A stretch of 64,000 nucleotides of DNA from Candidatus Omnitrophota bacterium. Its GTDB lineage: Bacteria; Omnitrophota; Gorgyraeia; Zapsychrales; Zapsychraceae. The position numbers and the translations under genes are program-made. The notes under the pieces are model-generated. The model saw only the letters and a program-made list of their open reading frames with translations, had not been told where the DNA came from and did no database searches. Each line of letters starts with the position of its first letter. Within the stretch, counting starts at the first letter, position 1. Below are positions 1-64,000 of this stretch, one piece after another. Where the stretch lies: the NCBI GenBank assembly GCA_050250375.1, contig JBFWOS010000001.1:91346-155345 (forward strand), in the 5' to 3' direction.

Positions 1-790
1 TCGGTTTGAGGTTAAGACCGCCGGTGTCAAAGGTCATGCCCTTGCCGATCACGGCCGTGTAATCTTTTTTCTTGGACGCCCCGTTGTACTGGACAATGAT
101 CAGTTTCGGTTCCTGCCGGCTGCCCTGGTTAACGGCCAGGTGCAGGTTCAACCCCTTGGCTTTAAGTTCCTTTTTATTGAGGACCTCAAGCGAAATGTGT
201 TTATGCCCCTTGGTCAGTTTGCGGACCACCTTCTCCAGATAATCCGATGTCACCAGGTCCGCGTTGTCATTGATCAGGTCTCTTGTAAAGTTGGTCCCTT
301 CGCACACGGCCACCATGTGGTCGTACGATTTTTTCTTCGCCGCGATGAGCGTGTAGCTTTTTTCCGCCACCGGGACTTCATGGGTGAATTTGGTGATGTA
401 TTTCTGCCAGACGTAGGTCCCGATCAGGACGGCCTCGATCAGGGCGTGGATGCTTTCGTCCTTGATGTCGCTGGGGATAATCTCGATCTTCTTTTTTTTC
501 TGCAGGTATTTGGACTGCAGGGCGGTCTTGATGCAGATCCGAAACGCGGTCGAAGACAGTTCACTGCGCTGGCCGATCCCGACCAGCAGAACCAGGGTCG
601 AGCGGTAAACGACCGGGAAGATGTCGCATTTATCCCCGTTGAATTGTTCCGCATCAAAAATACTGACAATTTGTTCTTTTAAATCTGAAGGAATCGACGC
701 TGAGAATTTTTTCTGTTTGATGTGACTTTTTTCAAAAATCAGGACGGTCGCGTCCTGGTCGAACTGAGCGGTGGATTGAAACTGAATCAC
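1..790 (-). CDS. pepA: Leucyl aminopeptidase (M17 family), 5' part only. The gene runs off the window start. Putative GTG start at 790.
   Basis: Minus-strand translation from 790 gives VIQFQSTAQFDQDATVLIFEK...DYTAVIGKGMTFDTGGLNLKP. The GKGxTFDTGG motif is diagnostic of M17 LAP. AGAAAGGGG lies 7 nt upstream of the GTG. The listed plus-strand ORF 140..682 is the antisense shadow. Confidence 0.75.
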   Translation of the reverse strand, partial: MIQFQSTAQFDQDATVLIFEKSHIKQKKFSASIPSDLKEQIVSIFDAEQFNGDKCDIFPVVYRSTLVLLVGIGQRSELSSTAFRICIKTALQSKYLQKKKKIEIIPSDIKDESIHALIEAVLIGTYVWQKYITKFTHEVPVAEKSYTLIAAKKKSYDHMVAVCEGTNFTRDLINDNADLVTSDYLEKVVRKLTKGHKHISLEVLNKKELKAKGLNLHLAVNQGSRQEPKLIIVQYNGASKKKDYTAVIGKGMTFDTGGLNLKP

Positions 791-847
791 AAAATACCCC
801 TTTCTGGAGAGGAGATCGTTTAATAAAAATTGATTGAGTTTGAAAGA

Positions 848-2149
848 TCAGCGTTGATTCATGGGTACATAATCCCGGACGGTCTGTCCGGTGTAAATCT
901 GCCGCGGGCGTCCGATCTTGGACTTCGGGTCTTCTTTCATTTCCTTCCAATGGGCGATCCATCCCGGCATGCGCCCGATCGCGAACAGGACCGGGAACAT
1001 CTCGGTCGGGATCCCGATGGCCTTGTAAATCAGCCCGCTGTAAAAATCGACATTCGGATAAAGTTTTCGTTCGGCAAAATAATCATCTTTCAGGACCGCC
1101 GCTTCAAGCTTGACGGCCAGATCGAGCAACGGGTCATGGATGCCCATCGCGTCGAACAGTTTCTGGCAGCGCTGTTTGATGATTTTCGCCCGGGGATCAA
1201 AATTCTTGTACACCCGGTGGCCGAATCCCATCAAACGGTAATTGTCTTCCGGGTCTTTGGCTTTATTGATATATTTCTGGATATCTCCGCCCCCGGCCTG
1301 GATTTCTTCGAGCATCTCAACGACTTTCTGGTTGGCGCCCCCGTGCAGCGGTCCCCACAAGGCGCAGACGCCGCCGGAAACCGACGCGAACAGGTTCGCC
1401 CACGAACTGCCGATCAGCCGCACGGTTGAGGTGCTGCAATTCTGCTCATGGTCCGCGTGCAGGATTAAAAGGGCCATTAAGGCTGAGACCGTTTCCGGTT
1501 TGATATCATAATCTTTATTTTTGGTGGAAAACATCATGTGGAGAAAATTGGGGATATACTTCAGGTCGTCGCGCGGCGGGACAAAATCTTCGTCCACCGA
1601 CTTCTTGTAGGTGTACGCCGAGATCGTCCGGACCTTGGATAAAAGCTGGGCCGCCATGATCTCGATCTCTTCGCTGTTCGGTTCCGGTGTCAGCAGTTCG
1701 GGATAATACCCGGACAGGGAACAGACCATCGCGGACAAAAGCCCCATCGGATGCCCGTCTTTGGGATAACCTTTGAAAAAATTCAGCATATGAGGATGCA
1801 GCGGGGCGTGCTGGGTGAATGAACCGGAAAAGCGGTTCAGTTCTTTTTCATTCGGCAGTTTTCCGTTAATCAGCAGATACGCCGTTTCCACAAACGTCGC
1901 CTGCTCCGCAATCTGATCAATCGGTATGCCGCGGTAACGCAGGATCCCCTTCTCTCCGTCCAGATATGTGATCGCACTCTTGCACGCGCCCGTGTTTCCG
2001 AAACCGTTGTCCAGCGTGATATACGATGTGGCCGATCTTAACGTGGAGATATCGATTGCCTTTTCATTTTCCGTGCCGACGATCACCGGGAATTCATACG
2101 TTTGGCCGCCCAGAACTAATTGTGCCTTTTCCTCCATTGATTCCTCCAT
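848..2149 (-). CDS. gltA: Citrate synthase
   Basis: 433 aa, with GFGHRVYKNFDPRA and the LHGGANQ citrate synthase signature region. Confidence 0.93.
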   Translation of the reverse strand: MEESMEEKAQLVLGGQTYEFPVIVGTENEKAIDISTLRSATSYITLDNGFGNTGACKSAITYLDGEKGILRYRGIPIDQIAEQATFVETAYLLINGKLPNEKELNRFSGSFTQHAPLHPHMLNFFKGYPKDGHPMGLLSAMVCSLSGYYPELLTPEPNSEEIEIMAAQLLSKVRTISAYTYKKSVDEDFVPPRDDLKYIPNFLHMMFSTKNKDYDIKPETVSALMALLILHADHEQNCSTSTVRLIGSSWANLFASVSGGVCALWGPLHGGANQKVVEMLEEIQAGGGDIQKYINKAKDPEDNYRLMGFGHRVYKNFDPRAKIIKQRCQKLFDAMGIHDPLLDLAVKLEAAVLKDDYFAERKLYPNVDFYSGLIYKAIGIPTEMFPVLFAIGRMPGWIAHWKEMKEDPKSKIGRPRQIYTGQTVRDYVPMNQR

Positions 2150-2244
2150 CTAAATTTTTATGAAATATTTTGGGATGAGAATTAAAGTTGCCCTATTATA
2201 TTATGGAACTATTTTGATTTCAAGCATTCCGTTCAGGCCGGTGG

Positions 2245-4686
2245 TCAGCGCGCCGGTTTGAAGTCTTCCAGGTACAGCTGGCTGTCCGCCTGTTTGATCG
2301 TCGGATGGTTCTTCAGTTCGATCAGCATGCTTTCCGTCCGGCTCCACGTCTCGACCAGCTGCTGTTCCAGCTCGGTGATACGGCCTTTTAAGGCCGTGAT
2401 TTCCGTCATCAGCGGTGTCTTCATCTGCGTCAGTTCTTTTTCAGTGTACATTTTTTCTTTATTGCGGTTGGCGTAATCGATTTCACCCAACTGTTGGATC
2501 TTGATATTCATCTGGTCCGTTAATAAAACGATATCGTTCTTTAAACGGTCACGGTCTTTGATGACATCCTCCACCTCAACGTCTTTTTGGGCGATCATCT
2601 GGCGCGCCTTGGACAACGCCGTCTTTAACGAATCCGTTTGTTCCTTGAGTTTCGCGTATTCGGCCTTGTCAATTCCCGCCGCGGAATGCTGTTTGAGTTT
2701 GGCGATCTCCTGATTTAATATTTCGGAATCTTTCAGGGTTTGTTTCAGTTTCATCCGCAGGGCGTGGTTTTCATCACTCAGGCCGGCGATCTCAATGGTC
2801 TTGGCATCGGCGTCTTTTTTAAAACCCTGGATCAGGTTCCTGGCCTCTTTTAATTCCCCGGCCATGGCCTTGGCCTCGGCGGCCTCCTGCAGCTGGGTGG
2901 TAACCTCTGCCATCTTCTTCTGAAAGGCCGCATTTTCCTGAAGCAGGATCTCCAGCCGTTCGTTCAGTTCAGTGTTTTTGTTTTTAAGGTCTGTGTGTTC
3001 GCTGATCGAAAAAGAATTATTGTTCTTGAACTGGTTGAGTTCTTCAAGGCTGAGGGACAGCTGGGTATTTTTTTCGGCGATGATCTGCAGCTGCTCCTCG
3101 AGTCCCGATTTTTCTTCGGCGAGCTTCAATAACTGCGCCTGTTTGTATTCATTATCGATCTTCAGCGCCGACAATTCGTTGCTGATGCGGTCAAAGTCGG
3201 CCTTGCTCTCGATCTTCGCGTTGAAGCGTTCTTCCGATAATTTCCGGTCAAAGTCAGATACCTGTTTTTCCAGCAGGCCGATCTTTTCCTGCAGGGGCGT
3301 TTTGGCTTCTTCCATCTGTTTAGCCAGCTGGTCCTGCCGGGTGTCGAGGCCCTTGCGTAATTCCGCCAGTTCTCCGTCCTGCTGGTCCACCAGTCTTTTG
3401 TAAACCGCATTTTTTTCGGTCTCGTCTGTTAACCTGGTCCTGATCTGGACGGCCTCATCCTCTTTGAGTTTAAACGCGAGGTCTTTTTCATTGAGTTGTT
3501 TTTCAAGCCCCGTGATTTTTTCAAGGAACGGTTTGGCGGCATTTTTATTTTCCGCGCTGAGGGCGGCGATCATTTCTTCTTTGGCCTGCAGTTCTTTTTT
3601 AACGGTATTTAATTCTTCCGTGCGTTTCTCGACATCGGCCTGGCTGGAGGCCAGACTTTGTTCCTTTTCTTTTAACTGTGCGCCCAGCAAATCCGTTTCC
3701 TTTTTATGACCGGCCTTGAGCTGTTTGATCTCTTCATCATGCCCGTCTAACTTTTTCTGGGTCTCGGCTGATTTTTTGTCTCTGGCCGCGAGTGTCTTGT
3801 TCAGGTCCTCAATCGTTTGAGCGGAAGCGGATTCCGCTGACCTGATCCGGCCGTTTAACTGATCAATATCTTTTTCCTTTTGCGAAACCAGGTCTTCTTT
3901 TTCTTTCAGTTTCCGGGTGAGCGTTTTGATCTCTTCTTCATATTTCTTCTTCAGATTGTTGCTTTCGGATTCCGCTTTTTCCTCGTTGGTCAGGGCCTGC
4001 TGACGGACGGTTTTAATATTATCTTCTAGTTCCGTAATTTTTTCGTTCAAGGGTTTTTGGGCCTTGAGAATGGCCTGGTCCTGCCGGGTCTTGACTTCTT
4101 TATATTTGCCTTCCAGTTCTTCCAATGTCTTGTTTTTTTCTTTCAATTCATTGGTCAGGAGGCTGATTCGTTCATCCCCGCTTGTCTTTTCCGCGACGAT
4201 CTTGGCCACGAGTTCATTGGCCTTGTTGAGCTGCTCGGTTTTTTCCCTGATCAGCCGTTCATAGTCCGCGATCTGGTTTTGATGGGCTGAATCCCGGGAG
4301 GACATCAGGGACTCTTTTTCCTTTTGCAACGATTCAAGCTGCTTTTTAAGCTGTTTGACGGTTTGCTGCAGTTCGGTCATCCGGATTGAATAGCCGTCCT
4401 GGATTGAATTTTTCTGGGCCTTGAGTTCCTGTCTCAGCTGACGGTTGGTTTCAAGGAGCTGACTTTTATTCGACTGACCGGAAAGTTGCGTTTCCAGGTC
4501 AAAAATGGTCCGGCGCAGATTCCGGATGAGAAGGTCTTTTTCCCGAAGCTCTTCTTCCAGCAAATCGTCTGCAGGTTGTTCGGCAAATACCGCGGGTTGA
4601 AAAATTAAATGGCCCATAACCATAATCAATAATGTCATGGCCGAAACAACAGCATGTCTGGGTTTAAAAATGACTGGTCTTTTCAT
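2245..4686 (-). CDS. Large coiled-coil protein (~810 aa) with an N-terminal signal peptide or membrane anchor. Function unknown. Start probably at MKRPVIF (4686), not the listed 4812, which would overlap the upstream gene.
   Basis: Hydrophobic N-terminus (AVVSAMTLLIMVMGHLIFQPAVFA), then ~780 aa of K/E/Q/L-rich heptad-like sequence. Confidence 0.65.
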   Translation of the reverse strand: MKRPVIFKPRHAVVSAMTLLIMVMGHLIFQPAVFAEQPADDLLEEELREKDLLIRNLRRTIFDLETQLSGQSNKSQLLETNRQLRQELKAQKNSIQDGYSIRMTELQQTVKQLKKQLESLQKEKESLMSSRDSAHQNQIADYERLIREKTEQLNKANELVAKIVAEKTSGDERISLLTNELKEKNKTLEELEGKYKEVKTRQDQAILKAQKPLNEKITELEDNIKTVRQQALTNEEKAESESNNLKKKYEEEIKTLTRKLKEKEDLVSQKEKDIDQLNGRIRSAESASAQTIEDLNKTLAARDKKSAETQKKLDGHDEEIKQLKAGHKKETDLLGAQLKEKEQSLASSQADVEKRTEELNTVKKELQAKEEMIAALSAENKNAAKPFLEKITGLEKQLNEKDLAFKLKEDEAVQIRTRLTDETEKNAVYKRLVDQQDGELAELRKGLDTRQDQLAKQMEEAKTPLQEKIGLLEKQVSDFDRKLSEERFNAKIESKADFDRISNELSALKIDNEYKQAQLLKLAEEKSGLEEQLQIIAEKNTQLSLSLEELNQFKNNNSFSISEHTDLKNKNTELNERLEILLQENAAFQKKMAEVTTQLQEAAEAKAMAGELKEARNLIQGFKKDADAKTIEIAGLSDENHALRMKLKQTLKDSEILNQEIAKLKQHSAAGIDKAEYAKLKEQTDSLKTALSKARQMIAQKDVEVEDVIKDRDRLKNDIVLLTDQMNIKIQQLGEIDYANRNKEKMYTEKELTQMKTPLMTEITALKGRITELEQQLVETWSRTESMLIELKNHPTIKQADSQLYLEDFKPAR

Positions 4687-5749
4687 CGTGAGGGTCAACA
4701 TATTGTTCCTGGATCTTCTGGATATCGGGTAAAATCCGGACGAACGAGTCAACCAGGTCCGGGTCAAAATGTTTGCCTTTTCCGTCTTTAATCTCTTCCA
4801 TCGTCTGATCAAGTTTCCAGGCCCCTTTGTAGGGCCGTGCGGTCATCAAGGCATCGAACACGTCGCATAATCCGCAGATCCGTCCGACCAGCGGGATTGA
4901 GGTTTCTTTGATTCCTTTGGGATATCCGCTTCCGTCCCACTTTTCGTGATGGGTCAGCGCGATCAGACGGGCCATTTTCATAAATTCGGAATTGCTTCCG
5001 GATAATAATTCCGCGCCGATGGTCGTGTGTGTCTTCATGACCTCCCATTCCTCATCGGTGAGCCGTCCCGGTTTCTGCAGGATCCGGTCGGGAATGCCGA
5101 TCTTGCCGATATCGTGCAGGGGCGCGGCGGTCAGCAGGCTGTCGCATTCCGCCGGGGACAAGCCGGATTCCTGCGCGAGGCGGGCGGAATAATGGCTCAT
5201 ACGCACAATGTGCAGCCCTGTTTCGGAATCCCGGTATTCAATCGCCCTGGCCAGACGGGTGATCACGTCCAGCTGGGTATTGGATAATTGACGGGTCCGT
5301 TCCTTGACCTTGTCTTCAAGCAGCCGGTTCTGGTCTTTGGCCTGCTTGTGCAGCATCTGGGCCTCGATCAGATTTCGGAACCGGATCAGCACTTCAATCC
5401 GGTCGTACGGTTTATTCAAAAAATCTTTCGCCCCGGACTCAAGCGCCTTGAACCGGGCCTGATGGTCGGAGTCGTGGGAAAGGACAATGATCGGCAGAAA
5501 TGTGTCCGCGTGCATTTGCCTGAGCTGCTCCATCACCTCAAACCCCGTCACGCTGGGCATCCACAGGTCCAGGACCAGCAGGTCCGGCTGGATCGATTCA
5601 AACAGGCTGACGGCCTGGGTTGAATCCGTTGAGGAATGCACATTTTTATAACCGGCCTTCTCGAAGATTTCTTCCAGCAGGCGGATGCTGATCTCATCAT
5701 CATCGATGATGAGGATCTGGGCGCCACGGATTATGTCATCTGTAATCAT
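4664..5749 (-). CDS. Response regulator with receiver plus HD-GYP domain (c-di-GMP phosphodiesterase, RpfG-like)
   Basis: N-terminal receiver (ILIIDDDE...LVLDLWMP), then the HD-GYP motifs HDIGKIGIPDRIL and HHEKWDGSGYP. Confidence 0.85.
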   Translation of the reverse strand: MITDDIIRGAQILIIDDDEISIRLLEEIFEKAGYKNVHSSTDSTQAVSLFESIQPDLLVLDLWMPSVTGFEVMEQLRQMHADTFLPIIVLSHDSDHQARFKALESGAKDFLNKPYDRIEVLIRFRNLIEAQMLHKQAKDQNRLLEDKVKERTRQLSNTQLDVITRLARAIEYRDSETGLHIVRMSHYSARLAQESGLSPAECDSLLTAAPLHDIGKIGIPDRILQKPGRLTDEEWEVMKTHTTIGAELLSGSNSEFMKMARLIALTHHEKWDGSGYPKGIKETSIPLVGRICGLCDVFDALMTARPYKGAWKLDQTMEEIKDGKGKHFDPDLVDSFVRILPDIQKIQEQYVDPHDEKTSHF

Positions 5750-5752
5750 AAA

Positions 5753-6505
5753 TCATATCTCAAACGATTCATATCGATGAAACACTTCATGATCTGTCGA
5801 GTCACAATGGATCGGTGTAATGGTGACATACTTGTTATTCAACGCGTATGTGTCGATCGAATTATTTTTATGTTTGATCGCGGTTTTCCCGGTCAGCCAG
5901 TAATACTCTTTCAAGTTCGGATCCTTGCATTTCTTGAACGTGCCGTGGATCGGTTCCAGGCATTGTTTGGTAAACTTGATGCCCTTGATTTGTGAAGACG
6001 GAAGATTCGGAACATTCAGGTTCAAAAATGTGCCGCTGGGCAGAGGGTTTTTCCTCATAAATTTAACCAGCTTTCCGGCGCACTGGGCGGCGTATGAAAA
6101 ATCCGGTTCGTTAAAAGTATCGAGCGATACGGCAATCGACGGGATCCCCATCAGGGCGCCCTCCCTGGCCCCGGCCACAGTCCCCGAATAAAAAACACTG
6201 CAGCCTTCATTGGACCCGAGGTTGATCCCGGACACCAGAAAATCAGGTTTCTTTTTATAAAGGACATCCACCGCGAACTTGACACAATCGGCCGGTGTCC
6301 CGCTGACCCCGTAACCGAAGAAATTCTTTCTGCGGTCCACGAGTTTCTGCCGGATCGGATGCGCCAGGGTAATCCCGTGCCCGACGGATGAACGTTCCGA
6401 GTCGGGAGCGACCACCTTGACCTTCCCTAATTTTTTGAGTTCCAGATAAACGGCGTAAATTCCCGGGGCGTAAATGCCGTCATCGTTCGTTAGTAATATG
6501 TCCAT
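5753..6505 (-). CDS. surE: 5'/3'-nucleotidase SurE
   Basis: MDILLTNDDGIYAPGI N-terminal signature of the SurE family. 250 aa. Confidence 0.88.
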   Translation of the reverse strand: MDILLTNDDGIYAPGIYAVYLELKKLGKVKVVAPDSERSSVGHGITLAHPIRQKLVDRRKNFFGYGVSGTPADCVKFAVDVLYKKKPDFLVSGINLGSNEGCSVFYSGTVAGAREGALMGIPSIAVSLDTFNEPDFSYAAQCAGKLVKFMRKNPLPSGTFLNLNVPNLPSSQIKGIKFTKQCLEPIHGTFKKCKDPNLKEYYWLTGKTAIKHKNNSIDTYALNNKYVTITPIHCDSTDHEVFHRYESFEI

Positions 6506-6712
6506 TATGTGAGGTTGTCCGGTCAGACAACGGATAAATCTTTTTTAATAATGTAACTACACTATCATAAATTATTCTTTAGAGCAAATTTTTGTAACAC
6601 TTGGGTATTCATATTTTTACATTCGAATGGTTAAACAATAAAGTATTTACGGATAGAACGCAGGGTGTGATCTGAAAAATCTGGGAATGGCGCGTGCCGC
6701 AGGGTTTGCACG

Positions 6713-6901
6713 TTACTGATCGGTTTGATCGATGACCGGACAGAGGTTATGAAATTCTTTGTCCAGCCGATGCAGAGGCACCAGGTGTATTTGTTTACAC
6801 CGGTTGCATTTGAATTCAAGGCCGCGGTGGGTCAGCTTAAACAAAAGTTTACCGCAGTCACAACGTTCTTCCTGGTTTTGGTCGGGCTCGATATACGTCA
6901 T
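6713..6901 (-). CDS. Small zinc-ribbon protein of the Mu Com family
   Basis: 62 aa with the pattern CDCGKLLFK...EFKCNRCKQIH. This closely parallels the phage Mu Com zinc ribbon (CxxC-KLLFK...C-RCK). Confidence 0.5.
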   Translation of the reverse strand: MTYIEPDQNQEERCDCGKLLFKLTHRGLEFKCNRCKQIHLVPLHRLDKEFHNLCPVIDQTDQ

Positions 6902-6989
6902 AATTTAGCTTATTTTAATATTCAAAATCGTAACATTTACAAAATATCGTGTCAATATTTATTTAAACTAAGCTTTATACTGACGTATT

Positions 6990-8792
6990 TTAGATGGAGA
7001 ATTCCGGATCCGGCAGGATTTTCTTGAGCAGGTAATCCGTGATCTTGTCCGCGGATTCATCCGTGGCGGACGCCTCATCCAGGACCAGATCCACCTGCCC
7101 GGCGTCAAACGGGTTTTCCCCGACATTGACCACCACCGTCCGGTTCGGCTGGTTTAACGAGCGCAGCATGTCCAGTTCATACCGGTCGACGTCCGAAACC
7201 CGCGCGATAAAGATCAGCCCGGCATCCGTCATCACGTGCGCCATCTCCCCCAGCTGCTGGATGATCTGGACACGGTTTAAGACCTTATCATTTGAATTGA
7301 TCTGGGTGGATAACAATTCATTGGATATTCCCAGAAAATAAGTCAGCTTGCCCAGGTCGAACAGCTTTTTTTCCAGGGCCTTGGCGATTTCCAGTTTTCC
7401 TTTATAGGCCGCGCCCGTGATAATAACAAACGCTGAATTGTGTTTAAACTCGTGCGCCCGCTTGGACGGAGTGATGTCGCTGCGTTCCCAATTGTGTTCC
7501 CGGGCCTTGATGTGCGCTTTTAACGTGCTGGAATCTTCGAAGACGGGAGCAAGGATAATCCCGCCGCCGGAGATTTCATAATTGTCAACGATCACAAAAC
7601 GCCCGGTCTCCGAAATATACGTGACCTCATCAAACGCGACCGGTTTCAAAGTTTCTAAAATGCATTCAGCCACGTCATGCCGGTCGATTTGCGGCTTGTT
7701 GGATATGGACGAAAGTTCCGACGCGTCCAGGACACTGATGATCTCCGACAAGACCACCGGCACCTGCTGTGACGATAATTTCAGTTTATAATTTTTTCCT
7801 TTTACAAAAGGCTGTTTCCCCATCCAGAACAGATTGGCCTTGAATTTTGTACTGACATGCGGTTTTTTTTGTTTGACCAGGCTTAAGATTTCTCCCGGCT
7901 TGATATAAATCTGGGTCTCGAGAGTCAATCCCGTGCTTTGACCGGAAAAGGCCGACTGCAGTTTCGGAAGATTGAATCCCTCGATGCTCTTTACGGTAGA
8001 CATTTTTTTCGACGGCAAGAAAACAACTTCATCCCCGACCGCAATCGTTCCCGCTTCAATCCGGCCGGAAAAAATCCGGCGGTCATCGCCTTCCTCCGTA
8101 AATTTATAAATATCCTGGATCGGAAAACGAACATCCATTTCATCTTTCGGCGGCGCCTTCTTAAAATCATCAAAGGCTTCAAGTGCAGACAATCCCTTGT
8201 ACCAAGGCATTTTGTCCGACAGGGTCACAATATTGTCGCCTTCGCGCGCACTGATCGGGATAAAATGCTGGGGTTTTAAATTGATCTCCGCCAGGAATGC
8301 GGAATACTCCCGGTGGATGGACTCAAATACCTGTTCGCTGTATTTCACCAGATCCATCTTATTGACACAGACCGTTACGTTTTTTATTCCCAGGAATGAC
8401 ATCATGTAACCGTGCCGTTTGGAATTCTCTTTGATCCCTTCATTCGCGTCAATGACGAGCATAGCGGCCTCGGCCCGGGCCGCGCCCGTGACCATATTCT
8501 TTAAGAATTCAATGTGTCCGGGGGCATCGATGATAATATAATCCCGCTTTTCGGATTTAAAAAAACTGCGGGCGGTATCAATGGTGATCCCCTGGGATTG
8601 TTCATCTTTCAGGGCGTCCAGCAAAAACGCGTATTCAAACGGTTTTGAGTTGCGTTTGCACATGGCCTTAACCTGGTCCAGCTTGCCTTCCGGCAATGAC
8701 CCCGTATCCGCTAAAAGACGGCCGATCAATGTGCTCTTGCCGTGGTCGACATGTCCGACAATAACAACGTTCATCTGTTTCTTTTCAATCAT
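6990..8792 (-). CDS. cysN: Sulfate adenylyltransferase large subunit (CysN GTPase) fused to a C-terminal APS-kinase-like domain that appears catalytically degenerate
   Basis: N-terminal [15 protein letters not shown] GTPase, as in EF-Tu. The C-terminal ~170 aa is CysC-like but has GAAYKGKLE in place of the GLSGSGKST P-loop and GISNEL in place of the DGDNVR catalytic motif. Confidence 0.85.
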
Positions 8793-8853
8793 GGATCTCA
8801 GTCCTTTATCAATTCAAAATTATCTAAAATTAATTTTGTCTTCAAACGAAAAC

Positions 8854-9747
8854 TTACATGTACCCGCTTACCCGTAACGTCTCAAGACCGCCGCCGTCTT
8901 CTTTGTCCTGGGCGCGCCCGGAACGTTCCGCAATATTCTTAAATTTTCCCGAACGTAATTCTTCGATGATGTCTTTGACATTCTTCGCGGTGGATTCCAC
9001 CGGTGTCGTGCAGGGAAAACAGCCTAACGAACGGTAACGTTTGCCTTCACCGCGGTCAAAATACAATCCGGTGATGGGGATATTCTCACGGTCGATGTAT
9101 TCCCAGATATTCAGTTCCGTCCAGTCCAGCAGAGGATGAATCCTCAAATGGGTGCCCGGCGCGAAATCGGTTTTAAACTGGTTCCATAATTCCGGAGGCT
9201 GGTCGCCGACATCCCAGTCGTTATTCCGGTCGCGCGGTGAGAAATAACGTTCCTTGGAACGGCTGCCTTCTTCGTCGGCCCTGACCCCCACGATGACTCC
9301 GGTGTACGGTTCAGTATTGTTGTCCACTTCGTATTCACCCTTTTCATGGTTCATCCGGTAACGGGTCCAATCCCCGGCCAGGGTATGTTTGAGCGCCTCG
9401 GTCTTTAACGCCTTGCAGCAGGAAATACGGTCAATGGCTCCGTCGGGAAATGTTTTTTTCGCGGCCAGGGCCTCTTTGTTCTGGCCGTAAACCATATTTA
9501 ATTTCCATTCCCGGGCCAGGCGGTCGCGGTATTCAATCATCTCGGGAATCTTGTAACTGGTATCAATATGCACCAGCGGAAACGGGACATGCCCGAAAAA
9601 CGCCTTTCTCGCGAGCCACAACAACACCGTGCTGTCCTTTCCAATGGACCAGAGCATGGCCAGGTTTTTAAATTCACGATAGGCTTCCCGCAGAATAAAG
9701 ACGCTTTGCGCCTCAATTTCATCCAATTTTGTCATTGTTTTAGACAT
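8854..9747 (-). CDS. cysD: Sulfate adenylyltransferase small subunit
   Basis: 297 aa, PAPS-reductase-fold ATP pyrophosphatase motif [14 protein letters not shown]-terminal LRVSGYM. Confidence 0.9.
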
Positions 9748-9764
9748 ACTGTAACCTCATCATT

Positions 9765-10514
9765 TTATTTCTTCGGGCGGTTCGGGTTATTATGCAGACC
9801 GCATTCTTTTTGTTCAGGGGCTTCCCACCACCACCGTCCCGCGCGGACATCTTCCCCGGGTTTGATCGCCCGGGTGCAGGGTGAACAGCCGATGCTGACA
9901 AATCCCTGCGCGTGCAAGGGATTAACATCGACCTGATTTTCTTTAATGTATATTTTCATCTGCTCGAACGACCAGTCGGCCAGCGGATTGATTTTAACTT
10001 TCGCATTGGCGGCGTCCCATTCAAATGTTTTCAATTCAGTCCGTGTCACGGACTGCGCCTTCCTTAATCCGGTAATCCAGGCGTCTGTTTCTTTCAGGGC
10101 GCGCTGCAGCGGCTCAACTTTCCTGATCCCGCAGCAGGTTTTACGATTGTCCACACTCTCATAAAACAAATTGATCCCCTTATTCATGACCATCGCCTGC
10201 ACGGATTGTGTATCCGGATAAAAAATCTCAAGCTGGAGCGGATACTTCTTCTGGTTCTTGGCCAATAAATCATATGTTTCCGGGAAAAGCCGTCCCGTAT
10301 CGAGAGTAAAAATTTTAATTTCAGGCTGGACCTTGGCGATCATATCGGTCAGCACCTGGTCTTCTTCACCGAGGCTGGTGGCAAATTTCAGTCGCGGACC
10401 GAAACGGCTGTACGCGTACTGAAGGATTTCCTGTGCTGTAAACCCTTTTGTATCTTTCAAATATTGTTCGATTTTGTCTTTCATAAAGTTTCTCTCGGCA
10501 ACGGCCGCTTCCAT
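9765..10514 (-). CDS. cysH: Thioredoxin-dependent adenylylsulfate (APS)/PAPS reductase, of the iron-sulfur APS-reductase type
   Basis: SLGEEDQVLTD motif and C-terminal ECGLH. Also carries the Cys pair KTCCGIRK plus GCSPC, typical of [4Fe-4S] APS reductases. Confidence 0.85.
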   Translation of the reverse strand: MEAAVAERNFMKDKIEQYLKDTKGFTAQEILQYAYSRFGPRLKFATSLGEEDQVLTDMIAKVQPEIKIFTLDTGRLFPETYDLLAKNQKKYPLQLEIFYPDTQSVQAMVMNKGINLFYESVDNRKTCCGIRKVEPLQRALKETDAWITGLRKAQSVTRTELKTFEWDAANAKVKINPLADWSFEQMKIYIKENQVDVNPLHAQGFVSIGCSPCTRAIKPGEDVRAGRWWWEAPEQKECGLHNNPNRPKK

Positions 10515-10526
10515 TGATCCTGAAAT

Positions 10527-10955
10527 TTAAATATCAAATGTGACCAGATTTTTTTTATCCCGGTGCCGCCGGCAGATCTCTTCATAATTTATTTCTTCCA
10601 GCGTTTTCAGCACCGCCTGGTCAACCTCTTCCCACACTAAATCCATAATATGACTCTTGCCGGTTGCAGAACGATGGTCTGCGGCACAATATCCGATACT
10701 GCCCAGATCGGTGATTAATCGGTCAAGACCGATGCTCTGCGGTTCTTTGGCTAACAGATACCCTCCGTTTTTTCCCCGGATACTTTCAGTATATCCTAAT
10801 TGTTTTAGGGAGATGAGAATCTGGGTCAAAAATTGAACAGGAATACCTTGTTTATCGGCAATAACACTGATCGGAAGCGGTTCTTTATTGGGCCAATGCA
10901 AAGAAAGCTCCAAGAGAGCTTTGCAGGCATAATCGATTTTAGCTGAAATCCGCAT
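10527..10955 (-). CDS. Rrf2-family transcriptional regulator (CymR/IscR-like, without a three-Cys cluster)
   Basis: N-terminal MRISAKIDYACKALLELS winged-helix signature of Rrf2. 142 aa. Sits immediately upstream of cysH. Confidence 0.82.
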   Translation of the reverse strand: MRISAKIDYACKALLELSLHWPNKEPLPISVIADKQGIPVQFLTQILISLKQLGYTESIRGKNGGYLLAKEPQSIGLDRLITDLGSIGYCAADHRSATGKSHIMDLVWEEVDQAVLKTLEEINYEEICRRHRDKKNLVTFDI

Positions 10956-10996
10956 GGTCTTTAATCCTAACTAACTTGATCATTTTAGTAAGGATA

Positions 10997-12052
10997 TCAC
11001 TCTTCCAGCAATTTGTCAACAATTCGTGCGCTTCCGGAAGGCATCGGATAATCTTTAAGATTTTTATGGCTGACCCATTTTCGGGCCGAATTCATCACGG
11101 GATTCGTTTTAAACCGGCAACGAAACACGTGCAATTGGACCCGAAAATGGGTGTAATAATGCTTTAATTGCATCATCGGCAATTCCCCATCGACCTCAAC
11201 ACCGACCTCTTCCCTTAATTCCCGCTTTAACGCCTGCAGTGGCGTTTCCCCGGATTCAATTTTTCCGCCTGGAAATTCCCATAAATCTGCCAACAGCCCC
11301 TTGGAGGAGCGCTTCTGGATATAATATTTTCCCCGGTGTTCGACCACCCCAACGGATACGTCCAACTCCTGGATCACCTTCTTTTTCGGGGTAGGGATAA
11401 TTTCCTGAATGCCTTGTTCATTAGCCAGGCAAACCTTCCGCAGCGGGCAGGCATTACAAACCGGTTCTTTACTCTTACAGACCAGCGCCCCCAATTCCAT
11501 CAGGGCCTGGTTAAACGTCCGTAAATTTTTCCCGGGCATAATCTCTAAAAGATACCGGACGATCACCGGATCGTTTTTAATATCCGCGGTCCCTTCCAGC
11601 GCTAATAAACGCATAATCACTCGTCTGACGTTGGCATCCACAATCGGCACCCTTTGATCAAAGGCAATACTCAGCACGGCCCCGGTCGTATAGGCCCCGA
11701 ATCCAGGCAGTTTTCTCAACTCGTCAAATGTCTCCGGTATTTTTCCGGCATAATTCTGGCAGATTATCACGGCCGCTTTGTGCAGATTCTTGGCCCGCTG
11801 ATAATATCCTAAGCCCTGCCACATCTTGAGAATTTTCTGTTCCGGAGACCGCGCGACATCGTCCACGGTTGGAAACTGTTTGACCCAGCGTTCATAATAG
11901 GGAATTACCGCATTGACGGTTGTCTGCTGCAGCATGACTTCCGAAATCCAGATCTTATAAGGATCCCTGGTTAACCGCCAGGGTAAGTCGCGGGCATTGG
12001 TTCTGTACCAGGCATTCAGCTGCCGGGCGATGGATGAATGACTTTCGGGCAT
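10997..12052 (-). CDS. mutY: A/G-specific adenine DNA glycosylase MutY
   Basis: HhH-GPD glycosylase fold. FeS loop CKSKEPVCNACPLRKVC (Cx6Cx2Cx5C). C-terminal NUDIX-like MutY domain. Confidence 0.85.
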   Translation of the reverse strand: MPESHSSIARQLNAWYRTNARDLPWRLTRDPYKIWISEVMLQQTTVNAVIPYYERWVKQFPTVDDVARSPEQKILKMWQGLGYYQRAKNLHKAAVIICQNYAGKIPETFDELRKLPGFGAYTTGAVLSIAFDQRVPIVDANVRRVIMRLLALEGTADIKNDPVIVRYLLEIMPGKNLRTFNQALMELGALVCKSKEPVCNACPLRKVCLANEQGIQEIIPTPKKKVIQELDVSVGVVEHRGKYYIQKRSSKGLLADLWEFPGGKIESGETPLQALKRELREEVGVEVDGELPMMQLKHYYTHFRVQLHVFRCRFKTNPVMNSARKWVSHKNLKDYPMPSGSARIVDKLLEE

Positions 12053-12058
12053 ATGTAA

Positions 12059-12424
12059 TCAGGTTGATTGAATCAGATCACTAAAGAGATCGACCATCCC
12101 GGGATGCTGTCCCACCGGACGGCTGACCTTTATGCGGACGGACGGATATTTTTGACGGCATTGCTCAACGATCACCGGGATATCTTCATCGACATGCCGG
12201 CCGGAATTGAGAAAATTAAGCAAGACGGCAATTTCGTCCGCCCCTTGTTTAACACAGCGGTCTATTCCTTCAGGAATACTGGGGCTCTCTATTTCTAAAA
12301 ACGCGTATTCCAAAATATTAAAATCCGTCTTGCCTTTCAGATGTTCGAGTAATTGTACAACTTCCTCTTTTGTTTTCGACGATCGGCTTCCATGGGATAT
12401 CACCAGAACCGCTTTTTTCAGCAT
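12059..12424 (-). CDS. cbiX: Sirohydrochlorin chelatase, small CbiX(S)/SirB-like form
   Basis: 121 aa. MLKKAVLVISHGSRS...H pattern typical of short CbiX chelatases. Confidence 0.65.
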   Translation of the reverse strand: MLKKAVLVISHGSRSSKTKEEVVQLLEHLKGKTDFNILEYAFLEIESPSIPEGIDRCVKQGADEIAVLLNFLNSGRHVDEDIPVIVEQCRQKYPSVRIKVSRPVGQHPGMVDLFSDLIQST

Positions 12425-13296
12425 TGAATGGTCCTAACGGGTAATTTGGATATCGAGATCTTTAGTTCCTGCCCATATGTAAACGGCAAAATCCGGCTTG
12501 TTCCATCAATGTATACATTTCCCTGAGGCATCAATGATGTGATCTTGACGGACTGTGTGCGGCCCAGAATACCGCCCTTTAACCGGTATGCCCCGTTTAA
12601 TCCTTCATACAATTCCCGCGGCATATACTGCATATCCGGCGAATACGGGTCTAGTTGTTCCCCCCCGGCCGAACGGATCGCCCCCGAACTTCCGGTCGCC
12701 GTTGAAACCCAGATTCCGGAACTTCTCTGTTCTTCTTCCACTTTATTAATATTCAAGACGTACCGGCTCAGGACGGCCGGATTTGAGTGCGCGATCAGGG
12801 CGTCATTAAGCACGTTAACACCGCTCCCTCCATCCAGGGATAAAGACAATCGGTGCAGATCCTTTTGGATATAGTCTCCTGTTTTCAGTTTTGTGATAAT
12901 CTGATCAAAATTATTGATATTCCCCGCACATAATCGGCCAACGCTATAGGTTAACGAAGAATTTACACCGATAATGATCTGATCACGCGCGGAAGCAGCC
13001 GCCCTCAGGAACGTACCGTCTCCTCCCACCGTAATGATTTTATCGAATTCATTAAAAGGAACCTGTCCTTCCCGAAAATAATATTTCGCGGGAATGTCGT
13101 GTTTTTTCAGGACGTCTTTTATATAGTTAAAAGTGTTTGAATGCTCTTCGTCCGCTTTTTTAAACCGGATCAGCTGGGACTTTAACAATCGGCTGGCCGG
13201 CTCCGCGGTTCCGATGATATTTTTCTCTTTATAAATGGAAAAAACTGTTTTTTTATACAGAACTAATACTTTTTTCATAACCTTATACCGCGTCAA
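12418..13296 (-). CDS. nadK: NAD kinase
   Basis: GGDGTFLRAA (GGDGT motif) and an NAD-kinase C-terminal fold. Overlaps cbiX by 7 nt. Confidence 0.85.
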   Translation of the reverse strand: MTRYKVMKKVLVLYKKTVFSIYKEKNIIGTAEPASRLLKSQLIRFKKADEEHSNTFNYIKDVLKKHDIPAKYYFREGQVPFNEFDKIITVGGDGTFLRAAASARDQIIIGVNSSLTYSVGRLCAGNINNFDQIITKLKTGDYIQKDLHRLSLSLDGGSGVNVLNDALIAHSNPAVLSRYVLNINKVEEEQRSSGIWVSTATGSSGAIRSAGGEQLDPYSPDMQYMPRELYEGLNGAYRLKGGILGRTQSVKITSLMPQGNVYIDGTSRILPFTYGQELKISISKLPVRTIQC

Positions 13297-13948
13297 ATAC
13301 GATATTATTATTTAAATCCTTAATCGACCGAAACACGGCATCCGCCTGACTTAAATATTCCCTGGGCAGCGATGTCTCAAGAGCAAAACACTTAAGACCG
13401 GCCGCCTTGGCGGACTGTATCCCGTAAGGGGCATTCTCGATCACGACCGCATCCCTGGCCTTAACGCCTAACTTTTGAACCGCCTGATGAAATGGTTCCG
13501 GATGGGGTTTCCCATATTGAACATCATTTCCGGTCACCGTTACCGCAAACAGCCTAAATAAATGATCCGGCAAAATCCGGTGCAATTCATGCCTCGCTGT
13601 ACCGGTTACCAGGGCCAGCTTCACATCAAGCCTGTAGAGTTTCTTTAACAACGTTCTTGAACCTGAAATAAACCGTTGTTTTGCGTTCAGTTTAAATAAC
13701 TCTTCTTTCGCCGATAATATTTTCCTGCCTTCTTCACTATTATAAGGCACATTGTATTTCTGATATATTTCTTTCAGGGCTTCTTCCCCGGGCTGACCTT
13801 CTCTTGAATATATGTCGTGATGGGTGACCTGGATCTTATTTAAATGCAGTATTTTTTTCCAGGCCAAATAGTGATCCGGCATGGTATTGGTGATCACACC
13901 ATCCATATCAAAGATGACCGCTTTTATCCGACAAATATTCTTAGACAT
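13283..13948 (-). CDS. HAD-superfamily hydrolase (beta-phosphoglucomutase/phosphatase-like)
   Basis: AVIFDMDGVITNT motif I, downstream K and DD motifs. Overlaps the nadK start by 14 nt. Confidence 0.75.
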   Translation of the reverse strand: MSKNICRIKAVIFDMDGVITNTMPDHYLAWKKILHLNKIQVTHHDIYSREGQPGEEALKEIYQKYNVPYNSEEGRKILSAKEELFKLNAKQRFISGSRTLLKKLYRLDVKLALVTGTARHELHRILPDHLFRLFAVTVTGNDVQYGKPHPEPFHQAVQKLGVKARDAVVIENAPYGIQSAKAAGLKCFALETSLPREYLSQADAVFRSIKDLNNNIVFDAV

Positions 13949-14018
13949 TCCACAGAGGTTATTTGAATGGGATTGAACTATGATTATAAGAAAACTTAGT
14001 ATTAAAATAAACTGAAAT

Positions 14019-14780
14019 TTATAGTTTTACAATGGATAATTCCTGGACAGCCGCCGATAAGGTCTCTGAGGCAGAAGCTTCAATTTTCAGGTCAGCAATC
14101 CCGTCTAAGGGCGTTTCGGATAACGTAATGATGACCAGGGCCGCTCCGGCCCGTTTGGCCATCCGGGGAAGACTGGCGGCGGGTTCAACCACCAGCGTTG
14201 AACCAACCGCAATAAACAAATCACAATCGCCGCTGAACTGTACCGCTTGATCCAAAGTCCAAGGGTCAATCCTTTGACCAAAAGAAATCGTGTTTGGTTT
14301 TAAAAACCCGCTGCAATCCAGGCATATGGGAGCAGATTCACCATCTTTTAATCGTTGATAAACTTCTTGCCAGGGGAACAGTTTTCGGCAGGACAAACAA
14401 CTGACCTCACGGTTAGTCCCGTGTAATTCAATCACCCGATTCGGATGACTGCCGGCTAATTGATGCAGTCCGTCAATATTCTGCGTTATAACCGCTGTTA
14501 GCTTACCGGATTGTTCCATTTTTACAATAGAGTAATGCCCCGGATTCGGCACGGCTTTCACCAAAGACTCGTAGAGCTCCATCTTATAATTCCAGTATTC
14601 AACGCGTTTTTGATCGTCAGACAGAAACTCCTGGTAGGTTACCGGCGCGTGGCGCCCCCAAAAACCTCCTTTGCTGCGATAGTCACTGATTCCGCTTTCT
14701 GTGGAGATTCCGGCCCCGGTGAAAACGACTAATTTTTTAGATGTCTTGATTAAATATTTAAGGCGGGTTAATGCGTCCAA
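14019..14780 (-). CDS. cobB: NAD-dependent protein deacylase of the Sir2 family (CobB-like)
   Basis: VVFTGAGISTESGISDYR Rossmann motif, zinc ribbon CLSC...CLDC, catalytic H in LHG. Confidence 0.85.
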   Translation of the reverse strand: MDALTRLKYLIKTSKKLVVFTGAGISTESGISDYRSKGGFWGRHAPVTYQEFLSDDQKRVEYWNYKMELYESLVKAVPNPGHYSIVKMEQSGKLTAVITQNIDGLHQLAGSHPNRVIELHGTNREVSCLSCRKLFPWQEVYQRLKDGESAPICLDCSGFLKPNTISFGQRIDPWTLDQAVQFSGDCDLFIAVGSTLVVEPAASLPRMAKRAGAALVIITLSETPLDGIADLKIEASASETLSAAVQELSIVKL

Positions 14781-15206
14781 TTATCGTGAGTTTTGCCGAC
14801 TTCTCATCTGGTTCAACCTTATTTCCATGGCTTGTTTTTTTAATTCCATATTTTGTTTTCTTTGCTCAAGCGCCCTCTTTTTTTCAGCATCTGCAAGTTC
14901 CCTTTTTTGTTTCCTTAAGGCCTTAGCTAAATCCTTTTGGGCTTTTTTCATCTCCAGATTATTTTCAGTCTGAACTTTCCTAACTTCTTCCATCATTTTT
15001 TTTTGTTTTTCACTTTCTCTACTTTTCTTAATTTCTTCAATAAACTCCTGCTGACGTTCCGGTGAGGCATCATACCACTTTCGGCCAGTTAGTTTTTCAA
15101 AACGATATTTGACATACAAAGGAACTTCGCTATCCGCCAGAACCGTTTTCGCTTCCATAACACACAAAAAAATGAATACTGCCAACATTAATCGCCCTAT
15201 TTTCAT
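14781..15206 (-). CDS. Secreted K/E-rich coiled-coil protein, hypothetical
   Basis: Signal peptide MKIGRLMLAVFIFLCVMEA, then a charged helical region. Strong SD (AAAAGGAGG) upstream. Stop abuts the cobB start. Confidence 0.5.
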   Translation of the reverse strand: MKIGRLMLAVFIFLCVMEAKTVLADSEVPLYVKYRFEKLTGRKWYDASPERQQEFIEEIKKSRESEKQKKMMEEVRKVQTENNLEMKKAQKDLAKALRKQKRELADAEKKRALEQRKQNMELKKQAMEIRLNQMRSRQNSR

Positions 15207-15395
15207 GAGTATAAAGGCCTCCTTTTATATTAGTATAACACAGTGCCCCAGTACTGCCTACCTAAACTTTGCCTTTGCCAGATCAATGGCGAATAATTCA
15301 CTCGAGCGCTGAAAATGCTTATATTCACAAAAATCTGTCGTTTTCACAACTACTTGATAAGACTATATATAGATGGATTCCTACAATTCCGAATT

Positions 15396-16886
15396 TCATT
15401 CATTATGATTTAACCAATCGGCGACATCTTGGGAATATTGGGCGGGTATATTGTTCCGGTTAATTATTTCCCGGTCAACTAAATCAATATCCTGATTGCT
15501 GAGAATATATTTTGTTCCGCCTTTTGTCTCCACAATTGTAAAAGGCTTGGCTTTCTTCACCTTATCAAGCAACAAAACAAACTCTCTAAACGAACTAAAC
15601 CCTTCTCCGTTCACCTTTGAAACTATTTCATTGCCTTGCCCGTGATAACCGGCATTAATGTCATCTGACAATACATTCAATAAAACAACCAGTTCCCGGT
15701 CAAACTCAAGATTTAAGCGGCCATCTCCCAACAAAAAATAGGTCATATTGACCGGGGCCTGTTCCCACCAGCGTTTCCCCCAGGACATTAACAAATCAGA
15801 ACTGAGGATCGTAAAGACAAGGCCTCCATGTATATAGTACGTCGGCACTTGAATGTCATTAGGAAAAGGAATTAAATTGATAAAGGGAATTAACTTAAAC
15901 GAAAGGCTTTCTGTCTTGGCATGACGCATGATCGTAAAATTTACGGATTCATTGATCTGTTTTTTGGAAATCAGATATGGGAGGGTTAATCGTTCGTTCC
16001 CGCGAAAATCGAAAGTACCGTCTTCACCAATCTTGACTCCATCAACTTCAAGAATCACGTCTTCTTCCTGAAGATTACCGTAAGCCGATGAATAAGGAAG
16101 CAGTTTTGTGACAACAACACCACCCTCCACTTTATCAAGGCCGTAATAACGACGCATGTTTGTATTTTCTGTGTTCATATAATTCAAACCGATCATGGGG
16201 AACCCGTCATATTTCCCATCCTTCAAATCTTCAAAAAAGTGGTTGATGATCGGAACCGGAATCATATACCCGATATTCTGACCCGCATTCAATACCTGCA
16301 TGGCTATACCGACCAGCTTACCGTCTTGAACGACCGGACCACCGCTGTTCCCCGGATTAATGGCCGCGTCAATTTGAACCGCTAACAATTGCCTGGCACT
16401 TTGTGAATACGAAGAAACTTCAATCCTGGAAACCACTCCTTCAGTAATGGATAACTTTTCTCCACCCTGCGGAAAACCAATGACCGTGACGGTATCCTGC
16501 AATTGCGGTAAATCACCCATTTTCAAAGGCCGCGTGCCCTCGAAAAATTTTTGATCAACAACTTCAAGCATCGCCAAGTCACAGTCTTGAGCGATCGCAA
16601 CCACTTTCGCGGTGTATTTTTTTGGATCAGCATGTTTCTTAACTTGAATAAACGTTTGGTCGGTAACAACGTGGGCATTGGTTAAAATGCGGTTTTCTGA
16701 TATGATCGCTCCGGAACCGCTGCTTGAGGAGACACCTTGTGACTGCCAGGGGCGGTAAAAATCCATCCGGTTCGTTGTTACAAAAATCTTAACAACGGAT
16801 TCGGTGGGTTGAGCGGCAATACCAATTGAGCTGATAAAGAAGGAACTGACAACAAATAACAGTCCAATTATAATTCTATTTTGCAT
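15396..16886 (-). CDS. Trypsin-like serine protease with a PDZ domain (Deg/HtrA family), secreted
   Basis: Signal peptide. Catalytic-triad motifs LTNAHVV (His), D, and GNSGGPVV (Ser). PDZ-like segment and a C-terminal extension. Confidence 0.8.
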   Translation of the reverse strand: MQNRIIIGLLFVVSSFFISSIGIAAQPTESVVKIFVTTNRMDFYRPWQSQGVSSSSGSGAIISENRILTNAHVVTDQTFIQVKKHADPKKYTAKVVAIAQDCDLAMLEVVDQKFFEGTRPLKMGDLPQLQDTVTVIGFPQGGEKLSITEGVVSRIEVSSYSQSARQLLAVQIDAAINPGNSGGPVVQDGKLVGIAMQVLNAGQNIGYMIPVPIINHFFEDLKDGKYDGFPMIGLNYMNTENTNMRRYYGLDKVEGGVVVTKLLPYSSAYGNLQEEDVILEVDGVKIGEDGTFDFRGNERLTLPYLISKKQINESVNFTIMRHAKTESLSFKLIPFINLIPFPNDIQVPTYYIHGGLVFTILSSDLLMSWGKRWWEQAPVNMTYFLLGDGRLNLEFDRELVVLLNVLSDDINAGYHGQGNEIVSKVNGEGFSSFREFVLLLDKVKKAKPFTIVETKGGTKYILSNQDIDLVDREIINRNNIPAQYSQDVADWLNHNE

Positions 16887-16901
16887 AAAATTTGCAACGG
16901 A

Positions 16902-19382
16902 TTAGATTTTGTTTAATTGCGCTTCGCTTGTGACGACATTTTCAATGCCGGGGTCTTCATCAACTTCTGACATCTCCGGAGTACTAACTTCCATTGTCTG
17001 GATCTCACCCTTCAGGAATGCGTTGATGTCATCAATCTTGGTTTGCAAACTTTGAATTTCCTGCTTTACGGCCGGATTTTGCTGTTCTTCCGCTGATGAA
17101 TTCTGAAGAACGGACAACCGTTGATGAATCTCCAGCAATTGATCCTTGAGGACGACTAAGTTGTGGTGGGTTTTATCGATTACCTTAGATTTATCGTAGA
17201 GTTCGACCAATGTATTATCGAGTTGAGCCTGTATTTCGCCCATCATTTCTTCTTTTTGCTGGGCATCGTAATGTTTGTCTTTGAGTTTTAACTTATATAT
17301 TTCGAGCATCCCTTCAAGCTCTTGAATTTCCAAAACTTTTTTCTGAACCATGACACGCAAATTGTCACTCCTTAAGTCTCTTTTTTCCTTTTCTTGCTGT
17401 AACAGATCTTTGAGAAGCTCAATATGATTAATTTTTTCGCGGGAAAGACGGTCACGGGTCAGAATCTTGTCATCCAATCGGGCCAATTCCTTGGTTAAAT
17501 CATCGATCTGCTGTTTCTGGTAGTCAATATCTTGATTGGCATCCTGCAAATTCTGCTTATACAAGGTAATCATGTTGGTGACTTGTTTTAACTCCCGTTC
17601 TTTTTCCATGATAATTGAGTTTAACTCTTTTTCACGATCAGCACTGATTTTTGGCCCTTCATCCTTGCTGATATAAAAACGGTCATCATCCTTGCTTTTT
17701 TCTAACTTTCCTTTTACAGTACTGTCCAACTTGGCAATACGTTTATCTTTTTCCGATAAAACTTTATCAGAACTTGCCAACTTTTCCCGGTATTCTTCCA
17801 ACACCTTATTCAAACCGGTGATTTCTTTGTCTTTCTTGGCTAATTGCTGGGCATGAATTTCGTCTTTTTGAGCCAATTCCTTTTCCAGTTTCTGTAACTT
17901 TTCCTCTTTTTCTTTTATGATATTCTGAGTCAATTCGAATCGTGATTCAAAGTCCAGGACCTGCTGATTCAACTCTTTCAAAGATTTATCTTTTTCCTCA
18001 ATTTGTTTATCTTTCATGGCCAACTCTGCCTTTTGATCCTTAATAATCTCATCCTTCTTGGCCAATTCTTTATCCGTTTCTTTCTTCTTGGTTTCATTCT
18101 GCTTTAGCTGTGCGACTTGGTAACGTAATTTCCATGCCTCATCCTGATATTTTTGCGCCTTTGACAATTCTTCTTTCAGTTTGTCCACTTCGCTTTTGAA
18201 TTTGACCATATTTTCCGATTCTTTTTTAAGTTCTTTGATCTGCCGTTGATATTCGGCGATTTCTTGATCCCTGCCTTCGAGTTTCTTTTCGATGCCTTCC
18301 CCTTTGGCCATTAAACTCTGAATTTTCTCGTCCAATTCCTTAATTTGCTTTTCTTTATCTTTGAGCTTGGTTTCTGTCTGGGCCAATTTCGATTTTAAAT
18401 CCTTAAAGTTTTTCTCAAGCCGCTGGGTTAAAAGATTCTTTGATTCAAATTCCACCAGTTCACTGCGGAGCTTGTTAATCTCACCGTTCTTTTCGGTCTC
18501 TTTCGATTTGCTTTCGGTCAATTCTAACGAAAGATCGACAATTTCTTTGGACAAATGGTCAATTTTGTCATCACGATCCTCTAAAACAAGGTGCATATCA
18601 TCTAATTTAACTTTCGCTTCGTCCAATAAAGATGTTATGCCACCGACATCCGGCAGAGTGTTCAAATTGGTTTTGGCCTGTACATCCGCGGGAACACGGT
18701 TTCCTTCCTCATCATAAAAACGTTGTTTCCGGCTGAATTCCGAGGGAGACAATAAAGCAACTTCGCCCTGGATGTATCCGTTTTTCGCATTGACTTCACG
18801 CAAACGGTTATATTGCTTCTCAAAAAGCTCAATTTCATTTTGCAGCCTTTTATTCTCAAGCTTTAAAGAGGCGTGAATCACTTTTAGAGGATCTTCCCCC
18901 TTCGCATAACGTTCCTGGATTTCCGCCTCTTCCTGGTCCAAAACAGCTTTTTGTTCTGCGTCGATGGCAACCATTTCCTGTTCAAAAAAGGACCGTTCAA
19001 AGCCTTTTTCCATCAAATCTTCACCAAGCACATTCCGTTTATACCGGAAGTAGTCACTCTTGTCCTTCAATTTTTTGGTGTACTCCAGAAGATCTTCTAA
19101 AAGGATTAAATCCATTTTTTGTGAAGCAGGCACATTCTTTTCGCGGGATAAAGACTTTAGCGCATCATGCAATTTGGGATCGTTGGGGTTTAATAAGAAT
19201 GCCCGGCTAAAATCACTGATTGCATCACTGTATTTTCCATCCCGAATCATTTTTTGGCCATGCTCATAAAAAGAATCAGCAATTTTGTCAGGGGTTTCTT
19301 GAGCGTTGGATATCTGTGGTAAAAGTATAATTAAGCCGAGTAAAACGATTCGTAGGAGTAGGGCAGTATTTTTCATGATCAA
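16902..19382 (-). CDS. Large secreted protein with TPR-like repeats and a coiled coil (826 aa), hypothetical
   Basis: Signal peptide. TPR-like N-terminal region (DAISDFSRAFLLNPNDPKLHDAL). Then ~650 aa of K/E-rich coiled coil. Confidence 0.7.
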   Translation of the reverse strand: MIMKNTALLLRIVLLGLIILLPQISNAQETPDKIADSFYEHGQKMIRDGKYSDAISDFSRAFLLNPNDPKLHDALKSLSREKNVPASQKMDLILLEDLLEYTKKLKDKSDYFRYKRNVLGEDLMEKGFERSFFEQEMVAIDAEQKAVLDQEEAEIQERYAKGEDPLKVIHASLKLENKRLQNEIELFEKQYNRLREVNAKNGYIQGEVALLSPSEFSRKQRFYDEEGNRVPADVQAKTNLNTLPDVGGITSLLDEAKVKLDDMHLVLEDRDDKIDHLSKEIVDLSLELTESKSKETEKNGEINKLRSELVEFESKNLLTQRLEKNFKDLKSKLAQTETKLKDKEKQIKELDEKIQSLMAKGEGIEKKLEGRDQEIAEYQRQIKELKKESENMVKFKSEVDKLKEELSKAQKYQDEAWKLRYQVAQLKQNETKKKETDKELAKKDEIIKDQKAELAMKDKQIEEKDKSLKELNQQVLDFESRFELTQNIIKEKEEKLQKLEKELAQKDEIHAQQLAKKDKEITGLNKVLEEYREKLASSDKVLSEKDKRIAKLDSTVKGKLEKSKDDDRFYISKDEGPKISADREKELNSIIMEKERELKQVTNMITLYKQNLQDANQDIDYQKQQIDDLTKELARLDDKILTRDRLSREKINHIELLKDLLQQEKEKRDLRSDNLRVMVQKKVLEIQELEGMLEIYKLKLKDKHYDAQQKEEMMGEIQAQLDNTLVELYDKSKVIDKTHHNLVVLKDQLLEIHQRLSVLQNSSAEEQQNPAVKQEIQSLQTKIDDINAFLKGEIQTMEVSTPEMSEVDEDPGIENVVTSEAQLNKI

Positions 19383-19557
19383 TCGTAAATCCTTTATTTA
19401 GTAGTCAATTAGTTTACCTTCAAATGAAAGTAAGTATACCACCTTATTCACGATTCATCAAGGACACAAAACATACGCAAGCCATTCATTTGCATGTGTT
19501 TACATTAAAACTATATTAAAATATTATTTAATTTTCTTCTCGTTTATAATAATACTA

Positions 19558-20112
19558 TTATATGGCCTTGCTCATTTTCCTTTTTTTCTTTCTTTTAAGC
19601 TTCGGCCAGGCATCTTCAATTAAAATAAATCCAACACATCGTTCGGTCCCGCAATTGCAAGGATGATCTTCGTGATCCTCCCACGAATAATTGTAATTAT
19701 ATGTAATTTCTTCACCTTTTTTTATGTCCTTAATCGCGATAATCCAGACATGTCCTTTAATAATTTCAGATTCGCAGTTGGGGTCACAGGAATGATTGAT
19801 GAAACGGGCCGTGTTGTAATCAAAATATCCATCCAGGTCGTAACGTTTGTTAAGTTCAAAAAGATAAACTGCTCCCATTTCCTCATTATCAGCGTTATTC
19901 TCAAGCGGTTTTTGAGCCCTTCGATCGGACTCCTTTTTTGTTACCTTCTCCCCCACATATTCAATGATCCGTGTTCCTTTTTTTATGTTTACACTCGCGT
20001 AAATTCCTGTTCCATGAATGGCCGATTTGCGAAGCTTTATGTACGGGCTGGTCATTTTTTTGATAGTCATGTAGATATCCCAATTTAATCGGTTAAAAAT
20101 ATTATCATACAA
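19558..20112 (-). CDS. SET-domain protein (putative protein lysine methyltransferase)
   Basis: 184 aa with RFINHSCDPNC (NHSCxPN SET signature), Y in EITYNY, and a post-SET Cys cluster CNCGTERC. Confidence 0.8.
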   Translation of the reverse strand: MYDNIFNRLNWDIYMTIKKMTSPYIKLRKSAIHGTGIYASVNIKKGTRIIEYVGEKVTKKESDRRAQKPLENNADNEEMGAVYLFELNKRYDLDGYFDYNTARFINHSCDPNCESEIIKGHVWIIAIKDIKKGEEITYNYNYSWEDHEDHPCNCGTERCVGFILIEDAWPKLKRKKKRKMSKAI

Positions 20113-20149
20113 AACTTTTTAAATTAAACAACGATTGATTGAACTTTCT

Positions 20150-21298
20150 CTAGGAGGGTTCAGTTATGGGGAAAATCAACTTTGCCACGGCCCCGCCTTC
20201 AGGGTGATTATTAATCACGATATCGCCATCGTGAATATCCATAATGTTCCGGCAGACGGACAAACCCAAGCCAACTCCGCCTTTGGCCCGTCTGGTTGTA
20301 AAAAACGGATCGAAGATTTTATCCAAATCGGCTTCTTTGATACCATGGCCGTTGTCTTTAACCAACATACAAATCGAATGATCTTCCTGGAATGTTTCAA
20401 TCTTTAATTCGCCAAACTGTTCAACGGAGAAAACAGCATTCAGCAGCAGGTTGATAATCACTTGTTCAATACGGATGTGGTCAATCCGTAAATCCGGCAA
20501 TTTATTATCTAACTTTTTAATGACCTTAATTTCTTTTTTCTCAATCTCATGGTTGACTAAAGCCAGCGCCTTAAATACAGAATCGTTAAGACTGCAATTG
20601 TCCTTTTTTAATTCGGAAAGACCGGAATATTCCAGCAAGTCCGTTATAATTGCATTAGCACGGTCAACCGCGTCATTGATATTGTTCAGAACTATTTGGA
20701 CCTTTTCATCGTTCGCATCAATCTGTTCAGTCAGGTATTGAACCCCGTATTTGATCGCGGCCAAAGGATTTCTGACTTCATGGGCAACTCCGCTGGCCAA
20801 GGCTCCAACGACTTTCATTTTCTCCGCCTGAACCAGATGGCCCTGGGCTACTTTTAATTTTTTATAGGCCTCTAGCAACTCCGTTTCAAGCTCTTTGCGT
20901 TTTATGGCATAATGAAGCACTTTTATTAGCGTATAGCCGTTGTATTTTCCTTTGACCAGAAAATCCTGGGCGCCATAATCCAGCGCCTGGATACCGAGCT
21001 CTTCTTCATAGGCCCCGGTATTGATGACGATCGCCATCTGGGGATACAATTCATTTAAACGTTTAATGGTTTTTGTTCCCTGGTGGTCGGGAAGATTGAG
21101 ATCCAGGATGACAACATCAAATGAATCTTCCTCTAAAAACTCCAACGCACCCTTAAGAGTGTTGGTTGTCTTCATTAATTCCGTGTAGTGTTCAACCTCG
21201 GTCAGCATCGCTTCAATAACCCTGATATCGACCTGATTATCTTCGACAACAAGGATTTTTAACGGCTTTGAAAATTTAAGGGGATGATCGGAGCTCAC
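20150..21298 (-). CDS. Hybrid two-component protein: N-terminal receiver, then HisKA and HATPase_c (soluble REC-histidine kinase)
   Basis: Receiver (ILVVEDNQVD...VILDLNLPD), H-box HEVRNPLAAI, G-boxes DNGHGI and GGVGLGLSV. No TM segments. Confidence 0.85.
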   Translation of the reverse strand: MSSDHPLKFSKPLKILVVEDNQVDIRVIEAMLTEVEHYTELMKTTNTLKGALEFLEEDSFDVVILDLNLPDHQGTKTIKRLNELYPQMAIVINTGAYEEELGIQALDYGAQDFLVKGKYNGYTLIKVLHYAIKRKELETELLEAYKKLKVAQGHLVQAEKMKVVGALASGVAHEVRNPLAAIKYGVQYLTEQIDANDEKVQIVLNNINDAVDRANAIITDLLEYSGLSELKKDNCSLNDSVFKALALVNHEIEKKEIKVIKKLDNKLPDLRIDHIRIEQVIINLLLNAVFSVEQFGELKIETFQEDHSICMLVKDNGHGIKEADLDKIFDPFFTTRRAKGGVGLGLSVCRNIMDIHDGDIVINNHPEGGAVAKLIFPITEPS

Positions 21299-21927
21299 TT
21301 ATTATCCTTTCCGTTATCCAAAACCTCTTCTGAACCGGCAGAATCAATTTTCGGATTTGAGTCACTGGCTTCGACTCCGCCAGATTCATTAAAATAATTT
21401 AACGGCTCATCGTTTCCGATAAGGATTGATTGGGCAGAATGTCGTCTCGGCTGATCCGTTTCTTTTATTGGTTGCGTCCTGTCATCACTGTCTTCATTGA
21501 TAATAAGCCTTGACGGCATGACCGATCGGATCTCTTGTTGATTCGTCTTTGCTTGGGGATGCTTGATAAGACTTGACGCCTCATTCTTAGCCGGAAACAT
21601 TTCGGATTGACCCGGCGGTTTCTTTCTATTCCCAAACCAAAAGATTTCCCGATGATCCTTAACGACCTTGATCTTCAAACGGAACGGTAAGCTGGCCAGC
21701 GCCGCGTCTATTTTTTCATGATCGGTTGAATCAAATATTCCAAGACCTTGAGCATATTCCCGGGAATTCTGGTTGAACTGTTTTTGGTCCAGGGCTTCCA
21801 CTTTTTCGACGACTAAGACAGCGATCGGATCGTCTTTTTGTTGGGCATAAACCGGAAAATTCCAAAGAAAACCATACACAACAATCCCAAATGCAACGAG
21901 GCGTAAATATTTTTTTTTCAGGATCAT
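21295..21927 (-). CDS. Hypothetical secreted protein (210 aa)
   Basis: Signal peptide LVAFGIVVYGFLWNFPVYA. 4-nt overlap with the downstream REC-HK gene. Confidence 0.5.
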   Translation of the reverse strand: MILKKKYLRLVAFGIVVYGFLWNFPVYAQQKDDPIAVLVVEKVEALDQKQFNQNSREYAQGLGIFDSTDHEKIDAALASLPFRLKIKVVKDHREIFWFGNRKKPPGQSEMFPAKNEASSLIKHPQAKTNQQEIRSVMPSRLIINEDSDDRTQPIKETDQPRRHSAQSILIGNDEPLNYFNESGGVEASDSNPKIDSAGSEEVLDNGKDNK

Positions 21928-22073
21928 TTCCCTGTTTACAAAAATAGTTTGGGGTTACAAGTTGATCAAAATTCTATTGTTTATTATAAGGGAAGGAAAA
22001 TCTGAGGCAAACAAAATCTAATATTTTTCAGGATACAAATTCGTCTTGAATGGATAATAAAATCGAAGAAAAA

Positions 22074-23678
22074 CTAAAATCTGGCGGTAGCGCCGAAAGT
22101 AATAGATAGGGAATCCCAATTGACTTCATTTAGACGTTGTTTAGGAGTGCCCCCATTACTTAGAAAAAACTGGACAGTTCCTGGGTCCATTTCCCAGTCT
22201 TGGAGAACTAAACTTAATGATAACGACCACATTGAATTTATAAAATAGTCCCCGCCCCCCTCAAACACAATCCCACGTCCCTTATCCGAAATCATTTCAA
22301 AACTTCTCGGATTGACGAAATCATCCCTTAAATTCCAAGTGCCGTCGCCCACATAATCCGCGAAGTGATACTCAAAACGACCAAAACCACGCAACTTATT
22401 TTTTCGAGTTCTTCCAGACAACTCTAACCCGACCCACGGGCCATCCCATTGTGACCTGTAACGACTATCCAGTCCTGGAAAGGGTCCAAAATCCGGTATT
22501 GTCTGATTTCCATCCTGTATGACAAAGTCTTGTTTGTGCCTTGAATACCCGCCTAAAAATGTGACGGTCAATTTATCGACAAGAAAAATCGGGTCCGGGT
22601 TATCAACATAAAAACGCAAACCTCCGGCCAAAGAATAATCCCAGACATAACCATCATCGGACGAATTATTCGAACGGGAAAATTCGTCCGTACGATTGTC
22701 TCCATCATAATCAGAATCCTGATTATCTCCCTTAATAATAGAACCATACCCCGCTTTGGCATCAACCACAAAATGATTCAATAATATAAAATCAAATTTG
22801 GCTTTTGCTTCTACCATTTGTATATCCGACCAAGTTAATTCTGATATAATGTTTGGTGTGGCCGTTCCGGTCAGATCAGACGCAATATTAAAATCCAAAT
22901 CATCAACGCGGTAACCGATCGTCACCCGGGTATTTGTTTCTATCCCCGGTATACCCACCTTCTGGTCTTCCGATTTATAATTTAAATTGATTGATGGGAC
23001 CGCATTTTCCTTAAATGGGTACTGGTCATTTGTAACTTCAGCCATTTCGGCCCGTTCCAAATCTTCCAGGGTAACCGTTTTAATACTCGTATTATTGTCA
23101 GCGAACCGCTTAAAATTTCGATCAACATTGTCATAATTATAATAATTATGGGCATCCTTAATATGTTCAGCTGGTTCAGCCTGAAACACATTTTCTGATT
23201 TTTGGACAGATGATTTGTTTCCAAATATAGATGCTGCGGAATCTTTAACGGCCTCATCAGACAAAGCCACTTCAAATATTTCCCTTTTGGGAGTCTTAAC
23301 AACCGTTTGCCCGTCTCCATAAACGTATATGGGATCATCCAGTTCCACAAAACTGCTTGCAGTCAACTCATTATCGGTTTTGAACGCTGATTTCTTTTTA
23401 GGTGAAGATTTTGCAGTTTTCTCAATATATGGATTTGGTGCTTTTGGAGGAATATTGATTACTTTAGCTTGAGGAACGCGTTTTACAGGTTCAATGTCTT
23501 CATCCGTGGCTTCGGAGATAGAAACAAACCCCATTTTTTTTATACGTTCTTCCTGATCATTCTCAGCAGACCAAGATCCGGTAGCAGTAAAAAAAACAGC
23601 CAAAATGACTGTCATTTTGACAATAAAATACTTACACAGATTATTCATATTGAACATAGGGATATTGTGCCATTTCAA
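22074..23678 (-). CDS. Putative outer-membrane beta-barrel protein. The true start may be the internal MTVILAVFF.
   Basis: Signal peptide, alternating amphipathic beta-strand-like C-terminal half, C-terminal ...GATARF (terminal Phe typical of OMPs). Confidence 0.5.
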   Translation of the reverse strand: MKWHNIPMFNMNNLCKYFIVKMTVILAVFFTATGSWSAENDQEERIKKMGFVSISEATDEDIEPVKRVPQAKVINIPPKAPNPYIEKTAKSSPKKKSAFKTDNELTASSFVELDDPIYVYGDGQTVVKTPKREIFEVALSDEAVKDSAASIFGNKSSVQKSENVFQAEPAEHIKDAHNYYNYDNVDRNFKRFADNNTSIKTVTLEDLERAEMAEVTNDQYPFKENAVPSINLNYKSEDQKVGIPGIETNTRVTIGYRVDDLDFNIASDLTGTATPNIISELTWSDIQMVEAKAKFDFILLNHFVVDAKAGYGSIIKGDNQDSDYDGDNRTDEFSRSNNSSDDGYVWDYSLAGGLRFYVDNPDPIFLVDKLTVTFLGGYSRHKQDFVIQDGNQTIPDFGPFPGLDSRYRSQWDGPWVGLELSGRTRKNKLRGFGRFEYHFADYVGDGTWNLRDDFVNPRSFEMISDKGRGIVFEGGGDYFINSMWSLSLSLVLQDWEMDPGTVQFFLSNGGTPKQRLNEVNWDSLSITFGATARF

Positions 23679-23768
23679 AAGACGTTTGTCAATATGACAG
23701 ATTAGTACTTAATAGGACAAAAAAAATACCAAAAATTGCATAACTTTCCTGAAAGCAACATCTTATGA

Positions 23769-24197
23769 CTACCCGTGCAAATGATCATTCATCAAATTAT
23801 TATGACTGGCGATCACGAACCAGTGTTTTTCGCCCCTCTGCCAGGTCATTGTATACCTTCTAATGACATGTTTTATGCCGCGCTCACTCTTCTCGATCGT
23901 AAAAATAAAATATTGAACGATCGCAATATGACCATGAAGTTTTATATTAATGGGTTTTAATTCACAGATAATAATATCGGTCGACTGTGTCCAAAAACCC
24001 ACCCATTTTTCCAGCCAGGGCCGGTCAACCGGCAATGGACTCTCATGACCATAACCGATCATATCCAGATGAATATATTCTATAAATTCATCAACCCGCT
24101 TTGTGATCAATAGTTCCCAATGATCTTCAAGGGATTTCCACACCGCGTTTTGATCGGCATTCCAGTCGGTTGGTTTATTGGAGGTCAATTTTGACAT
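23769..24197 (-). CDS. Hypothetical protein, possibly NTF2/SnoaL-like fold
   Basis: 142 aa. W-rich alpha+beta pattern. No catalytic motif recognised. Confidence 0.4.
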   Translation of the reverse strand: MSKLTSNKPTDWNADQNAVWKSLEDHWELLITKRVDEFIEYIHLDMIGYGHESPLPVDRPWLEKWVGFWTQSTDIIICELKPINIKLHGHIAIVQYFIFTIEKSERGIKHVIRRYTMTWQRGEKHWFVIASHNNLMNDHLHG

Positions 24198-24255
24198 TTA
24201 GAATTCTCCTTATTAATTCAAATTAGCGATTAAACAAATCTTACGGGATTCCCCT

Positions 24256-24741
24256 TTATTTGTCAATTCCATCAAACGAATAGACCGCCTGCTTTAACTG
24301 CTGGTCCCAATGGTGTAATTTAGGAAAATAGAAACCAAACGAAATTAAGGACAAAAAACCAAACCCGTAATAATCATTGATATTTTTTGTCATCAAAGTC
24401 AGGACTAGGCCCAAGATCCCGATCGACTCGCACATCCCAAAGGTGATCATAGAACTTGTTTGTAAATGCTTCAACATTTCCTGCAGGGTGAACTCTCTTT
24501 TCCTGGAATTCCGAGAAACGATCCGGCGCATTAACCCGATGGAGATCAGAATAGAAATTCCAACAACCCAAAAAACCTGCCGGATGACCTCGGCATGATC
24601 AAAAACAGGCTGGCCGTCCGCTGAACGCGAAAGCAGGTAATAGGCAATCCCACCATAAATAATCACACTAAAGGATGTGGAATAACCGATGACGCTGGTT
24701 GAACGGTAAACGTCGTTTAACTCATCCTCATAATTTTCCAT
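24256..24741 (-). CDS. Hypothetical integral membrane protein (about 4 TM)
   Basis: Four hydrophobic stretches of 20+ residues. Confidence 0.5.
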   Translation of the reverse strand: MENYEDELNDVYRSTSVIGYSTSFSVIIYGGIAYYLLSRSADGQPVFDHAEVIRQVFWVVGISILISIGLMRRIVSRNSRKREFTLQEMLKHLQTSSMITFGMCESIGILGLVLTLMTKNINDYYGFGFLSLISFGFYFPKLHHWDQQLKQAVYSFDGIDK

Positions 24742-24746
24742 GGACT

Positions 24747-25133
24747 TTATCGACCGGTAATTTTCCGGGCCATGCTTGAAAGCTGCTCCGGCGTCGCTGT
24801 CTTGGCCTTGGCAAAATTGAGATCTCCCACTGAATTGATCGGCACAAGATGAATATGCGCATGCGGGACCTCAAGCCCGGCCACCATGATTCCTATCCGT
24901 TTACAATCCACCGCTTTTTCGATCATGCCCGCGATTTTCTTGGCAAAAATAAACGCGCCGCCCAGCAGATCATCGTCAACGGTGAAAATATAATCAATTT
25001 CCTTCTTGGGAATAACCAGGGTATGCCCCGGATTGATCGGCCTGATATCCAAAAAGGCCAAATATCTGTCATTTTCAAGTATTTTATGACAGGGAATTTC
25101 CCCGTTTATAATCTTAGTAAACAATGTCGCCAT
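24747..25133 (-). CDS. HIT-family nucleotide hydrolase/transferase (HinT-like)
   Basis: Histidine triad HAHIHLV near the C-terminus. 128 aa. Confidence 0.85.
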   Translation of the reverse strand: MATLFTKIINGEIPCHKILENDRYLAFLDIRPINPGHTLVIPKKEIDYIFTVDDDLLGGAFIFAKKIAGMIEKAVDCKRIGIMVAGLEVPHAHIHLVPINSVGDLNFAKAKTATPEQLSSMARKITGR

Positions 25134-25151
25134 AATATTTTCTCCTGTTTC

Positions 25152-25928
25152 TCACTCTTTAGACTGATATTCAGGCATCTGTCCGTTTAATGCGTTTTCA
25201 ACCAGATGTTTGATATCCTGGCTGAAATTAGCGGACAAAATCCATTCAAGATACCCGCGGTCTTTTTTCACGACTTCTTCCAGAGAGTACCTCTTGGCAT
25301 ATTTACCGAACATCATGTATAACTTCCCGTTCCACCAGCGGAATTTTCTTTCCGTATCATAAAATTCATCGGAACTCTGATAGTCAAAGGCTAAAAGCGA
25401 ATCAATGGATCCGTCACCGTATTTGTTTGACTGCATCTGAAGAATTTCAAGGGTCGCGTTGGTGTCGGCCAAGGCCGTATGCGCGTTCTCGAGTGTTTTC
25501 TGGCAATAAAATTGATACGCGGCGGAAAGATCACGTTTTTCATTCAGATGGTACACCTTTTGAGCGTCGTATATTTTCCTCTGCTCAAAATCAAAACTGA
25601 GTCCCGATTCAATAAACTCCCTTCTCAGCAAAGGCAAATCAAATCGCTCCACATTAAATCCTCCAAAATCGGCATCCCCGATGAAAGCAAGAACCTCTTG
25701 AGCCACATCTTTAAATTGCGGCTGCCCCTTGACATCCTCATTTGAAATCCCTGTCAGCGCGGTGACGGCCGGAGGTATCGGCATCCCTGGATTAATCTTT
25801 CGCACATATTGTTCTTTATTTCCGTCAAGCAGGCATTTAACCAGGGCAATTTCAATAATTCGGTCCTTTTCCACCCAAGTCCCGGTCGTCTCCAGATCCA
25901 TAATAATAACTGTATTTGATAAATTCAT
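25152..25928 (-). CDS. DEDDh 3'-5' exonuclease (DnaQ/epsilon-like domain) with a C-terminal extension
   Basis: Exo I motif MDLETTG, downstream Exo II/III motifs (HTALADT). Confidence 0.78.
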   Translation of the reverse strand: MNLSNTVIIMDLETTGTWVEKDRIIEIALVKCLLDGNKEQYVRKINPGMPIPPAVTALTGISNEDVKGQPQFKDVAQEVLAFIGDADFGGFNVERFDLPLLRREFIESGLSFDFEQRKIYDAQKVYHLNEKRDLSAAYQFYCQKTLENAHTALADTNATLEILQMQSNKYGDGSIDSLLAFDYQSSDEFYDTERKFRWWNGKLYMMFGKYAKRYSLEEVVKKDRGYLEWILSANFSQDIKHLVENALNGQMPEYQSKE

Positions 25929-26039
25929 ACGTACCTTTCTATAGGGGTAACACTGTTTTACAAATTAATGCTGCAAATGAATTGACAGCCGTTCAATCTG
26001 TCGTTATAGTCAACTAAAATTAAACCGCATGATAATTCT

Positions 26040-26885
26040 ATGGCAAAAATAATCTGTAACTATATTCTTATTTTATTTTTGTTTGCGATTGCCGGTTGCA
26101 GCTTGGCCAAATATGGCATCAATTACAGCCAAACAAGTATTCCGCGCTTTGCGGATTATTCTGTCACTAAAAATAACCCGCCTGAAGATGAACGGATCAA
26201 AGTTGTAAGTTACAATATCCGTTTCTCCAAAAAAATCGAAAAAGCTGTTAATATTTTAAATCAAAACAAAGATTTAAAAGATGCCGATATAATTCTTCTG
26301 CAGGAGATGGATGAAACAGGGGTTGAAAAAATAGCCAAGGAATTGAATTACAACTACGTTTATTACCCTGCCGTATTCCACCCCATACCAAAACAAAATT
26401 TCGGGAATGCTATCCTGTCCAAATGGCCGATCTTGAATGACAGTAAAATAATCCTTTCGGATGACAGCGATGAAAAACTGCAAAGGATCGCGGCCAGTGC
26501 AACCCTCGATATCAACGGAAAAAAAATGATGGTTTTCTCCGTCCATATGCGGATTTCAATTAAACCATTTATCCGATCTATCCAGACAGCCCGTATCATC
26601 CGGTCAATACCGGATGATATCGATTATTGTATCGTCGCTGGTGACTTCAATACGTTTACCCAGATGGGATACTTTGCCGTATTAAACCCATTTGAAAAAA
26701 ACGGATTTACGCTGGCAACAAAAGAAATCGGCTGGACTTACAAACACTGGTATACCGTAAACAAAAAGTTCTCCCTAGACCATATATTCAGTAAAGGGAT
26801 GAAAACGATCAACTACGGAAAAGTTAATAACCATTCAGCTAGCGACCATATTCCAATCTGGGCTGATTTTTCTTTAGTCAAATAA
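26040..26885 (+). CDS. Endonuclease/exonuclease/phosphatase (EEP) family lipoprotein
   Basis: Lipobox LFAIAGCS. EEP motifs (LLQEMDE, AGDFN, SDH). Confidence 0.72.
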   Translation: MAKIICNYILILFLFAIAGCSLAKYGINYSQTSIPRFADYSVTKNNPPEDERIKVVSYNIRFSKKIEKAVNILNQNKDLKDADIILLQEMDETGVEKIAKELNYNYVYYPAVFHPIPKQNFGNAILSKWPILNDSKIILSDDSDEKLQRIAASATLDINGKKMMVFSVHMRISIKPFIRSIQTARIIRSIPDDIDYCIVAGDFNTFTQMGYFAVLNPFEKNGFTLATKEIGWTYKHWYTVNKKFSLDHIFSKGMKTINYGKVNNHSASDHIPIWADFSLVK

Positions 26886-26889
26886 AGAT

Positions 26890-27090
26890 TTAGGCTTTAA
26901 CAACGTTTGCGGCTTGCTCGCCTTTCGGGCCTTCAATGATCTCAAACTCTACTTCCTGCCCTTCCTCAAGCATTTTGTAGCCGTCTCCCTGAATCGCAGA
27001 AAAATGAACAAAGACATCTTTTCCTGATTCCGGTGTAATAAATCCGTACCCTTTTTGGTTGCTGAACCATTTGACTTTTCCTTTTACCAT
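26890..27090 (-). CDS. cspA: Cold-shock protein
   Basis: [18 protein letters not shown] with RNP1/RNP2 motifs. Two adjacent ATGs; the second has the better SD spacing. Confidence 0.9.
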
Positions 27091-28595
27091 CATGAACTCC
27101 TTAGTTGTTGTAGTGTTTTCCTCAATAAATCGAACTGGAACGTTTTCACTACAAAATCATCCGCTCCAGCCGACTTTGCATCTTGCAAATCATTGGGTTG
27201 CAGGGTCGAAGTGACCATAATTATCTTGGTCGTAAAATCTGGGATAGCCTTGATCTTTTTGCACAAATCGAAACTATCCACATCCGGAAAAAATGTATCC
27301 AGAATAATCAGCACCGGTTTTTCGGCCACGACCTTGTTATAGGCCTCCGAACCTTTGGACACAAACCCCAGGTTGACATACCCCAGATCTTTAAAAACTT
27401 TCGCCATGCCGATTTTGTCCTTTTCACTGCGATCAATCAATAAGACTTTATCCATGATCATTTCTGTTTGATCAGTTTCTTTATCGGCCCCTTTTGCCTT
27501 GGCCATGGCTGATTTCCTGATATTGGAAAACGGTGCGTCTTCACCAAACTTCAACGAATTCGGATATTTTGCATAATCATAAGCCGTTTCCTTCGAAATA
27601 ACTTCCTGAATAACTAAATCTGAAAGGCAACGCTCAAAGGTATGCGTGTCGGAATCTTCTTCGGAATCAAGCTGTCCTCTCAGCTCAAGAAATGCTCCGC
27701 GACGAATTAAGTTCCGGATGGATATCGTCGTTAACAATAGTTCAGTCGCCAGGATCCGTTCGGTTGAATTTTTTCGCGGGATCAAGGTCTGCGAGCAGAT
27801 CCCGATTAGGTTTCCGGCTAATTGGGCAGAAACCTGTTCACGATAACCGGAAGGATAAACGTCAATAATCCGGTTTAAGGTCTCCACCGCATCCGGGGCG
27901 TGCACCGTGGTTAACACCAAATGCCCGGTTTCAGCGGCAGTCAGAGCCATCGAGATGGCTTCATAATCACGGATTTCTCCAATAACAATAACATCCGGAT
28001 CCTGACGCAGGGAATATTTCAAAGCGCTGGCGAAAGTAGGCGTGTCAGCACCGACTTCCCGCTGGATGATCAGGCTTTTTTTCGATTTATGGGTATACTC
28101 AATCGGGTCTTCAATCGTGACAATCTTGCATTTTTCCGTGTTATTGATCATGTTGATGATATACGTTAACGTCGTACTTTTACCGCTTCCTGATGCTCCT
28201 GAAACAATAAACAAACCTTTCTTGTGATTCGCAATATCTTTAAGGGGCTCGGGTAAACCAAAACGCAAGATTGTGTCTATATTGAGAGGTGTAACACGAA
28301 TGGTCGAAGCCATATGCCCTTTTTCAAAATGGACATTGACCCGGAATTGATAATCACTGCGGTAAGCGTAGGAACTGTCCAGTTCCCGCTCCTGAACAAA
28401 CTTTTGCTGCTGCCTTTCTGTGAGCATCTGAAAAACCAGGCTCTTAATCATATCGTCGTTGAGAACCTCTTCTCCCAAGGCCTCCAAATCACCGTGGATC
28501 CGGAGTATCGGCGGGTTACCAACAACAAGATGCAGATCTGAAGCGCTCTTCAGAATAGCCGTTTCTAATAAATCGTCAATTTTCTTGAATTCCAT
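27090..28595 (-). CDS. PilT-type pilus retraction ATPase fused to a C-terminal receiver domain
   Basis: PilT N-terminus ([13 protein letters not shown]), Walker [12 protein letters not shown]. The last ~130 aa form a receiver (LLIDRSEKD...ILDTFFPD...VVKT). Confidence 0.85.
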
Positions 28596-28718
28596 AATAA
28601 CTGTTTAATATACCATATAATTATTTTAAAAAAAATACATCATTAATATTTAAAAAAACCGGCCTTGATCATTTTCTACTCTTTTAGTATACTCATGTAA
28701 TTATTTTTACAAAAATTT

Positions 28719-29345
28719 ATGAAAAAACAAATCCTCTTATTCGACTTTGACGGCACGATCGCCGATACATTTCTGCAGATTGTCGCTATCAGCAACCGGC
28801 TTTCCAAAGAGTTCAATTTCAACCTGATCCATACGCATGAGGTTGAAATCTTAAAAAACAACTCTGTTGAGGAAACCATTCAGTATCTCAACGTCCCGAA
28901 AATCAAGATCCCGAAAATTCTCTTACGCGCCAGGGCTGAACTTCACAAAGACATCAAAACAATTAAACCGGTCAAAGATCTCGCTGAAATCCTTTTAGAA
29001 CTGAAGTCACAAGGATTTTACATGGGGATCATCACCACCAATTCCGTCAAGAACGTAAAAGAATTTTTAAGAACCCACCAGCTCGATATTTTCGATTTTA
29101 TCAGTTCGACATCCAAGATCTTCGGCAAAAGCCACTCCCTCAAAATGCTGATCAAAAAGAAAAACTTCAAGATTGAACAGGCCTATTATATCGGGGACGA
29201 AATCAGAGATATCCAGGCGGCCCAGAAAGCCGGCATAAAAATGGTGGCCGTCACGTGGGGTTTTAATTCCAAAAAGGTTTTAAAACAACATGCGCCTGAT
29301 TACCTGATCAACACCCCGGTTGAACTGATTAAAATCTGCCAATAA
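28719..29345 (+). CDS. HAD-superfamily phosphatase (phosphoglycolate-phosphatase-like)
   Basis: ILLFDFDGTIADT motif I. IGD and IRD motifs later. Confidence 0.8.
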   Translation: MKKQILLFDFDGTIADTFLQIVAISNRLSKEFNFNLIHTHEVEILKNNSVEETIQYLNVPKIKIPKILLRARAELHKDIKTIKPVKDLAEILLELKSQGFYMGIITTNSVKNVKEFLRTHQLDIFDFISSTSKIFGKSHSLKMLIKKKNFKIEQAYYIGDEIRDIQAAQKAGIKMVAVTWGFNSKKVLKQHAPDYLINTPVELIKICQ

Positions 29346-29368
29346 TTTAAAAGAACAAATGCGGATAA

Positions 29369-30010
29369 TTACGCCGCTTTTTTCTGATCGCGCTTGATGA
29401 GCATAATGCTGTCTGCCATTGTCTTGATCAAAAATTTATAATCATCCCAGTCATCAATCGGACTGACGGCAAACAAAGCGCCAAACAATCCGCCGTCGTG
29501 AATAAAAAAATAGTCCAGGACTCTGCGCTGCGGTTCGCTTCGGGAAAAGGCCCTGACGACAATCGAATCCTGCCCGTTGGTTTTAGTCAATTCCTGTTTA
29601 AACCCTGTCCTGTATAAATTTCTTTTAACCAATTCTTCCTTGTTTAACTGGGTCAAAAAACTCACATTGGAATCAATTTTTGCGAAAGTCGCCGTCACCA
29701 GGGGCTGTGAGGAAATCACCACCATGAGCGCCCCTTCCGATATATGATATTCCCAGGCAGGGTTACAAAGAAATTCGATGGATAACACCTTATCATTACA
29801 GGATTCCAATCCATATTTCTGAATAATGTCGGTCTGATTGTATTGGGTAACTGCTTCGGCGGGTTTTAAACACTGGAATTGGGTAAAAAAACTGACTGAA
29901 ATCAATAAAATTCGAAATAATAAGGACCGTCCCACAGGTGCGGGTCTTGGAACCGTTATTGCTGAATTAATTTTCAACTTAAAATCTTGATGACTTAATT
30001 GCTCAACCAT
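29369..30010 (-). CDS. Hypothetical secreted protein (213 aa)
   Basis: N-terminal hydrophobic segment. No recognised motif. Confidence 0.45.
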   Translation of the reverse strand: MVEQLSHQDFKLKINSAITVPRPAPVGRSLLFRILLISVSFFTQFQCLKPAEAVTQYNQTDIIQKYGLESCNDKVLSIEFLCNPAWEYHISEGALMVVISSQPLVTATFAKIDSNVSFLTQLNKEELVKRNLYRTGFKQELTKTNGQDSIVVRAFSRSEPQRRVLDYFFIHDGGLFGALFAVSPIDDWDDYKFLIKTMADSIMLIKRDQKKAA

Positions 30011-30126
30011 GATCCTGCCTTAAATCTGTTCCAACTAAATTCGTCATAAGTATACCACATAAGTTTTCCGATATCCAAGAAATGAATTTATAAACTTATT
30101 AAACTTAATATATATTTAAGATGTAC

Positions 30127-30882
30127 TTACTTTACCGTGAGTTCAACCGGACAGTGGTCTGAACCGATGACATCCTTTAGAATTTTTGAAGATATGACCC
30201 TGCGGCTAAACCCGCCGGACACACAAAAATAATCGATCCGCCATCCAATATTGCGCGCCCGGCAATTGTTCATCGGGCTCCACCATGTATAATGCCCGCC
30301 TTCTTTCGTAAATAGCCGAAAGGTATCCACGAACCCCGCCTTGATCATATTTTCGAAACCTGAACGTTCCTGCGGAGTAAAGCCATGATTTTTGACATTA
30401 CCCTTCGGGTTCGTAAGATCGAGCTCTGTGTGCGCGACGTTCAAATCTCCGCAAAAAATGACCGGTCTTTTCTTTTCCAGTTTTTTTAAATATTTCAAAA
30501 AATCAACATCCCATTCCTTCACTCGGTAATCAAGCCGTTCCAGTTCCCTTTTCGAATTAGGGACATAAACATTAACGAGAAAAAACTCAGAAAATTCAAC
30601 CGTGATCACCCTTCCTTCATGATCGTGTTTATCAATTCCTACTCCATACGTGACCTTTAAAGGTTTACGTTGGGTAAAGACCGCTGTTCCCGAGTACCCG
30701 GCTTTTTCGGCATCGTACCAGAATTGTTCATACCCTTTAAGGCTTAAGTCCGGCCGGTCTTTGGGAGATTTGGTTTCCTGCAGGCAGATTATATCCGCTC
30801 CTGCTTTCTCAATAAAACTGACCAGACCTTTGCCGATCGCCGATTTTATCCCGTTCACATTAAATGAAATTATTTTGATCAT
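30127..30882 (-). CDS. xthA: Exodeoxyribonuclease III
   Basis: MIKIISFNVNGI...ICLQETK. Exo III/APE family signatures throughout. Confidence 0.9.
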   Translation of the reverse strand: MIKIISFNVNGIKSAIGKGLVSFIEKAGADIICLQETKSPKDRPDLSLKGYEQFWYDAEKAGYSGTAVFTQRKPLKVTYGVGIDKHDHEGRVITVEFSEFFLVNVYVPNSKRELERLDYRVKEWDVDFLKYLKKLEKKRPVIFCGDLNVAHTELDLTNPKGNVKNHGFTPQERSGFENMIKAGFVDTFRLFTKEGGHYTWWSPMNNCRARNIGWRIDYFCVSGGFSRRVISSKILKDVIGSDHCPVELTVK

Positions 30883-30892
30883 GGCGAATATC

Positions 30893-31393
30893 CTATTTTG
30901 TTAAACTGGTTATTAATTTTTTCTCATGCGGATACCGCTCGGTCAGCTCATCCCGCCGGGCCGTCTTATAATCGTTAAAGTCAAACCCGGGGGCAACCGT
31001 GCATCCCATCAAGGCATATTTCCCGCCCCGCTTCAGGCGGCATCCCTGCCAGACCATCCGGGGGACCATTAATTGTACTTCGTGCCCGTTGAGGATATCG
31101 TGACCTAAAATATACCTCTGGGTCGATCCATCTTCGAATAAATGCAGCATCTCCACCGGGTCACCCAAATAAAAATGAAACGTTTCATCCGTTGGCAAAC
31201 GATGAATCGCGGAAAACGTCTTTGGAGTCAGTAAATAAAAAATGGTAGTTGAAAAATTCCTGGTCCCCTCGTAACGGGCCGGCAGGCCGACAACCGGGAT
31301 CATTTCTTCACTGCGGTAGGTTTCTAAATAATATCCGCCTTCCACCGGATGCGGCCTTAACCCCAACTGTTTGATAATTTGTTTTGCGTTCAT
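30893..31393 (-). CDS. Cupin-fold protein, DUF985-like
   Basis: LGLRPHPVEGGYYLETYRS matches the DUF985 cupin N-terminal signature. Confidence 0.65.
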   Translation of the reverse strand: MNAKQIIKQLGLRPHPVEGGYYLETYRSEEMIPVVGLPARYEGTRNFSTTIFYLLTPKTFSAIHRLPTDETFHFYLGDPVEMLHLFEDGSTQRYILGHDILNGHEVQLMVPRMVWQGCRLKRGGKYALMGCTVAPGFDFNDYKTARRDELTERYPHEKKLITSLTK

Positions 31394-31429
31394 GCGTTCC
31401 TCCCGTCAAATCAATCTTCATTTTTTATA

Positions 31430-33547
31430 TTAAGGGATGTACTGTTCCAAGGCCGGTTTCCACCGGCGATATCCCTCACGGTTCAGGTGAAGTCCGTCTG
31501 TAGTCCAGGCCGGATTAAGCTGGCCGTTCTGTTCATACGTCGGATACACATCAATATAAACGGCATGGTGTCGTTCAGCGGTTATTTTAAGATTCTGGTT
31601 AAATAAACGGATATCCGCATTGCTGATGGTGCGTTTATAAAATTTCATAAACTTTCCGTCATGCGTCGGCAGAAGACTATGAACATACAGTTCGGTATCC
31701 GGCAGCTGTTCCCGGATTTTACTGATTGTAAGGTCATATTGCGACAACATTTGATCCGCCGTCCCGGCGGACGGTTGGTCATTGATACCGACCATTAAAA
31801 AAATCTTTTCCGGATTTAATTTCGCGACCTCATCAAGGCGCCTGTAAACACCCGCTATTTTTTCACCGACAATTCCCAGGTTCAGAATCGCATCGTTATC
31901 CAAAAAACTGGCCCAGTCATTCAGGGCAAAAAAACTGTCCCCGATAAATACAATCGGCCTGCCGCTACGCGTTCTAAATCGTTTTTGTCCGGTCATATCA
32001 AACAGAAACGCCGCCGAATCTTTCAAGACAACCCCCTGCCGTCGTTCTCCGAAACGATTAAAATAATCCATGGTCAGTTTCACAGAAGGCCATTGCGGGT
32101 TAGAAAAAATCAGCCATACCCGGCCATGTTTTAAAAAGTTGTTAAGCGATGATTCCGTCACGGCAAGGGAGGATTGCACCCGGTTCTCACGGTACGCCCC
32201 GGACGCATCATAATTAAGCACCATTTGACTGATCGGTAGTTTTCGGCCTTGGTCGGACGGGATGATTGAATCCGATATTCCCCATAATGAAAAATGCCTG
32301 TTGTCCGGATTAAGCTCTCGCCTGTTCACATAATACACAAACGGATAAAACGCGTTCATGTTTAGGCAAACACCGTCGCCCGGTTTGTAATTCTTTTTAA
32401 AATATTCCATAACCTGCCTGTTCTGCTGCTGTTCCCTTCCGGAGAGAACCGCTTCTAAGGCTACCGTTATCGGCTGGGAAAGTAACATAAAACCGGCTAC
32501 CAGACTTACGACAAGTCCTGTTTTTCCGAATCGTTCGCCCAACCATCCCAGACCGGCCGCAACAAATATATAAATCATCGGACATAAAAATAAAATCTCC
32601 CGTCCGAAAACAGGGTACAGTTTAAAACAACCCATAATAAACACGATCAGAAACGGAATGATGATCAGGCTGAACCGTTCCATATTTTTGCGGGCCACGG
32701 CCTGAAGGCCGGTTAAGAAAGTAATGGATGCCACCAGGGGAAACTGGAAACCAGCCGGAAATTCAAACATCAGCTGTGAAATTTGAATCACCCAATCAAG
32801 CATGGCGGTAGACCAAAACGGGGCATTGCTAAACTTCCCCTTAATCGCCGACCAAACATAGTGGCTTTGGACCAAATGACTAAACGCCACGAGATAAAGG
32901 ACAATAAAACTGACCATCCAGACACTAATAACCCCGATGAAGGACGGTATCCTTTTGTAATATTTAAACGAAATAATCTGGTCAGCCAGGCAGAGTCCAA
33001 CAGAGACTAACACAAACAAGCTGATATTGGAAAACCAGATGACCGTCGCGCCTAAAACACTCAGCGTCAGCATACTTTTAGGATTGAACTCCAGCCGCCG
33101 GGCGTGTTCGAAATACAGCAGCAGAACCAAACACATCAATACATCGCTGGAATAGGGTTTAACCTCAGCTGCAAAATAAACCAACGCGTCAGAACAGGCG
33201 AACAGACCCAACGCGAGCAGTGCCGTCCTGGGCTTTAAATATAATTTGGCAAACTGAAGGAACAAAAACAATGAAATGACAGAGCAAATCAGCGGATACA
33301 ACCTGAGGGCATACTCGGACGGGCCGAATAAACCGACGACTAATTTTTCCACCAGATAAAATCCCAACGCGTCCAGCGATTGATCCGGAACAACTTGAAC
33401 GTAATAAAATATTTCCTTAAAGGACCGGCTCAGGATGCTAACGGCATATTTTGCCTCTTCTCCCCAGAGGGAGCGGTTTTCAAGAAAGTGCCAAAACCTC
33501 AATCCCAACCCAACGGCAATAATTAACCAATAATATACGTTACGCAT
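31430..33547 (-). CDS. Fusion of a GT39/ArnT-like polytopic membrane glycosyltransferase with a C-terminal SGNH/GDSL hydrolase domain
   Basis: N-terminal ~480 aa with about 13 TM segments, in a PMT/ArnT-like arrangement. C-terminal IVFIGDSFF (block I GDS), GINDQ (block III) and DGLHLNREGY (block V DxxH). Confidence 0.7.
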   Translation of the reverse strand: MRNVYYWLIIAVGLGLRFWHFLENRSLWGEEAKYAVSILSRSFKEIFYYVQVVPDQSLDALGFYLVEKLVVGLFGPSEYALRLYPLICSVISLFLFLQFAKLYLKPRTALLALGLFACSDALVYFAAEVKPYSSDVLMCLVLLLYFEHARRLEFNPKSMLTLSVLGATVIWFSNISLFVLVSVGLCLADQIISFKYYKRIPSFIGVISVWMVSFIVLYLVAFSHLVQSHYVWSAIKGKFSNAPFWSTAMLDWVIQISQLMFEFPAGFQFPLVASITFLTGLQAVARKNMERFSLIIIPFLIVFIMGCFKLYPVFGREILFLCPMIYIFVAAGLGWLGERFGKTGLVVSLVAGFMLLSQPITVALEAVLSGREQQQNRQVMEYFKKNYKPGDGVCLNMNAFYPFVYYVNRRELNPDNRHFSLWGISDSIIPSDQGRKLPISQMVLNYDASGAYRENRVQSSLAVTESSLNNFLKHGRVWLIFSNPQWPSVKLTMDYFNRFGERRQGVVLKDSAAFLFDMTGQKRFRTRSGRPIVFIGDSFFALNDWASFLDNDAILNLGIVGEKIAGVYRRLDEVAKLNPEKIFLMVGINDQPSAGTADQMLSQYDLTISKIREQLPDTELYVHSLLPTHDGKFMKFYKRTISNADIRLFNQNLKITAERHHAVYIDVYPTYEQNGQLNPAWTTDGLHLNREGYRRWKPALEQYIP

Positions 33548-33581
33548 GGCGGGTGAAAATCACCTTAATCAACTGGTTAAA

Positions 33582-34583
33582 CTAGTCGACCAACTCACGG
33601 TCCAGGTTCAGAATGGCTTCCTTAAGCCCGTAAACAACTTTGGTCATATTGTCAAAATTTAAAGTTTCGGCTTTATCGGATTGGCGATGATAATGGCGGT
33701 TACGCAAAAACGCCGTGTCCGTGACCATAACAGCCGGATAACCCATTTTCCAGAACGACCAGTGGTCGGAATAATAAATCCCTGGAACAAATTCGGGAGA
33801 GATAACCTTCTCGATGGGAAAATCACTTTTTTGTCTAAACCCACGGTAAAGAAAATTAGCGATGTGCCGGGATCGAAGGTTGCCTACGATACTGATAAAA
33901 TTCGCCTGGTTAGGATAAAATGGCCCTAAAAACGGCAGATAGCGCTGGGAGAATAAATCCTGGGAATAATACCCGATCATTTCCAAAATAACAGATCCCT
34001 TGATCCGTTCCTCCTTTGCCTTGGCCTGGCGGGTATAAACATAACTCCCCATATTAACGGTATGGAAAAAAGGCGGCTCTTCATTGACGAAGGCAATAAA
34101 CTTTACGGTATGATTTAAGCGGCTGTTCTTAAATTGTCTGGCGAGTTCCAGCAGACCGGCTACCCCGCTGGCATTATCATCCGCTCCCGGATTATAACAG
34201 GAATCGTAGTGAGCCCCTATAATTATGATTTCACCGGGATAGGTAACCCCCTGTTTAACGGCAATCAAATTTTTGTAAACCTTGCCGTCGATTTTATAGG
34301 ACATGACCTGCACAGGATACCCCAGTTCCGCAAATGACTGATAAATAAACGAACTGGCGTCTTCGAGGTTATCATAGTTGGCATGATTACGGACGCCTAT
34401 TTCCTCGGCAAGGATGTTCACAAAGTTTCGCAGCCGAATGGAAACAGCCTCCTCATCCCTGGTCATTTTAATCTGTTTTCTGTCCGAAGGTCTCCAGCCG
34501 AAGGTTGTCAGATAGATGAATCCAGGGATAACAAAAACCAGCCAGACGAGCATTATGAAAAACTTTTTATAGGGATAACCCAT
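33582..34583 (-). CDS. M28-family zinc aminopeptidase with an N-terminal membrane anchor
   Basis: GAHYDSCYNPGADDNASGVAGLLELA. The HxD...D...E(E)...H ligand pattern of M28. Confidence 0.8.
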   Translation of the reverse strand: MGYPYKKFFIMLVWLVFVIPGFIYLTTFGWRPSDRKQIKMTRDEEAVSIRLRNFVNILAEEIGVRNHANYDNLEDASSFIYQSFAELGYPVQVMSYKIDGKVYKNLIAVKQGVTYPGEIIIIGAHYDSCYNPGADDNASGVAGLLELARQFKNSRLNHTVKFIAFVNEEPPFFHTVNMGSYVYTRQAKAKEERIKGSVILEMIGYYSQDLFSQRYLPFLGPFYPNQANFISIVGNLRSRHIANFLYRGFRQKSDFPIEKVISPEFVPGIYYSDHWSFWKMGYPAVMVTDTAFLRNRHYHRQSDKAETLNFDNMTKVVYGLKEAILNLDRELVD

Positions 34584-34635
34584 ACGTTAGAAAAATCATC
34601 CGGCCTGCATCTTCAAAGCCGGGATTTAGTGTATT

Positions 34636-35046
34636 TTATAATTTTTGTGAATCAGGAATATCCTTACGGACAAACCCCATATGCAGGGTAAAATGTTCTT
34701 TATCATTCCACGGCCAGAACATGGCGATGGCAATCAGGTCCTGGTCAAGCGCGTTGACGAATAATGTCTGAAACTCATTGATCCCTCCGTATGAGTGCGT
34801 CAATCTCATATCATCTTCAGACGGTTTCTGACCGGACATCTTCTTAATACCGCCGTAATCCGTTTCAAAAATGCTTTGCCATTCCTGGAGCTCAGACTGA
34901 TAAACCACCAATTCGATCTTTTCAAACGTAAAACTGCGTTTATCGTGAACCGCCAGTCCTTTTTTCTTGGATTTCTGCATGGTATTGACCATCCATGCCT
35001 CCATTTTTATTTTCTGTTCCTTGCTATATTCCTGAAACTCCACCAT
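34636..35046 (-). CDS. Hypothetical protein (136 aa)
   Basis: ORF only. No motif recognised. Confidence 0.4.
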   Translation of the reverse strand: MVEFQEYSKEQKIKMEAWMVNTMQKSKKKGLAVHDKRSFTFEKIELVVYQSELQEWQSIFETDYGGIKKMSGQKPSEDDMRLTHSYGGINEFQTLFVNALDQDLIAIAMFWPWNDKEHFTLHMGFVRKDIPDSQKL

Positions 35047-35094
35047 ACAAACTCCTTTGCTTCGCTAATTTATATGTTATCCTGAAACATCATT

Positions 35095-35337
35095 CTATTT
35101 TTCTCCCGTGAAACGAAACCGCGGGATCACTTTTCCATCCACCTGAACACTCTCAATAAACATGGCTAACGGCCTGACCCATAAGTTATGATCGTCAGAA
35201 TTTTTCTTATTTAATGCCTTGTAAACCACCATCCACTCTTCCGTCTCACTGTGTCTGGCCAAATTAACCACTTCATATTTGTTCCCTTTATAGTGTTGAT
35301 AAATACCGTTCTTTAATCGAGGATATTGTTGGTCCAT
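35095..35337 (-). CDS. DUF1653-family small protein
   Basis: YQHYKGNKYEVVNLARHSETEEWMVVY...WVRPLAMF matches the DUF1653 pattern. Confidence 0.6.
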   Translation of the reverse strand: MDQQYPRLKNGIYQHYKGNKYEVVNLARHSETEEWMVVYKALNKKNSDDHNLWVRPLAMFIESVQVDGKVIPRFRFTGEK

Positions 35338-35703
35338 TTATGAAATCACCTGTTCAATGGTATTAATCAACGTAAGAAAATCCTCCCGCATGGGGCAAAA
35401 ACACTCAATAAAATGTTCCTGCGCTTTTATCATTTCTTGCGGGGAAACCTGGTCGGCTAAAAGAATGATCCGTAATTGCGGACAGTTCATTCTGATCTTT
35501 TTTAATTTTCCATAAAGGGCTGTATCCGGGTATTCCTTATCAACTAAAAAAATATCCACGGGGTTAGTTTTTAAAACAACCCCGGCCTCATCCAAAGTAT
35601 GCACCTTCCTGCAAAAATAGCCAAAATTCGCCGCTTCCAGAACATCGATCAGCACTTGAGTTTCTTCGCAAATTTTTGATAAGAGCAGAATGGATTTATT
35701 CAT
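35338..35703 (-). CDS. Stand-alone atypical receiver-like domain (about 121 aa from MNKSILLL). The listed longer ORF would overlap the upstream gene by 100 nt.
   Basis: Receiver-like alpha/beta pattern ILLLSK...VDIFLVDKEYPD...KKIR...IILLAD. Phospho-Asp position is present but the N-terminal acidic pair is missing. Confidence 0.45.
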   Translation of the reverse strand: MNKSILLLSKICEETQVLIDVLEAANFGYFCRKVHTLDEAGVVLKTNPVDIFLVDKEYPDTALYGKLKKIRMNCPQLRIILLADQVSPQEMIKAQEHFIECFCPMREDFLTLINTIEQVIS

Positions 35704-35704
35704 T

Positions 35705-36814
35705 TTATTCAGCAATAAAATCAGGGTCGCCCACATGTTGTCCGATGTCAGACCCCATTTGGTCAGAAGAAATACTTGGATCATTGAAATACTGATAATG
35801 CTCAACGATCAACCCAATATCCGGACGCCCGCTTTTTATAGATTTAATCGTCCGATCATTCAATTCTTCCATCATTTCAATATTCTCGATTAATCCAAAA
35901 TCAACATGCTTTATGCCAACGACTCTTCCAGATAGATCAACCCCAACAATGGACATAAATGTCTCCCCGGTGTCCTTAGTTAATCCATAGTGTCTGGATA
36001 ATAAAAGATTGTTGAGCGCTTTACTTGACCGGCAATACCGGACGTCATTCGGTGAAACCGTCATATGCAGCGTCCGCACTCCAATCCTGTCTGCTATTTT
36101 CTCTGCGAGTCCCGATGGTTCCTTAATAGGATGAATGTGCGCTGAGGCGATTTCGTAAAACCCCTGCATTTCCGTAAAACAATTTTCCAAAAGTACCGGA
36201 ACAATGAACCCGGGCATAAAGAAAAACGTATCGGAACAACCCACGGCACCGTTTTGGTTGATTTTATAGGGAAATACTTTCATGGTTATCGATCGGCGAT
36301 TATGTTGAAGCTTCTTCACGAAAGCTTCCTGACACTGATTAATTCTTTTCACCCACTGTCGCTCATCCATGTTTGGACCGAATCCCATTAAAGACAATCT
36401 GGCCTGGTCATCCGGGCCGATAAATTCCCAAATATCCTTATTAAAATATGTATCTTTATGCGCCACGACCAATGAAATATCCCGTCGATGATCTTCCATT
36501 TCTTCGAAAACACTTGATAATTGAAAATATAAATGCTTCCGCCAGACATCCGTCAGCATCGTAACCCGGGGATAAAAACGCTCGGAATGCTGTCCCAATT
36601 TAAAATCCGGCTGCGCGATGGAAAAGATGGTTTCAGGAAAGACAAGATGTGTCAACCTGTTTCTCACCTCGTTTCTAGGGCGGATCATGACCGCGCCAAA
36701 TTCACAAAACATGGACCGCATCTGTCCGTTGGCATGAATCCGCGGAAAACGGTCGAGTTCTTGCTGAAACAGACGTTTAATATCAGAATCATTCTTAAAC
36801 CGGTGAAGTTTCAC
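35705..36814 (-). CDS. Hypothetical cytoplasmic protein (369 aa)
   Basis: Long ORF with ordinary composition. No recognisable motif. Confidence 0.5.
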   Translation of the reverse strand: MKLHRFKNDSDIKRLFQQELDRFPRIHANGQMRSMFCEFGAVMIRPRNEVRNRLTHLVFPETIFSIAQPDFKLGQHSERFYPRVTMLTDVWRKHLYFQLSSVFEEMEDHRRDISLVVAHKDTYFNKDIWEFIGPDDQARLSLMGFGPNMDERQWVKRINQCQEAFVKKLQHNRRSITMKVFPYKINQNGAVGCSDTFFFMPGFIVPVLLENCFTEMQGFYEIASAHIHPIKEPSGLAEKIADRIGVRTLHMTVSPNDVRYCRSSKALNNLLLSRHYGLTKDTGETFMSIVGVDLSGRVVGIKHVDFGLIENIEMMEELNDRTIKSIKSGRPDIGLIVEHYQYFNDPSISSDQMGSDIGQHVGDPDFIAE

Positions 36815-36844
36815 ACTTACTCTTGCCTTTACTCGATAAAATGT

Positions 36845-37189
36845 CTATTGTGCGGGAGGTTGTTTAGTATAATCGATGGGATGTCCGTATTTTTTATAAT
36901 TTATTCCGACTGTATCCATATCTGTCATCAGTGGACCATGAAATCCAAACGGGGTTACTTCAAAAAAGGCATCCACCAGGTCTTTTTCAATAACGAGAGT
37001 TCGGTTACTTTTCTTAGCCATATCTTTCGCTTTCTTGGCAACGGGGATTTCAACCATCGGCCGTGCAAAAAACGGCATCTTGTTCAACATTTTCTCAAAC
37101 TTGACCATGGTCGCCTCTTCCCATTCGATCTTAGCGTTTTGTTCGTCTTTATTTTCCATATCCTTCCTTTCGGTCGTATTTACAGGCAA
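36845..37189 (-). CDS. Small protein with a PCP_red-like domain (similar to the C-terminal domain of protochlorophyllide reductase BchB)
   Basis: IEWEEATMVKFEKMLNKMPFFARPMVEIPVAKKAKDMA fits the W-EA...IP-F-R...E-A pattern of Pfam PCP_red. Confidence 0.45.
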   Translation of the reverse strand: MPVNTTERKDMENKDEQNAKIEWEEATMVKFEKMLNKMPFFARPMVEIPVAKKAKDMAKKSNRTLVIEKDLVDAFFEVTPFGFHGPLMTDMDTVGINYKKYGHPIDYTKQPPAQ

Positions 37190-37302
37190 TACTTCTTTAT
37201 TGTAGCGAAATTAGAATTGATATCAACCTCTTTTAAATCTGATGCCGTTTGTTAATGCATCTTCATTTTAATGCCGCATTTTTATTTTTTGTCGGAAAAA
37301 GA

Positions 37303-37332
37303 CTGGCAATATTTAAGGACAATGAGTATAAT
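37303..37332 (+). promoter_or_regulatory. Candidate sigma70-type promoter upstream of the first TadZ-TadA fusion gene
   Basis: CTGGCA (4/6 match to TTGACA), 18-nt spacer, then a perfect TATAAT at 37327..37332, about 58 nt upstream of the ATG. Confidence 0.25.
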
Positions 37333-37389
37333 CGTATTTACATTTAACTTGTTTAGACCCTTGTAACAGAAAGTTGTCACCCTTTCATT

Positions 37390-39558
37390 ATGGAATCCAG
37401 AGTAATCCCCATATTCAGCAATAAAGGCGGTGTCGGAAAAACGTTTGTCGCGGTTAACTTAGCGGCTACCCTCGCCCTGTTGAAACGCAAAGTTTTATTG
37501 CTCAATCTCGATCTCCAGGCCGGACATGATATGGCCATTAATTTGAATGTGACCCCGGAACAATCATTGGCCCATCTCATTCCCGAGATGAAAAAAACTG
37601 AACAGTTCAGTCTTGAAACAATCAAAAAATTCCTGGTTCCGCATTCATCCGGATTTGATTTCTTAACGGCCATCACCGACCCACAGCAAATCAACTCAAT
37701 CCATCCGGCCGATGTTAAAATATTCCTGAATAAAGTCAACGTCCATTACGATTTTATCATTGTCGATTTAGGCGTTTCGTTCAATGAGTTGGTAATCACT
37801 GTCCTCGATAATTCTGATGCGATCCTGCTCTTGGCCACACCGGATGTTCTGGCCGTCTATCAATTGGCCTGGTGTATTAAAACCCTGCAGGAAATGCATT
37901 TTTCACTGAAAACAGTAAAGCTGGTCCTCAACCGGGCAGAAAGCCAGGGCGGCGTCGGCTGGAAAGAAGTCCGGGCGGCCCTGGATATTGACATTATCGG
38001 ACGGATCCCCTCCGATGGGAAGGCCGTTGGAAAGGCCCTTGAATTGGGAATCCCGGCCGTTGAAGAAAATCCTCGGGGAACAATCGCGGACGGCTTTAAA
38101 AAATTAGCGGCTGAACTTTTCAAAAAAGATATTTATTTACCGAAGTCCGAGGCCAAACAGCGAAACATGCAGTCGGAAAAAATTGAAACCCTGGCCGCCC
38201 AGGACGCGATTGTTGAATTTAAGGAAGGTGAAACCAAAGAACCGCCCAAACAAGATGACATTTTCAAAAACGCCGACTATACCAAAATTAAAATTAGTAT
38301 TCAGAAAAAACTGATTGACCGTCTTGAGATGAATTCCCTGACACCCGAACATTTCACCGACCCTAAAAAAGCCCAAGAACTAAGAGAATCCGCCAAACAA
38401 TTGATCAATACTATCCTGTTGGAAGAAGGCGGGAAATATGCCTCCTCCCTGGAAATTCGTACCCGGACCGTAAATGAAATCGTTAAAGAAACGTTTGGGC
38501 TGGGGATCCTCGAGGAAATCATGGAAGACGTCAACGTCGAAGAAGTCATGGTCAACGGCAGCCAGGAAATATATATCGAGAAAAAAGGTGAAATCACCTT
38601 AACCGAACATAAGTTCATTTCTGACCAGCATCTCAGGGCTATTATTAACAGGATCATCGCGCCTCTCGGCCGGCGTCTGGACGAATCTTCTCCGATGGTC
38701 GACGCCCGACTTCAGGACGGTTCCCGGTTCAATGCGATTATTCCACCGGTCTCCTTATCCGGCCCATGTGTAACCATCCGGAAATTTGCCGCTGAAAAAC
38801 TGACGGTCGATCATATTGTCTATAAATTTAATACCCTGTCCGAACAGATGAACAATTTTCTGCATGCGTGTGTCCTGGGCCGGATGAATATCATTATCGC
38901 CGGAGGTACCGGTTCCGGAAAAACAACTCTTTTAAACGTCCTGTCTGAATTTATCCCGGACGATGAACGCATCATCACCATAGAAGACGCGGCCGAGTTA
39001 AGTCTGCAAAAAGAACATTGGTGCCGGCTGGAAGCGCGCCCGGCCAACGTCGAAGGCGTCGGTGAAATCTCCGTTCGCGATCTGTTCGTTAATACCTTGC
39101 GTATGCGGCCTGACCGTATTGTCATCGGTGAATGCCGGGGGCCGGAAGTATTGGATATGCTCCAGGCCATGAACACCGGCCATGACGGCTCTATGACCAG
39201 CCTTCACGCTAACTCGGCCCGGGATGTCCTCATCCGCATGAGTTCCATGATCCTTTTAAGCGGGATCGAACTGCCCATGCGGGCCATTAATGAAATGATT
39301 TCTTCGGCGATCAATATCATCGTCCACATGGCGCGTTATACGGATGGTTCGCGCAAAGTCACAGGGATCTCGGAAATCGTCGGCCTTGATAATGACAGTG
39401 AACTGGATCTTAAAGAAATCTTTTTTTTCAATCAAACCGGCCGCGATGAGTCGGGCGTCATCCACGGCCAGTTTCAGAATTCGAATTATATCCCCAAATG
39501 TGCCGATGAACTGATTAAAAAAGGGGTCAAAATCGATTTGTCCATGTTTAAATCTTAG
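37390..39558 (+). CDS. Fusion ATPase: N-terminal ParA/MinD-like (TadZ/CpaE-type) domain plus C-terminal CpaF/TadA VirB11-family secretion ATPase. Paralog 1.
   Basis: Deviant Walker A SNKGGVGKT at residues 9-17. C-terminal T2SS_E domain with GGTGSGKTTLLN, ITIEDAAEL and GHDGSMTSLHANS. Confidence 0.85.
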   Translation: MESRVIPIFSNKGGVGKTFVAVNLAATLALLKRKVLLLNLDLQAGHDMAINLNVTPEQSLAHLIPEMKKTEQFSLETIKKFLVPHSSGFDFLTAITDPQQINSIHPADVKIFLNKVNVHYDFIIVDLGVSFNELVITVLDNSDAILLLATPDVLAVYQLAWCIKTLQEMHFSLKTVKLVLNRAESQGGVGWKEVRAALDIDIIGRIPSDGKAVGKALELGIPAVEENPRGTIADGFKKLAAELFKKDIYLPKSEAKQRNMQSEKIETLAAQDAIVEFKEGETKEPPKQDDIFKNADYTKIKISIQKKLIDRLEMNSLTPEHFTDPKKAQELRESAKQLINTILLEEGGKYASSLEIRTRTVNEIVKETFGLGILEEIMEDVNVEEVMVNGSQEIYIEKKGEITLTEHKFISDQHLRAIINRIIAPLGRRLDESSPMVDARLQDGSRFNAIIPPVSLSGPCVTIRKFAAEKLTVDHIVYKFNTLSEQMNNFLHACVLGRMNIIIAGGTGSGKTTLLNVLSEFIPDDERIITIEDAAELSLQKEHWCRLEARPANVEGVGEISVRDLFVNTLRMRPDRIVIGECRGPEVLDMLQAMNTGHDGSMTSLHANSARDVLIRMSSMILLSGIELPMRAINEMISSAINIIVHMARYTDGSRKVTGISEIVGLDNDSELDLKEIFFFNQTGRDESGVIHGQFQNSNYIPKCADELIKKGVKIDLSMFKS

Positions 39559-39576
39559 ACCAAAAAAAGAATTCTT

Positions 39577-41739
39577 ATGAAAACAAAAGTCATTACATTC
39601 TGGAGCAACAAAGGCGGCGTTGGAAAAACATTTCTGGCGGTGAATACAGCCACCACATTGACCTTGTTAAAACACCGGGTCCTGCTGATGGAATTAAACT
39701 TTCAGTCCATCCATGCGATCGACAAAATGTTAAATCTCGTCAGCCGTTTCGGGCTCGCCAACCTGATGTCCCAGATCGAAACCCTGGATAATCCCGAAAT
39801 CATCAAAAAAGCCGTCTCCCCTCATTCCTGCGGGATGGATTATCTGCCGGTGGTCTCAAGTTCCACCCAGAATGCTGAATTTACAACCGCAAAAATAAAG
39901 GCTTTTTTTGAAAAGGCGTCAACTTTGTACGATTTTATTATTCTGGATGCCCGCCGCGCGCTCAGTGAAGGTCTCGTTTCCGTGATGCAAAATTCAAATC
40001 TGGTCGTGCTGATTGATACGCCTGAAAATTTGACCGTCAACAAATTTAAATGGTGCCTGTCCATGCTCAACAGCATCCATATTCCCAAACCGATGATCAA
40101 GCTGGTCATCAACCGGTCCGCGTCCCGGGGGACTGTTGATCCGAAATTATTAAAAGAACAACTGGGCCTGGACATCCTGGGAGAAATCCCTTCGGATGGA
40201 AAAACGGTAGGTTTAGCCCTCAACAGCTGCATCCCCTGCGTCCTCGATAGTCCGAAAAGTCCGGTCACCCAGGCCATCGTGAATTTTGCGAGAAAATTTG
40301 AGAATGAGGCACTATATCCTGAAGTCACTATTCAGGAAAACGCGCTGATTTCCGGTAAGATTCAGGACCAGGACGGCTCGCTGAAAAAATTCGGGGTAAC
40401 CCGCTCCAAAGATGACAATGCTTTTATATTCAACCAGGATGATGAGGAAATCCTTCTGAAAAAGAAGACTCATGAAAAACTGGTTAAAGAAATGAATATT
40501 GTTAACCTGGGGCCAGAGTCCTTTACGGATGAAAAACTAATGAAGGAACTTCGTGAAAAAGCCACGGGTATCACCGATAAACTGCTGACCCAGGAATATT
40601 CAAAGTTGACCAAGGATGACACCATCCGCGCCCGTTTGACGAACGAAATTGTCAGCGAGGCCTTCGGTCTTGGGCCGCTCGAAGAATTTCTGGAGGACAC
40701 GGACGTCTCGGACATCATGGTCAACAGCCAAAGACAAACCTTTATTGAAAAGAAAGGTAAAATCATTAAAACCGGCGCAAAATTTTCGTCTGAAATGCAG
40801 ATGCGAAGCATCATCGACCGGATCATTGCTCCGTTAGGCCGCCGGATTGACGAATCAACTCCCATGGTCGACGCGCGCTTGCAGGACGGTTCGCGTTTTA
40901 ACGCGCTTATCCCCCCGCTCTCTTTAACGGGGCCTATGATCACGATCCGTAAATTCGGGCGTGAACGCCCAAAAGTCGATGACCTCCTGAACAAATACAA
41001 TAGCTTAAATGACAATATGCGTGTATTTCTTGAAGCCGCAGTCCGCGGAAGAAAAAATATTATCGTTTCCGGAGGAACAGGTTCAGGAAAAACAACCCTT
41101 CTCAACATTATCTCAACATTCATTCCGGATAAAGAACGGATCGTCACGATTGAAGACGCGGCTGAGTTAAGAATCAACAAATCCCACTGGATCCGGCTGG
41201 AATCGCGTCCGCCCAACATTGAAGGTAAAGGGCAGATCCACATCCGGACCCTGTTCATGAACAGCCTGCACATGCGCCCGGACCGTATTATCGTCGGGGA
41301 ATGCCGGGGGTCTGAGGTCATCGACATGCTCCAGGCCATGAATACGGGACATGACGGGTCTATGACGACCCTGCACGCCAACTCCACCAAAGACGTGCTG
41401 GTCCGCATGAGTTCCATGATTCTGCTGGCCGGTGTTGAATTACCCATTCGCGCGATTTACGAAATGATTTCCACCGCCCTGGACCTCATTGTCCATATCA
41501 ACCGGTTCAGTGACGGGACCCGTAAGATTGTCGAAATCACGGAAGTCGCCGGCCTGACGAAAGACCACTCCCTCCAATTAGGCGATATTTTCAAATTTGA
41601 ACAAAAGGGAATGGATGAAGGCGGCAAGATTCTCGGAGAATATGTGGCGACCGGTTATGTGCCTAAATGTTATGAGGAATTCAAAACGATCGGGATTGAT
41701 CTCGATAAAAACATATTCACTCCCCCCGCAAAAAAATAA
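39577..41739 (+). CDS. Fusion ATPase: ParA/MinD-like domain plus CpaF/TadA ATPase. Paralog 2, about 55% identical to paralog 1.
   Basis: SNKGGVGKTFLAVN, then GGTGSGKTTLLN, VTIEDAAEL and GHDGSMTTLHANS. Same architecture and length as the upstream gene. Confidence 0.85.
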   Translation: MKTKVITFWSNKGGVGKTFLAVNTATTLTLLKHRVLLMELNFQSIHAIDKMLNLVSRFGLANLMSQIETLDNPEIIKKAVSPHSCGMDYLPVVSSSTQNAEFTTAKIKAFFEKASTLYDFIILDARRALSEGLVSVMQNSNLVVLIDTPENLTVNKFKWCLSMLNSIHIPKPMIKLVINRSASRGTVDPKLLKEQLGLDILGEIPSDGKTVGLALNSCIPCVLDSPKSPVTQAIVNFARKFENEALYPEVTIQENALISGKIQDQDGSLKKFGVTRSKDDNAFIFNQDDEEILLKKKTHEKLVKEMNIVNLGPESFTDEKLMKELREKATGITDKLLTQEYSKLTKDDTIRARLTNEIVSEAFGLGPLEEFLEDTDVSDIMVNSQRQTFIEKKGKIIKTGAKFSSEMQMRSIIDRIIAPLGRRIDESTPMVDARLQDGSRFNALIPPLSLTGPMITIRKFGRERPKVDDLLNKYNSLNDNMRVFLEAAVRGRKNIIVSGGTGSGKTTLLNIISTFIPDKERIVTIEDAAELRINKSHWIRLESRPPNIEGKGQIHIRTLFMNSLHMRPDRIIVGECRGSEVIDMLQAMNTGHDGSMTTLHANSTKDVLVRMSSMILLAGVELPIRAIYEMISTALDLIVHINRFSDGTRKIVEITEVAGLTKDHSLQLGDIFKFEQKGMDEGGKILGEYVATGYVPKCYEEFKTIGIDLDKNIFTPPAKK

Positions 41740-41751
41740 TAAATCAAGATT

Positions 41752-42282
41752 TTATTTTTGCTGAAATAGACCTTCATAATCGGTCAGGTCCGTCCGGAGA
41801 TGATCGGAATCCGTGGTGAACGCTTCTTCAAAGGCAGGCGAATCCCAGGTCCAGCGGTGTTGGGCGATGATCTTCTCAAGATCCCGGGTATCGTTGACTT
41901 GCGCAACGACGACTTTTTTTTTCGTTTCGGCTCTGAGCAAAACAAGTTTTTCTTCGAGCCTGCGTTGATGCTCCGGCAGACTTGAATACAGTATCCCGTC
42001 CGACTCTATGATCACAATCTGCTCCAGCTTGCGAGGGGTCCTTGAAAACGGCCAGGGTTTATCCGGGCGGCCAAACTGGTACACGCCCTTTTCTTTCTCT
42101 GAATAAGAATACCGCGACCGGGCCTGGTCGGAAAAAAAATACGGGTAATACCCGTGAACAATCTTATGGTCATCGCGGTTTACCGCAGAGGTATACTGGT
42201 CCTGATACGAACCATCGGCACAAACCCGGCCGGCCCACCAAACGTTCGTCAGAAACGCTAAAAGTAAAAAATAATTTTTCAT
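41752..42282 (-). CDS. Hypothetical secreted protein (176 aa)
   Basis: Signal peptide MKNYFLLLAFLTNVWWAGRVCA. Confidence 0.45.
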   Translation of the reverse strand: MKNYFLLLAFLTNVWWAGRVCADGSYQDQYTSAVNRDDHKIVHGYYPYFFSDQARSRYSYSEKEKGVYQFGRPDKPWPFSRTPRKLEQIVIIESDGILYSSLPEHQRRLEEKLVLLRAETKKKVVVAQVNDTRDLEKIIAQHRWTWDSPAFEEAFTTDSDHLRTDLTDYEGLFQQK

Positions 42283-42370
42283 TTTTTCCCGAGATCTATT
42301 GATTGAATTAATTCCAGGCGGATACTGTTAGATTAACTGTACGCCAGTTTTAAAAAAAATCAATAACCCG

Positions 42371-42400
42371 GACCGGGACTGACCGGGACTGACCGGGACT
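42371..42400. repeat. Perfect 3x tandem repeat of the 10-mer GACCGGGACT in an intergenic region
   Basis: gaccgggact gaccgggact gaccgggact read directly. Confidence 0.9.
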
Positions 42401-42465
42401 GTCTGGATCTTTACTTGTGGGGGAAAAATTAAAAGGAAGATTATGGAAATGACTGGAGTAAATCT

Positions 42466-43242
42466 TTATTGATCAATCGTTTTGAGCGTTTGGATGAGAA
42501 ATCCGTAATCGGGAGTTTTAATCACCGAATCGTAACCACCAGCCCGCTTGACTCCCAGGACATCAATCGCTGAAACATGTCCGGTGATAATAATGATGTT
42601 GGCCCTGTTTTCATCCAACTGGCTGATCAAGCGGCAAAGTTCAATCCCCTGAATATCGGGAAGGATTGTGTCCAGGATGATAATATCCGGATTCTCCGTC
42701 CTGGCCTTTTCCAGGCCTTCCTGACCGCTGGAGGCTACACTGAATTTCGTAAACCCCTCGCTTTTGAGGGTGTCTTTCATCAAAAACTGATCGCCTTCAT
42801 TATCATCCACGATCAGAATTTTCACTTTATCTTTGTCCGTAATTTTATATTGGCCGATTTTGTCCATCTCGACCGATTCAATCGCCCCTAAAATCTCGGA
42901 AAAATCGCAGGGTTTCTGTAAAAAACCATCGGCCATATCAAGAACCTTGTTGTGATCCTTTAGATAATCCCTGTCATAGCCGGTGATGACAATAATCCTC
43001 GGTTGAAACGAACCGCTGTATTTATTTCTGATATTCTGGATGAGTTCAAACCCATCCAGTTTCGGTATGTGCAGATCGGTTAAGATCACATCCGGCTGAT
43101 TTTCCTGGATGATTTCCCAGGCCTGCTCACCATCCAGGGCGCTTAAGACTTCATAATCATGCGAGGCGATTTTCTGAACCATCATCTCAAGGACGATATC
43201 TTCATCATCAATCACCAAAACTTTTGCCAACTTTTTATTCAT
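42466..43242 (-). CDS. Response regulator with two tandem receiver domains and no output domain
   Basis: Two receiver units (VLVIDDEDI...ILTDLHIPKLDG and ILIVDDNEGD...IILDTILPDIQG). Confidence 0.85.
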   Translation of the reverse strand: MNKKLAKVLVIDDEDIVLEMMVQKIASHDYEVLSALDGEQAWEIIQENQPDVILTDLHIPKLDGFELIQNIRNKYSGSFQPRIIVITGYDRDYLKDHNKVLDMADGFLQKPCDFSEILGAIESVEMDKIGQYKITDKDKVKILIVDDNEGDQFLMKDTLKSEGFTKFSVASSGQEGLEKARTENPDIIILDTILPDIQGIELCRLISQLDENRANIIIITGHVSAIDVLGVKRAGGYDSVIKTPDYGFLIQTLKTIDQ

Positions 43243-43369
43243 AAAATCCTCTGATTAATCCTGAGAAGAGTATAGATCATTTTCCGCTGCTTTGACAAAC
43301 AAAAAACATTAATTTTGATATATAAACTTAACTAAATCGAAGCTTGTATTACCGTGACAATGGTGGGAC

Positions 43370-44371
43370 TCACCGTTCGCGTTTGACCATCTTCCAGCAA
43401 CGGTGGATCGTTTTATTGCGGTAATCTTCGGGAATTGTTTTCGGGGTCAGCTCATGGATTGTCTGTGCCCCTAAATCATCCAGGCGCGGTTCAAACCGCT
43501 GATGGTTGGTTGAAAAAAACACGATAGAACCCGGGATCATCACCTTCATGACTTTGCGCAAGAGCAAAGGATGTTCGCGGTTAATATCAAATGAATCTTC
43601 TTGTTCATGGTCCTGGGAAAACGAAGGCGGATCAATGAAGGCCAGGCTGAATCTCCGCCCTTCCTTATATATACGGTCCAGATAATCCAGCGCATCGGAT
43701 TGCACCATCTCATGGTTCTTTCCCATGCATTGATTCAATTCCATATTATCCTTCGCCCATTTTAAATAGGTCGAATTACGGTCGACCGTCACAGAACTCT
43801 GCACGCCTCCGGCCGCGGCCGCACAGGTAAACGCGCCGGTATACGCGTAAAGGTTGAGAAAATCTTTCCCTTTGGCCATACCACGGATGAGCATACGGGT
43901 CTCCCGGTGATCAGAAAATAACCCTGTATCCAGATAATCCTCCAGATTAACCCAGAACTTCAGATCCCGTTCGTTGACCTCAAACCGCACCCCTTTAGAG
44001 TCCAGTTTTTTATACCGGGGACCGTCTTTAATGTTGGTCGTCCTTTGTCTGATATGGACGTTTTCTTTCGGGATGGATAACGCCTGCCCGACGGCTTCAG
44101 CCATTTTCGGCAGCCAGTCGGTTCCTGTCTGAAGGCGGATGTATTCACCGACCACGGCATGCCCCCCGTACCAGTCCACCACCGCCCGGACTTCCGGAAT
44201 GTCCCAGTCGTACAAGCGAAAACAGTCAATATTCTGTTTCCGGAACCGTTTCGAAAAATGCCGGTATTGTTTGCGGACCCGGTTGGATAACAGCTCCGCA
44301 TGCTGCCGGGTTTTTTCCGGAGTGATAATATTTTTTAGTCTTGAAGGGGTTGAATGACCTGAACCGGCCAT
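43370..44371 (-). CDS. Class I SAM-dependent rRNA methyltransferase, RlmK-like (equivalent to the C-terminal half of RlmKL)
   Basis: FLNLYAYTGAFTCAAAAGG SAM-binding and FIDPPSFS motifs. Resembles the RlmK/RlmI m7G/m5C MTase family. Confidence 0.65.
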   Translation of the reverse strand: MAGSGHSTPSRLKNIITPEKTRQHAELLSNRVRKQYRHFSKRFRKQNIDCFRLYDWDIPEVRAVVDWYGGHAVVGEYIRLQTGTDWLPKMAEAVGQALSIPKENVHIRQRTTNIKDGPRYKKLDSKGVRFEVNERDLKFWVNLEDYLDTGLFSDHRETRMLIRGMAKGKDFLNLYAYTGAFTCAAAAGGVQSSVTVDRNSTYLKWAKDNMELNQCMGKNHEMVQSDALDYLDRIYKEGRRFSLAFIDPPSFSQDHEQEDSFDINREHPLLLRKVMKVMIPGSIVFFSTNHQRFEPRLDDLGAQTIHELTPKTIPEDYRNKTIHRCWKMVKRER

Positions 44372-44945
44372 TTAAATAATCCTCAGTCGTAAATAAAAAT
44401 TGTTATAGCCGTAGGGACCGTCCGGTGTTAACCGGCTGCGTATACATCTTTCCCGAAAGCACTTTTCCATCCTCATTAAGCATAACCCGATAGTAGTACC
44501 GTAATCCATTAATCACACTGCCCCCTAAATCCCATTCCCTATCATTCTGTTTTTCAAGAGCCATATCGTTCCATTGTTTCATGTGGATATCACAAAAATC
44601 ATCCCATACCAAATGGGCGTCTTCCTCACTGTTAATTTGAGTTCCGGTTTCGGCTAAAAGTCGGCCGTATTCTTCGTAATTTCCATATCCAGAGATTTCA
44701 ATCAGCCGCGAAAATGGGTGCGATACTTAAAAATCCGTTTATTTCTTGGACCATAAGAACGGAACCCATTAAAAGCATCACTCTTACATTCAGCCAGAAA
44801 AATTCTAAATCTTTACATTTGAAACATTTACTCATCTACATCCCGTATCAAGGGGTTAATATTTCTTGCTATCGACTTTAATTTAAGATAAAATTTACGA
44901 ATCATTTTAATTTCCCGCTAAATTCAAAAAAGAACACTGACGCTT

Positions 44946-45563
44946 ATGTCGATTGAAATCATCCCCATAACACAAGTTTCGACCATTGAAGCCTTTGCTA
45001 ACACCCTCAAAAGTGATTATCAGGTCAACCGCTGGTTCTTATACATCATGCAACAGCCCTCTGCTTCTGAAGAGCTGTGTAAATCCTCGGAGGTCGCGCA
45101 CAGTTTTTCCCGCCTAAAAACCTGGGTGATTGTTCAACGCTTCCTTTTTCTTACGGTCATCCCATGGGCCGTGACAGCGTTATTTTTTCCGATCAATTGG
45201 ATATCGGTCATATCCCTGGCAGTCCTCGTGACCGGCATGTTATCCGTCGCCGTCGTAAAAATTAATTTAGTCAAAAAGATTGCCCTCCATATGCTTCAGC
45301 GTGATTTTGGCGGAAAATCCCTCGAAAAACTAACCTTATACGAAGTGGGTGAATTCTACGGCAGAAAATATAACACAACAGCGTTAGTCGATAAACTGAA
45401 TAAGGCGGCCGTCATCTACAGAGTCGCGGTTGCAGCCTCTCTTTTTATCGGCGTATTTATCTTTTCATTCAAATTTATAGAATTAGTAGCTTTCACGCTG
45501 ATGGGCTTGTTCATAAGCCGCTTGACTGTGAATACCGATTTCTTTTATAAAAGACTATCTTAA
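44946..45563 (+). CDS. Hypothetical integral membrane protein (205 aa)
   Basis: Four hydrophobic helices. Only sizeable plus-strand gene in this region. Confidence 0.5.
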   Translation: MSIEIIPITQVSTIEAFANTLKSDYQVNRWFLYIMQQPSASEELCKSSEVAHSFSRLKTWVIVQRFLFLTVIPWAVTALFFPINWISVISLAVLVTGMLSVAVVKINLVKKIALHMLQRDFGGKSLEKLTLYEVGEFYGRKYNTTALVDKLNKAAVIYRVAVAASLFIGVFIFSFKFIELVAFTLMGLFISRLTVNTDFFYKRLS

Positions 45564-45574
45564 TATTCCAGGAT

Positions 45575-47470
45575 TTAATTAAATTTTACCAGAGAAAATA
45601 TAATGCTTAACAGCAATATTCTCCCAAAGCTTGACGTGGTCAGAAAAAAAGTCACCCTGATAAACTGATAAACAATCAGCATGACTGGGCCGTTCATCTT
45701 TTTATGTTTAAACACTAAATTTTGTGCGTCATAATACATCCAGTTGAGATTGGTGATCCGGTTTTCATTCAAAGTTTGAAAATACTGCTGCGACCCGGGT
45801 AACGGTGACAACAAGCCGAAGATCGTAAAATATGGATTTAATTTCAAACAGAATTTCCACATCTTAAAAATATTTTTATAGGAATCCGTTTCAAAACCAA
45901 AAATAAAATGGGCCTTGATCCTGATTCCAGCCTCTTTAATTTTTCTTGCGTATTCGAGATACTTCCCCCCCATCGTGAACTTCCCACCCATCGCCTTGTC
46001 GGACTCTCCCTGGGTAATTTCAAAACCAATTAAAAACTGTTTGCATCCGCTGTCCCTGGCCAGTTCCAGGGTCTGTGTATTTTTCGCGATATCAATCGTG
46101 CATTGCGTGACCCAATTCATTTTTAATGGTTTGATGGCCTCAAAAAGTTCACGGGCATACGCCGGATCATTGTAAATGTTATTATCGATAAACTCGACAG
46201 TACGGTATTTCTTCCTGACAATTTTCAACAATTCAACCAGCTGAAAAACCGGTTTTCGCCGGAGCCTTCCCCCGCTGATTCCCGGAATAGTACAAAAATG
46301 GCACTTAAATTTACAGCCTCGGGTCGTTTCTAGAAAATTTTTAACAATATGCGGTGGTGATTTTAACAATTCCTGATGAACGTCGTCATAAAAGTCATCA
46401 ATCGACCCGCCGGAATAAACTTTTTTCATCTCCCCTTTTTCAAAATCGTTCACAATTTCTTTCCAGACCCCCTCACATTCACCAATAACAACACTGTCAC
46501 AAAACTCCAATGCTTCTTTTGGCAGAAACGTGACATGGGGGCCGCCCATGACTACTTTTGATCCGCATTTTCTAAAATCTTTAGCAATTTTATAGGCCTC
46601 TAAACAATTCGACGTAAAACAGGTAATCGCGACAAGCTTGCCCGGCTTATAAAAACTCCTGTTCCAGACTTTCGTATTGAATTCCCTGAAATGATAATCT
46701 TTGGGCGTTAAGGCTTTTAAAACAACAAATAAAGGCGGATAACAATTCACAACCCGCATGGCCAGCCAGCTAAGCAGCCCCCGATTGATCGGGTTAATCA
46801 TATAAAGTTCTTTTTCATATTCAAATGATTTCCTGATAGACGGATGTTGATTGATCATAGCATCGACAATAAAGATAAATGACCACAGATTTAAAAAAAC
46901 TTCCACGAACCCCAGCACATGGATTAATTTAAATTTCTGAACGTCAAAAAGCCAAATCGACACAACTACACCCAATTGGACTAACTGTAGACAAGTCAAA
47001 ATAAGGATCGACTTCCAATCACCGGAGAATAGTTGTCCGGTGGATTTGATCATTTTTAAATATTTTTTCCGCACGATCAGGCCGGCAAAAATATATAGAA
47101 CAAAGACATTTAGAAAAAAATTCACAATGGTTAAGGGCAGAACGACACCCTTAAAATACAACAAAAAATTAAAAATATGTACGCCGATATAAATCAGCAG
47201 ATACTGCCACCAATACCGGTAAGCGTTCTTTTTAAACTGGGATATGGTTACGATAATTTCCTGGCCGCTCACCAACTCAACAAGGGACCCACAAATACCC
47301 GCCATAAAAAAGACAACAAACAAAGCTTTAAGAAAGACCGAAAATGTCCCCAAAAAAGGCAAAAAAACATTGTCATTAACAATATCCAGGAGGTACATAA
47401 GGATGACGAACTGAAAGTTCGCACAGAGGATCGAAAAGGACCGGGAAATGCCTGTAAATGAGTTATTCAT
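45575..47470 (-). CDS. B12-binding radical SAM enzyme with an N-terminal polytopic membrane domain of about 215 aa
   Basis: About 6 TM segments, then a B12-binding-like domain (KLVAITCFTSNCLEAYKIAKDFRKCGSKVVMGGPHVT) and the radical SAM cluster motif TTRGCKFKCHFC (Cx3Cx2C). Hydrophobic C-terminal tail. Confidence 0.8.
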   Translation of the reverse strand: MNNSFTGISRSFSILCANFQFVILMYLLDIVNDNVFLPFLGTFSVFLKALFVVFFMAGICGSLVELVSGQEIIVTISQFKKNAYRYWWQYLLIYIGVHIFNFLLYFKGVVLPLTIVNFFLNVFVLYIFAGLIVRKKYLKMIKSTGQLFSGDWKSILILTCLQLVQLGVVVSIWLFDVQKFKLIHVLGFVEVFLNLWSFIFIVDAMINQHPSIRKSFEYEKELYMINPINRGLLSWLAMRVVNCYPPLFVVLKALTPKDYHFREFNTKVWNRSFYKPGKLVAITCFTSNCLEAYKIAKDFRKCGSKVVMGGPHVTFLPKEALEFCDSVVIGECEGVWKEIVNDFEKGEMKKVYSGGSIDDFYDDVHQELLKSPPHIVKNFLETTRGCKFKCHFCTIPGISGGRLRRKPVFQLVELLKIVRKKYRTVEFIDNNIYNDPAYARELFEAIKPLKMNWVTQCTIDIAKNTQTLELARDSGCKQFLIGFEITQGESDKAMGGKFTMGGKYLEYARKIKEAGIRIKAHFIFGFETDSYKNIFKMWKFCLKLNPYFTIFGLLSPLPGSQQYFQTLNENRITNLNWMYYDAQNLVFKHKKMNGPVMLIVYQFIRVTFFLTTSSFGRILLLSIIFSLVKFN

Positions 47471-47596
47471 ACTTCAAGTATATACCTAATTCTTGATTTC
47501 TTCAGCCTAAAAATTCCTTGTGGTTTTATCTTACCTGTATTCTTCCCTGTAAAGCAAGGTAATTCTTCAATCCCGAAGGAAACAGGAAAGTGTGCT

Positions 47597-48448
47597 TTAT
47601 GATTTTTCGTATGTTTGGAAAACCGCCCGGTTTTTGCCTTCTTTCTTGGCGGCATACATCAGCCGGTCGGCCTGGATGATCATTTCGCTGACGGAGTCAA
47701 GGGCCGTCACAAATGTGGCCACCCCGAGGCTGAATGTGACCTTCCACCCGTTGTGCTGCATGGCCCGGATCAGGCCGTCCTTTAAACGCCGGATCACGAT
47801 CTGCGATTCTTCACTGTTGGTTTCGGGAAGCAAAATAACAAACTCATCTCCCCCCAGGCGGCCGGCCTTGTCCGTCACGCGGATGGATTTCTGGATCGTG
47901 AGCGCCACTTCCTGAAGCACCTGGTTTCCGGTTTCATGCCCATACGTATCGTTGATCTCCTTGAACTGGTCACAGTCAATATAAACCAGGGTCATCGGGC
48001 GCGGATACCGGCGGGTCCGGCGGGTTTCTTCCGTCACAATTTCCATAAAGGCCTGGTTATTGGAAAGTCCGGTGAGAAAATCTTTTCGGGCCAGCATCCT
48101 TTCCCGTTCCAAAGACATCTTCAACTTTGACAAAATAACCGAAACGATCACAAAGAACCCCAGACGGATGCCTGCGTTCCAGAACAGGATAAACAAACTG
48201 ATATACTCATGGTTTGCCAGCAGATCGGCGGCAATCCATACAAAAGCGCTGACGAATGAAACCAGAATCGCCTGGCCGGGCCCTGAGGTCCAGGCCATTA
48301 CCACAATCGGCAGGAGATAAAATATGGAAAATCCAAGGACATAACCCGTGATCGTATCCAGCAACCCGATAATGACAATAAGCATGTAACTGAACAGCAT
48401 GCTGGTTGTTTTATTCTCCTCCAGAAAATTAATAATTTTTTTGTGCAC
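47597..48448 (-). CDS. Membrane-anchored diguanylate cyclase (GGDEF)
   Basis: Five N-terminal TM helices, then a GGDEF domain with RLGGDEF. Confidence 0.85.
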   Translation of the reverse strand: MHKKIINFLEENKTTSMLFSYMLIVIIGLLDTITGYVLGFSIFYLLPIVVMAWTSGPGQAILVSFVSAFVWIAADLLANHEYISLFILFWNAGIRLGFFVIVSVILSKLKMSLERERMLARKDFLTGLSNNQAFMEIVTEETRRTRRYPRPMTLVYIDCDQFKEINDTYGHETGNQVLQEVALTIQKSIRVTDKAGRLGGDEFVILLPETNSEESQIVIRRLKDGLIRAMQHNGWKVTFSLGVATFVTALDSVSEMIIQADRLMYAAKKEGKNRAVFQTYEKS

Positions 48449-48564
48449 GGTTCTTCTCTGCTCCTTGATTATAAAAATATTGGTCCGGGGATATCTGGTT
48501 AATGTTAAATATTATACGGAGGATATTATCCGAATGGAAGCGTGAATTACAATATCAGGCGAGT

Positions 48565-51500
48565 TTAAAATTTCTTAAAAATGGAATCGAGGACTCCTTC
48601 AATAAGGATCTGCTCCGGGGCTTTTTCCGGTTGTGCCGGCGGAGCCGTTTCTCCCGACGGCGCAGTCTGTTTGATGCCTTGGGCCGGTTGCGTCCCGCCT
48701 GATGCCGGGGTTTCCGGGCCGGAAGCCGGCGCCTTTTCTCCCGAATCAAATGTCTTATTGAACAGTTTCTGCAATTCCTCACGGCCCTTATTTTTAAGCG
48801 CGTTTGCCGCCAGATCTTTCAAGTCAGGAAAAAATTGGACGTTGGGACCTTTCCCGGTAATCAGCAGCGGGAACCGGATCCTCTTTTGTTCATCGTAGAG
48901 GTATTCCAGCTGCGGCGCCGCCTGAGCCATATACTGCGACATATCCTGCGGAATAATAAATATCCCGTTAAACGTATAACGCTGGTCGAATCCGACCTGG
49001 CCAGTTCCAGTAAAGAGAAAATTGTCCGCGGTCAGATTAAATGATTTGATCTTGACCAGGCTGTTTTCTATGCCGATTGTCATAGTCGCGTCGGTAATGA
49101 CCGTATCTTTCTGGTTAAGCCGTGTTTTTAAATCCGGCGGAAGAATGGACTCGATCGTCTGCCGGAAATTGGAGATAATCTTGATATTATCAAGAACCAA
49201 CGCCAGGATGTTGATATCGGTGAGCCGCCCTTCCTTAAACGCCAGGTTCCCCTGCCCCGTCAGGGCCTCCATCATCACGTTCGGTTCAAAGCCGTGCCCC
49301 TGGATCGCAAGCTCTCCGTTAATAACACCCTGAACCTTAACCGCGAAATCCTTTTGGTTGATGATTTCAGCCAGACTTAAATCGATCAATTTCGTGTCGG
49401 CCTGATAACGCTGTTCCTTCACAAAATCAGTCAAGGACCCTTTGAGCGATAAACTGCCCTTCCCGAGTTTAAGGACGATTTCCTCCATCGTCACATTATT
49501 CCCCGCGAACTGAATCTTGGCCTGGACCGGATCGACCGGCGCGTTTAATTCCTTGAGCACGACCCTGCCGTTTTTAAATTCCATGGTCCCGTTCACCGGT
49601 CCGAGGCCTGACGGCCCGGCCGTCAATGAACTTAAGGCGACGGAGGCCTGCCCTTTTAACTCGACCGGTAACGGCGCGTCTTTAAGCGCCGCGATGCTTT
49701 GTTTCAGCCGGTCTAACGATAACGCCGATAAATCCGTCTGGAAATTCAGCCCGTCGATCTTGATCTCCTGGGTCTGCTGGTTCAACGCGGCCTTTGTCTC
49801 AAACGAAAAATTCGGCCGGTCACTCAGGTAAGCCAGTTCACCCTGCACACTGAACGGCCCGCCGTTCAGCGAAAAATCTTTGATGTTAAGTTTGGCCTGC
49901 GACACATCAAGACCGACACCCGGAGCGATTTCCTTAAATGACACCTGCCCCCCGGATAAAGACACATCCATGGACAGCGATTCAAGTCCGGCAGGTCCGG
50001 CCGCGGCATCCTTGATCGATACCCGGCATTTTCCGGCCAGCTTGTCCGGCAGCGGGACATCTTTGAGCGCGGGCGCGCTTTCCTTGATTTGCGCAAGCGA
50101 AAACCCGGCCAGGTCGGTTTCAAACGTCGTATCCCTCAGGCGCACTGATTGTTTTTCCAGATTAAATACGCCGTAGCCGTCAAGCGAGACATTCGGCACC
50201 GGATTCATAACACCGGCTTTTAAAGAAAAAGAAAACGGTCCGTTCAGCGAAAAATCTTTTAACGCCAGGTTTATGCCCTGCACAGACAACGCCGCCCCGC
50301 TCTTGTCCTTAAGGCTCACCGCTCCATTGGTCAAACCGAAGTTCATATTAAGAGAAGTCAACCCGGCAGGCCCCGCAGAAAATTCATTGAGGTCCAGACG
50401 GATATTTCCCGTCAGCTTATCCGGAAGCGGCTGGTCCTTGAGCATCGGAACGGCAGACTTCAGCTGGTCCAGCGAATAAGAAGACAGGTCGGTGGTCACG
50501 GACACTCCGCTTAAGCGGACGCTCTGTGACATCATGTCAAACAGGGCCTTGCCCTGGACTGTGATATTCGGCTGATCGTTCAGATACGCGGCAGAGACAT
50601 TCCATTGAAACGGATTGTTTAACGAAAATCCGGTCACACCGACGTTGATCTTTGAGGCCGCAAACGATACGCCGGGCGCGGCTTCTTTGATCGCAATCTT
50701 TCCGTTTTCAAATTTGACATCGGCGTTGACGGACGTCAGTCCCTGCGGTCCGGCCGCAAGTTCTTTGACCGTTAGTGTAAACTGACCGCCCAGCACTTCC
50801 GGAAAAGGGACATTTTGGGGGATGACCGGAAGCTGACGGATCGCGTCAAAAGAGATCTTGTCCAAATCTGTTTTAAGGCTGAATTGTGAAAGGGTAACCG
50901 CCGACGTTTTCGGGTCAAGCCGGACCTTGCCTTCCACCCGGATATTTTCCTGCTGGCCGAAAACCGCCGCGCCCAAAGAGACCTTAAACGGCGCGCTTAA
51001 TGAAAATCCGTTAACCATCAGGGATGCCTGCGTCACGCTCAGCTTCATTTCAGGATCGAAGGTGCGGTCAATGACGGTAATTTCGCCCCCGGTCATTTCA
51101 ACGGTATCCACAAACACAGCCGGCAAATCCGCCGGCTTTGCCGCAGGGGATGACGGGCCTGATCCCCCGGTCCCGGGCTGCGAAGGATTTTCCGCCGGAG
51201 GAGTTCCGATCGTCTGGGCATTGATCTGTCCGTCTTTATCCCGAATAATGGTTACCCGCGGTGATTTGATCTGCACCCGGGTGACCGCGATCTCCTTCTT
51301 CATAATATACGACAACACGTTCACACTGACAAAGACTTCATCGACACTGAAAAAATCGCCTGTTCCGAAAGCGGAACTTTCACTGATCGTCACTCCGTTA
51401 ATCGCGAAGCGTACGCCCTGGCTGATGGAAGGTTTTAAATCAATCGTCTTAAAATCAACCGTGCGGTTAAGCGCCGAATTCGCGGCCGCGACAATCTGGG

Positions 51501-51606
51501 TTTTATAACGGTTAACGTCCAGTGTTTTCAGGAAGATAAAAACACCCGCCAACAGCAGGACAAACAGGATTAAAACTACAAGGATAATTCGTTTAAGGAT
51601 TTTCAT
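48565..51606 (-). CDS. AsmA-family protein (TamB/AsmA-like envelope lipid-transfer protein), 1013 aa
   Basis: N-terminal TM anchor MKILKRIILVVLILFVLLLAGVFIF. A long beta-rich body with about 4 internal repeats of ~105 aa. Low-complexity P/A/S/G tail. Confidence 0.72.
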   Translation of the reverse strand: MKILKRIILVVLILFVLLLAGVFIFLKTLDVNRYKTQIVAAANSALNRTVDFKTIDLKPSISQGVRFAINGVTISESSAFGTGDFFSVDEVFVSVNVLSYIMKKEIAVTRVQIKSPRVTIIRDKDGQINAQTIGTPPAENPSQPGTGGSGPSSPAAKPADLPAVFVDTVEMTGGEITVIDRTFDPEMKLSVTQASLMVNGFSLSAPFKVSLGAAVFGQQENIRVEGKVRLDPKTSAVTLSQFSLKTDLDKISFDAIRQLPVIPQNVPFPEVLGGQFTLTVKELAAGPQGLTSVNADVKFENGKIAIKEAAPGVSFAASKINVGVTGFSLNNPFQWNVSAAYLNDQPNITVQGKALFDMMSQSVRLSGVSVTTDLSSYSLDQLKSAVPMLKDQPLPDKLTGNIRLDLNEFSAGPAGLTSLNMNFGLTNGAVSLKDKSGAALSVQGINLALKDFSLNGPFSFSLKAGVMNPVPNVSLDGYGVFNLEKQSVRLRDTTFETDLAGFSLAQIKESAPALKDVPLPDKLAGKCRVSIKDAAAGPAGLESLSMDVSLSGGQVSFKEIAPGVGLDVSQAKLNIKDFSLNGGPFSVQGELAYLSDRPNFSFETKAALNQQTQEIKIDGLNFQTDLSALSLDRLKQSIAALKDAPLPVELKGQASVALSSLTAGPSGLGPVNGTMEFKNGRVVLKELNAPVDPVQAKIQFAGNNVTMEEIVLKLGKGSLSLKGSLTDFVKEQRYQADTKLIDLSLAEIINQKDFAVKVQGVINGELAIQGHGFEPNVMMEALTGQGNLAFKEGRLTDINILALVLDNIKIISNFRQTIESILPPDLKTRLNQKDTVITDATMTIGIENSLVKIKSFNLTADNFLFTGTGQVGFDQRYTFNGIFIIPQDMSQYMAQAAPQLEYLYDEQKRIRFPLLITGKGPNVQFFPDLKDLAANALKNKGREELQKLFNKTFDSGEKAPASGPETPASGGTQPAQGIKQTAPSGETAPPAQPEKAPEQILIEGVLDSIFKKF
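49450..51040 (-). repeat. Intragenic tandem repeats of about 315 nt (~105 aa), about four copies, inside the AsmA-family gene. Coordinates approximate.
   Basis: Protein-level repeats FSLN(G)PF...DL(A/S)(G/S)FSL(A/D)Q(I/L)K(E/S)(S)AP(A/M)LKD(V/Q)PLPDKL(A/T)G...AAGPAGL(T/E)SL recur about every 105 residues. Confidence 0.6.
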
Positions 51607-51694
51607 ATCTTTAATATATTTGAGATTAATAAAACGACAGGAATAATATCCACCATCCTAGCAAATCCGTTTGGGTTGTCAATGGCTGTGTTGT

Positions 51695-52024
51695 CTATCC
51701 GCAGGAACTCTCACACGCGAAGGCCTGGGGCATATCGTTTTTATACAATTCTTCGCAGGATTTGACACATTCGACGCAAACCTGATACTGGGCCGATTCA
51801 ACCCGCCAGCAGCGGCCGTCGACCAGCTGGCACTGCGCGTACACCCGGCAACGGTCGCCAAAGGCGTACATCATCGTGCACATCTCAGCGACATTCGGAC
51901 CGCACTGGATCTCAAGGCCGTGGCAGTTTTCGATCCCGCATTTCTCCTCTGCGGCCCAAAGCGGATCCGCAGCCGTAACCCCGACAACCAAACACAAGGA
52001 CAACAGTTTAATAAGCTTCATCAT
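51695..52024 (-). CDS. Secreted cysteine-rich small protein (109 aa; 12 Cys in an ~80-aa mature region)
   Basis: Signal peptide MMKLIKLLSLCLVVGVTAADPLWA. Mature part CGIENC...CGPNVAEMC...CRVYAQC...CVECVKSC...CESSCG. Confidence 0.6.
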   Translation of the reverse strand: MMKLIKLLSLCLVVGVTAADPLWAAEEKCGIENCHGLEIQCGPNVAEMCTMMYAFGDRCRVYAQCQLVDGRCWRVESAQYQVCVECVKSCEELYKNDMPQAFACESSCG

Positions 52025-52032
52025 CTCTCCTC

Positions 52033-52944
52033 CTATTGGTCGTACTTGTAGCCGTATTGTTTGACTTCCGTCATCGTGACCGGGATCTTCGCCCCGTTCG
52101 CCAAAGTCATGGGTGTCTCAAACAGCCGGTTCATTTCCTCGGAATAAATCAGCATAGTCTGCGGATCAATCAGGCGCACACCGCTTCCAGACAATTTAAC
52201 GTCTCCCAGGTCGACCGCGTCCAGCGCGCCATCGGCCATTTCTTTAATCCCGCCGTACATCCCGTCCATGAACTTCGTGAGTCCCGCCGGATTCGCGTCA
52301 TATTGGAATTCGATCCGCGCACAGCGGGTCTGGCCGCAAGGGACCATGTCCCTGAGGATAAAAATCGCCGTAAACTCGATCGTATTTCCGTCCGGCAGGG
52401 TAAACTGGCTTTCCGACAGCCACGTTTCTCCGACGGTTATTTCCCGTCCGATAAAATCACCGACCCGTCCGTTATATTCGGCCTTCTCTTTATTCACCAT
52501 GGCTTCAACACTGATGCTCTTAAGGATCTCTGCAGGCGTGTTTGCCGGAAGACCGGCCTTCATCTTCTCGACAAATTCTTCAAACCCGTTTACATACACG
52601 AAATGTCCGTCCGGATCCAGATGGAGATCGTATTTCATATCGAACATCGGCTGTGTAATTGAATCCGGGACCGGCTGGCCGTCACGGGTCATCGTAATGA
52701 GCAGCGGCACGGCTTTGAGGGAATATCCTTGTTCCGTCTTTTTAATCACCACCTTGACCGTTCCTTCGGTCTGGTCCACCTGTTTTTTTAAAGACCCGAA
52801 TTCTTTGGTGCGTTGCGCGCTGTAGGTTTCCCGGTAAGAAATTCCGTCCGGCGGATTAAAGACAAACCGGACGGTCTCCTGCGCTGCGGCCGTACGGGTC
52901 ATGAGTAGAAAAATAATAATAAACAAACCGTATGTTCGTTTCAT
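52033..52944 (-). CDS. Hypothetical secreted protein (303 aa)
   Basis: Signal peptide LFIIIFLLMTRTAAAQ. 4-nt ATGA overlap with the upstream haloacid-dehalogenase-like gene. Confidence 0.5.
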   Translation of the reverse strand: MKRTYGLFIIIFLLMTRTAAAQETVRFVFNPPDGISYRETYSAQRTKEFGSLKKQVDQTEGTVKVVIKKTEQGYSLKAVPLLITMTRDGQPVPDSITQPMFDMKYDLHLDPDGHFVYVNGFEEFVEKMKAGLPANTPAEILKSISVEAMVNKEKAEYNGRVGDFIGREITVGETWLSESQFTLPDGNTIEFTAIFILRDMVPCGQTRCARIEFQYDANPAGLTKFMDGMYGGIKEMADGALDAVDLGDVKLSGSGVRLIDPQTMLIYSEEMNRLFETPMTLANGAKIPVTMTEVKQYGYKYDQ

Positions 52945-53738
52945 AATAATCCTTCCGGTCCTATTGCAGACCCGTTCTTCTTCAAAAATTCAACCAGGTC
53001 AGACAAATTGTTTCCCTGTCCGTCCACCGTAACGTCAAGTCTTTCCGCCGGTAATTGCAGGCGGTTCACCCAGAACGTCGGGTATCCGAACCATTTGGCT
53101 CCGGAGGCATCCCATCCGGCGAAGGCGACAAACAATATTTCTTCGCGCTTCAGACCCAGGGCATCCATTCCCAGCTGATAAGCCTTCGGGTCCGGTTTGT
53201 ATGTCCGCGCTTCATCCGTGCTGATGACCCGGTCAAAATACTGATCCAGTCCGGAATGATCAATCCCGGCGTTAAGCATGTCCCCGGTCATATTGGATAA
53301 AAAAATCATCCGGATACCGCTGGCCTTCAAGGCCTGCAAGGCAGGAAGCACATCCGGCCACGGTTTTAATGTCAGGTAAGCCCCCATCAGCTGACGGCGT
53401 TTATCCTCGGTCAGGTCGAGTTTGAGTTTATCACAGGCATACACCAGCGCGTCTTCCGTCACCGCCCAGAAATCCTTGTACTGTCCGCCGGAAACCCGCA
53501 GCCACGTATACTCAAACTGGCGCGTGCGCCATTCATCGCCCAGGGCTTTGCCTTGTCCGGGAAACAATTCTTCAGCCAGGGCAAAGACCGGCCGCGGGTC
53601 AAACACCGGAAACGCGTCGAACGCAACGGCCTTTATGGAGGATTGATTTTGCGCGTCCGCGGGAAGGACCGAAAGATTTCCGGCCAGAATTAAAAAACCG
53701 GTCATGAATGTTTGAAAAGATAAACGTGTTAAAATCAT
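52941..53738 (-). CDS. HAD-superfamily, haloacid dehalogenase type II-like protein with an N-terminal signal peptide
   Basis: KAVAFDAFPVFD (motif I, nucleophile Asp), RTYKPDPKAYQ, SNMTGD and FVAFAGWD motifs as in L-2-haloacid dehalogenases. Hydrophobic leader with the pattern AxA-Q. Confidence 0.65.
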   Translation of the reverse strand: MILTRLSFQTFMTGFLILAGNLSVLPADAQNQSSIKAVAFDAFPVFDPRPVFALAEELFPGQGKALGDEWRTRQFEYTWLRVSGGQYKDFWAVTEDALVYACDKLKLDLTEDKRRQLMGAYLTLKPWPDVLPALQALKASGIRMIFLSNMTGDMLNAGIDHSGLDQYFDRVISTDEARTYKPDPKAYQLGMDALGLKREEILFVAFAGWDASGAKWFGYPTFWVNRLQLPAERLDVTVDGQGNNLSDLVEFLKKNGSAIGPEGLL

Positions 53739-53747
53739 CCTTGCTCC

Positions 53748-54071
53748 TTATCCGTTAAAATGAATGGCCAGCCAGACCGTTTGTCCATCGGAGTCTGTCC
53801 ATTCAACCCGGTGGTTCATTCCGGAGGGGATCAACAGATAATCCCCTTCTGTCAGCAGGACGGGATTGGGCGCCCCTTCAAACAGCAGGCCTGCCTTCCC
53901 CTTTAATAACAACACCCATTCGTCCCAGTCCGAAACCAGCCAATCCCCGTCAGGAGTCGCCTGCCCCTGCGAGACAATCCGTTCCACTTTCATTCCCGGA
54001 CGGGTCAAAAGATCATCAAAAATTTCGTTGTGTGAAGCATCCGGCAGGTTTTTAAAAATGTTATTCAGCAT
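53748..54071 (-). CDS. Cupin-2 conserved barrel protein
   Basis: 107 aa. G(D)YLLIPSGMNHRV, a cupin motif with a metal-binding His. Confidence 0.6.
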   Translation of the reverse strand: MLNNIFKNLPDASHNEIFDDLLTRPGMKVERIVSQGQATPDGDWLVSDWDEWVLLLKGKAGLLFEGAPNPVLLTEGDYLLIPSGMNHRVEWTDSDGQTVWLAIHFNG

Positions 54072-54076
54072 AATTT

Positions 54077-54107
54077 AAAGTGATCAGGGATCAGGGTTCA
54101 GTGATCG
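54077..54107. repeat. GATC-rich 31-bp element. Left arm of an inverted-repeat pair (30/31 match to the reverse complement of 57751..57781).
   Basis: aaagtgatcagggatcagggttcagtgatcg has 4 GATC sites. Its partner reads cgatcactgatccctgatccctgatcacttt. Confidence 0.85.
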
Positions 54108-54142
54108 TAGGGGAATAACAACCGTGGCCTAACGATAAATAT

Positions 54143-54163
54143 TGATCACTGATCACTGATCCC
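54143..54163. repeat. Related GATC-rich direct repeat (tgatcactgatcactgatccc) overlapping the last 5 codons and stop of the ABC-F gene
   Basis: Read directly. Encodes ...GISDQ-stop on the minus strand. Confidence 0.8.
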
Positions 54164-56050
54164 TTCTTTTAGTCCTTCCAGAAACTCCCAGCGTTCAAAG
54201 GCCGCCAGCAAATCATCTTCAATCTTTTCCAGCTGGACCTGGACTTCCTGGATCTTTTTTTTGTCCTGTTTATAAAACTCCGGGTCTTCCATGATATTGT
54301 AGATTTTATCCTGCTGGTCTTCAAGTTTCGCGATTTTGGCGGTCACACTGTTCAATTCGCGCTGTTGTTCAAACGTAAGTCCGGGTTTGGAAAAAATTTT
54401 TGCAGGCGTTTCCTCCTCATCGCTGTCCATTTGATATTTGGACGGAACGTTATTCTGTTTCTGATTGAGCCAGTCATCGTAACCGCCGGGGTATTCCCCG
54501 ATCTTCCCGTCCCCTTCAAAGACAATGGTTGAGGTCACGACATTATTGAGAAAGGCCCGGTCATGGCTGACCAGTAAAAGAGTCCCGGCATATTCGACCA
54601 GCAATTCTTCAAGCAGTTCGAGTGTTTCGATATCAAGGTCATTGGTGGGCTCATCCATCACCAGAAAATTAAACGGCTGGGTAAACAGCCGCGCGAGGAA
54701 CAAACGGTTCCGTTCCCCGCCGGACAAGACCTTGACCGGGGTGCGCGCGCGTTCGGGTGAAAATAAAAAATCCTGAAGATACCCGACCAGATGCCGCGGT
54801 TTGCCGTTGATCATGACCGTGTCGCCTGAACCGCCGCTGATATTCTCGATGACGGATTTTTCTTCATCCAGCTGCTGACGGAGTTGATCGTAATAAGCGA
54901 TTTCAAGGTTGGTACCGAGTTTGACGGTCCCCTGTTTGGGGGCGAGTTTGCCCAGCAGGATTTTTAGCAGGGTCGTTTTGCCGCTGCCGTTGGGACCGAT
55001 CAGTCCGATCTTGTCCCCGCGCATGATCTGCGTGGTAAATTTCTGAATCAGGCAGACATCCCCGTAACCGTGGCTGATGTTCACCGCCTTGATCACCTGC
55101 CGTCCGGACATTTCCGCTTCCTGCGCGGTCATGCGCACCTTGCCGGTCTGCCGGCGCTGGGCGAGTTTTTCGACGCGCAGACGTTCCAGGGCCTTGACCC
55201 GTCCTTCATTGCGGGTGCGCCGGGCCTTGATCCCTTTGCGGATCCAGATCTCTTCCTGAGCGAGTTTCTTGTCAAAATGTTCGTTGTGCGCCGTCTCGAT
55301 CTCAAGTTCCAATTGTTTGCGTTCCAGAAATGTTTTGTAATCACACATCCAGCTGTACATCCGGCCGCGGTCCAGTTCAATAATACGCGTCGCCAGATGC
55401 GACATAAACATCCGGTCATGGGTCACAAAAAAAAGTGTGCCGCGGTATTGTTTGAGGAATTCCTCAAGCCAGTTGATCGTGTCCATGTCCAGATGGTTCG
55501 TCGGTTCGTCCAAAAGCAAAATGTCGGGATTGAGCACAAACGCCCGGGCCAGCATCACGCGTTTTTTCTGCCCGCCGGACAGATTTTCAAAAGGCTGGTC
55601 GGGATCGAGTTTCATCTGGGCCACCATCTGTTCGACCGTGCGGTCGATTTCCCAGCTGTTGGTGCGGTCCATTTCGGCCTGCAGACGGTCGAGTTCGCGC
55701 ATCAGCGCCGGGGTATGTTCCGTCTGCAGACGATGCATGAGATGATGGTATTCGCTGACCGTTTTGGCCTGTGCGCCGAGGCCTGAAAGGACAATATCAA
55801 AGACATCCCCTTTCAGTTCGCCGGGGATTTCCTGAGGGAGATGCGTGACCAGCACCCCTTTTTGATAAATAATCTTACCGGTATCAACTTCCAGCTGTTT
55901 GTTCATGACCTTCATGAGCGTCGTTTTCCCGGTCCCGTTACGGCCCAGCAGCGCCACCCGTTCACCGGGTTCGAGCTGCAAACTGATGTTATCAAATAAA
56001 AGCGGCCCGCCCAAGGACAGGCTTATATCCTGCAGACTGATCACAGCCAT
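54146..56050 (-). CDS. ABC-F family ATPase (Uup/YheS-like translation/ribosome-associated factor) with two ABC domains
   Basis: Two Walker A motifs (GRNGTGKTT, GPNGSGKTT) and two LSGG signatures with a linker. No TM domain. Confidence 0.9.
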   Translation of the reverse strand: MAVISLQDISLSLGGPLLFDNISLQLEPGERVALLGRNGTGKTTLMKVMNKQLEVDTGKIIYQKGVLVTHLPQEIPGELKGDVFDIVLSGLGAQAKTVSEYHHLMHRLQTEHTPALMRELDRLQAEMDRTNSWEIDRTVEQMVAQMKLDPDQPFENLSGGQKKRVMLARAFVLNPDILLLDEPTNHLDMDTINWLEEFLKQYRGTLFFVTHDRMFMSHLATRIIELDRGRMYSWMCDYKTFLERKQLELEIETAHNEHFDKKLAQEEIWIRKGIKARRTRNEGRVKALERLRVEKLAQRRQTGKVRMTAQEAEMSGRQVIKAVNISHGYGDVCLIQKFTTQIMRGDKIGLIGPNGSGKTTLLKILLGKLAPKQGTVKLGTNLEIAYYDQLRQQLDEEKSVIENISGGSGDTVMINGKPRHLVGYLQDFLFSPERARTPVKVLSGGERNRLFLARLFTQPFNFLVMDEPTNDLDIETLELLEELLVEYAGTLLLVSHDRAFLNNVVTSTIVFEGDGKIGEYPGGYDDWLNQKQNNVPSKYQMDSDEEETPAKIFSKPGLTFEQQRELNSVTAKIAKLEDQQDKIYNIMEDPEFYKQDKKKIQEVQVQLEKIEDDLLAAFERWEFLEGLKEGISDQ

Positions 56051-56130
56051 GAATTTAGTGTTCCTTTATTTTAAGGGTGAATGTTCGGTGTTGAAAACAT
56101 TCGGACATGGATCGTTTAAATTATTCCCTT

Positions 56131-56367
56131 TTATGTCCGGCGTAAGGGCTTTAACAAATAATCCAGACCGTTCAATTTGATTTCGTACAGACTTTTCAGC
56201 ATGTCTCCGAGCTGGCCGGCCGGGAATCCCTTGCGGCCGAACCACAGAATGTATTCTTCCGGCAGGTCAATCAGCCGGTAATCCTTGTATTTTCCAAACG
56301 GCATTTTCATGCGCGTCATCTTCAAAAAAAATTCTTCGTCAGGGATCAGTGGATTATCTTCGGACAT
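56131..56367 (-). CDS. DUF3820-family small protein. Start taken at MSEDNPL (56367) rather than the listed 56523.
   Basis: MPFGKYKDYRLIDLPEEYILWFGRKGFPAGQLGDML matches the DUF3820 core. The longer start would overlap the upstream gene by ~95 nt. Confidence 0.55.
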   Translation of the reverse strand: MSEDNPLIPDEEFFLKMTRMKMPFGKYKDYRLIDLPEEYILWFGRKGFPAGQLGDMLKSLYEIKLNGLDYLLKPLRRT

Positions 56368-56428
56368 AATTTGAATTTTTTGGAGAAACTTCCAAACAGG
56401 ATATTTTATTGTTTGGAGTTTGCGGAAA

Positions 56429-56854
56429 CTATTCCGCCTCTGCCTTGATCCGGATCGTTGCGTCCGCGCCGGGCCCGACCCCGATAAATTTCCCGCTGAG
56501 ATCAAAACCGAGATCAATTTCAACGGACTTGATATTTTTATTCACCTTCAGACTGCTGACGATATCGTTGACAAAATCGTTAATCTCTTCCTGGGAACGC
56601 CGCACGCCCTGCCGCAGTTTGTCGGCGGGGACGACTGTCTTTTTCTCAGGCACGTCACTCTTGATATAGGTCCTCTCCGGGCTGGGACTGCGCCACGGTT
56701 CGCGTTTCTTGAAAGAATCATATCCTTTCGATTGTTCAGGTTCCCCGTCCCCGTATTTAAAAGGACGTTTGGTTCCCGCCGGCCGTTTTTCAAAACGGGT
56801 GAAGGCATGTTTGCCGGGACTTTTAGCCGGGCCGCGTTTGCTCTTGGTCTTCAT
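56429..56854 (-). CDS. Hypothetical basic protein (141 aa)
   Basis: Good SD (AAGGAGAG, ~6 nt spacer) before the ATG. K/R-rich N-terminal half. The co-located plus-strand ORF looks like an antisense shadow. Confidence 0.5.
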   Translation of the reverse strand: MKTKSKRGPAKSPGKHAFTRFEKRPAGTKRPFKYGDGEPEQSKGYDSFKKREPWRSPSPERTYIKSDVPEKKTVVPADKLRQGVRRSQEEINDFVNDIVSSLKVNKNIKSVEIDLGFDLSGKFIGVGPGADATIRIKAEAE

Positions 56855-56957
56855 GATGCTCTCCTTGATGAATTAAACTCATTGATCGGTCGTATGTGCA
56901 CGTCAGCAGACACAGGCCAGTCCCCCATCCCCTGATACGCGTACCCGTATCCCTTAA

Positions 56958-57347
56958 CTATTCTGAAAAATCAAATTCCCTGGTACTGATCGAATATTCC
57001 TTCAACGCCTTCAGCGGAATATAATCGAGCGTTCTCTCATTGGTCGCTTCCAGGATCACCTTGGGCGCCTTGCCCGCGTCATAGGCCTCCAGCCACCGCA
57101 GCGCGCACAGGCACCAGCGGTCGCCTTCAATCAATCCCGGAAAATCAAACTGGGGCATCGGGGTGGACAGATCATTGCCGGCTTTCCTTGAGAATTCCAG
57201 AAAATCATCCGTGGCAACGATACAAACGGTGTGGATACCAAAATCCTCCTGGCCGGTGTTGCAGCATCCGTCGCGGTAAAATCCGGTCATGGGAAACTTC
57301 GAGCAGGATTGTAATTTTGTTCCCAAAACATTTTTCTGGTCTAACAT
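56958..57347 (-). CDS. DUF2237-family protein
   Basis: GFYRDGCCNTGQEDFGIHTVC matches the DUF2237 signature. SD AAGAAGGGA upstream. Confidence 0.65.
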   Translation of the reverse strand: MLDQKNVLGTKLQSCSKFPMTGFYRDGCCNTGQEDFGIHTVCIVATDDFLEFSRKAGNDLSTPMPQFDFPGLIEGDRWCLCALRWLEAYDAGKAPKVILEATNERTLDYIPLKALKEYSISTREFDFSE

Positions 57348-57427
57348 GCTGATCCCTTCTTAAACAACAGGGGACAACCCCCAAAAATAATCAGGTGCCG
57401 CCCCCTGCTTATGGTTCTAATCGAAAA

Positions 57428-57496
57428 CTATTTGCCTTTTTTGGCTGCTTTCTGATTACTTTTTTTACCTTTTGATTTTGGACTTTTGTCACCCAT
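57428..57496 (-). CDS. Candidate 22-codon Lys-rich small ORF (MGDKSPKSKGKKSNQKAAKKGK)
   Basis: AAAGGAGGAA sits exactly 6 nt upstream of the ATG. ORF is too short to score statistically. Confidence 0.3.
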   Translation of the reverse strand: MGDKSPKSKGKKSNQKAAKKGK

Positions 57497-57746
57497 GGCG
57501 TTCCTCCTTTTTATCGCGTCTTTTTCCTTAATTAGAAAAATGTTTCGCGAATAATAAATTATGAATTAATGAATAATTTCCCGGAGTCAATCGCTGTTGT
57601 CAATACGTGCACTATTTTACAATAAATAAACAGAAATGCTATTTAAATTAATGAGTGATCACTGAAAACCCAAGCCATTTAGTTTTCTTTTTAAACGAAA
57701 TCACTTGGCCAAACCAGCGTTTTGGAAAATTAGCATAACAGTCCAA

Positions 57747-58928
57747 TCACCGATCACTGATCCCTGATCCCTGATCACTTTTTAGCGCTTGGTATTGATA
57801 ATAATTCACCTCAATATTTCCATTAAATAATTTGCGCACCTTGTCCGGCCGGCCGCGGGTGAAAAATTCCGGGAAACGTTTGTCGGATGTTAGAAAATAC
57901 AGGGACCAGCCTTTCTGATTTCTAAACTTTTCATCTAAGGCGTGGTACAGCGGGTTGAGATCCCGGAGGGTGGAAAGCGTAACACCGTACGGCGGATTGG
58001 AGATGACCATACCGGTTTCCAAATCCAGCTGTAAATCACAGGCGTCTTTTGCTTCAAAGACAATATCTTTCTCAACGCCCGCGTTTGCGGCATTCTCCCG
58101 GCAGCATTTGACCAAATCCGGTTCAATGTCATACCCCCTGATCCGCAAACCGCCGGACGGAACAATCCCCTGGCGGGCTTCGTCCCTCGCCGTTGTCCAG
58201 GCCTTGGGATCAATCACCGGCCATTGTTCCGAAATAAACGTGCGGTTCATCCCCGGAGCAATATTACGCGCCAGCATCGCCGCTTCAATTAAAATTGTCC
58301 CGGCCCCGCACATCGGATCGATCAGGAATTGATCTTTTTTCCATCCGCTCAAAACAACCAGCGCCGCCGCCAGGGTCTCCCGGATCGGGGCCTCGCCGGT
58401 CTTCTTTCGGTACCCGCGTTTGTGCAGGCCGTCACCGGATGTATCCAGCGTGATTAAGGCCATATCTTTTAAAATCCCGATGTGGATCGTGAACTCCGGG
58501 CCGGTTTCGGGAAACTCGTTGCGGTTAAACTTTTCTTTCAGCCGTTCAATGATGGCTTTTTTACCGACCGACTGATTGGACCGTACGCTCTCGAGTTTCG
58601 ATTTGACGGAACTCCCGGTGACGGTAATTTTCCCTTCCGGGATCAGCCATTGTTCGAACGGGATCGCCTTGATCCCGTCAAACAATTGGTCGAAATCGCG
58701 CGCCTCAAACTGCCCGAGTTTGACCACGACCCGGTCCGCGCAGCGCAGATGGATGTTCGCTTTGGGGATCTCGTTAATCGTCGCGTCAAATTCGATCTTG
58801 CCGTCAGAACCGGCCGTCGTGAAAAAACCAAGGTCGCGGACTTCCTTTTTAACAAGGGCTTCGAGGCCGAAGGTGGATGTGGCTATGAGCGAAATTTTAG
58901 TCATGAATAAATTCCAGTTACCAATCAA
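57747..58928 (-). CDS. THUMP-domain rRNA methyltransferase, RlmL-like (equivalent to the N-terminal half of RlmKL, m2G)
   Basis: THUMP N-terminal region, SAM motif [14 protein letters not shown], catalytic NPPYG. Confidence 0.8.
57751..57781. repeat. Right arm of the 31-bp GATC-rich inverted-repeat pair. Overlaps the last codons and stop of the RlmL-like gene.
   Basis: cgatcactgatccctgatccctgatcacttt. Its reverse complement matches 54077..54107 with one mismatch. Encodes ...SGISDR-stop. Confidence 0.85.
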
Positions 58929-60462
58929 TCGGATAATAGTCTTTCAGGAATTTTCCGCACCAGTGGGTCCCGGTCAGGATCCCGTGAAAAAACGGATCAC
59001 ACACGCGCGCGGCCCCGTCGACGATGTCCAGCGGCGGTTGAAAATCATGCACCTCCTGCCTCCGTTTGGCAAGGATTATGGGATCTTCGTCCGTCACCCA
59101 GCCCGTGTCCACCGCGTTCATGAATATCCCGCTTTTCGACAAATCCGCGGCCGACGTGTGGGTCAGCATATTCAAAGCGGCCTTGGCCATATTGGTATGC
59201 GGATGACGGGCGGCTTTTTTGTAACGGTGGAACTTGCCTTCCATCGCCGAGACATTCACAATGTGTTTCATCCCGGTGTTGTCGCGTTTCATCATCCCGC
59301 TGAGCCGGTTGCACAGCACAAACGGGGCGATCGCGTTGACCAGCTGGATTTCCAGCATCTCCGCCGTCGGAATATCTCCCAGGGTCAATCGCCAGCTGTT
59401 GGTCGTGCGCAGGTCCACCTGCTGCAGGTCCGCGTCAAGTTTGCCTTCCGGAAAAACCTCCCGGGACGCGAGGGTATGATCATACGCGTAAGGGATCTGC
59501 GACAACTGCGCGCTGGCCAGCATCCCGATCCCGGGTCGCTTGGTGTTCCAGTTCACCGGCAGGGCCGCCTGGTCAATCTGGGTCACGGAAGCCCCCTGCA
59601 TCACCTGCCGTTTGCAGTCATCAAAACGGGAAAGCAGAACACGGGCTTCCCCGGGCAATTCCTGAATGGATTTCAATTCCATCGGGATGAGGTGCGCGTA
59701 AAATCCGGGCGGACGGCGCACGGTCTGCGCGGCGTTATTGATCAAAAGATCCAGCCGGTCGAAATTCTGCTCGACGTACCGGCAAAATATTTCTACGCTC
59801 GGCGTGTGCCGCAGATCCAGGCCGTAGATGTGCAGACGGTCTTTCCAATCCGAGTAATCAGGTTCTTTGGCATATCTCAAGGCCGAGTCGACGGGGAAAC
59901 GCGTTGTCGCGATCACCGTGGCCCCGGCCCTCAGCATCATCATCGTCGACTGGTAACCGATCTTGAGCCTTGAACCGGTGATCACCGCGACCTGTCCATT
60001 CAGAGGCGCGGTCTGAAATCTTTTCTGATAGTTGAATTCCGCGCACACCGGGCACATCTGGTCATAAAAATGATGCAGTTCCAGAAAATCAGCCTTGCAG
60101 ACATAACAATTGCGCGGGGAAATCAGACGTCCCGTCTTTTCCCGGATATGCTCAACGGCGACTTTTTCAGGCGCGGTAAATACCTGTGCCTCACGCGCCC
60201 GGCGGATTCCGGTTGAGGCCCGGGCCTTGCGTTCCTGGTTGACGACCTTCTGCCGTTCGGCCCGCCGCAAATCACTGAGCCTTTTCCGGATCTCTTCTTT
60301 ATCCGGACGGGAGAGTTTGCCGGCCGCCGTCAGAAGCGCCAGCCTTTGTTCATTGGACAACCCGGTCAGCCGTTCCGTATCTTCAAGCAGATGTTCCAGC
60401 ACCCGGATACAAAGGTCGACGTCATCCGAAGAATATTTTTGTGATTGTTGTGTTTCGTCCAT
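58918..60462 (-). CDS. SDR-family oxidoreductase with an ~150-aa N-terminal extension containing a CxxC...CxxC zinc-ribbon-like motif
   Basis: [14 protein letters not shown] (TGxxxGxG-like), NNAAQ, catalytic Y...K. The N-terminal region has CYVC...CPVC. 514 aa. Confidence 0.7.
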
Positions 60463-60486
60463 TGTTTACGCTGCTACAAGGTATTT

Positions 60487-61176
60487 CTATTTGTGGTCGG
60501 GGACAACATAAGCCTTCCAGCGACCCTCGGCCCAGTCTTCGGTTTTTTTCATCGCCGCTATCTTAAAGTCAATCACCTGGTTTTTATATTCATCAACGGT
60601 GATGGTCCGGTTCTGGTATTTTTTAAAAAGGTCCTTTTCCTTAATGTAAACCTCTTTCATCAGGATGTAATTCCTCCTGTACCGTTCCCGTGCCCCAGCT
60701 TCCTCGGTCATCATGGCTCCATACCTGGATAACTGATAAACATGATAGATCTCTTGAATCCGGCGCCGGGTGGCCTGGTTAAAATCACCATGAAAAAGCA
60801 ATGTCATCCGGAACCGGTCTTCCATAAAACTTTCTAAATCCGTGTCCGACATCTGATCCAGACGGACCTTTCGGATACACCCGCTGTGTTTGAGCATCCT
60901 GAGATTTTTCTTGCAGTAACCTTTCCAGGGCTCATCAAACGGCTGAATTTGTTCACAGGCGTAAATATACTCCCGCAGAGCCTTATTCCTTTGCGGCCCG
61001 CCCTGGGGATTCCGGTTCAATTCGCGCAGAATCTCATCGAATTTCCGGTGAATAATTGTCCGGCTTTCCAGGATCTTGCCGCCATGATATTCAAACCCCA
61101 TACGACCAGTAAATTTGATGAGATCCGGAGCGTTCAATGCGGCCAAACCACCCGTGAAAAGGACGGTCCCGGTCAA
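60487..61176 (-). CDS. Hypothetical secreted protein, tandem paralog A (229 aa)
   Basis: Signal-like N-terminus. Shares blocks YHG-KILE-RTI, ACEQ-PFD-P-GYC, CIR-VRL-Q, YHV-Q-RY, RYRR and KWK-Y-VP with the next gene. Confidence 0.55.
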   Translation of the reverse strand: MTGTVLFTGGLAALNAPDLIKFTGRMGFEYHGGKILESRTIIHRKFDEILRELNRNPQGGPQRNKALREYIYACEQIQPFDEPWKGYCKKNLRMLKHSGCIRKVRLDQMSDTDLESFMEDRFRMTLLFHGDFNQATRRRIQEIYHVYQLSRYGAMMTEEAGARERYRRNYILMKEVYIKEKDLFKKYQNRTITVDEYKNQVIDFKIAAMKKTEDWAEGRWKAYVVPDHK

Positions 61177-61224
61177 TAAAAGTTTATAAAACTTAATTCT
61201 GGTCAGTTGAATTTTCCTCGCCGA

Positions 61225-61947
61225 TCACTTCTTGGGGACAATATACGATTTCCACTTCCCCTGCGCCCAGTCAGGAGTCTGCTTCATGGCTGAAATCTTC
61301 AGATCAATCACCAATTTCTTGTAAGCATCAATGGTCAGAGACCGCTTGTAATAAGCCTTAAGCCATTCTTTTTCCTTTTGGTACACGTCCTTCATCAGCC
61401 GGTGTGTCCGGCGGTAGTGTTCTCTGGATTCAGGATTGACTTCAGCCCCGCTTTTGTACCGGTAATATTGGTGGACATGGTAAAGGTCTTTAACCCGCAA
61501 GTCCATCGCTTTTTTAAAATCACCGTACACGATAATATTGGTTTGAAATTTTTCCGCCAGGAAATCATACAGTTCCTGATCCGTCAGCTGATTCAGACGG
61601 ACCCGGCGGATACAATCGAAATGCCGGTACACCCTGGAGTTCTGATTGCAATAACCGCGCCGTGGCTGATCAAAAGGAGGAACCTGTTCGCATGCGACAA
61701 CAAATTGGCGCAGCAGTTTTTGCCGCAGGGTCTGTTCCTGGGCCGCCGGATCATTGTTCAGCCGGTACATCAGTTCATCCGCTTTCTGCCGGACAATCGT
61801 CCGCGTTTCCAATATTTTTTGGCCGTGATACTCCGCGCCCTGTTGGCAGACAAACACGGTTAGCTCGGCCGCGTTGAGCGCCGCAACCACCCCGGCCGAT
61901 GTTAAAATACCCGCATAAACCAGATTGAGAAACTTCCGTTGAGACAT
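61225..61947 (-). CDS. Hypothetical secreted protein, tandem paralog B (240 aa)
   Basis: Roughly 40-45% identical to paralog A over the full length. Same conserved Cys positions. Confidence 0.55.
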   Translation of the reverse strand: MSQRKFLNLVYAGILTSAGVVAALNAAELTVFVCQQGAEYHGQKILETRTIVRQKADELMYRLNNDPAAQEQTLRQKLLRQFVVACEQVPPFDQPRRGYCNQNSRVYRHFDCIRRVRLNQLTDQELYDFLAEKFQTNIIVYGDFKKAMDLRVKDLYHVHQYYRYKSGAEVNPESREHYRRTHRLMKDVYQKEKEWLKAYYKRSLTIDAYKKLVIDLKISAMKQTPDWAQGKWKSYIVPKK

Positions 61948-61980
61948 TTATTCACCACCGTGACTGTTCCCTGCAATATC

Positions 61981-62007
61981 GATCCCTGTTCACTGTTCAC
62001 TGTTCAC
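61981..62007. repeat. Variant of the short repeat family (gatccctgttcactgttcactgttcac), overlapping the stop and last codons of the downstream SGNH gene
   Basis: Three TGTTCAC units preceded by GATCCCT, as in the 57751 element. Encodes ...VNSEQ-stop. Confidence 0.75.
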
Positions 62008-63336
62008 TATCTTAACAAACTTTCCCGTTTCTTTATCAAATTTAAATGTCCGCTCCCCCGCGCCCCAATATTCACGTCCGGCCAGAAAACGCATGATCAC
62101 TTCCGCGTAATAGACATTCCCCAGGGCGTTGTAATGGTTGGTCGGGTTTAATAAATTTTCCCGCTTGACGTTCTTTTCAGCAAACTTTGCTTCTAACGCG
62201 CGTTGTGAATCAATGTATTCAACCCGGTCTTTATATTCAAACAGTTTGCGCCGGACGGCTTCGGGCAATTCCGAAAAATTACCCGCACAGAAAAAAATAA
62301 CCTGGCTGTTGTTGGCCCGCGCGACCGACAGGAGGTTGTCCAGCAAAAGGACATTCAGTTGAATATCGTTGTCTTTGTATTCAATTGTTTTTCCCCGGGC
62401 GATATTCGACCAGATCATATATTTGACGACCAAAGCCGTGTTTGAAAATCTGAATAAATCCGAAGACAGGAAACTCTTCTGCGGGTCAAACCCCAGGATT
62501 TTCTCCAGTTGTTCGCGCATGAACGGCCGGTGAAAATAATCAAACGGGGTCACCGCGTGTGTCAATAAATGCCCGTCCTCTTCCCGCAGCTGAACCCGGT
62601 AAAAAGCGGAATGTTTCAGGTTCAGCCGGTTTTCTTTGGACACTTCCGAGACGACTTCGTCCCGAGGTCCCAGAAGAATATAATTGAAGATGACCACATC
62701 CGGGTTGTACCGCAGACCGTCTTTCAAATAACGCAGATAACTCTGGCCCAGCCCGTAACCGGACACGCCGAAATTCAGCACCTCGAGCTGCCCCATGCTT
62801 TTCTCAAGAAAATGCGTCCAGATCGTATGTTCAGGCTGATAATCGCCAAAGACAAACGAATCCCCGAAGGCCGCCACGCGCAGGGTGTCCCGAGGCGGGA
62901 CCAGGCTATAGTTGCGCAGCGCGCGCAATCCCTGGGGCGAACTCTTGTCCGCCAGCCCCTCCTTGACGCCTTCCTTTATATAGAAAATCCGCTGGTCTTT
63001 TTGCAGGTACCGGATATATTCTTTGCCTTTTCCGACCGTATACGACAACTCATTATCCACCGTATAAAAATTATTGGTATGCCCCGGATTGGAGTACATC
63101 GCCTCAACGATCCTGGATTTAATCAAATGATCCAGCGTCTGCTGGTGCCCGATCAGAAAAAAACTTTCCTGCCGGTTGACCAGAAACAGCAAGGCCCCGT
63201 ACGACACCGCCTCGATAAGAAACAGGTTAATGAACAGGATAAAAATTCCGTTGAGGAGTTTGAAGGAACGATTATTTCTTTTGAAAACAAGAAATATCAG
63301 GCATGACCCGAAACTTAGAAATAATATACTCAGCAT
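61990..63336 (-). CDS. Membrane-anchored SGNH/GDSL-like hydrolase-fold protein (448 aa)
   Basis: Two N-terminal TM helices. VAAFGDSFVFG (GDS block I), FGVSGYG (block II) and later conserved blocks. Confidence 0.55.
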   Translation of the reverse strand: MLSILFLSFGSCLIFLVFKRNNRSFKLLNGIFILFINLFLIEAVSYGALLFLVNRQESFFLIGHQQTLDHLIKSRIVEAMYSNPGHTNNFYTVDNELSYTVGKGKEYIRYLQKDQRIFYIKEGVKEGLADKSSPQGLRALRNYSLVPPRDTLRVAAFGDSFVFGDYQPEHTIWTHFLEKSMGQLEVLNFGVSGYGLGQSYLRYLKDGLRYNPDVVIFNYILLGPRDEVVSEVSKENRLNLKHSAFYRVQLREEDGHLLTHAVTPFDYFHRPFMREQLEKILGFDPQKSFLSSDLFRFSNTALVVKYMIWSNIARGKTIEYKDNDIQLNVLLLDNLLSVARANNSQVIFFCAGNFSELPEAVRRKLFEYKDRVEYIDSQRALEAKFAEKNVKRENLLNPTNHYNALGNVYYAEVIMRFLAGREYWGAGERTFKFDKETGKFVKIVNSEQ

Positions 63337-63366
63337 AAAATAGGATCAACAGGGACTCGGGCCCGC

Positions 63367-64000
63367 TTATTTCTCAAACAGCGGGACATATTGTCCGTAT
63401 CCCTCTTTGACCAGGTCCTCTTTGGGAATAAACCGCAGGGCCGCGGAATTCATACAGTACCGCTGGCCGGTGGGAGACGAACGTTCCCCGTCAAACACGT
63501 GGCCCAGATGTGAATCCGCTTCTTTACTGCGAACCTCGGTCCGGAACATGCCGTGACTGTCATCATCCTTCTCGATGACATTCGCCGGTTCAAGCGGTTT
63601 GCTGAAACTCGGCCAGCCGGTCCCGGAATCATATTTATCCAGAGAACTGAACAGCGGTTCCCCGGAGACAACATCCACATAAATCCCATCACGGTGGTTA
63701 TTCCAATATTTGTTACGAAACGCGGGTTCGGTTGAATTTTCCTGGGTGACGGCAAACTGGATCGGCGTCAGTTTTTTCTGCAGGTCGGACTCGCTGTATT
63801 TTTTAAGTGATACTTTCCTCGGCAGCGGGCAGAGATTGGGGGCGTTATTCCAGGTTTTTTCCAGAAATTTTTCCCGTCCTGAACCGGCGCGGTATTTTTT
63901 GTAATCACCGGGTTCTTTCAGGGAATAGTCCTGATGATATTCTTCGGCCGGGTAAAACACGCCGGCTTTAAGGATCTGGGTGACGACCGGTTTTTTAAAC
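63367..64000 (-). CDS. msrAB: Peptide methionine sulfoxide reductase, MsrA-MsrB fusion. 5' end lies beyond the window.
   Basis: Frame stays open to the window edge and reads ...[20 protein letters not shown] (MsrA C-terminus). Then the MsrB domain with [21 protein letters not shown] and RYCMNSAAL. Confidence 0.85.

Follow-up and report, generated by a model that had tools for sequence, protein, structure and literature searches.

Sugar transfer to periplasmic glycans and the addition or removal of acyl groups on them are usually carried out by separate enzymes. In a 64,000-nucleotide stretch of DNA from an Omnitrophota genome, hereafter called the window, a single ORF was read in the initial annotation as a membrane glycosyltransferase joined to an SGNH hydrolase. 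A covalent GT-C–SGNH pair would be a natural experiment in which both steps are coupled at the membrane surface, and the locus thus raises the question of whether the two parts really belong to one protein and what each of them does there. The ORF is preceded by a Shine-Dalgarno-like AAGGTGA located 12 nt 5' of the ATG. The NCBI name of its product is only "GDSL-type esterase/lipase family protein", by which the esterase domain alone is named, and no NCBIfam model matching the fusion protein was found. From the N-terminus, the protein consists of an 11-helix membrane domain and an alpha/beta domain in the periplasm, followed by a complete SGNH domain behind a short linker of variable sequence (Table 1).

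Table 1. Positions of the fusion gene, its domains and motifs, and the adjoining genes in the window.
Feature	Coordinates	Strand	Description
Fusion ORF	31430..33547	minus	705 aa plus stop, ATG start; NCBI MGE0269340.1, Candidatus Omnitrophota MAG
GT-C-fold membrane module	32441..33547	minus	Residues 1-369, 11 TM helices, N-terminus cytoplasmic; from AF2, Foldseek, PMT_2 and hydropathy
Loop-1 motif W28-G-E30-E31-A-K-Y-A35	33443..33466	minus	Family "W-x-D-E-A" acidic motif, Asp to Glu
TM3-TM4 periplasmic loop K130-P-Y132-S133-S-D135	33143..33160	minus	Conserved in family; K130 absent from short forms
TM9-TM10 periplasmic loop Y311-P312-V-F-G-R316	32600..32617	minus	Conserved in family; R316 absent from short forms
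Periplasmic alpha/beta domain	31997..32440	minus	Residues 370-517; conserved D391, Y405, Y406, R476, W478
Linker	31958..31996	minus	Residues 518-530; variable; begins exactly at the C-terminus of SGNH-less family proteins in the alignment
SGNH/GDSL hydrolase domain	31433..31957	minus	Residues 531-705; from Pfam, phmmer and structure
S538	31934-31936	minus	SGNH block I FIGDS
G558/G561			SGNH block II NLGIVGE
N589	31781-31783	minus	SGNH block III GIND
D684	31496-31498	minus	SGNH block V DGLH
H687	31487-31489	minus	SGNH block V DGLH
M28 peptidase gene	33582..34583	minus	Upstream, co-directional, 34-nt gap to fusion; E 4e-26; N-terminal hydrophobic anchor
Cupin_5 (DUF985) gene	30893..31393	minus	Downstream, co-directional, 36-nt gap; syntenic
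Exodeoxyribonuclease III-like (Exo_endo_phos) gene	30127..30882	minus	Further downstream; syntenic

The initial annotation had named a frameshift or sequencing error joining two genes as a threat to its reading of a single ORF, and further examples of the fusion were searched for. The continuous ORF recurs in NCBI MAGs, ENA and the Logan runs SRR23004066, SRR17347198, SRR17347209 and SRR12358676. Seven full-length fusion proteins in total, all from Omnitrophota, fall into separate 90% clusters and different assemblies, and share a continuous junction and the same gene order. The orthologues are 40–78% identical to the window protein and comprise P0002 (78%), P0003 (67%) and the short forms P0014 and P0162–P0164, one of these short forms being carried on 51 contigs. 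The linker varies strongly among them (18–65% identity) and is modelled with a pLDDT below 50 at residues 522–528. An artefact was hinted at only by the position of the junction, at the point where proteins of the parent family normally end, but the same position is predicted by a true gene fusion. Because P0002, P0003, P0014 and P0162–P0164 come from independent samples and are continuous at the junction with the same synteny, a frameshift or mis-join was excluded, and the chance that an assembly error has fused two separate genes is negligible. The ORF is genuine, as it had been taken to be.

The nature of the membrane part was investigated by structure prediction. The AF2 model of residues 1–525 (pLDDT 93.8, pTM 0.93) agreed with hydropathy on 11 TM helices; the polytopic GT-C-type domain proposed at the N-terminus was thus recovered, although with fewer than the ~13 helices first assigned to it. 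All 24 Foldseek matches in the PDB at E<1e-3 were GT-C enzymes (STT3, ALG12, PglB, ALG9, AglB, ArnT, Pmt4 and AftA/B), and the fold of the modelled membrane part is unambiguously GT-C. The membrane module gave TM-scores of 0.56/0.61 with ALG12 and 0.54/0.53 with ArnT (GT83, PMT_2; PDB 5EZM/5F15), and was closer in structure to ALG12, ArnT and STT3 than to Pmt4 and Pmt1, the identity to solved GT-C enzymes being only 10–14%. The Pfam model PMT_2 scored 23.0 bits with the full protein and 23.9 bits with residues 1–525, which is below its gathering cut-off of 26.1. A profile built from 75 family sequences found no meaningful match among PDB sequences, therefore the GT-C assignment rests on the fold and the weak PMT_2 matches; the alignment of this profile with E. 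coli ArnT by hhalign was also not significant (E 0.75). The window protein can be described as a remote PMT_2 (ArnT-like) relative with unproven GT83/ArnT membership. Of the two families first considered, the ArnT-like (GT83) option retains the fold and the weak PMT_2 match in its favour, and has the sub-threshold score and the low identity against it. GT39 (PMT) was rejected, as the Pfam search gave no match at E≤1 to PF02366, MIR domains or PMT_4TMC.

The short cytoplasmic loops carry 14 Lys/Arg residues versus 3 in the short periplasmic loops, and the predicted orientation is N-in/C-out. The C-terminal SGNH domain with its complete catalytic residues consequently faces the periplasm, as had been proposed.

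The parent family of the membrane part is large and consists of SGNH-less proteins of 500–600 aa with the signature "NRSLW-x-DEA ... AEVK-x-YS-x-D ... YP-x-x-G-R"; it is found in many phyla, among them cyanobacteria (Trichodesmium and Okeania, for instance) and many uncultured ones. Its members are mostly unnamed or called "hypothetical protein", and the present analysis brings this large unannotated GT-C family to light. PMT_2, the sole Pfam model touched by the parent family, was matched at E≤0.01 by 51 sequences of a 75-sequence alignment made up of 72 SGNH-less relatives and three long-form fusions, with a best E of 5.6e-10. The SGNH fusion was found in Omnitrophota only, among the best 150 of the 19,664 matches of a representative-sequence search and the best 80 of 237 relatives in GTDB representative genomes, none of these 80 running on into an SGNH domain; a scan of JGI metagenomes with the fusion-clade motifs returned no match. 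The literature search gave no relevant paper joining SGNH with GT-C fusions, GT39 or ArnT. The GT-C plus SGNH combination is rare and, among the sequences searched, limited to one small Omnitrophota clade.

The SGNH domain was identified with high scores. It matched Pfam Lipase_GDSL_2 (PF13472), for which the cut-off is 32.9 bits, with 77.7 bits (E 2e-21), and Lipase_GDSL with E 1e-7. The best match in sequence and structure was a Bacteroides/Phocaeicola vulgatus crystal structure deposited as a sialate O-acetylesterase (6NJC, 7PZG), which aligned over the whole domain in a phmmer search of the PDB with E 1e-31 and 33–34% identity, and had a TM-score of ~0.68 on the target; in the full-length model, confidence is low for the SGNH part and thereby for the relative orientation of the domains. 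Weaker matches were to PAF acetylhydrolases, with PAF acetylhydrolase Ib as a known system of this kind. S538, G558/G561, N589, D684 and H687 all align to the S, G, N and D-x-x-H blocks of this esterase, and blocks I, II, III and V do not vary among the seven full-length fusion proteins. Blocks I, III and V are thus intact as first reported, and a loss of the catalytic Ser or His, which would have spoken against it, was not seen in the alignment. From its homology to this deposited esterase and to PAF acetylhydrolases, the domain would be expected to act as an ester hydrolase. Both of these enzymes are soluble and stand-alone, whereas the fusion SGNH is the C-terminal domain of a protein with 11 TM helices. 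There is no indication that sialic acid serves as an Omnitrophota substrate. The deposited esterase is a small acetyl-ester hydrolase; an enzyme of this kind characterised in B. fragilis, EstA, is secreted and was purified from the periplasmic fraction on expression in E. coli (PMC5512079). The closest stand-alone SGNH relatives of the fusion domain have N-terminal hydrophobic anchors or signal sequences, and therefore they are extracytoplasmic too. The SGNH-only search scored 39 word-index candidates and gave 8 matches, too few for inferring where the domain came from.

In the AT3-SGNH O-acetyltransferases (OatA, OafA/OafB and the eukaryotic CASD1), a polytopic domain is covalently linked to an extracytoplasmic SGNH acting on membrane-surface glycans, and SGNH folds can work in the transferase direction, as in OatA and PatB. 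The fusion shares this architecture, and on this ground the SGNH might be an O-acetyl or acyl transferase which, like OatA, PatB or OafB, acts on the sugar just installed by the GT-C module. However, its membrane domain is GT-C and not AT3 (no PF01757 match), so there is no apparent acetyl-CoA relay. Furthermore, neither an AT3 nor an MBOAT module was found in the fusion protein or among the neighbouring genes scanned, and hence no such route by which an acyl donor could cross the membrane. The SGNH itself is nearer to hydrolases than to OatA/PatB-type transferases: no OatA, PatB or Ape1 entry was present among its 19 PDB matches at E≤1, and its four hydrolase blocks are canonical. Glycosylation followed by O-acylation is accordingly very improbable, and the analogy with OatA drawn in the initial annotation extends only to the arrangement of the domains, the fusion having no AT3 domain and an SGNH that is esterase-like rather than OatA/PatB-like.

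The conserved residues of the GT-C module were compared with those of ArnT. Both proteins have an acidic motif right behind TM1 ("LWGEEAKYA" in the fusion and "LWQPDETRYA" in ArnT), conserved basic residues in periplasmic loops and a C-terminal periplasmic alpha/beta domain. The parallel between "RSLWGEEAKYA" of the fusion and RLLWQPDETRYA of E. coli ArnT was drawn by eye and has no statistically supported residue mapping. The RYA motif of ArnT is functionally required, and its K69 and R254 are essential (PMC5377068); the positional counterpart of the acidic motif in PMTs is the loop-1 DE motif (PMC5016187). The "EEAKYA" of the fusion resembles the DExRYA motif of ArnT with Asp changed to Glu, whereas the YFEKP motif of ArnT is not present. 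The two proteins also differ in the number of TM helices (13 in ArnT and 11 in the fusion), are ~12% identical, and PMT_2 stays below its gathering score in the fusion, which has the extra SGNH domain; no arn genes were found near the fusion gene.

Within the family, the loop-1 Asp is likely the catalytic acid, and 99% of the 151 SGNH-less members have it. The initial annotation had asked whether the catalytic Asp/Glu of the first periplasmic loop is kept, and here the Asp is not conserved: it is Glu30 in all long-form fusions, and Thr, Ser or Arg in the short-form orthologues. In addition, P60 is changed to Ala in every fusion protein. Conservation in the 151 SGNH-less members reaches at least 90% at 30 positions, and the window protein retains 28 of them, including E31, R82, K130, Y132, D135, Y311, R316 and all five that belong to the periplasmic domain. 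Every conserved polar residue lies in a predicted periplasmic loop or at the periplasmic end of a helix, with K130, R316 and R82 at the periplasmic interface, which gives indirect support for a putative polyprenyl-phosphate-linked sugar donor at that face.

The short form, of 562 aa and represented by MCA9394262.1, has lost W28, the loop-1 Asp, K130, R316 and the entire periplasmic domain, and has kept all SGNH catalytic residues. Its SGNH domain follows the last TM helix after ~25 residues and is placed at the membrane surface. Among orthologues, the membrane domain is 85% conserved, the highest in the protein, versus 69% for the SGNH domain; the identity of the TM module is 64–86% in both forms, at least that of the SGNH domain. 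Because Asp30 is changed or lost and the short forms have these deletions, glycosyl transfer is dispensable in the orthologues and may be impaired in the window protein. Comparison of the orthologues suggests that the esterase would be the constant activity, while glycosyl transfer by the window protein is plausible but unproven.

These observations allow the possibility that the whole fusion clade has a retired glycosyltransferase, in which the GT-C module serves as a membrane platform for binding or presenting a substrate that is lipid-linked or embedded in the membrane, and the SGNH is the sole catalyst, a membrane-surface acetyl or acyl esterase. The absence of Asp30 and P60 from every fusion protein and the losses of the short forms fit this explanation, as does the position of the SGNH close to the last TM helix. 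The strong constraint on the TM module in both forms argues that it does more than anchoring, and the simple N-terminal anchors of the stand-alone SGNH relatives are here replaced with a GT-C module. On the other side, the window protein keeps 22 of the 24 conserved TM positions and every conserved residue of the periplasmic domain, the change from Asp to Glu is conservative, and the losses of the short form may be secondary and lineage specific. We consider retirement of the glycosyltransferase throughout the clade unlikely on balance, though with a chance that has to be reckoned with. A related and also unlikely idea is that a GT-C scaffold has been turned into the substrate-presenting partner of a periplasmic SGNH, the long form, still transferase-like but with Asp changed to Glu, being an intermediate and the 562-aa short form the end state. 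If that is true, the catalytic acid, the putative phosphate-binding Lys/Arg and the acceptor domain would have been lost at the end state while the 11-TM module stayed constrained, and such a conversion would have produced membrane-coupled esterases or acyl-modifying enzymes of a new class, a GT-C-based parallel to AT3-SGNH. Seen side by side, the two forms offer a rare stepwise picture of a glycosyltransferase scaffold that has possibly been repurposed.

The reading that we favour, tentatively and with a likelihood a little short of even, is that the GT-C module and the SGNH modify one envelope glycoconjugate, the SGNH de-O-acetylating its substrate or product. By its predicted topology the protein resides in the inner membrane of a diderm Omnitrophota cell with its alpha/beta and SGNH domains in the periplasm; envelope genes of diderm type are present in the window and encode a DegP-like protease, a Pom outer-membrane protein and a protein resembling AsmA. 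On the periplasmic side of the inner membrane, a polyprenyl-phosphate-linked sugar or a lipid-anchored acceptor, if not the two together, would be bound by the GT-C module, and in the long form, with Glu30 in place of Asp, it would probably still transfer the sugar. The SGNH, tethered through a flexible linker of ~13 residues, would hydrolyse an O-acetyl (short acyl) ester of the same substrate or of the product; because it is tethered to the GT-C module, de-O-acetylation would be spatially coupled to glycan modification. The immediate impact of these findings is modest, since the organisms are uncultured and the fusion is known from a handful of MAGs.

The gene neighbourhood was examined for evidence linking the two activities. 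The membrane-anchored M28 peptidase gene, reported before as the next gene, lies upstream and is the upstream neighbour in every fusion locus; in one of them (L007) the two genes overlap by 8 nt, at the peptidase stop and the fusion start. The Exo_endo_phos gene probably has no functional relation to the fusion gene. Synteny among the fusion loci extends over the whole region, DNA-repair and pilus genes included, and because of this it reflects relatedness and not a functional operon. A promoter and terminator scan between 29 and 37.5 kb gave counts equal to the shuffled expectation.

In 80 GTDB loci of the parent family, no SGNH ORF was found within 6 kb and the M28 neighbour did not recur. 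With none of these 80 loci having an SGNH neighbour, there is no independent tie between the SGNH and GT-C activities, and it may be argued that the two have unrelated substrates and that the fusion provides a membrane tether and co-expression only. The variable linker and the confinement of all fusions found to one small clade would agree with this. However, an 11-TM module is a costly tether, the fusion persists down to 40% identity with a highly conserved TM module, and the short form puts the SGNH directly on the periplasmic face of that module. Two independent activities are thus distinctly unlikely, and action on a shared glycoconjugate is the reading that we retain.

The surroundings of the parent family were compared with three-component systems of periplasmic glycan modification (Gtr and Arn, for instance; cf. 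PMC11127046), made up of a GT2 polyprenyl-phosphate sugar synthase, a flippase and a GT-C transferase. Such partners are absent from the 64-kb window, where the gene scan gave no GT2-type polyprenyl-phosphate sugar synthase, no flippase and no further glycan gene. Neither an SGNH gene nor a glycan cluster adjoins the genes of P0004, P0005 and P0009, which are SGNH-less relatives. Among three Omnitrophota loci of SGNH-less relatives, GT-C paralogues stand in rows at one (L010), and the genes at the remaining two are unrelated. The cyanobacterial members of the parent family do have such flanking partners, an association seen mainly in this one phylum: a flippase-like LPG_synthase_TM gene adjoins the family gene in 21 of 36 cyanobacterial loci and GT2, GT4 and Wzx genes are also near, surroundings that are usual for periplasmic GT-C glycan modifiers.

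The fusion protein is encoded, as the initial annotation had proposed, by a single open reading frame, and an AAGGTGA motif is present 12 nt upstream of its ATG. In the Pfam search, Lipase_GDSL_2 covered residues 545-695 with 77.7 bits (cut-off 32.9, E 2e-21) and Lipase_GDSL covered residues 533-695, and PMT_2 on residues 65-212 reached 23 bits, below its gathering score of 26.1; no matching model was found in the NCBIfam search. Judging from the name given at NCBI, where the identical protein is entered as MGE0269340.1 and MGE3979897.1, the public annotation is limited to the C-terminal quarter of the protein. The initial annotation had raised the possibility that a frameshift artificially joined two genes, and this was excluded by several findings. 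The orthologues P0002 (704 aa, 78% identity) and P0003 (712 aa, 67% identity) came from separate sequencing runs and showed the same architecture in a continuous frame, with the gene order of the window (136-aa protein, M28 peptidase, fusion, Cupin_5, xth). A second group of shorter fusions, P0014 and P0162-P0164 (562-564 aa, 40-42% identity), sits at the same place in the conserved gene order (M28, fusion, Cupin_5, xth, hypothetical, HAD, PilT-RR), and one short-form protein was found on 51 contigs. Furthermore, the junction aligned with the exact end point of the SGNH-less relatives, as expected of a true gene fusion. All the fusion members named at NCBI are from Omnitrophota/Omnitrophica MAGs. 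The P0162 C-terminus diverges abruptly past its DGVHLS block (…PGRICSMASVSATVRETVR), more like a frameshift of that assembly than a real variant.

The first AF2 model, made from a 13-sequence alignment, was confident in the membrane part and poor in the SGNH domain. The second model, which covered residues 1-525 and used a 75-sequence alignment (72 SGNH-less relatives and three long-form fusions), had a pLDDT of 93.8 and a pTM of 0.93. It contained 11 transmembrane (TM) helices instead of the approximately 13 counted initially, a long first external loop with three short helices, and a second long loop. The short cytoplasmic loops contain 14 Lys/Arg residues as compared with 3 in the short periplasmic loops, and therefore the protein is N-in/C-out, with the alpha/beta domain, the linker and the SGNH domain all periplasmic. 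The window also codes for a Pom-type outer-membrane protein, an AsmA-like protein and a DegP-like protease, consistent with a diderm envelope.

Locations of the fusion gene, the parts of its product and other features
Feature	Location	Strand	Remarks
Fusion ORF	window 31430-33547	minus	705 codons, uninterrupted, ATG start
TM helix 1	residues 2-22
TM helix 2	residues 78-103
TM helix 3	residues 106-127
TM helix 4	residues 132-151
TM helix 5	residues 156-172
TM helix 6	residues 176-193
TM helix 7	residues 197-226
Second long loop	residues 227-269		second AF2 model
TM helix 8	residues 270-287
TM helix 9	residues 289-307
TM helix 10	residues 315-339
TM helix 11	residues 341-369
Alpha/beta domain	residues 370-517		second AF2 model
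Linker	residues 518-530		low pLDDT, 18-65% identity among orthologues
SGNH domain	residues 531-705
M28 peptidase	window 33582-34583	minus	compared with L007 1-975
Pom family protein	window 22074-23678	minus	534 aa; Protochlamydia outer membrane protein, PF17251, E 1e-52; Omnitrophota genome
AsmA/DUF748/YhdP-like protein	window 48565-51606	minus	1013 aa; T2SS-N-like segment; putative inter-membrane lipid transporter
PilT-RR	window 27090-28595	minus	PilT-like T2SSE ATPase with C-terminal response-regulator receiver domain
Tandem protein, first	window 37390-39558	plus	~720 aa
Tandem protein, second	window 39577-41739	plus	~720 aa
Nuclease gene	window 25152-25928	minus
Nuclease gene	window 26040-26885	plus
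Nuclease gene	window 30127-30882	minus
Example cyanobacterial locus	L041 3785-4759
Example cyanobacterial locus	L037 7629-9392
Row of GT-C-like paralogues	L010 2502-9787		Omnitrophota MAG OFTM38

When the second model was compared with the PDB by Foldseek, all 24 matches at E<1e-3 were GT-C enzymes (10-14% identity), including STT3, ALG12, PglB, ALG9, AglB, ArnT, Pmt4, AftA and AftB, with TM-scores of 0.56/0.61 for ALG12 and 0.54/0.53 for ArnT; a further structure comparison agreed with this. By sequence, no solved protein was detectable for the membrane module, even with the family profile, and hhalign of this profile against E. coli ArnT was not significant. PMT_2 was matched at E<=0.01 by 51 of the 75 aligned sequences. 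The fold and PMT_2 matches therefore assign the module to an uncharacterised GT-C family with remote kinship to PMT_2/ArnT. Of the earlier GT39/ArnT-like assignment, the GT-C fold was retained and the ArnT likeness held only remotely; GT39 was ruled out, its PMT model being unmatched in all 75 sequences, and GT83 is unproven with PMT_2 below threshold.

Across 151 SGNH-less members, 30 positions were conserved at 90% or more, and every polar one maps to a periplasmic loop or to the periplasmic end of a helix. Conserved residues so placed are W28, D30, E31, E78, R82, K130, Y132, D135, S173, Y311 and R316. The window protein retained 28 of the 30, and its two departures, D30 to E and P60 to A, are common to every fusion protein. 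The D30-E31 pair, within "NRSLW-x-D-E-A" immediately past TM1, sits where GT-C enzymes carry their loop-1 acidic motif. In PMTs, this DE motif is important for activity (PMC5016187), and the RYA tyrosine, K69 and R254 of ArnT are needed for function (PMC5377068). By eye, the acidic motif of the family parallels that in "LWQPDETRYA" of ArnT. Thus, an acid is present where a catalytic Asp/Glu of loop 1 had been sought, but here it is Glu, at a site that is Asp in nearly all members of the family.

When 1.84 billion representative proteins were searched exhaustively with HMMER, the cluster of the window protein was the only full-length match among the best 150 of 19,664 matches. Next came the short form P0014, and then well over 100 proteins of roughly 450-600 aa that aligned to positions about 1-520 only. 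Relatives are encoded at 237 loci of GTDB species representatives, both in cyanobacteria (Okeania, Trichodesmium erythraeum IMS101, Rivularia and others) and in Omnitrophota, Chloroflexota, WOR-3, Stahlbacteria, Acidobacteriota, Nitrospirota, Planctomycetota, Armatimonadota and more. Of these 237, the best 80 neither extend into an SGNH domain nor have an SGNH ORF within 6 kb. The suggested look for further fusions yielded the long and short Omnitrophota forms and none among these 80. No description of a GT-C-SGNH fusion was found in the literature searched. A flippase-like LPG_synthase_TM gene adjoins the parent family in 21 of 36 cyanobacterial loci, where GT2, GT4 and Wzx genes are also frequent neighbours, which supports a putative glycan-modifying role of the parent family; beyond cyanobacteria, the gene context is heterogeneous. 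A recurrent 587-aa polytopic protein without Pfam match flanks the family in 13 cyanobacterial loci and in 15 of 80 loci overall. In L010, an SGNH-less member lies within a row of GT-C-like paralogues, with two sub-threshold PMT_2 proteins upstream and a weak YfhO-match protein and a TPR protein downstream. Another member, P0100 (953 aa, JGI metagenome), carries a C-terminal extension of about 400 aa of unknown fold.

The closest relatives of the SGNH domain were 6NJC and 7PZG (E 1e-31, 33-34% identity, TM-score about 0.68), crystal structures from Bacteroides/Phocaeicola vulgatus deposited as sialate O-acetylesterase; EstA of B. fragilis, an enzyme of this kind, is a 9-O-acetyl-specific esterase (PMC5512079). 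A putative PAF acetylhydrolase, Bacteroides acylhydrolases and mammalian PAF-AH Ib came next. OatA, PatB and Ape1 were absent from the 19 PDB matches at E<=1, and the window protein differs from OatA in having no AT3 domain by Pfam, which makes hydrolysis of a small acyl (acetyl) ester a likelier activity than acyl transfer. The closest stand-alone homologues found, P0177 of Selenomonas and cyanobacterial proteins, carry a hydrophobic anchor or a signal sequence at the N-terminus, and therefore the SGNH family is extracytoplasmic. In the fusion, the GT-C module would have replaced a simple anchor.

The short-form (562-aa) orthologues lack residues about 370-512 entirely and carry S for W28, T/S/R for D30, S/G for K130 and E/L/N for R316. 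The SGNH domain, initially described as intact, proved so, and even the short forms keep GDS, the block II Gly, GxND and DGxH. The 11-TM module is the best-conserved part of both groups (85% against 69% for SGNH between the window protein and P0002; 86% against 75% between P0014 and P0162). The parsimonious order of events is an ancestor with TM module and periplasmic domain, then joining of the SGNH domain with D30 changing to E, and then, in one lineage, deletion of the periplasmic domain with loss of putative phosphate-binding residues. The short forms keep the SGNH motifs yet lack the GT-C residues named above and the periplasmic domain, which suggests that the esterase is the constant catalytic element of these proteins. 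The membrane module keeps some function, which for the short form, if not for both, is probably not classical glycosyl transfer. Coupling of sugar transfer with SGNH activity is plausible; that the GT-C scaffold is being repurposed as a membrane partner of the SGNH enzyme is rather doubtful.

The M28, fusion, Cupin_5 and xth genes run in one direction, separated by 34, 36 and 10 nt, and in L007, a locus of another fusion lineage, there is an 8-nt overlap between the M28 stop and the fusion start. Promoter and terminator scans around the fusion gene gave background level only. The synteny reaches across DNA-repair, HAD and pilus genes and so reflects relatedness. Between the window and L007, M28 (47% identity) and the fusion protein (41%) diverged faster than the neighbouring xth, Cupin_5, HAD and PilT-RR (62-76%), which would fit envelope-exposed proteins and is not proof of partnership. 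No GT2, flippase or other glycan genes were found among the neighbouring window ORFs scanned. The PilT-RR protein is 94% identical in the lineage of L003, another fusion locus, and 76% in L007. The tandem proteins combine a ParA/CbiA-type P-loop N-terminus with a CpaF-like T2SSE secretion ATPase. The GC content is 38-45% over about 14-38 kb, a stretch that includes the fusion gene, and mostly 47-55% nearer the two window ends. Within 6 kb there are three nuclease genes, one RNase_T/ExoX-like and two Exo_endo_phos, one of the latter being xth-like.

Follow-up and report, generated by a model that had tools for sequence, protein, structure and literature searches.

Two tandem fusion genes

The stretch of DNA analysed here, a window of 64 kb from an Omnitrophota bacterium, contains two adjacent genes, P1 and P2. 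The initial annotation had read them as a pair of ParA/MinD-CpaF/TadA fusion paralogues, which is borne out by the open reading frames and by the Pfam matches. The genes and their parts are as follows:

37390..39558, + strand: P1, TadZA-type fusion ATPase paralogue 1, 722 aa (ORF and translation)
37390..38124, + strand: P1 TadZ/ParA/MinD-like ATPase domain, with the deviant Walker A SNKGGVGKT (K12, K17) and Walker B D126
38290..39555, + strand: P1 CpaF/TadA motor part, all catalytic motifs intact
39559..39576, + strand: P1-P2 spacer, 18 nt, no terminator-like site in a scan
39577..41739, + strand: P2, TadZA-type fusion ATPase paralogue 2, 720 aa (ORF and translation)
39577..40311, + strand: P2 TadZ/ParA/MinD-like domain, Walker A intact
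40477..41736, + strand: P2 CpaF/TadA motor part, all catalytic motifs intact

P1 is identical to NCBI entry MGE0269347.1, and P2 to MGE0269348.1 and P0121. The two proteins share 49% identity over their full length (BLASTP; 48% in a MAFFT alignment), which is lower than the approximately 55% estimated initially. Each consists of a receiver-less TadZ/CpaE-like ATPase domain of the ParA/MinD type, a flexible linker and a complete CpaF/TadA hexameric pilus motor. In P1, the ParA/MinD(TadZ)-like domain (residues ~1-245) is followed by a variable linker (~246-300) and by a helical N-region with the N- and C-terminal domains of CpaF/TadA (~301-722); the layout of P2 is the same. Pfam recognises AAA_31/CbiA/ParA at residues ~4-245 and T2SSE at ~365-650 in both proteins, and both contain the SNKGGVGKT motif. 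The N-terminal part matches structures of ParA, Soj, FleN and MinD (E = 1e-17 to 1e-12), and the C-terminal part the solved Caulobacter CpaF (E = 1e-102). The intact motor motifs of P1 comprise Walker A (GGTGSGKTT), the Asp box (ERIITIEDAAEL), Walker B (DRIVIGECRG) and the His box (TGHDGSMTSLHANS).

Canonical CpaE and CpaF (Caulobacter, Aggregatibacter, Burkholderia, Cupriavidus) are two proteins, whereas they are fused in P1 and P2. This agrees with a genome scan, in which most matches outside the Omnitrophota were adjacent ORFs of ~400 and ~450 aa, and the canonical gene order cpaE-cpaF is also the domain order of P1 and P2. Canonical CpaE carries an N-terminal atypical receiver domain, which is absent from P1 and P2; the N-terminal domain of P1 aligns to residues 150-388 of Cupriavidus CpaE (27% identity, E = 4e-28), from which the lack of a receiver is evident. 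The P-loop is atypical in canonical CpaE (KGGAGTS in the Cupriavidus example), but complete in P1 and P2 (KGGVGKT).

The spacer between P1 and P2 measures 9-21 nt in all seven genomic contexts examined, and both genes are probably co-transcribed as a bicistronic operon. A possible start site for its transcription precedes P1:

37303..37332, + strand: promoter-like site, CTGGCA, 18-nt spacer, TATAAT; 10 of 12 matches, ~58 nt upstream of the P1 start

This site is weak evidence, and promoter-like sites are no more numerous in the region than expected from shuffling. The lack of Tad machinery, initially noted for ~10 kb on either side, extends to the whole window: a Pfam search of essentially all larger ORFs revealed no secretin, RcpC, T2SSF, Flp or prepilin peptidase, and tblastn of the window with 15 proteins from the Tad locus of a relative matched the two ATPases and nothing else.

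The fusion in Omnitrophota Tad loci

The TadZ-TadA fusion is already known and common, and the novelty initially claimed for it does not hold. The architecture was found in at least 156 of 168 retrieved protein cluster representatives, almost all from Omnitrophota, which are annotated as 'Flp pilus assembly complex ATPase component TadA', 'ATPase, T2SS/T4P/T4SS family', 'CpaF' or 'MinD'. Such a fusion, TadZA, has been described experimentally in Bdellovibrio bacteriovorus, where it serves as the essential Tad motor and binds the polarity hub RomR through its TadZ-plus-linker region (bioRxiv 10.64898/2026.07.08.737194, 2026 preprint). Like P1 and P2, Bdellovibrio TadZA is devoid of a receiver domain, and a Bdellovibrionales TadZA homologue is collinear with P1 (38% identity, E = 7e-159). 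In contrast to the two extra tandem copies of the window, which lie away from tad genes, Bdellovibrio TadZA is encoded by a single-copy gene that shares an operon with tadB in tad locus 1. No description of a conserved stand-alone TadZA pair was found in the literature.

Fused TadZA is the normal ATPase of the Omnitrophota Tad (type IVc) pilus locus, in which the gene order is rotamase, RcpC, secretin, TadZA, DUF192 and Flp-like pilins. In every case examined (L005-L012, L093-L096), single-copy TadZA is located between the rotamase-RcpC-secretin genes and those for DUF192 and the Flp-like pilins; the secretin and DUF192 genes enclose it in 12 of 12 Tad-like loci. A search reaching 10 kb from the locus copy recognised no TadB/TadC platform genes that could provide the docking partner of the pair. 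The locus proteins (e.g. P0070, P0088, P0110, P0029) match P1 and P2 in length, architecture and catalytic motifs, but they are single and locus-embedded, whereas P1 and P2 occur only as an unlinked pair and the replacements D39E/D41N are fixed in P2.

Two old paralogue clades

P1 and P2 represent two old paralogue clades that are distinct from locus TadZA. The P1 clade (18 sequences), the P2 clade (21 sequences) and the likewise monophyletic locus TadZA clade each receive 100% bootstrap support, as does a common ancestor of all three that excludes a more basal Omnitrophota clade. Identity to the locus copies is 51-59% for P1 and 51-57% for P2. The cluster counts of P1 and P2 agree (18 versus 21), and P1- and P2-bearing contigs correspond in size. 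The pair is tandem and away from Tad genes in all seven contexts, and its flanks are unconserved.

On a 3,360,633-bp contig of a relative, the pair is located at ~2.61 Mb and a third TadZA (P0070) within a Tad-like locus at ~1.30 Mb. Thus, the pair appears to be additional and not one half of a split system, although this co-presence is seen in one related genome and not in the window's own. A split canonical system, in which the pair would be the sole motor of a Tad locus devoid of its own ATPase, is highly improbable, because the Tad-like locus of this relative has its own intact TadZA, because TadZA is present in each of the twelve Tad-like loci and because P1 and P2 branch separately from the locus copies with full bootstrap support.

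These data also bear on the main idea of the initial annotation, namely that the pair powers a separate, unrecognised envelope machine (for secretion, DNA uptake or another filament) whose remaining parts are encoded elsewhere. The isolation of the pair from Tad genes in all contexts is consistent with this, as are the age of the two clades, their own fixed substitutions and their highly divergent linkers (identity 0.27-0.30 within the P1 and P2 clades versus 0.43 in the locus clade). Furthermore, Bdellovibrio tadA2 sits with its own secretin paralogue, which shows that paralogues of Tad ATPases can work for other modules. Nevertheless, we consider a separate machine unlikely: the genes flanking the pair include no conserved candidate partner, the motor domains, with 74-84% conservation within the clades, are still close to the locus copy (55-57% overall identity), and a known compatible machine is present in the related genome. 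Since a Tad-like locus with a fused ATPase of its own exists elsewhere in the relative, there is no need to invoke an uncharacterised system, and accessory motors for that machine are the simpler reading.

Selection and the switch I region of P2

The dN/dS ratio is 0.056 for P1 (versus L001) and 0.032 for P2, and it ranges from 0.03 to 0.06 across both genes and both domains, which indicates strong purifying selection; both genes are conserved down to ~60% identity. These values speak for a selected, non-redundant role and hence against the possibility that the pair, like Bdellovibrio rcpA2-tadA2, simply backs up locus TadZA, redundantly or in particular niches, without a mechanism of its own. 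A back-up would fit the architecture and the intact motifs, which are those of the locus copy, the presence of the pair in a minority of clusters (~20 versus at least 127 of the locus type) and the Bdellovibrio precedent for dispensability. However, the clade-fixed substitutions of P2 point to functional divergence as well, and we regard a mere back-up as improbable.

The P2 clade-specific replacements in the TadZ-like domain are D39E, D41N, A44S, M48I, A49D, R50K, D140Q and Q158K. They change switch I from DxD to ExN (E39, N41); in P1, switch I reads NLD in the window copy versus DLD in the clade consensus. N41 is found in 21 of 21 P2 sequences, as compared to an aspartate in all 127 locus copies and all 18 P1 sequences. 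D41N replaces the catalytic aspartate of the ParA/MinD family, while the ATP-binding lysines are kept. The corresponding MinD D40A and Soj D44A variants have a hydrolysis-dead phenotype. Because this aspartate is lost and the lysines are retained, the TadZ-like domain of P2 would be expected to bind ATP and to dimerise, but to hydrolyse ATP poorly. The changes specific to P2 are concentrated in switch I and the next helix, which in MinD lie at the dimer and partner interface. Together with the obligate gene pairing, D41N suggests that P1 and P2 are partners via their TadZ-like domains.

Such a partnership could go as far as one obligate hetero-oligomeric motor. This might be a 3:3 hexamer in which P1 and P2 alternate; alternatively, TadZ-like P1/P2 heterodimers with one hydrolysis-dead site might bridge two rings or protomers. 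An obligate motor of this kind would refine rather than exclude a role as accessory motors. The strict adjacency with short spacers in all contexts, the matching cluster numbers, the fixation of D41N/D39E in P2 alone with retained Walker A lysines and the concentration of changes around switch I are in line with it. On the other hand, a fixed hetero-hexamer might predict a degenerate catalytic site, and none was found in the motor domains of P1 or P2; with all catalytic motifs intact in both, a mixed ring is not required. PilT and PilU, the closest analogy, moreover form separate homohexamers, and an obligate hetero-oligomer is given a low probability.

A possible role as accessory Tad pilus motors

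As the best explanation, held tentatively and with slightly less than even confidence, P1 and P2 may be accessory motors for a Tad pilus, possibly acting in partnership. They would dock on a Tad pilus platform whose genes lie elsewhere in the genome and provide the cell with a second motor mode alongside the locus-encoded TadZA; this second motor might be dedicated to retraction, deliver high force, or differ in localisation or regulation. The TadZ-like domain and the linker would probably fix the place and time of motor engagement, comparable to the TadZA-RomR interaction in Bdellovibrio.

The arrangement would mirror that of pilT and pilU in type IVa pili. These two genes are adjacent, encode paralogous ATPases of the secretion superfamily, are unlinked to the assembly genes and add motors beside the extension ATPase. 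This is an analogy of gene arrangement alone, because P1 and P2 carry a TadZ-like domain and are outside the PilT family (TIGR01420 scores of 53-54 bits versus a cut-off of 319), in contrast to the true PilT-family gene at 27090..28595. P1 and P2 are devoid of features that would mark them as retraction motors. Tad systems normally rely on CpaF as their only motor, which is bifunctional, and are listed without a retraction ATPase (PMC6920026; PMC12637624).

Bdellovibrio, which attaches to prey or host, also has extra unlinked tadA paralogues (bioRxiv 10.64898/2026.07.08.737194). Like P1 and P2, rcpA2-tadA2 and the isolated tadA3 contribute further ATPase genes of the Tad type away from the main locus. 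In contrast to P1 and P2, they are not a tandem pair, one being paired with a secretin paralogue, and the preprint names them tadA paralogues, while the TadZ-TadA hybrid is assigned to tad locus 1. The rcpA2-tadA2 genes are dispensable and differently expressed, and the authors propose 'accessory or Tad-unrelated functions' (bioRxiv 10.64898/2026.07.08.737194), which counts against a Tad role.

Other genes of the window

The upstream cassette contains a DUF1653 gene, confirmed by Pfam, and an ORF at 35338..35703 that had been called receiver-like. This ORF matches PF00072 only weakly (E = 0.035), but its orthologue in L002 (35% identical) has a recorded Response_reg match. The proposal that this separate protein replaces the missing TadZ receiver is not sustained, as the cassette is confined to the closest relatives (L001 and, in part, L002) and absent beside the pair in L004, L088, L089 and L090; the idea is further weakened by the TadZA copies of Tad loci, which are without a receiver domain too. 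A small ORF is a possible further member of the unit:

36845..37189, - strand: small ORF, 114 aa, weak PCP_red/DUF2621 similarity (Pfam E = 0.005 and 0.013)

For its initial description as BchB-C-terminus-like, the weak PCP_red match is all that remains. Homologues adjoin the pair upstream and divergently in L001 and L002 and downstream in L004, and are missing beside it in L088-L090, making this ORF a recurrent, though not universal, neighbour. The PilT/PilU-family ATPase at 27090..28595, which had been overlooked in the initial annotation, carries a C-terminal receiver domain.

Two adjacent fusion ATPases with CpaF-type motors

Two neighbouring genes of the window each encode a TadZA, a single protein in which a ParA/MinD domain of the TadZ/CpaE kind is joined to a CpaF/TadA motor. 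They are referred to here as P1 and P2, and together as the pair:

37390..39558 (+): P1, 722-aa ORF
39577..41739 (+): P2, 720-aa ORF adjoining P1

In both proteins, Pfam searches placed AAA_31/CbiA/ParA matches at residues ~4-245 and a T2SSE match (PF00437, E = 3e-58 and 3e-55) at residues ~365-650. These domain matches and a window free of Tad machinery (see below) confirm the tandem of two ParA/MinD-CpaF/TadA fusions recognised in the initial annotation, although P1 and P2 share 49% identity over their full length rather than the ~55% first estimated.

The C-terminal 430 residues are best matched by the solved Caulobacter CpaF structures (8RKD, 9E24; E = 1e-102), and the same part gives far weaker matches to archaeal GspE (1e-42), FlaI (1e-35) and VirB11 (1e-31). 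The closest solved relative of the motor is CpaF, and not VirB11, GspE, PilB or PilT. Within the NCBIfam library used, which contains no model specific to canonical CpaF, the top model was TIGR03819 (TadA-family conjugal-transfer-associated ATPase), with 319 and 312 bits against a cut-off of 373. The PilT, GspE and PilB models scored far below their cut-offs. For the PilT/PilU model TIGR01420, the pair reached 53.0 and 53.9 bits (cut-off 319.1) and does not belong to this family, whereas another gene of the window, at 27090..28595 (-), passes with 385 bits (cut-off 319). Its product, on which the initial annotation was silent, is a type IVa pilus ATPase of the PilT/PilU family with a C-terminal response-regulator receiver. 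In L001 and L002, two homologous loci from other genomes, this gene is found in synteny, some 9 kb upstream of the pair.

The N-terminal 250 residues match structures of ParA, Soj, FleN and MinD (E = 1e-17 to 1e-12), and the KGGVGKT P-loop of both proteins fits the TadZ/CpaE Walker A pattern K/RGGxGxS/T. MinD NCBIfam models gave 64-74 bits, far below their cut-offs of 202-213. The P1 domain aligns with canonical Cupriavidus CpaE (E = 4e-28). Because this alignment covers only CpaE residues 150-388 and the P-loop already begins at residue 10, the fusion lacks the N-terminal atypical receiver domain of TadZ/CpaE, which is likewise absent from all Omnitrophota and Bdellovibrionales fusions.

Distribution of the fusion

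P1 and P2 as queries retrieved 168 cluster representatives, 156 of which carry the fusion signature, defined as a length of 690-780 aa, an N-terminal KGGxGK[ST] motif and a TadA Walker A. Where these clusters are named, they are called TadA, CpaF, 'T2SS/T4P/T4SS family ATPase' or MinD, and they are almost always from Omnitrophota. P1 and P2 are identical to NCBI MGE0269347.1 and MGE0269348.1, both deposited as 'MAG: ATPase, T2SS/T4P/T4SS family [Candidatus Omnitrophota bacterium]'. Omnitrophota-type TadZA genes (P0063, L011, L012) are deposited as 'Candidatus Bathyarchaeia archaeon' and 'uncultured Planctomycetales'; since their loci show the Omnitrophota Tad gene order, these labels probably reflect binning or labelling errors.

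Among the matches listed from species-representative genomes, which are only a sample, many apparent full-length matches came from other phyla. Inspection of the ORFs showed that nearly all of these are adjacent canonical cpaE (~400 aa) and cpaF (~450 aa) genes, in agreement with the earlier statement that the two are canonically separate. A fusion spread over many phyla is therefore rejected, because most tblastn matches outside Omnitrophota and Bdellovibrionales are separate genes. Single-ORF fusions among the matches listed were confined to Omnitrophota (including two MAGs labelled Planctomycetales), one 'Deltaproteobacteria' MAG and Bdellovibrionales, and no locus of the P1/P2 type was among them.

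The same 'atypical TadZA fusion ATPase' has been described in Bdellovibrio bacteriovorus (July 2026 preprint, 10.64898/2026.07.08.737194), and P1 is collinear over its full length with a Bdellovibrionales fusion (L022; 38% identity, E = 7e-159; both single ORFs). With 156 annotated clusters and a published Bdellovibrio TadZA, the fusion is neither new nor unannotated, and the novelty initially ascribed to it does not hold: it is a known kind of protein and the rule in Omnitrophota. Two features are apparently undescribed: the conserved occurrence of P1 and P2 as a stand-alone unit, and the switch I substitution fixed in P2. Tad complexes whose TadB/TadC group with those of Bdellovibrionales have been reported in Omnitrophota (Seymour et al. 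2023, PMC10066038), in a study in which we found neither the fused ATPase nor additional copies mentioned.

In Bdellovibrio, tadZA is essential and shares an operon of the main tad locus with tadB, and additional tadA paralogues are unlinked (10.64898/2026.07.08.737194). The Bdellovibrio TadZA is thus a core motor within its tad locus, whereas the Omnitrophota pair lies outside any tad locus. Caulobacter cryo-tomography could only suggest a CpaE-CpaF partnership (PMC12637624); the fusion independently supports a direct physical partnership of CpaE/TadZ with CpaF/TadA.

The Omnitrophota Tad-like locus and its own TadZA

Every single-copy TadZA examined (L005-L012, L093-L096) sits in one kind of Tad-like locus. 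Its order is PpiC-type rotamase, RcpC, secretin with a TonB_C domain, TadZA and DUF192, followed by a cytoplasmic protein of 566-827 aa, pilins with Flp/class-III signals, pilin-like ORFs of ~100-140 aa and large proteins. The TonB_C-bearing secretin and the leading rotamase gene, present across the loci examined, are an unusual composition for a tad locus, which in L006, L007, L094 and L095 lies downstream of gyrB-gyrA. TadZ is expected between the secretin gene and tadA, and this is where the N-terminal half of the locus-type fused gene is found, while the pair is placed elsewhere. Because locus-type copies occupy the TadZ position after the secretin, a TadZ origin of the N-terminal domain is supported.

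In the 10 kb downstream, the Tad-like locus showed no recognisable T2SSF gene. The conserved gene after TadZA-DUF192 was considered as a fused TadB/TadC platform and rejected, as its product has no predicted transmembrane segment and only a weak HTH_32-like match at its N-terminus. Its copies include:

L005, 12927..15410: with a long Pro/Glu/Ala/Val-rich repeat tract
L007, 13205..14905
L006, 12591..14426
L094, 12943..14748

This protein could be a scaffold or organiser.

Within one 3,360,633-bp contig of a relative, the pair (clusters P0009 and P0127) lies at ~2.61 Mb and a third TadZA (P0070) in the Tad-like locus at ~1.30 Mb. In a split canonical system, the pair would be the displaced motor of a distant Tad locus. 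This possibility, raised with the initial annotation, is very unlikely: the locus of the relative retains its own TadZA, so that the pair is an additional and not a displaced motor in that lineage, and P1, P2 and the locus copies form separate clades.

Three old paralogous clades

P0070 is 55% identical to P1 and 57% to P2, and P1 and P2 share 48-49%; each is thus nearer to the locus copies than to the other. In neighbour-joining bootstraps, the sampled P1 (n=14), P2 (n=14) and locus (n=27) sequences were each monophyletic in 100/100 replicates, and the three clades together excluded a more basal Omnitrophota locus clade (L009, L010, L012), also in 100/100. The branching order was split between P1+locus (53) and P2+locus (46), with P1+P2 recovered once. 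P1 and P2 show no tendency to group with the locus copies of their own lineages, and the triplication is thus old. Among the best matches, the pair is represented in about 20 clusters and the locus type in at least 127.

Comparison of the window with L001 gave dN/dS values of 0.056 for P1 and 0.032 for P2, with similarly low values in the TadZ-like and TadA parts, dS being near saturation.

Genomic surroundings of the pair

Pfam and NCBIfam searches that covered virtually every larger ORF of the window revealed no secretin, RcpC, platform, pilin or prepilin peptidase gene, and tblastn of 15 proteins from the Tad locus of a relative against all 64 kb matched P1 and P2 only. Neither in the window nor in six related loci was a T2SSF or other Tad gene present within 8-10 kb of the pair. 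The absence of Tad machinery within ~10 kb, noted initially, thus extends to the whole 64-kb window and to these relatives. The co-orientation with tadB/tadC that characterises CpaF/TadA (Ellison et al. 2019, PMC6920026) is also not seen for the pair. A rival explanation for a motor in such surroundings is that the pair drives a separate, unrecognised machine.

The contexts examined were the window, L001, L002/L003, L004, L088, L089 and L090. Each close P1 relative (60-93% identity) is followed, 9-21 nt on, by a P2 orthologue, and P1 and P2 are probably co-transcribed; scans for promoters and terminators found no more sites than in shuffled sequence. This strict adjacency would also be compatible with P1 and P2 forming an obligate hetero-oligomer. 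A conserved neighbourhood thus exists for the two genes themselves, which stay together in every context, but not for the flanks, which are unrelated housekeeping genes that vary by lineage. Only two flanking genes recur, one for an RlmI-like methyltransferase and the other a small ORF (~95-114 aa) with weak PCP_red/DUF2621 similarity, the latter in four contexts:

Window, 36845..37189 (-)
L001, 9417..9743
L002, 9500..9808
L004, 14401..14682

The small ORF directly adjoins the pair, upstream and divergent in three lineages and downstream in one; next to the pairs of L088-L090 it is missing. It may be loosely associated with the pair in function.

The opposite-strand cassette upstream of P1 (receiver-like ORF, 369-aa ORF, DUF1653) is confined to the nearest relatives of the window. 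Because it is not conserved beyond them, the cassette was rejected as a functional partner, and with it the earlier proposal that its separate receiver supplies the domain missing from the fusions. The 176-aa downstream ORF was also rejected, having homologues only in L001 and L002 and no family match. Between this ORF and the RlmI-like methyltransferase, 42466..43242 (-) encodes a protein with two receiver domains; because it is absent at the same place in the 88%-related L001, it was either inserted recently or lost from the relative.

Motor and switch I residues

The motor residues K511 (Walker A Lys), E532 (Asp-box Glu), D575 and E581 (Walker B Asp/Glu) and H598 and H606 (both His-box histidines) are invariant across the P1, P2 and locus clades, as are the deviant Walker A lysines K12 and K17 of the TadZ-like domain. 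In E. coli MinD, the corresponding signature comprises K11, K16 and the switch I residues D38 and D40. The D40 equivalent is Asp in all 127 locus copies and all 18 P1 sequences, and Asn in all 21 P2 sequences. The D38 equivalent (position 39) is Glu in 21 of 21 P2 sequences, the P1 clade having D39/D41. Further P2-specific changes directly follow switch I (A44S, M48I, A49D, R50K). P1 as a clade therefore holds the MinD/ParA lysine and aspartate signature, and P2 does not. Since P1 of the window has Asn at residue 39 (37504..37506), the sole case among 18 P1 sequences, the acidic residues of switch I are altered in both paralogues in the genome of the window. The linker is the least conserved segment of the fusion and differs between clades.

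MinD D40A and Soj D44A retain ATP binding and dimerisation and lose hydrolysis. By this precedent, the P2 TadZ-like domain is predicted to be impaired in hydrolysis.

Possible roles of the pair

P1 and P2 are two paralogous TadZA proteins under selection, with intact motors, that are always paired and lie apart from the Tad locus. We infer that they may serve as accessory motors for a Tad machine, in an arrangement resembling the unlinked pilT-pilU tandem of type IVa pili. By analogy with Bdellovibrio, where the TadZ-plus-linker region of TadZA binds the polarity hub RomR (10.64898/2026.07.08.737194), the TadZ-like domain and linker might determine localisation or engagement, and P1 and P2 might cooperate through their TadZ-like domains. 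A more specific version of the accessory-motor reading appears unlikely: a dedicated second Tad motor, e.g., for retraction or high force, in which the TadZ-like domains of P1 and P2 would form an asymmetric heterodimer with P2 locked in the ATP state by D41N. Plain redundancy is a further rival explanation, under which the pair would be a matter of ordinary genome annotation.

A specialised second motor would be of interest because Tad pili are held to rely on CpaF as their one bifunctional motor and to do without a retraction ATPase (PMC6920026; PMC12637624); if true, the Omnitrophota pilus would be the first among Tad (type IVc) systems to have a specialised accessory motor. Omnitrophota are ultra-small and probably host-dependent bacteria, for which the Tad complex is among the main candidate devices for attachment or predation (PMC10066038). 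A conserved and strongly selected extra TadZA pair, in one member of which a substitution of the catalytic aspartate in the positioning domain has become fixed, would offer a testable case of Tad motor specialisation.

Other genes in and near the window

The 1013-aa product of 48565..51606 (-) shows AsmA/DUF748/YhdP-like matches at its N-terminus and a T2SSN (GspN)-like segment, and probably acts in lipid transport or assembly at the envelope. At 22074..23678 (-), a 533-aa protein strongly matches 'Protochlamydia outer membrane protein' (Pom, PF17251; E = 1e-52). A SET-domain protein (19558..20112 (-), E = 6e-27) and a Sir2-family deacetylase (14019..14780 (-)) are encoded in this small-genome bacterium; such chromatin-type modifiers fit a host-associated lifestyle. 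B12-binding radical SAM genes occur near the pair in the window (45575..47470 (-)) and in L004 (3873..5783 and 17332..19251), in both cases alongside the RlmI-like methyltransferase, a recurrence that most likely represents residual synteny and not a functional link.

Follow-up and report, generated by a model that had tools for sequence, protein, structure and literature searches.

The window analysed here is a 64,000-nucleotide stretch of DNA from a Candidatus Omnitrophota bacterium. It contains a membrane-integral B12-like radical SAM gene at positions 45575-47470 on the minus strand, a single open reading frame with an ATG start that encodes 631 amino acids and ends with a stop codon at 45575-45577. 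The product was an exact match to GenBank MGE0269354.1, annotated as 'radical SAM protein [Candidatus Omnitrophota bacterium]'. A second gene, overlooked in the earlier note, is arranged convergently with it, tail to tail, at 44946-45563 on the plus strand. This gene, hereafter the partner, encodes 205 amino acids with four hydrophobic segments and was recognised from its open reading frame, its conservation, and orthologues adjacent to other members of the enzyme family. The two convergent stop codons are separated by a spacer of 11 nt (45564-45574), which is too small for a terminator hairpin between the genes. Terminator-like hairpins were more common in the window than in shuffled sequences (11 versus 4.5), and none was located between the enzyme and partner genes; a promoter scan of the window returned matches no more common than in shuffled sequence.

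From the N- to the C-terminus, the enzyme comprised six predicted transmembrane (TM) helices, a B12-like Rossmann domain, a radical SAM barrel, and a pair of hydrophobic helices. The full-length AlphaFold2 model had a pLDDT of 88.2 and a pTM of 0.86. More than 120 homologues of 626-687 amino acids were aligned over 89-100% of the length, so the open reading frame is not a gene-calling artefact. The earlier note had described a radical SAM enzyme with its own integral-membrane domain, and hydropathy, the AlphaFold2 models, the charge pattern, and the full-length homologues all bore this out; hydropathy and AlphaFold2 also confirmed about 215 polytopic N-terminal residues ahead of the B12-like domain and the Cx3Cx2C motif. 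No close relative was a characterised soluble enzyme, and all curated family models scored far below their cut-offs. Membrane integration is supported as a conserved trait, as distinct from a hydrophobic leader.

The N-terminal membrane domain (residues 1-215; 46826-47470, minus strand) was delineated by hydropathy, AlphaFold2, conservation, and charge. Kyte-Doolittle windows of at least 1.6 formed five or six blocks across residues 12-206, with a further stretch at residues 606-628. Long helices were placed at residues 20-40, 43-68, 76-106, 113-138, 152-174, and 182-207 by both the full-length model and the model of the domain alone (pLDDT 92.1, pTM 0.89), with a short amphipathic helix (7-17) ahead of these six predicted TM helices; the modelled membrane domain had pLDDT values of about 90. 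Positions rich in lysine or arginine throughout the family were 9-10, 77-88, 134-150, and 213-220, a distribution that, under the positive-inside rule, fits a cytoplasmic N-terminus, six spans, and a cytoplasmic catalytic domain. The topology is based on hydropathy, the models, this charge distribution, and a natural fusion described below. Several motifs were kept in the family (SGIYGxLxExxSGEE at about 57-71, N82, W87, and K136-Y137), and conserved polar positions (D/E/N29, K/R52, E/D65, N82, and K136-Y137) lay inside the membrane domain and along its cytoplasmic edge. Because of these positions, the domain is probably more than an anchor. The window copy is atypical in that family-typical polar residues have been lost (K/R52 to V, N/H16 to C, Y60 to C, and Y192 to F).

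An exhaustive phmmer search of the membrane domain against 1.8 billion representative proteins yielded 31 matches, all of them family members or collinear fragments, and no NCBIfam model matched the domain. Its model had no significant fold match in the PDB using Foldseek (best E 0.4); the resemblance to GPCR-like bundles and to CysZ (TM-score 0.47, E 2.5) was rejected as noise. The two halves of the domain showed no mutual homology in hhalign. At the other end of the protein, translation, hydropathy, and the model delimited a C-terminal hydrophobic helix pair (residues 591-631; 45578-45700, minus strand), in which modelled helices 594-612 and 614-630 are joined by a conserved LTTSxxG turn. 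The hydrophobic C-terminal tail reported previously is therefore real, and the helix pair is a predicted second membrane anchor.

Between these two hydrophobic regions, PF02310, the model, Foldseek, and conservation identified a Rossmann-type B12-binding-like domain (residues 216-360; 46391-46825, minus strand). The PF02310 (B12-binding) match covered residues 279-338 and only profile positions 54-119, with an E of 6e-8 and a score of 32.9 bits against a cut-off of 32.1. The modelled Rossmann part showed an alternating strand-helix pattern across residues 221-354 and contained an invariant GGxH (G309, G310, and H312). A Rossmann-type domain N-terminal to the radical SAM domain is the arrangement found in class B radical SAM enzymes. 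These enzymes usually lack the canonical DxHxxG motif, and none was visible in the present enzyme; 'B12-binding' is a label for the fold only. The radical SAM core, a partial TIM barrel at residues 361-590 (45701-46390, minus strand), was supported by PF04055, the model, Foldseek, and conservation, with the PF04055 (Radical_SAM) match spanning residues 381-534 (E 9e-12, 45.9 bits against a cut-off of 29.5).

Within this core, translation and conservation located the CX3CX2C motif CKFKCHFC at residues 386-393 (C386, C390, and C393; 46292-46315, minus strand), the predicted site of the SAM-cleaving [4Fe-4S] cluster. Its three cysteines were 100% conserved among 179 family sequences, and the barrel aligned with those of solved radical SAM enzymes, as expected for this superfamily. 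Further near-invariant residues of the core were D429, N431, W453, D460, C476, E484, G496-K497, G525, and W577. Outside the motif, C476, C324, and C284 were conserved in 99, 98, and 89% of the same sequences, respectively; an auxiliary Fe-S cluster was rejected, as the two near-invariant cysteines C324 and C476 are too few alone. In total, 84 positions beyond residue 215 were at least 90% conserved, and with the invariant CX3CX2C motif the enzyme looks active from its sequence.

Solved relatives shared 12-16% identity with the enzyme, and no match was long enough to include the N-terminal 215 residues. The best structural match was AprD4 (6fd2; Foldseek E 5.6e-14, target TM-score 0.65, 453 columns), which likewise led the PDB sequence matches (E 1.6e-9; query positions 386-593 only). 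In both proteins, a Rossmann B12-like domain precedes the radical SAM barrel on its N-terminal side, whereas AprD4 is a 457-amino-acid chain with 14% identity and no partner protein, and the 453-column alignment was no longer than the catalytic part, giving no sign of a counterpart to the membrane domain or the C-terminal tail. The NCBIfam AprD4 model did not match the window enzyme and gave only 15.5 bits against a cut-off of 500 for a fusion protein described below. AprD4, a radical SAM 1,2-diol dehydratase, has an aminoglycoside as its substrate and functions independently of cobalamin; since this closest solved fold works without cobalamin, methylation is not assured for the present enzyme. 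The cobalamin-dependent class B methylases TsrM (6wte), CysS (9n1b), MgmA (9ccb), TokK (7kdx), and OxsB (5ul3) shared the two-domain catalytic architecture and the CX3CX2C motif (Foldseek E 2e-12 to 1e-8), with weak sequence matches at 12-16% identity. The substrates of this group are tryptophan, polyketide or carbapenem intermediates, or a protein glutamine. MiaB and RimO, whose substrates are tRNA or a ribosomal protein, resembled the enzyme in combining a radical SAM barrel with a flavodoxin-like N-terminal domain (Foldseek E 9e-9 to 5e-6), but they carry a three-cysteine N-terminal auxiliary cluster that the enzyme, with C324 and C476 only, lacks, and their model TIGR00089 gave 26.6 bits against a cut-off of 251.

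The enzyme reached no curated family cut-off, and Pfam assigned only the two generic domains Radical_SAM and B12-binding. NCBIfam returned 23 weak matches, all far below their cut-offs. Those to lipid-related models were HpnJ (TIGR03471; E 9.7e-21, 74.2 bits against 577.6), HpnR (TIGR04367; 33.6 bits against 650), and TIGR04072 (rSAM_ladder_B12, lipid biosynthesis; E 9e-18, 64.1 bits against 360), each restricted to the catalytic part (from residue 293 or 380) and leaving the N-terminal 215 residues uncovered. The enzyme was equally near to non-lipid enzymes below threshold, namely TIGR04013 (MJ_1487 type; 74 bits against 251), MgmA (TIGR04014; 31 bits against 360), PhpK, ApyD, and BchE. The comparison with BchE had been suggested in the earlier note, and its score of 52.7 bits (TIGR02026; cut-off 481.35) does not place the enzyme in that family. 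Lipid-tailoring B12-type radical SAM enzymes perform radical chemistry at unactivated carbons of membrane lipids, and HpnJ, HpnR, TIGR04072, and GrsA/GrsB (the last by function only) would, in the case of a lipid substrate, be the nearest functional analogues. Omnitrophota MAGs carry homologues of Mss and ElbD (PMC11868695) and of Hbs (bioRxiv 10.1101/2023.10.20.563219); together with the presence of HpnJ and TIGR04072 among the best sub-threshold matches, this makes lipid radical chemistry plausible in the phylum. No hopanoid or ladderane gene was located near the enzyme gene, and no lipid, hopanoid, or quinone biosynthesis gene was a conserved neighbour in the window or the fetched loci.

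The enzyme family was large, almost confined to Candidatus Omnitrophota, and present in several copies per genome in varied contexts. Our literature search found no paper that covers this family or describes a polytopic membrane domain in a B12-type radical SAM enzyme. Clustering of 963 neighbour ORFs identified the partner as the sole general conserved neighbour (64 of 85 loci). The partner itself had no relative in Pfam (for which 35 members were also scanned), NCBIfam, PADLOC, or PDB sequences; hhalign detected no homology between the partner and the enzyme membrane domain, or between the two halves of the partner. As a word-indexed search gave just four relatives, the partner family was assembled from the fetched loci. 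Its conserved residues (D24, W30, F31, T130, L131, E136, S146, and L147) were all located in predicted cytoplasmic segments, with D24 and W30 each 98% conserved.

Partner orthologues adjoined the enzyme gene in all eight of the loci retrieved first. Linkage was then counted over 75 unique full-length family genes, three of which had too little contig left to judge; among the 72 assessable genes, 64 were linked to a partner by convergence, by a tandem array ending in a partner, or by fusion. A convergent partner within 300 nt accompanied 56 of the 75, six were upstream in tandem arrays with one partner at the array end, and two were partner-enzyme fusions. The gap between enzyme and partner had a median of 0 nt across the family, and 30 of 61 pairs overlapped. 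This convergent, overlapping layout is unusual for two subunits that need to be produced jointly. In the arrays, two or three enzyme genes had a single partner gene in common, which makes a shared subunit plausible. Both fusion proteins (847 and 865 amino acids, one of them GenBank MCD4780287.1) were encoded by one MAG and carried the partner at the enzyme N-terminus, in the order partner, membrane domain, Rossmann domain, and radical SAM domain. The fusion linker of approximately 12 residues and the charge patterns imply that the partner C-terminus and the enzyme N-terminus are both cytoplasmic.

On this evidence, we propose that the enzyme is the catalytic subunit of a two-protein inner-membrane complex, in which a membrane-resident substrate would undergo radical chemistry at the cytoplasmic face; we assign this reading a probability of roughly 0.5. 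In the main competing reading, the partner serves as the substrate, and the enzyme modifies a conserved residue either in the cytoplasmic N-terminal segment of the partner (D24...W30-F31) or in its central loop (T130-L131...E136...S146-L147), with C-methylation or crosslinking as examples, so that the product would be a modified small membrane protein. The strict gene pairing, in which paralogues usually have their own partner copy, speaks for this possibility, and an adjacent or fused position would suit a protein substrate no less than a subunit. The best-conserved partner residues are few, cytoplasmic, and nearly invariant, and arrays with several enzymes per partner are reminiscent of a single precursor tailored by multiple enzymes. 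Protein modification is also known among related B12-type radical SAM enzymes; MgmA was the third-best structural match, and TIGR04014 and the RiPP enzyme ApyD were among the weak matches. However, a substrate fused N-terminally, before six TM helices, would be unusual, since it is more commonly subunits that are fused, and no independent function could be recognised for the partner. For eight of the 75 full-length genes, no partner was found on the downstream side; in one of these cases, a divergent partner was located 14 nt upstream.

A sister clade also argues against the partner as substrate. Its 17 genes encode proteins of 417-463 amino acids that lack the membrane domain and retain the C-terminal anchor and most catalytic residues, and 14 of the 17 had no partner in the fetched locus; the partner was thus lost with the membrane domain and not with the catalytic domain. 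Judging from these sequences, the membrane domain and the partner appear to come and go together. Some of these genes are followed by a membrane protein of 164-168 amino acids, which was considered as a 'split' membrane domain and rejected, as it fits neither the membrane-domain nor the partner profile. Weighing both sides, we regard modification of the partner as rather unlikely.

The sister clade bears on a further explanation, in which the membrane parts would merely localise the enzyme, the substrate would be soluble or secretion-related (e.g., a peptide or protein of a nearby Tad/Flp-type pilus machinery), and the partner would be a tether or regulator. The C-terminal anchor alone suffices for the sister clade, and in three of its loci (L071, L079, and L082) the gene directly adjoins a ParA/TadZ-CpaF-type ATPase, followed by a secretin, RcpC/CpaB, and a PPIase. 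Within the window, ParA/TadZ-CpaF fusion ATPases are encoded approximately 4 kb from the enzyme gene. Among the fetched loci, ParA-T2SSE ATPases were present in 11 and a two-receiver response regulator in 15, and both look like local synteny. The Tad association is limited to a minority of the loci, and common descent of adjacent genes may be all that it reflects, while the partner is the only neighbour conserved as widely as stated above. The conserved charged and polar residues of the membrane domain speak against a passive anchor, and neighbour-ORF clustering revealed no conserved precursor peptide candidate nearby. This explanation is accordingly improbable in our estimation.

The many copies per genome and their varied contexts could also point to a module that is mobile or serves anti-phage defence; alternatively, the enzyme could be an inactive relic. 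PADLOC gave one weak enzyme match (PDC-M51A, E 4.7e-6), which was confined to the generic Rossmann region; with the partner unmatched, the pair lacked the significant match of both proteins by which PADLOC would indicate a defence function. No relatives were present among 2.9 million viral contigs, no integrase or transposase was a conserved neighbour, and all catalytic motifs were invariant, which leaves these explanations with very little likelihood.

In the proposed two-protein complex, the partner would pack on the enzyme membrane domain to form an assembly of approximately 10 helices, with the N-terminal segment and central loop of the partner on the cytoplasmic side. The assembly would hold a hydrophobic membrane-resident substrate, most plausibly a lipid chain or lipid-linked molecule, at the cytoplasmic leaflet and feed it to the active site, while the C-terminal helix pair would tie the radical SAM barrel back to the membrane. 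The reduced cluster would split SAM, and the resulting 5'-deoxyadenosyl radical would abstract hydrogen at an unactivated carbon. With cobalamin bound to the Rossmann domain, methyl transfer could follow; without cobalamin, rearrangement, cyclisation, or C-C coupling could occur. Paralogues would be distinguished by their specificity for position or for substrate. The formation of a complex, the identity of the substrate, the type of reaction, and the use of cobalamin are points that we infer, as we do the lipid, hopanoid, quinone, or lipid-linked substrate suggested in the earlier note. A bolder and doubtful extension is that the enzyme, its membrane domain, and the partner constitute a new intramembrane radical SAM machine that tailors the hydrocarbon chains of Omnitrophota membrane lipids in situ, whether through methyl branching, ring formation, or cross-linking of ether or membrane-spanning lipids, with one modification per paralogous pair.

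The family is unusual in combining a six-helix membrane domain without a known fold match, a second C-terminal anchor, and a dedicated membrane partner that is sometimes fused, and it has undergone expansion, with several copies in each genome, in a phylum of very small bacteria that is uncultivated. Expression and structural studies have a defined target in the gene pair and in the naturally fused protein MCD4780287.1. If the partner is modified, the pair would represent a new enzyme-substrate pair within the membrane. If lipids are the substrate, the family would show how radical chemistry reaches targets inside the bilayer and would provide candidate genes for unexplained lipid structures; should the lipid-tailoring extension also be true, it would be the genetic source of orphan branched or bridged lipid biomarkers in anoxic environments.

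The enzyme gene (45575..47470, minus strand) is a single uninterrupted ORF with an ATG start encoding 631 aa, and its product is identical to GenBank MGE0269354.1, annotated as 'radical SAM protein [Candidatus Omnitrophota bacterium]' on a 1.2-Mb MAG contig. Pfam assigned residues 381–534 to the radical SAM domain (E 9e-12) and residues 279–338 to the C-terminal half only of the B12-binding domain (32.9 bits against a cut-off of 32.1), and the motif CKFKCHFC is encoded at 46292–46315; the B12-like domain and cluster motif described in the earlier note were thus recovered. Hydropathy windows exceeded 1.6 over residues 12–206, in five or six blocks, and over residues 606–628. AlphaFold2, given 59 family sequences, produced a confident full-length model (pLDDT 88.2, pTM 0.86), which comprised a short N-terminal helix (7–17), six long helices (20–40, 43–68, 76–106, 113–138, 152–174, and 182–207), a strand-helix Rossmann domain (221–354), the radical SAM barrel (383–553), and two C-terminal helices (594–612 and 614–630). 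Residues 1–218 modelled alone reached higher confidence (pLDDT 92.1, pTM 0.89). Across 179 family members, K/R-rich clusters were located at 9–10, 77–88, 134–150, and 213–220, and the loops 107–112 and 175–181 were charge-poor. Because this distribution follows the positive-inside rule, it fits a topology with a cytoplasmic N-terminus, six spans, and a cytoplasmic catalytic domain. An enzyme using an Fe-S cluster and SAM has to sit in the cytoplasm. Hydropathy, structural model, and charge pattern agree with the N-terminal membrane helices proposed in the earlier note, six of them in the model, and the hydrophobic C-terminal tail it proposed appears both in hydropathy and as the two modelled terminal helices. 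On sequence grounds, this is an apparently active radical SAM enzyme that carries a B12-like domain and is integral to the membrane.

The catalytic module is a well-known kind of enzyme. The closest solved structure was AprD4 (Foldseek E 5.6e-14, 14% identity), and the other closest ones were MgmA, TsrM, CysS, MiaB, and OxsB. Since AprD4, the nearest solved fold, is a B12-independent enzyme, cobalamin is a possible rather than an assured cofactor. Sequence matches to solved structures were confined to positions 377–593, and no alignment to them was long enough to include the membrane domain. An auxiliary Fe-S cluster is unlikely because only C324 (98%) and C476 (99%) are near-invariant besides the three cluster cysteines. 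No curated NCBIfam model claims the family, all best scores being below cut-off: TIGR04013 (74 bits against 251), HpnJ (74 against 578), the lipid enzyme family TIGR04072 (64 against 360), and BchE (53 against 481). What is new is the membrane domain, the anchoring at both ends, and the dedicated partner described below; our literature search, mostly outside subscription journals, found no paper on this family or on a polytopic membrane domain in any B12-type radical SAM enzyme.

The family is phylum-restricted and rich in paralogues. Of the candidates scored in the homologue search, 678 gave significant matches; the best 120 were mostly 626–687 aa long (a few 528–613 aa), with query coverage of 80–100% and identity of 40–86%, and every named one among them was Omnitrophota or Omnitrophica. 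Scanning GTDB with one genome per species yielded at least 370 relatives. According to submitters' labels, 64 of the 78 distinct loci kept belong to Omnitrophota, including Candidatus Gygaella and Candidatus Zapsychrus, and the remainder were labelled 'uncultured Planctomycetales' (13) and Elusimicrobia (1). Several copies occur per genome, with five loci coming from the complete 3.36-Mb genome OY759724.1.

The membrane domain occurs only in this family and has no known relative. An exhaustive phmmer search of residues 1–215 against 1.8 billion representative proteins returned 31 matches, each of which either shared the enzyme's architecture or was an N-terminal fragment collinear with a protein that did. 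Foldseek of the domain model against the PDB gave nothing significant (best E 0.4), and the highest TM-score was 0.47 (CysZ, E 2.5). The most common residue at a position had a mean frequency of 0.37 in this domain versus about 0.65 in the catalytic part. Conserved polar positions nevertheless persist in this otherwise less conserved domain, within helices or at their cytoplasmic ends, a pattern that speaks for a functional site and against a passive anchor. Conserved positions include D/E/N29 (87%), K/R52 (83%), E/D65 (91%), N82 (91%), W87 (81%), and K136 and Y137 (92% each), together with G58, G61, and an SGEE turn at 68–71. The window enzyme, whose membrane domain is encoded at 46826–47470 (minus strand), is off-consensus at four sites, with V at K/R52, C at N/H16, C at Y60, and F at Y192.

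Immediately downstream of the enzyme gene, and pointing towards it, lies the gene of the partner, a 205-aa protein with four hydrophobic segments (44946–45563, plus strand), for which a domain scan gave no family match and which the earlier note does not mention. In each of the eight loci first examined, an orthologue with 26–61% identity sat in this position. Using partner profiles built from these eight, we sorted the 75 unique full-length enzyme genes of 85 loci by partner arrangement. A convergent partner lay within 300 nt of 56 of them; six were upstream members of two- or three-gene tandem arrays ending with one partner, two were fused to the partner, and three had too little contig left to judge. 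No downstream partner was found for the remaining eight, one of which (family locus L052) has a divergent partner 14 nt upstream. In another family locus, L061, the partner is on the enzyme's strand. The two fusions, both in locus L064 (847 and 865 aa, one being GenBank MCD4780287.1), carry the partner at residues about 4–201, followed by about 12 residues, the membrane domain, the Rossmann domain, and the radical SAM domain. The partner is therefore genetically linked to the enzyme and sometimes fused to it. Its best-conserved residues (D24 and W30, 98% each; F31, T130, L131, E136, S146, and L147) all lie outside the hydrophobic segments, either in the N-terminal segment or in the central loop, which is rich in K and R. 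This pattern, together with the fusion, places all soluble parts of both predicted proteins in the cytoplasm.

In the window, the stop codons of enzyme and partner lie 11 nt apart (45564–45574). Among 61 unique convergent pairs, the median gap was 0 nt, and 30 pairs overlapped by 4–53 nt, nine sharing an exact 4-nt overlap. As this arrangement leaves no room for a terminator between the genes, the predicted transcripts must overlap in antisense.

A natural control is provided by a sister clade of 17 genes in the fetched loci, encoding proteins of 417–463 aa whose alignment to the family profile starts only at about position 220. These proteins lack the six-helix domain, a few having one N-terminal hydrophobic segment, and retain the hydrophobic C-terminal tail; the partner is absent from the locus in 14 of the 17. 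Of the 84 positions with 90% or higher conservation in the full-length clade, they keep 49, including C324, W336, D342, E344, W453, D460, C476, E484, and W577, and they differ at E381, S489, K497, D529, W538, and N576. Because the tail and many catalytic positions are kept, mostly without the partner, the catalytic unit with its tail anchor probably came first, and the membrane domain and partner were gained or lost together. Some short-clade genes have, downstream and in the same orientation, a gene for a membrane protein of 164–168 aa (L074, 2767–3273; L083, 7334–7828; L084, 2261–2755). This protein matched neither the partner nor the membrane domain in profile searches and may be a different membrane companion.

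Clustering of 963 neighbouring ORFs revealed no general neighbour other than the partner, and the window neighbours are common only to close relatives such as locus L001. Directly upstream of the enzyme gene are a membrane-anchored GGDEF diguanylate cyclase (47597–48448, minus strand) and a 1013-aa AsmA/DUF748/YhdP-like protein (48565–51606, minus strand), from a family associated with moving lipids between membranes; this upstream pair is found elsewhere only in the closest relative, L001. Nearby are a SAM-dependent methyltransferase (43370–44371), a two-receiver response regulator (42466–43242), and two tandem ParA/TadZ-like and T2SSE (CpaF-like) fusion ATPases (37390–39558, 722 aa, and 39577–41739, 720 aa; both plus strand). 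Such an ATPase pair occurs near family members in 11 fetched loci. In three of the family loci (L071, L079, and L082), a short-clade gene is convergent to the ATPase, which is followed by a secretin (with TonB_C), RcpC/CpaB, and PPIase, constituting a Tad/Flp-type pilus cluster; the association may be one of synteny only. Relatives were absent from the viral contigs searched, and PADLOC gave one weak generic match. The stretch 44403–44705 (minus strand) showed 73% identity over 98 aa (tblastn), covering only residues 137–234 of a 236-aa protein intact in the syntenic locus L001 (12638–13348); with only a 69-aa ORF left in the window, it is probably a truncated gene remnant. Elsewhere, a 534-aa protein (22074–23678, minus strand) matched the Pom family (Protochlamydia outer membrane protein; E 9.5e-53), a PVC superphylum link that fits an origin in Omnitrophota, and two long ORFs (2245–4812, 855 aa, and 16902–19382, 826 aa; both minus strand) had no Pfam match at E 1e-5 or better. 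G+C was 0.385–0.453 over 14001–38000 (about 24 kb) versus about 0.47–0.55 over most of the remaining window, and was also low (0.42) around the radical SAM gene (44–48 kb).

The joint gain or loss of partner and membrane domain is the best reason to think that the two work together. We propose that enzyme and partner would form a complex in which helices of the partner and of the membrane domain would bring a substrate residing in the membrane to the active site at the cytoplasmic leaflet. The main rival explanation is that the partner itself, so consistently encoded beside the enzyme, is the substrate. For the proposed complex, lipid chains would be the most plausible substrate class. Published surveys lend this reading background plausibility only, having recorded further lipid-tailoring radical SAM genes among MAGs of Omnitrophota: Mss in 15 and ElbD in 93 of 267 (PMC11868695), and Hbs homologues (bioRxiv 10.1101/2023.10.20.563219). 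The earlier note's observation is thus confirmed and its interpretation supported in part: the membrane enzyme stands, and the lipid substrate is hypothetical. Overall, the enzyme and its partner represent a real, conserved, and experimentally tractable target.

Follow-up and report, generated by a model that had tools for sequence, protein, structure and literature searches.

Known Heptanucleotide Repeats and Gene-End Hairpins

The STRR (short tandemly repeated repetitive) heptanucleotides of heterocystous cyanobacteria, with the units CCCCAGT and CAACAGT, were reportedly described by Mazel and colleagues in 1990. They presumably share a ...CAGT core with the GATCAGT and GAACAGT of the arrays reported here. 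Like our arrays, STRR are tandem 7-nt units scattered through intergenic regions, although they are best known as long direct arrays, whereas those described here are short hairpin pairs at stop codons. Three tandem heptanucleotides are known from Calothrix PCC 7601, as the STRR work is cited by Rehm et al. (2015; PMC4692102). The same authors described intergenic heptamers of the GGGNATC type, including GGGAATC in Xanthomonas and GGGGAYT in Nostoc, with 70-75 convergent inverted pairs per Xanthomonas genome and a conserved position but variable length between species.

Our arrays resemble the GGGNATC-type repeats (PMC4692102) in having a 7-nt unit with a G-run and ATC, in being intergenic and often arranged as convergent inverted pairs able to form stem-loops, in holding the same positions across related species despite changes in length and sequence, and in showing no tie to any functional gene class. 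They differ in that the host phylum is Omnitrophota, that the arrays overlap stop codons and encode C-terminal tails, and that most units are AGTGATC, which lacks the G-run. No array here has more than two GGG tracts, and therefore the G-quadruplex emphasised in that study is not possible.

MacGregor (2015; PMC4679880) reported direct TAACTGA repeats in marine Beggiatoaceae, cyanobacteria, and Bacteroidetes, and proposed slippage as their origin; as cited there, Mrazek (2007) found heptamers to be the most abundant long simple-sequence repeats. In one rotation, 6 of the 7 unit positions agree with ours (ACTGATA vs. ACTGATC), both families form short intergenic arrays of 2-6 copies, and in both, stop codons within the unit limit the overlap with gene ends (PMC4679880). 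By contrast, the Beggiatoaceae repeats directly precede start codons on the sense strand, are hardly ever inverted (one indirect repeat in 170 sets), and have no predicted secondary structure (PMC4679880).

The REP/BIME elements of Enterobacteria and Pseudomonas are also similar in outline: these too are hairpins scattered among 3′ untranslated spacers, and their orientation often alternates. REP/BIME stabilise the upstream mRNA and affect translation when near stop codons. However, REPs are fixed, imperfect palindromes of ~35 nt that come with RAYT transposases, whereas the hairpins described here have tandem heptamer arms and locus-specific loops.

Heptamer Arrays in an Omnitrophota Genome

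The source genome is a Candidatus Omnitrophota MAG, and the window is the whole 64,000-nt stretch of it that was analysed. The original prediction described a 31-bp inverted repeat bracketing a 3.6-kb gene block, and the match was reproduced: 54077-54107 agrees with the reverse complement of 57751-57781 at 30 of 31 positions (97%). The genes in between are also as claimed (ABC-F, PF12843 or “DUF3820,” an unannotated 141-aa protein, DUF2237, and a 22-aa Lys-rich ORF), and the nearby GATC-rich direct repeat is present at 54141-54164. Of the four GATC sites ascribed to each arm, all are found in the right arm, but the left has three, its fourth unit carrying GTTC.

Both 31-nt arms are built from one heptamer repeated in tandem with period 7, which reads AGTGATC/AGGGATC on the coding (minus) strand and CTGATCM on the plus strand. 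Period 7 was reported by Tandem Repeats Finder at 54082-54106, 54143-54161, 57746-57779, and 61986-62008, period-7 arrays were also recovered by a self-match scan of the window, and a two-unit pattern, with one mismatch allowed, matched 9 times in the window against 0.19 expected. The left arm is not exclusive to the right arm: it pairs locally with 54144-54164 (21 nt, 90%, 37-nt loop), a segment to which the right arm is a 95% direct match. The similarity of the arms thus far exceeds chance, yet it follows fully from their being oppositely oriented arrays of one heptamer. By construction, a hairpin's 3′ arm is the reverse complement of its neighbor's 5′ arm, and this produces the look of a 3.6-kb inverted repeat. 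We conclude with high confidence that the arms are independent heptanucleotide arrays, each half of its own local hairpin, and members of a dispersed simple-sequence repeat family that has five loci within ~11 kb of this genome.

The hairpin layout is 5′-(AGKGATN)n, unique loop, (N′ATCMCT)n-3′, with stems made of 6-bp helices in which every seventh position is mismatched. The hairpins fill the short spacer between the upstream stop codon and the next gene, and at all three window loci (3/3) the stop codon of the preceding gene is either overlapped by the array or marks its beginning.

Hairpin H2 lies in the 75-bp spacer between the ABC-F ATPase gene (54146-56050) and the cupin gene directly downstream (53748-54071), both on the minus strand by ORF and domain annotation. 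Its 5′ arm (54144-54164, minus strand), identified from the sequence, local pairing, and Tandem Repeats Finder, consists of AGGGATC, AGTGATC, and AGTGATC and covers the ABC-F stop codon (54146-54148), the protein ending in ...EGISDQ*. The loop (54108-54143, minus strand) has a small inner stem in the RNA fold and is locus-specific, with no second copy in the window by self-match scan. The 3′ arm (54077-54107, minus strand), the left arm of the long-range match, was delimited by local pairing, Tandem Repeats Finder, and folding; its coding-strand sequence is CGATCAC, TGAACCC, TGATCCC, TGATCAC, and TTT, and it stops 5 nt short of the cupin ATG (54071). The RNA fold of H2 is more stable than dinucleotide shuffles (z = -4.0).

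Hairpin H1 lies at the end of a 385-aa RlmL-like THUMP/UPF0020 RNA methyltransferase gene (57747-58904, minus strand; ORF and domain annotation). The 5′ arm (57743-57781, minus strand; sequence, pairing, and Tandem Repeats Finder), which corresponds to the right arm of the match, consists of AGTGATC, AGGGATC, AGGGATC, AGTGATC, and GGTGATT. It contains the last 11 RlmL-like codons (10 residues and the stop codon at 57747-57749), and this array-encoded C-terminal tail is 7 residues longer than in relatives. The partial copy noted near 57653 was located at 57654-57664 (minus strand; sequence and RNA fold) and is the short 3′ arm (AGTGATCACTG). Its partner is the initial unit of the 5′ arm, with which it forms an outer 8-bp stem in the MFE as well as the centroid structure. 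H1 folds at z = -2.45 against dinucleotide shuffles.

A third locus (61981-62008, minus strand; Tandem Repeats Finder and self-match scan) is a direct array of three AGTGAAC units and one AGGGATC at the 3′ end of a GDSL-like gene, whose stop codon is at 61990-61992. This array has no inverted partner and folds no better than shuffles (z = +0.3); L001 carries an array at the orthologous site. Two further heptamer hairpins flank a tRNA-Val gene just past the window, as seen in L129 (GCA_050181705.1), which is 100% identical to the window across 12,011 nt. They fold at z = -3.5 and -6.4 against dinucleotide shuffles, and the upstream one is followed by T5 (T6 in L001).

Conservation and Turnover among Relatives

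The gene order RlmL, peptide, DUF2237, hypothetical, PF12843, and ABC-F is kept in relatives at 79-93% amino-acid identity, with the cupin gene next in all but one of them. Heptamer arrays are present at the RlmL 3′ end in the window, L001, L005, L006, and L132, and all of these have the inverted pair except L132, in which only the 5′ array is evident. The units there carry GATC in the window, L001, and L132, GATA in L005, and GATC/GATA with GACC in L006. In the ABC-F/cupin spacer, GATC in the window is replaced by GACT/GACC paired with GGTC in L128 and L134, and by GTGAC paired with GTCAC in L132 and L133. Between orthologous hairpins, the unit is altered and the two arms are altered together; in the change from GATC to GACT/GGTC, C-G takes the place of the U-A pair in several units on both sides of the stem. 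The orthologous hairpins fold at z = -2.3 to -8.3 against dinucleotide shuffles. The ABC-F/cupin site is occupied in the window but cleanly empty in L001, which is more simply a loss since the more distant L128 and L132 carry the hairpin. Among three samples of the same strain, there was no variation in unit number.

Distribution across Phyla

The pattern (AGKGATN)3 occurs at at least 120 loci in GTDB, with arrays from at least 12 phyla. The purine arm comes first at a ratio of 41:3, arms being counted individually. An upstream sense gene has its stop codon near the array start (the array beginning within -25 to +10 nt) in 34 of 65 cases, compared to 8 of 64 at the opposite end (p = 1.6e-6), and arrays without an inverted partner favor convergent over divergent gene contexts (23:7). 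Across taxa, the 3′ flank of 24 hairpins is T-rich (0.40 vs. 0.20 background), but at least five T in 8 nt are found in only 3 of the 24.

Alternative Explanations

It is unlikely that the arrays are neutral by-products of polymerase slippage on 7-nt units, tolerated only where harmless, just after stop codons, with the inverted pairs produced by template switching. Heptamers are the commonest long bacterial simple-sequence repeats, with the polymerase footprint offered as an explanation (Mrazek, 2007, as cited in PMC4692102 and PMC4679880), the stop codons within the units explain array placement at gene ends, and only some gene ends carry arrays. However, orthologous sites are kept across 79-93% protein identity with both arms changing together, and the 41:3 polarity and convergent-context enrichment suggest constraint. 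Loss is possible, as one hairpin is cleanly gone in L001, yet most sites persist.

We consider it improbable that the arrays are sites for a sequence-specific binder reading the 7-nt register, either in RNA after the stop codon or as iteron-like DNA, a reading in which they would form a regulatory network with hairpin formation secondary. The units keep a regular register in which the seventh position is free, polarity and stop-codon adjacency are strict across phyla, and partnerless arrays exist (61981-62008); S1, Csp, or CsrA-type binders have been proposed for the TAACTGA repeats (PMC4679880) and an unidentified binder for the Nostoc heptamers (bioRxiv 10.1101/2022.06.06.494920). A single specific binder is nevertheless hard to reconcile with a unit that turns over at the same site in close relatives (GATC, GATA, GACT, GTGAC), and no candidate protein is tied to the arrays within the window.

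The suggestion of a REP/BIME- or MITE-like family, in which the hairpins are non-autonomous elements spread by a RAYT or other transposase encoded elsewhere, is very improbable as stated. Its dispersed character stands (five loci in ~11 kb and many phyla), with hairpin-forming copies in intergenic spacers and one site occupied in the window but empty in L001; the family is, however, of the heptanucleotide tandem-repeat kind and shows no hallmark of a transposable unit. Instead of a fixed palindrome, each arm is a tandem array, orthologous sites are occupied in relatives, and each locus has a loop of its own, in this genome as well as among 16 hairpins of Acidobacteriota and Planctomycetota MAGs (mostly Pyrinomonadaceae), so the whole hairpin is not what is copied. 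No target-site duplication was visible by eye at the H2 junction in comparison with relatives, and, unlike in REP/BIME systems, no RAYT, transposase, or Y1 domain is encoded in the window.

A Dam/SeqA-type GATC cluster, also put forward originally, is scarcely credible, whether its methylation-dependent role would lie in regulation or in replication. Each array has three or four GATC at 7-bp spacing, but orthologous arrays have GATA, GACT/GACC, or GTGAC instead, and another array of the same genome uses AGTGAAC. GATC is at Markov expectation in the window (observed/expected 1.09), only 12 of its 444 sites lie in arrays, and no Dam-type methylase is encoded there. SeqA is not known outside Gammaproteobacteria.

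Finally, that the 31-nt arms are terminal inverted repeats of a 3.6-kb cargo element (ABC-F, PF12843, DUF2237, and the peptide gene) has nothing but the 30/31 long-range match in its favor and is refuted, as each arm has a nearer partner in its own local hairpin and lies within or against the stop codon of a flanking housekeeping gene, no recombinase is encoded inside the block, and L001, L006, and L132 keep the same gene order across the block and its flanks.

Possible Role and Implications

The best explanation overall is probably that dispersed heptamer arrays form gene-end hairpins, with a 3′-end stem-loop as their most likely role. Replication slippage of the 7-nt unit would let arrays grow and shrink, and because three consecutive TGA-containing units hold a stop codon in every reading frame, an array could invade a gene end with few residues added. 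The arms may be held complementary by selection for the stem-loop or by templated (quasipalindrome-type) correction; their complementarity could come from a mutational mechanism alone, without selection. Once transcribed, the hairpin may end transcription, keep 3′ exonucleases off the upstream mRNA, or insulate neighboring transcription units. That it acts as such a terminator, mRNA stabiliser, or insulator is a tentative proposal, to which we give slightly less than an even chance. H1 and H2 have loops longer than the terminator scan allows and were not called by it, and neither has a clear U-tract. In the first 54 kb of the window, the self-match scan found no arrays although many genes end there, so the arrays are not the general terminator of this genome, and the array at 61981-62008, which lacks a hairpin, indicates that the stem-loop cannot be the whole story. 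Gene-end heptamer hairpins are a widespread kind of bacterial repeat, matching the published repeats of Xanthomonas, Nostoc, and Beggiatoaceae.

Tandem Heptamer Arrays and Local Hairpins

The GATC-dense repeats of this region are tandem heptamer arrays and local hairpins located at stop codons, with a conserved position and matched change in the two arms among related genomes. The original prediction paired window positions 54077-54107 with the reverse complement of 57751-57781, and our self-comparison (pair I1) confirmed the match at 30 of 31 positions, as well as the second GATC-rich repeat nearby (54141-54164) and the partial copy near 57653 (57654-57664). Of the four GATC sites ascribed to each copy, the left arm carries three, its fourth unit being GTTC; the count holds for the right arm. 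Tandem Repeats Finder assigned a period of 7 nt and 2.7-4.9 copies to 54082-54106, 54143-54161, 57746-57779, and 61986-62008, and a self-match scan recovered the same four places, with no similar signal across the first 54 kb. When one mismatch was allowed, (CTGWTCM)2 matched nine times in the window vs. an expected 0.19. Read along the minus strand, which is the coding strand, the units are AGTGATC and AGGGATC, with AGTGAAC at the third locus (61981-62008).

The left arm (54077-54107, minus strand) and 54144-54164 form a local inverted pair (21 nt, 90%, 37-nt loop), referred to as hairpin H2, and these arms together occupy the 75-bp spacer that runs from the ABC-F gene to the cupin gene. The 3' end of a gene for an RlmL-like methyltransferase carries the right arm (57743-57781, minus strand), whose partner in hairpin H1 is the short copy (57654-57664) about 80 nt downstream. 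The RNA folds of H2 and H1 were -32.6 kcal/mol (z = -4.0) and -37.7 kcal/mol (z = -2.45), respectively, while the array at 61981-62008 has neither an inverted partner nor a significant RNA fold. The right arm also matches 54144-54164 directly at 95%. The long-range 30/31 pair therefore consists of the 3' arm of H2 and the 5' arm of H1, which share one unit, and the idea that the arms bracket a gene block is an artefact of repeat composition, as each arm has a nearer partner. Rfam 15 covariance models at the gathering score gave zero matches anywhere in the window.

In the folds of H2 and of hairpins in stretches L005, L128, and L129, the heptamer stems are regular: 6-bp helices alternate with single mismatches, each of which falls on the seventh position, the variable N of AGKGATN. 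Such a periodically interrupted helix could serve as a recognition feature.

Two unrelated repeats were also noticed in the window. A perfect 10-nt tandem, GACCGGGACT, is present in 3.1 copies at 42371-42401, in a spacer with minus-strand genes on both sides, upstream of 41752-42282. An inverted repeat of 26 nt at 6893-6988, with 81% complementarity and a spacer of 44 nt, abuts the CysN-like gene (6990-8792) on its upstream side, and edges a region of approximately 480 nt that separates this gene from SurE and that also contains a possible small Cys-rich ORF.

Conservation in Related Genomes

Protein similarity searches assigned the window to Candidatus Omnitrophota. We compared it with stretches from related genomes, namely L001, L004/L005, L006/L007, L128/L134, and L132/L133 (79-93% RlmL or ~90% ABC-F identity). 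L001, L006, and L132 share with the window the gene order RlmL, 22-aa peptide, DUF2237, hypothetical protein, PF12843, and ABC-F; the cupin gene comes next in L001 and L132, and not in L006. Heptamer arrays are present at the RlmL 3' end in every relative compared there (L001, L005, L006, and L132), and four of the five sites, window included, have an inverted pair. The 5' arm contains AGTGATC/AGGGATC x5 in the window (3' arm, AGTGATCACT), AGTGATC x2 in L001 (3' arm, CTGATCA CTGAGCA CTTATCC CTGATCA), NGTGATA x4 in L005 (3' arm, TATCACT x5; fold z = -8.3), and AGTGATC/G/A x7 in L006 (3' arm, ACTGACC-type x5). L132 has AGTGATC/AGGGATC x5, and a clear inverted arm was not found in the stretch read.

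The hairpin in the ABC-F/cupin spacer is shared by three lineages and is composed of GATC units in the window, of AGTGACT/AGGGACC paired with GGTCACY in L128/L134 (z = -4.5), and of GTGAC paired with GTCAC in L132/L133. From the window to L128, the U-A pair in GAUC/GAUC is replaced by C-G (GACU/GGUC) in several units and in both arms, and the hairpin loops vary from relative to relative. Overall, these sites indicate that position, 7-nt register, and complementarity are conserved, and not primary sequence or GATC. The hairpin is missing in L006 and in L001, where the ABC-F and cupin genes overlap. The empty L001 site suggested a recent insertion of H2, but heptamer hairpins occupy this spacer in L128/L134 and L132/L133, and loss in L001 is the simpler reading.

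Contig JBFXCX010000004.1 of GCA_050181705.1 and two Logan assemblies are 100% identical to the window over 12,011 nt. There is no unit-number polymorphism among these three assemblies of one strain, and they thus provide no direct evidence for slippage.

The other genes of the window are ordinary housekeeping genes, and a few small features and differences in gene content were noticed among the relatives. A gene for a HAD-family hydrolase (52941-53738, minus strand), between the cupin gene and a 303-aa gene beside H2, is not at the corresponding position in L001 and L132, which represents a small gene-content difference. An AAA_14/DUF4143 ATPase gene is located between the short-chain dehydrogenase and RlmL genes in L004 (8164-9321; 86% RlmL identity), and is not found at that position in the window, L001, L006, or L132. 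The 22-aa Lys-rich ORF MGDKSPKSKGKKSNQKAAKKGK (57428-57496, minus strand) has a strong Shine-Dalgarno sequence, AAAGGAGGAAC, and is nearly identical in all four relatives read there (L001, L005, L006, and L132). A GC-rich stem, CAGGGG...CCCCTG, and its T-rich tail (57368-57407, minus strand) come next, just ahead of the DUF2237 gene, and this stem is conserved in the window, L001, L005, and L006. The ORF and stem look like either a small conserved protein or a putative leader peptide with an attenuator/terminator; the region had no Rfam match.

Overlap with Stop Codons and Further Loci

At each of the three window loci, an array overlaps the stop codon of the minus-strand gene that precedes it. 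The ABC-F protein ends in ...EGISDQ*, with its TGA within the array, the stop of the GDSL-like gene falls in the first AGTGAAC units, and the C-terminal end of the RlmL-like protein is read through five heptamer units. In the relatives, the RlmL protein ends in KSDQ* because the second unit, AGTGATC, contains an in-frame TGA; the second unit in the window is AGGGATC, so that seven further codons are translated and the protein is seven residues longer. The extension is due to one T-to-G change that abolishes the in-frame TGA. As AGTGATN units bear TGA at period 7, three of them close all three frames. Gene callers thereby extend protein C-termini into heptamer arrays.

Two more heptamer hairpins are located within the next 1 kb of the contig, either side of tRNA-Val(CAC), at positions 8556-8662 (z = -3.5) and 8755-8860 (z = -6.4) of L129, a stretch identical to the window that runs past its right end (8556-8860 lies ~550-850 nt beyond that end). 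The hairpin upstream of tRNA-Val lies past the stop of a 51-aa gene and is followed by TTTTT, with TTTTTT at the orthologous L001 site. These T-runs hint at intrinsic termination and would be the best local sign of it; the tRNA-Val hairpins could represent a terminator or tRNA-processing context. All five heptamer loci are within ~11 kb, and the preceding 54 kb contains none (~73 kb of the genome covered).

Occurrence across Bacterial Phyla

Scanning GTDB representative genomes for AGKGATN x3 returned at least 120 loci, and the matches listed represent at least 12 phyla. They include Acidobacteriota (many Pyrinomonadaceae), Planctomycetota, Cyanobacteria, Chloroflexota, Bacteroidota, and Verrucomicrobiota, as well as Firmicutes, several proteobacterial classes, Armatimonadota, Patescibacteria, Cloacimonadota, and others. 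Nearly all of the listed matches are part of longer arrays (20-440 nt), which excludes chance matches. Among the listed matches, with each arm counted separately, inverted partners within 200 nt followed the AGKGATN strand on its downstream side in 41 cases and were upstream of it in three, i.e., the purine arm comes first, as in the window hairpins.

Array edges in the listed matches were also related to gene boundaries by a crude ORF call, with -25 to +10 nt as the criterion. For stop codons, 34 of 65 arrays started within this range after a sense gene upstream, vs. 8 of 64 array ends that faced an antisense gene downstream (Fisher p = 1.6e-6). For start codons, the fractions were 7/44 where the array start faced an antisense gene upstream and 6/40 where the array end faced a sense gene downstream. 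Listed arrays that lacked an inverted partner were in convergent gene contexts 23 times and in divergent ones 7 times, and the flanks of listed arrays are A-rich upstream and T-rich downstream, at about twice the background. Canonical U-tracts are rare, as 5 or more T in 8 nt occurred in 3 of 24 hairpins across taxa.

Relation to Known Heptameric Repeats

The loci have the features of heptanucleotide simple sequence repeats (SSRs): head-to-tail 7-nt copies (about three or more), dispersed loci beyond chance (three in the window and two in the next 1 kb), a bias towards intergenic sites, where the purine-rich strand closely follows a stop codon, and convergent inverted pairs of fixed position and variable unit number and sequence (cf. 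PMC4692102). Therefore, they belong to an ordinary class of bacterial repeat already known in other bacteria, although our literature search found no description of heptameric repeats in Omnitrophota.

The tandem heptanucleotides of Calothrix are the cyanobacterial STRR sequences. They were the first tandem heptanucleotides to be reported, as cited by Rehm et al. (PMC4692102), and heptamers are the most abundant long SSRs in bacteria, possibly via polymerase slippage, according to the summary of Mrazek et al. (2007) in PMC4679880. The GGGNATC-type repeats of Xanthomonas and Nostoc are intergenic, with 70-75 convergent inverted pairs in each Xanthomonas genome, and 83% of them keep their gene context between two species while varying in length (Rehm et al., 2015, PMC4692102). 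Rehm et al. stress G-quadruplex potential (at least four consecutive G3 tracts), which cannot apply to the window arrays, as these have at most two GGG tracts each and AGTGATC has none. TAACTGA repeats are found before start codons and are not inverted, and the stop codons in their unit restrict overlap with gene ends (MacGregor, 2015, PMC4679880).

We also considered integrons. The arms in the window lack the GTTRRRY / RYYYAAC core of attC, and the neighboring genes are syntenic housekeeping genes. Like the hairpins described here, attC sites are imperfect and located after stop codons.

Possible Functions and Alternative Explanations

We propose that the arrays would change through slippage of the 7-nt unit. 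Selection may act on a transcribed stem-loop to keep the arms complementary, or templated correction may do so within the quasipalindrome. At the 3' end of the upstream mRNA, the stem-loop might act as a terminator, an exonuclease block, or an insulator. We hold such a functional role tentatively, as a close to evenly balanced possibility: the stems are stable in RNA folds, while the sequences 3' of H1 and H2 are only TTTAAATT and CATTAATTT, and a consensus terminator scan called neither hairpin.

That the arrays are purely neutral seems unlikely. Binding by a protein that reads the 7-nt register, for which the regular spacing of the stem mismatches might provide a cue, is distinctly improbable. 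Mobile REP/MITE-like elements, to which the dispersed inverted pairs bear a likeness, have very little probability: the arms are arrays and not a fixed palindrome, the loops differ at every locus, the H2 junction shows no duplication relative to the relatives, and no loop is common to the hairpins of this genome or to 16 hairpins from Acidobacteriota/Planctomycetota MAGs (mostly Pyrinomonadaceae). In addition, the window encodes no transposase, recombinase, RAYT, or Dam-type methylase, and the Y1 transposase domain was not found in its ORFs. A Dam/SeqA-type methylation cluster is scarcely credible, since GATC is replaced in orthologous arrays; the GATC excess in the window (444 vs. 244 by base composition) is gone under a Markov model (observed/expected 1.09). 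A composite element, with the arms as terminal inverted repeats of a 3.6-kb cargo, can be virtually dismissed, as synteny of the block extends to L001, L006, and L132 and no direct repeats suggestive of target-site duplications are present beside either arm. These false leads are thus removed, and the locus contains neither a mobile 3.6-kb element nor a methylation switch.

Beyond the 3'-end stem-loop proposed here, we consider it rather improbable, although conceivable, that the heptamer-array hairpins constitute one coherent pan-bacterial class of gene-end elements with a dedicated function or generating mechanism, as opposed to independent slippage accidents. The features that such a class would hold fixed are a purine-rich arm that comes first, a start at the stop codon, 6-bp helices with a free seventh position, and locus-specific loops; the mechanism might be a specialized termination/ribosome-release signal or templated repeat-writing. 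If this were true, Omnitrophota would add a small-genome phylum with concerted two-arm change at orthologous sites.

Overall, these data broaden the range of heptameric repeats to Omnitrophota and at least 12 phyla, all with a common polarity and stop-codon adjacency. The matched turnover of units in the two arms leads to a testable hypothesis, that the stem-loop is kept and not the sequence, and the cross-phylum polarity, the stop-codon rule, and the concerted evolution of the arms could open the role of heptameric repeats to experiment.
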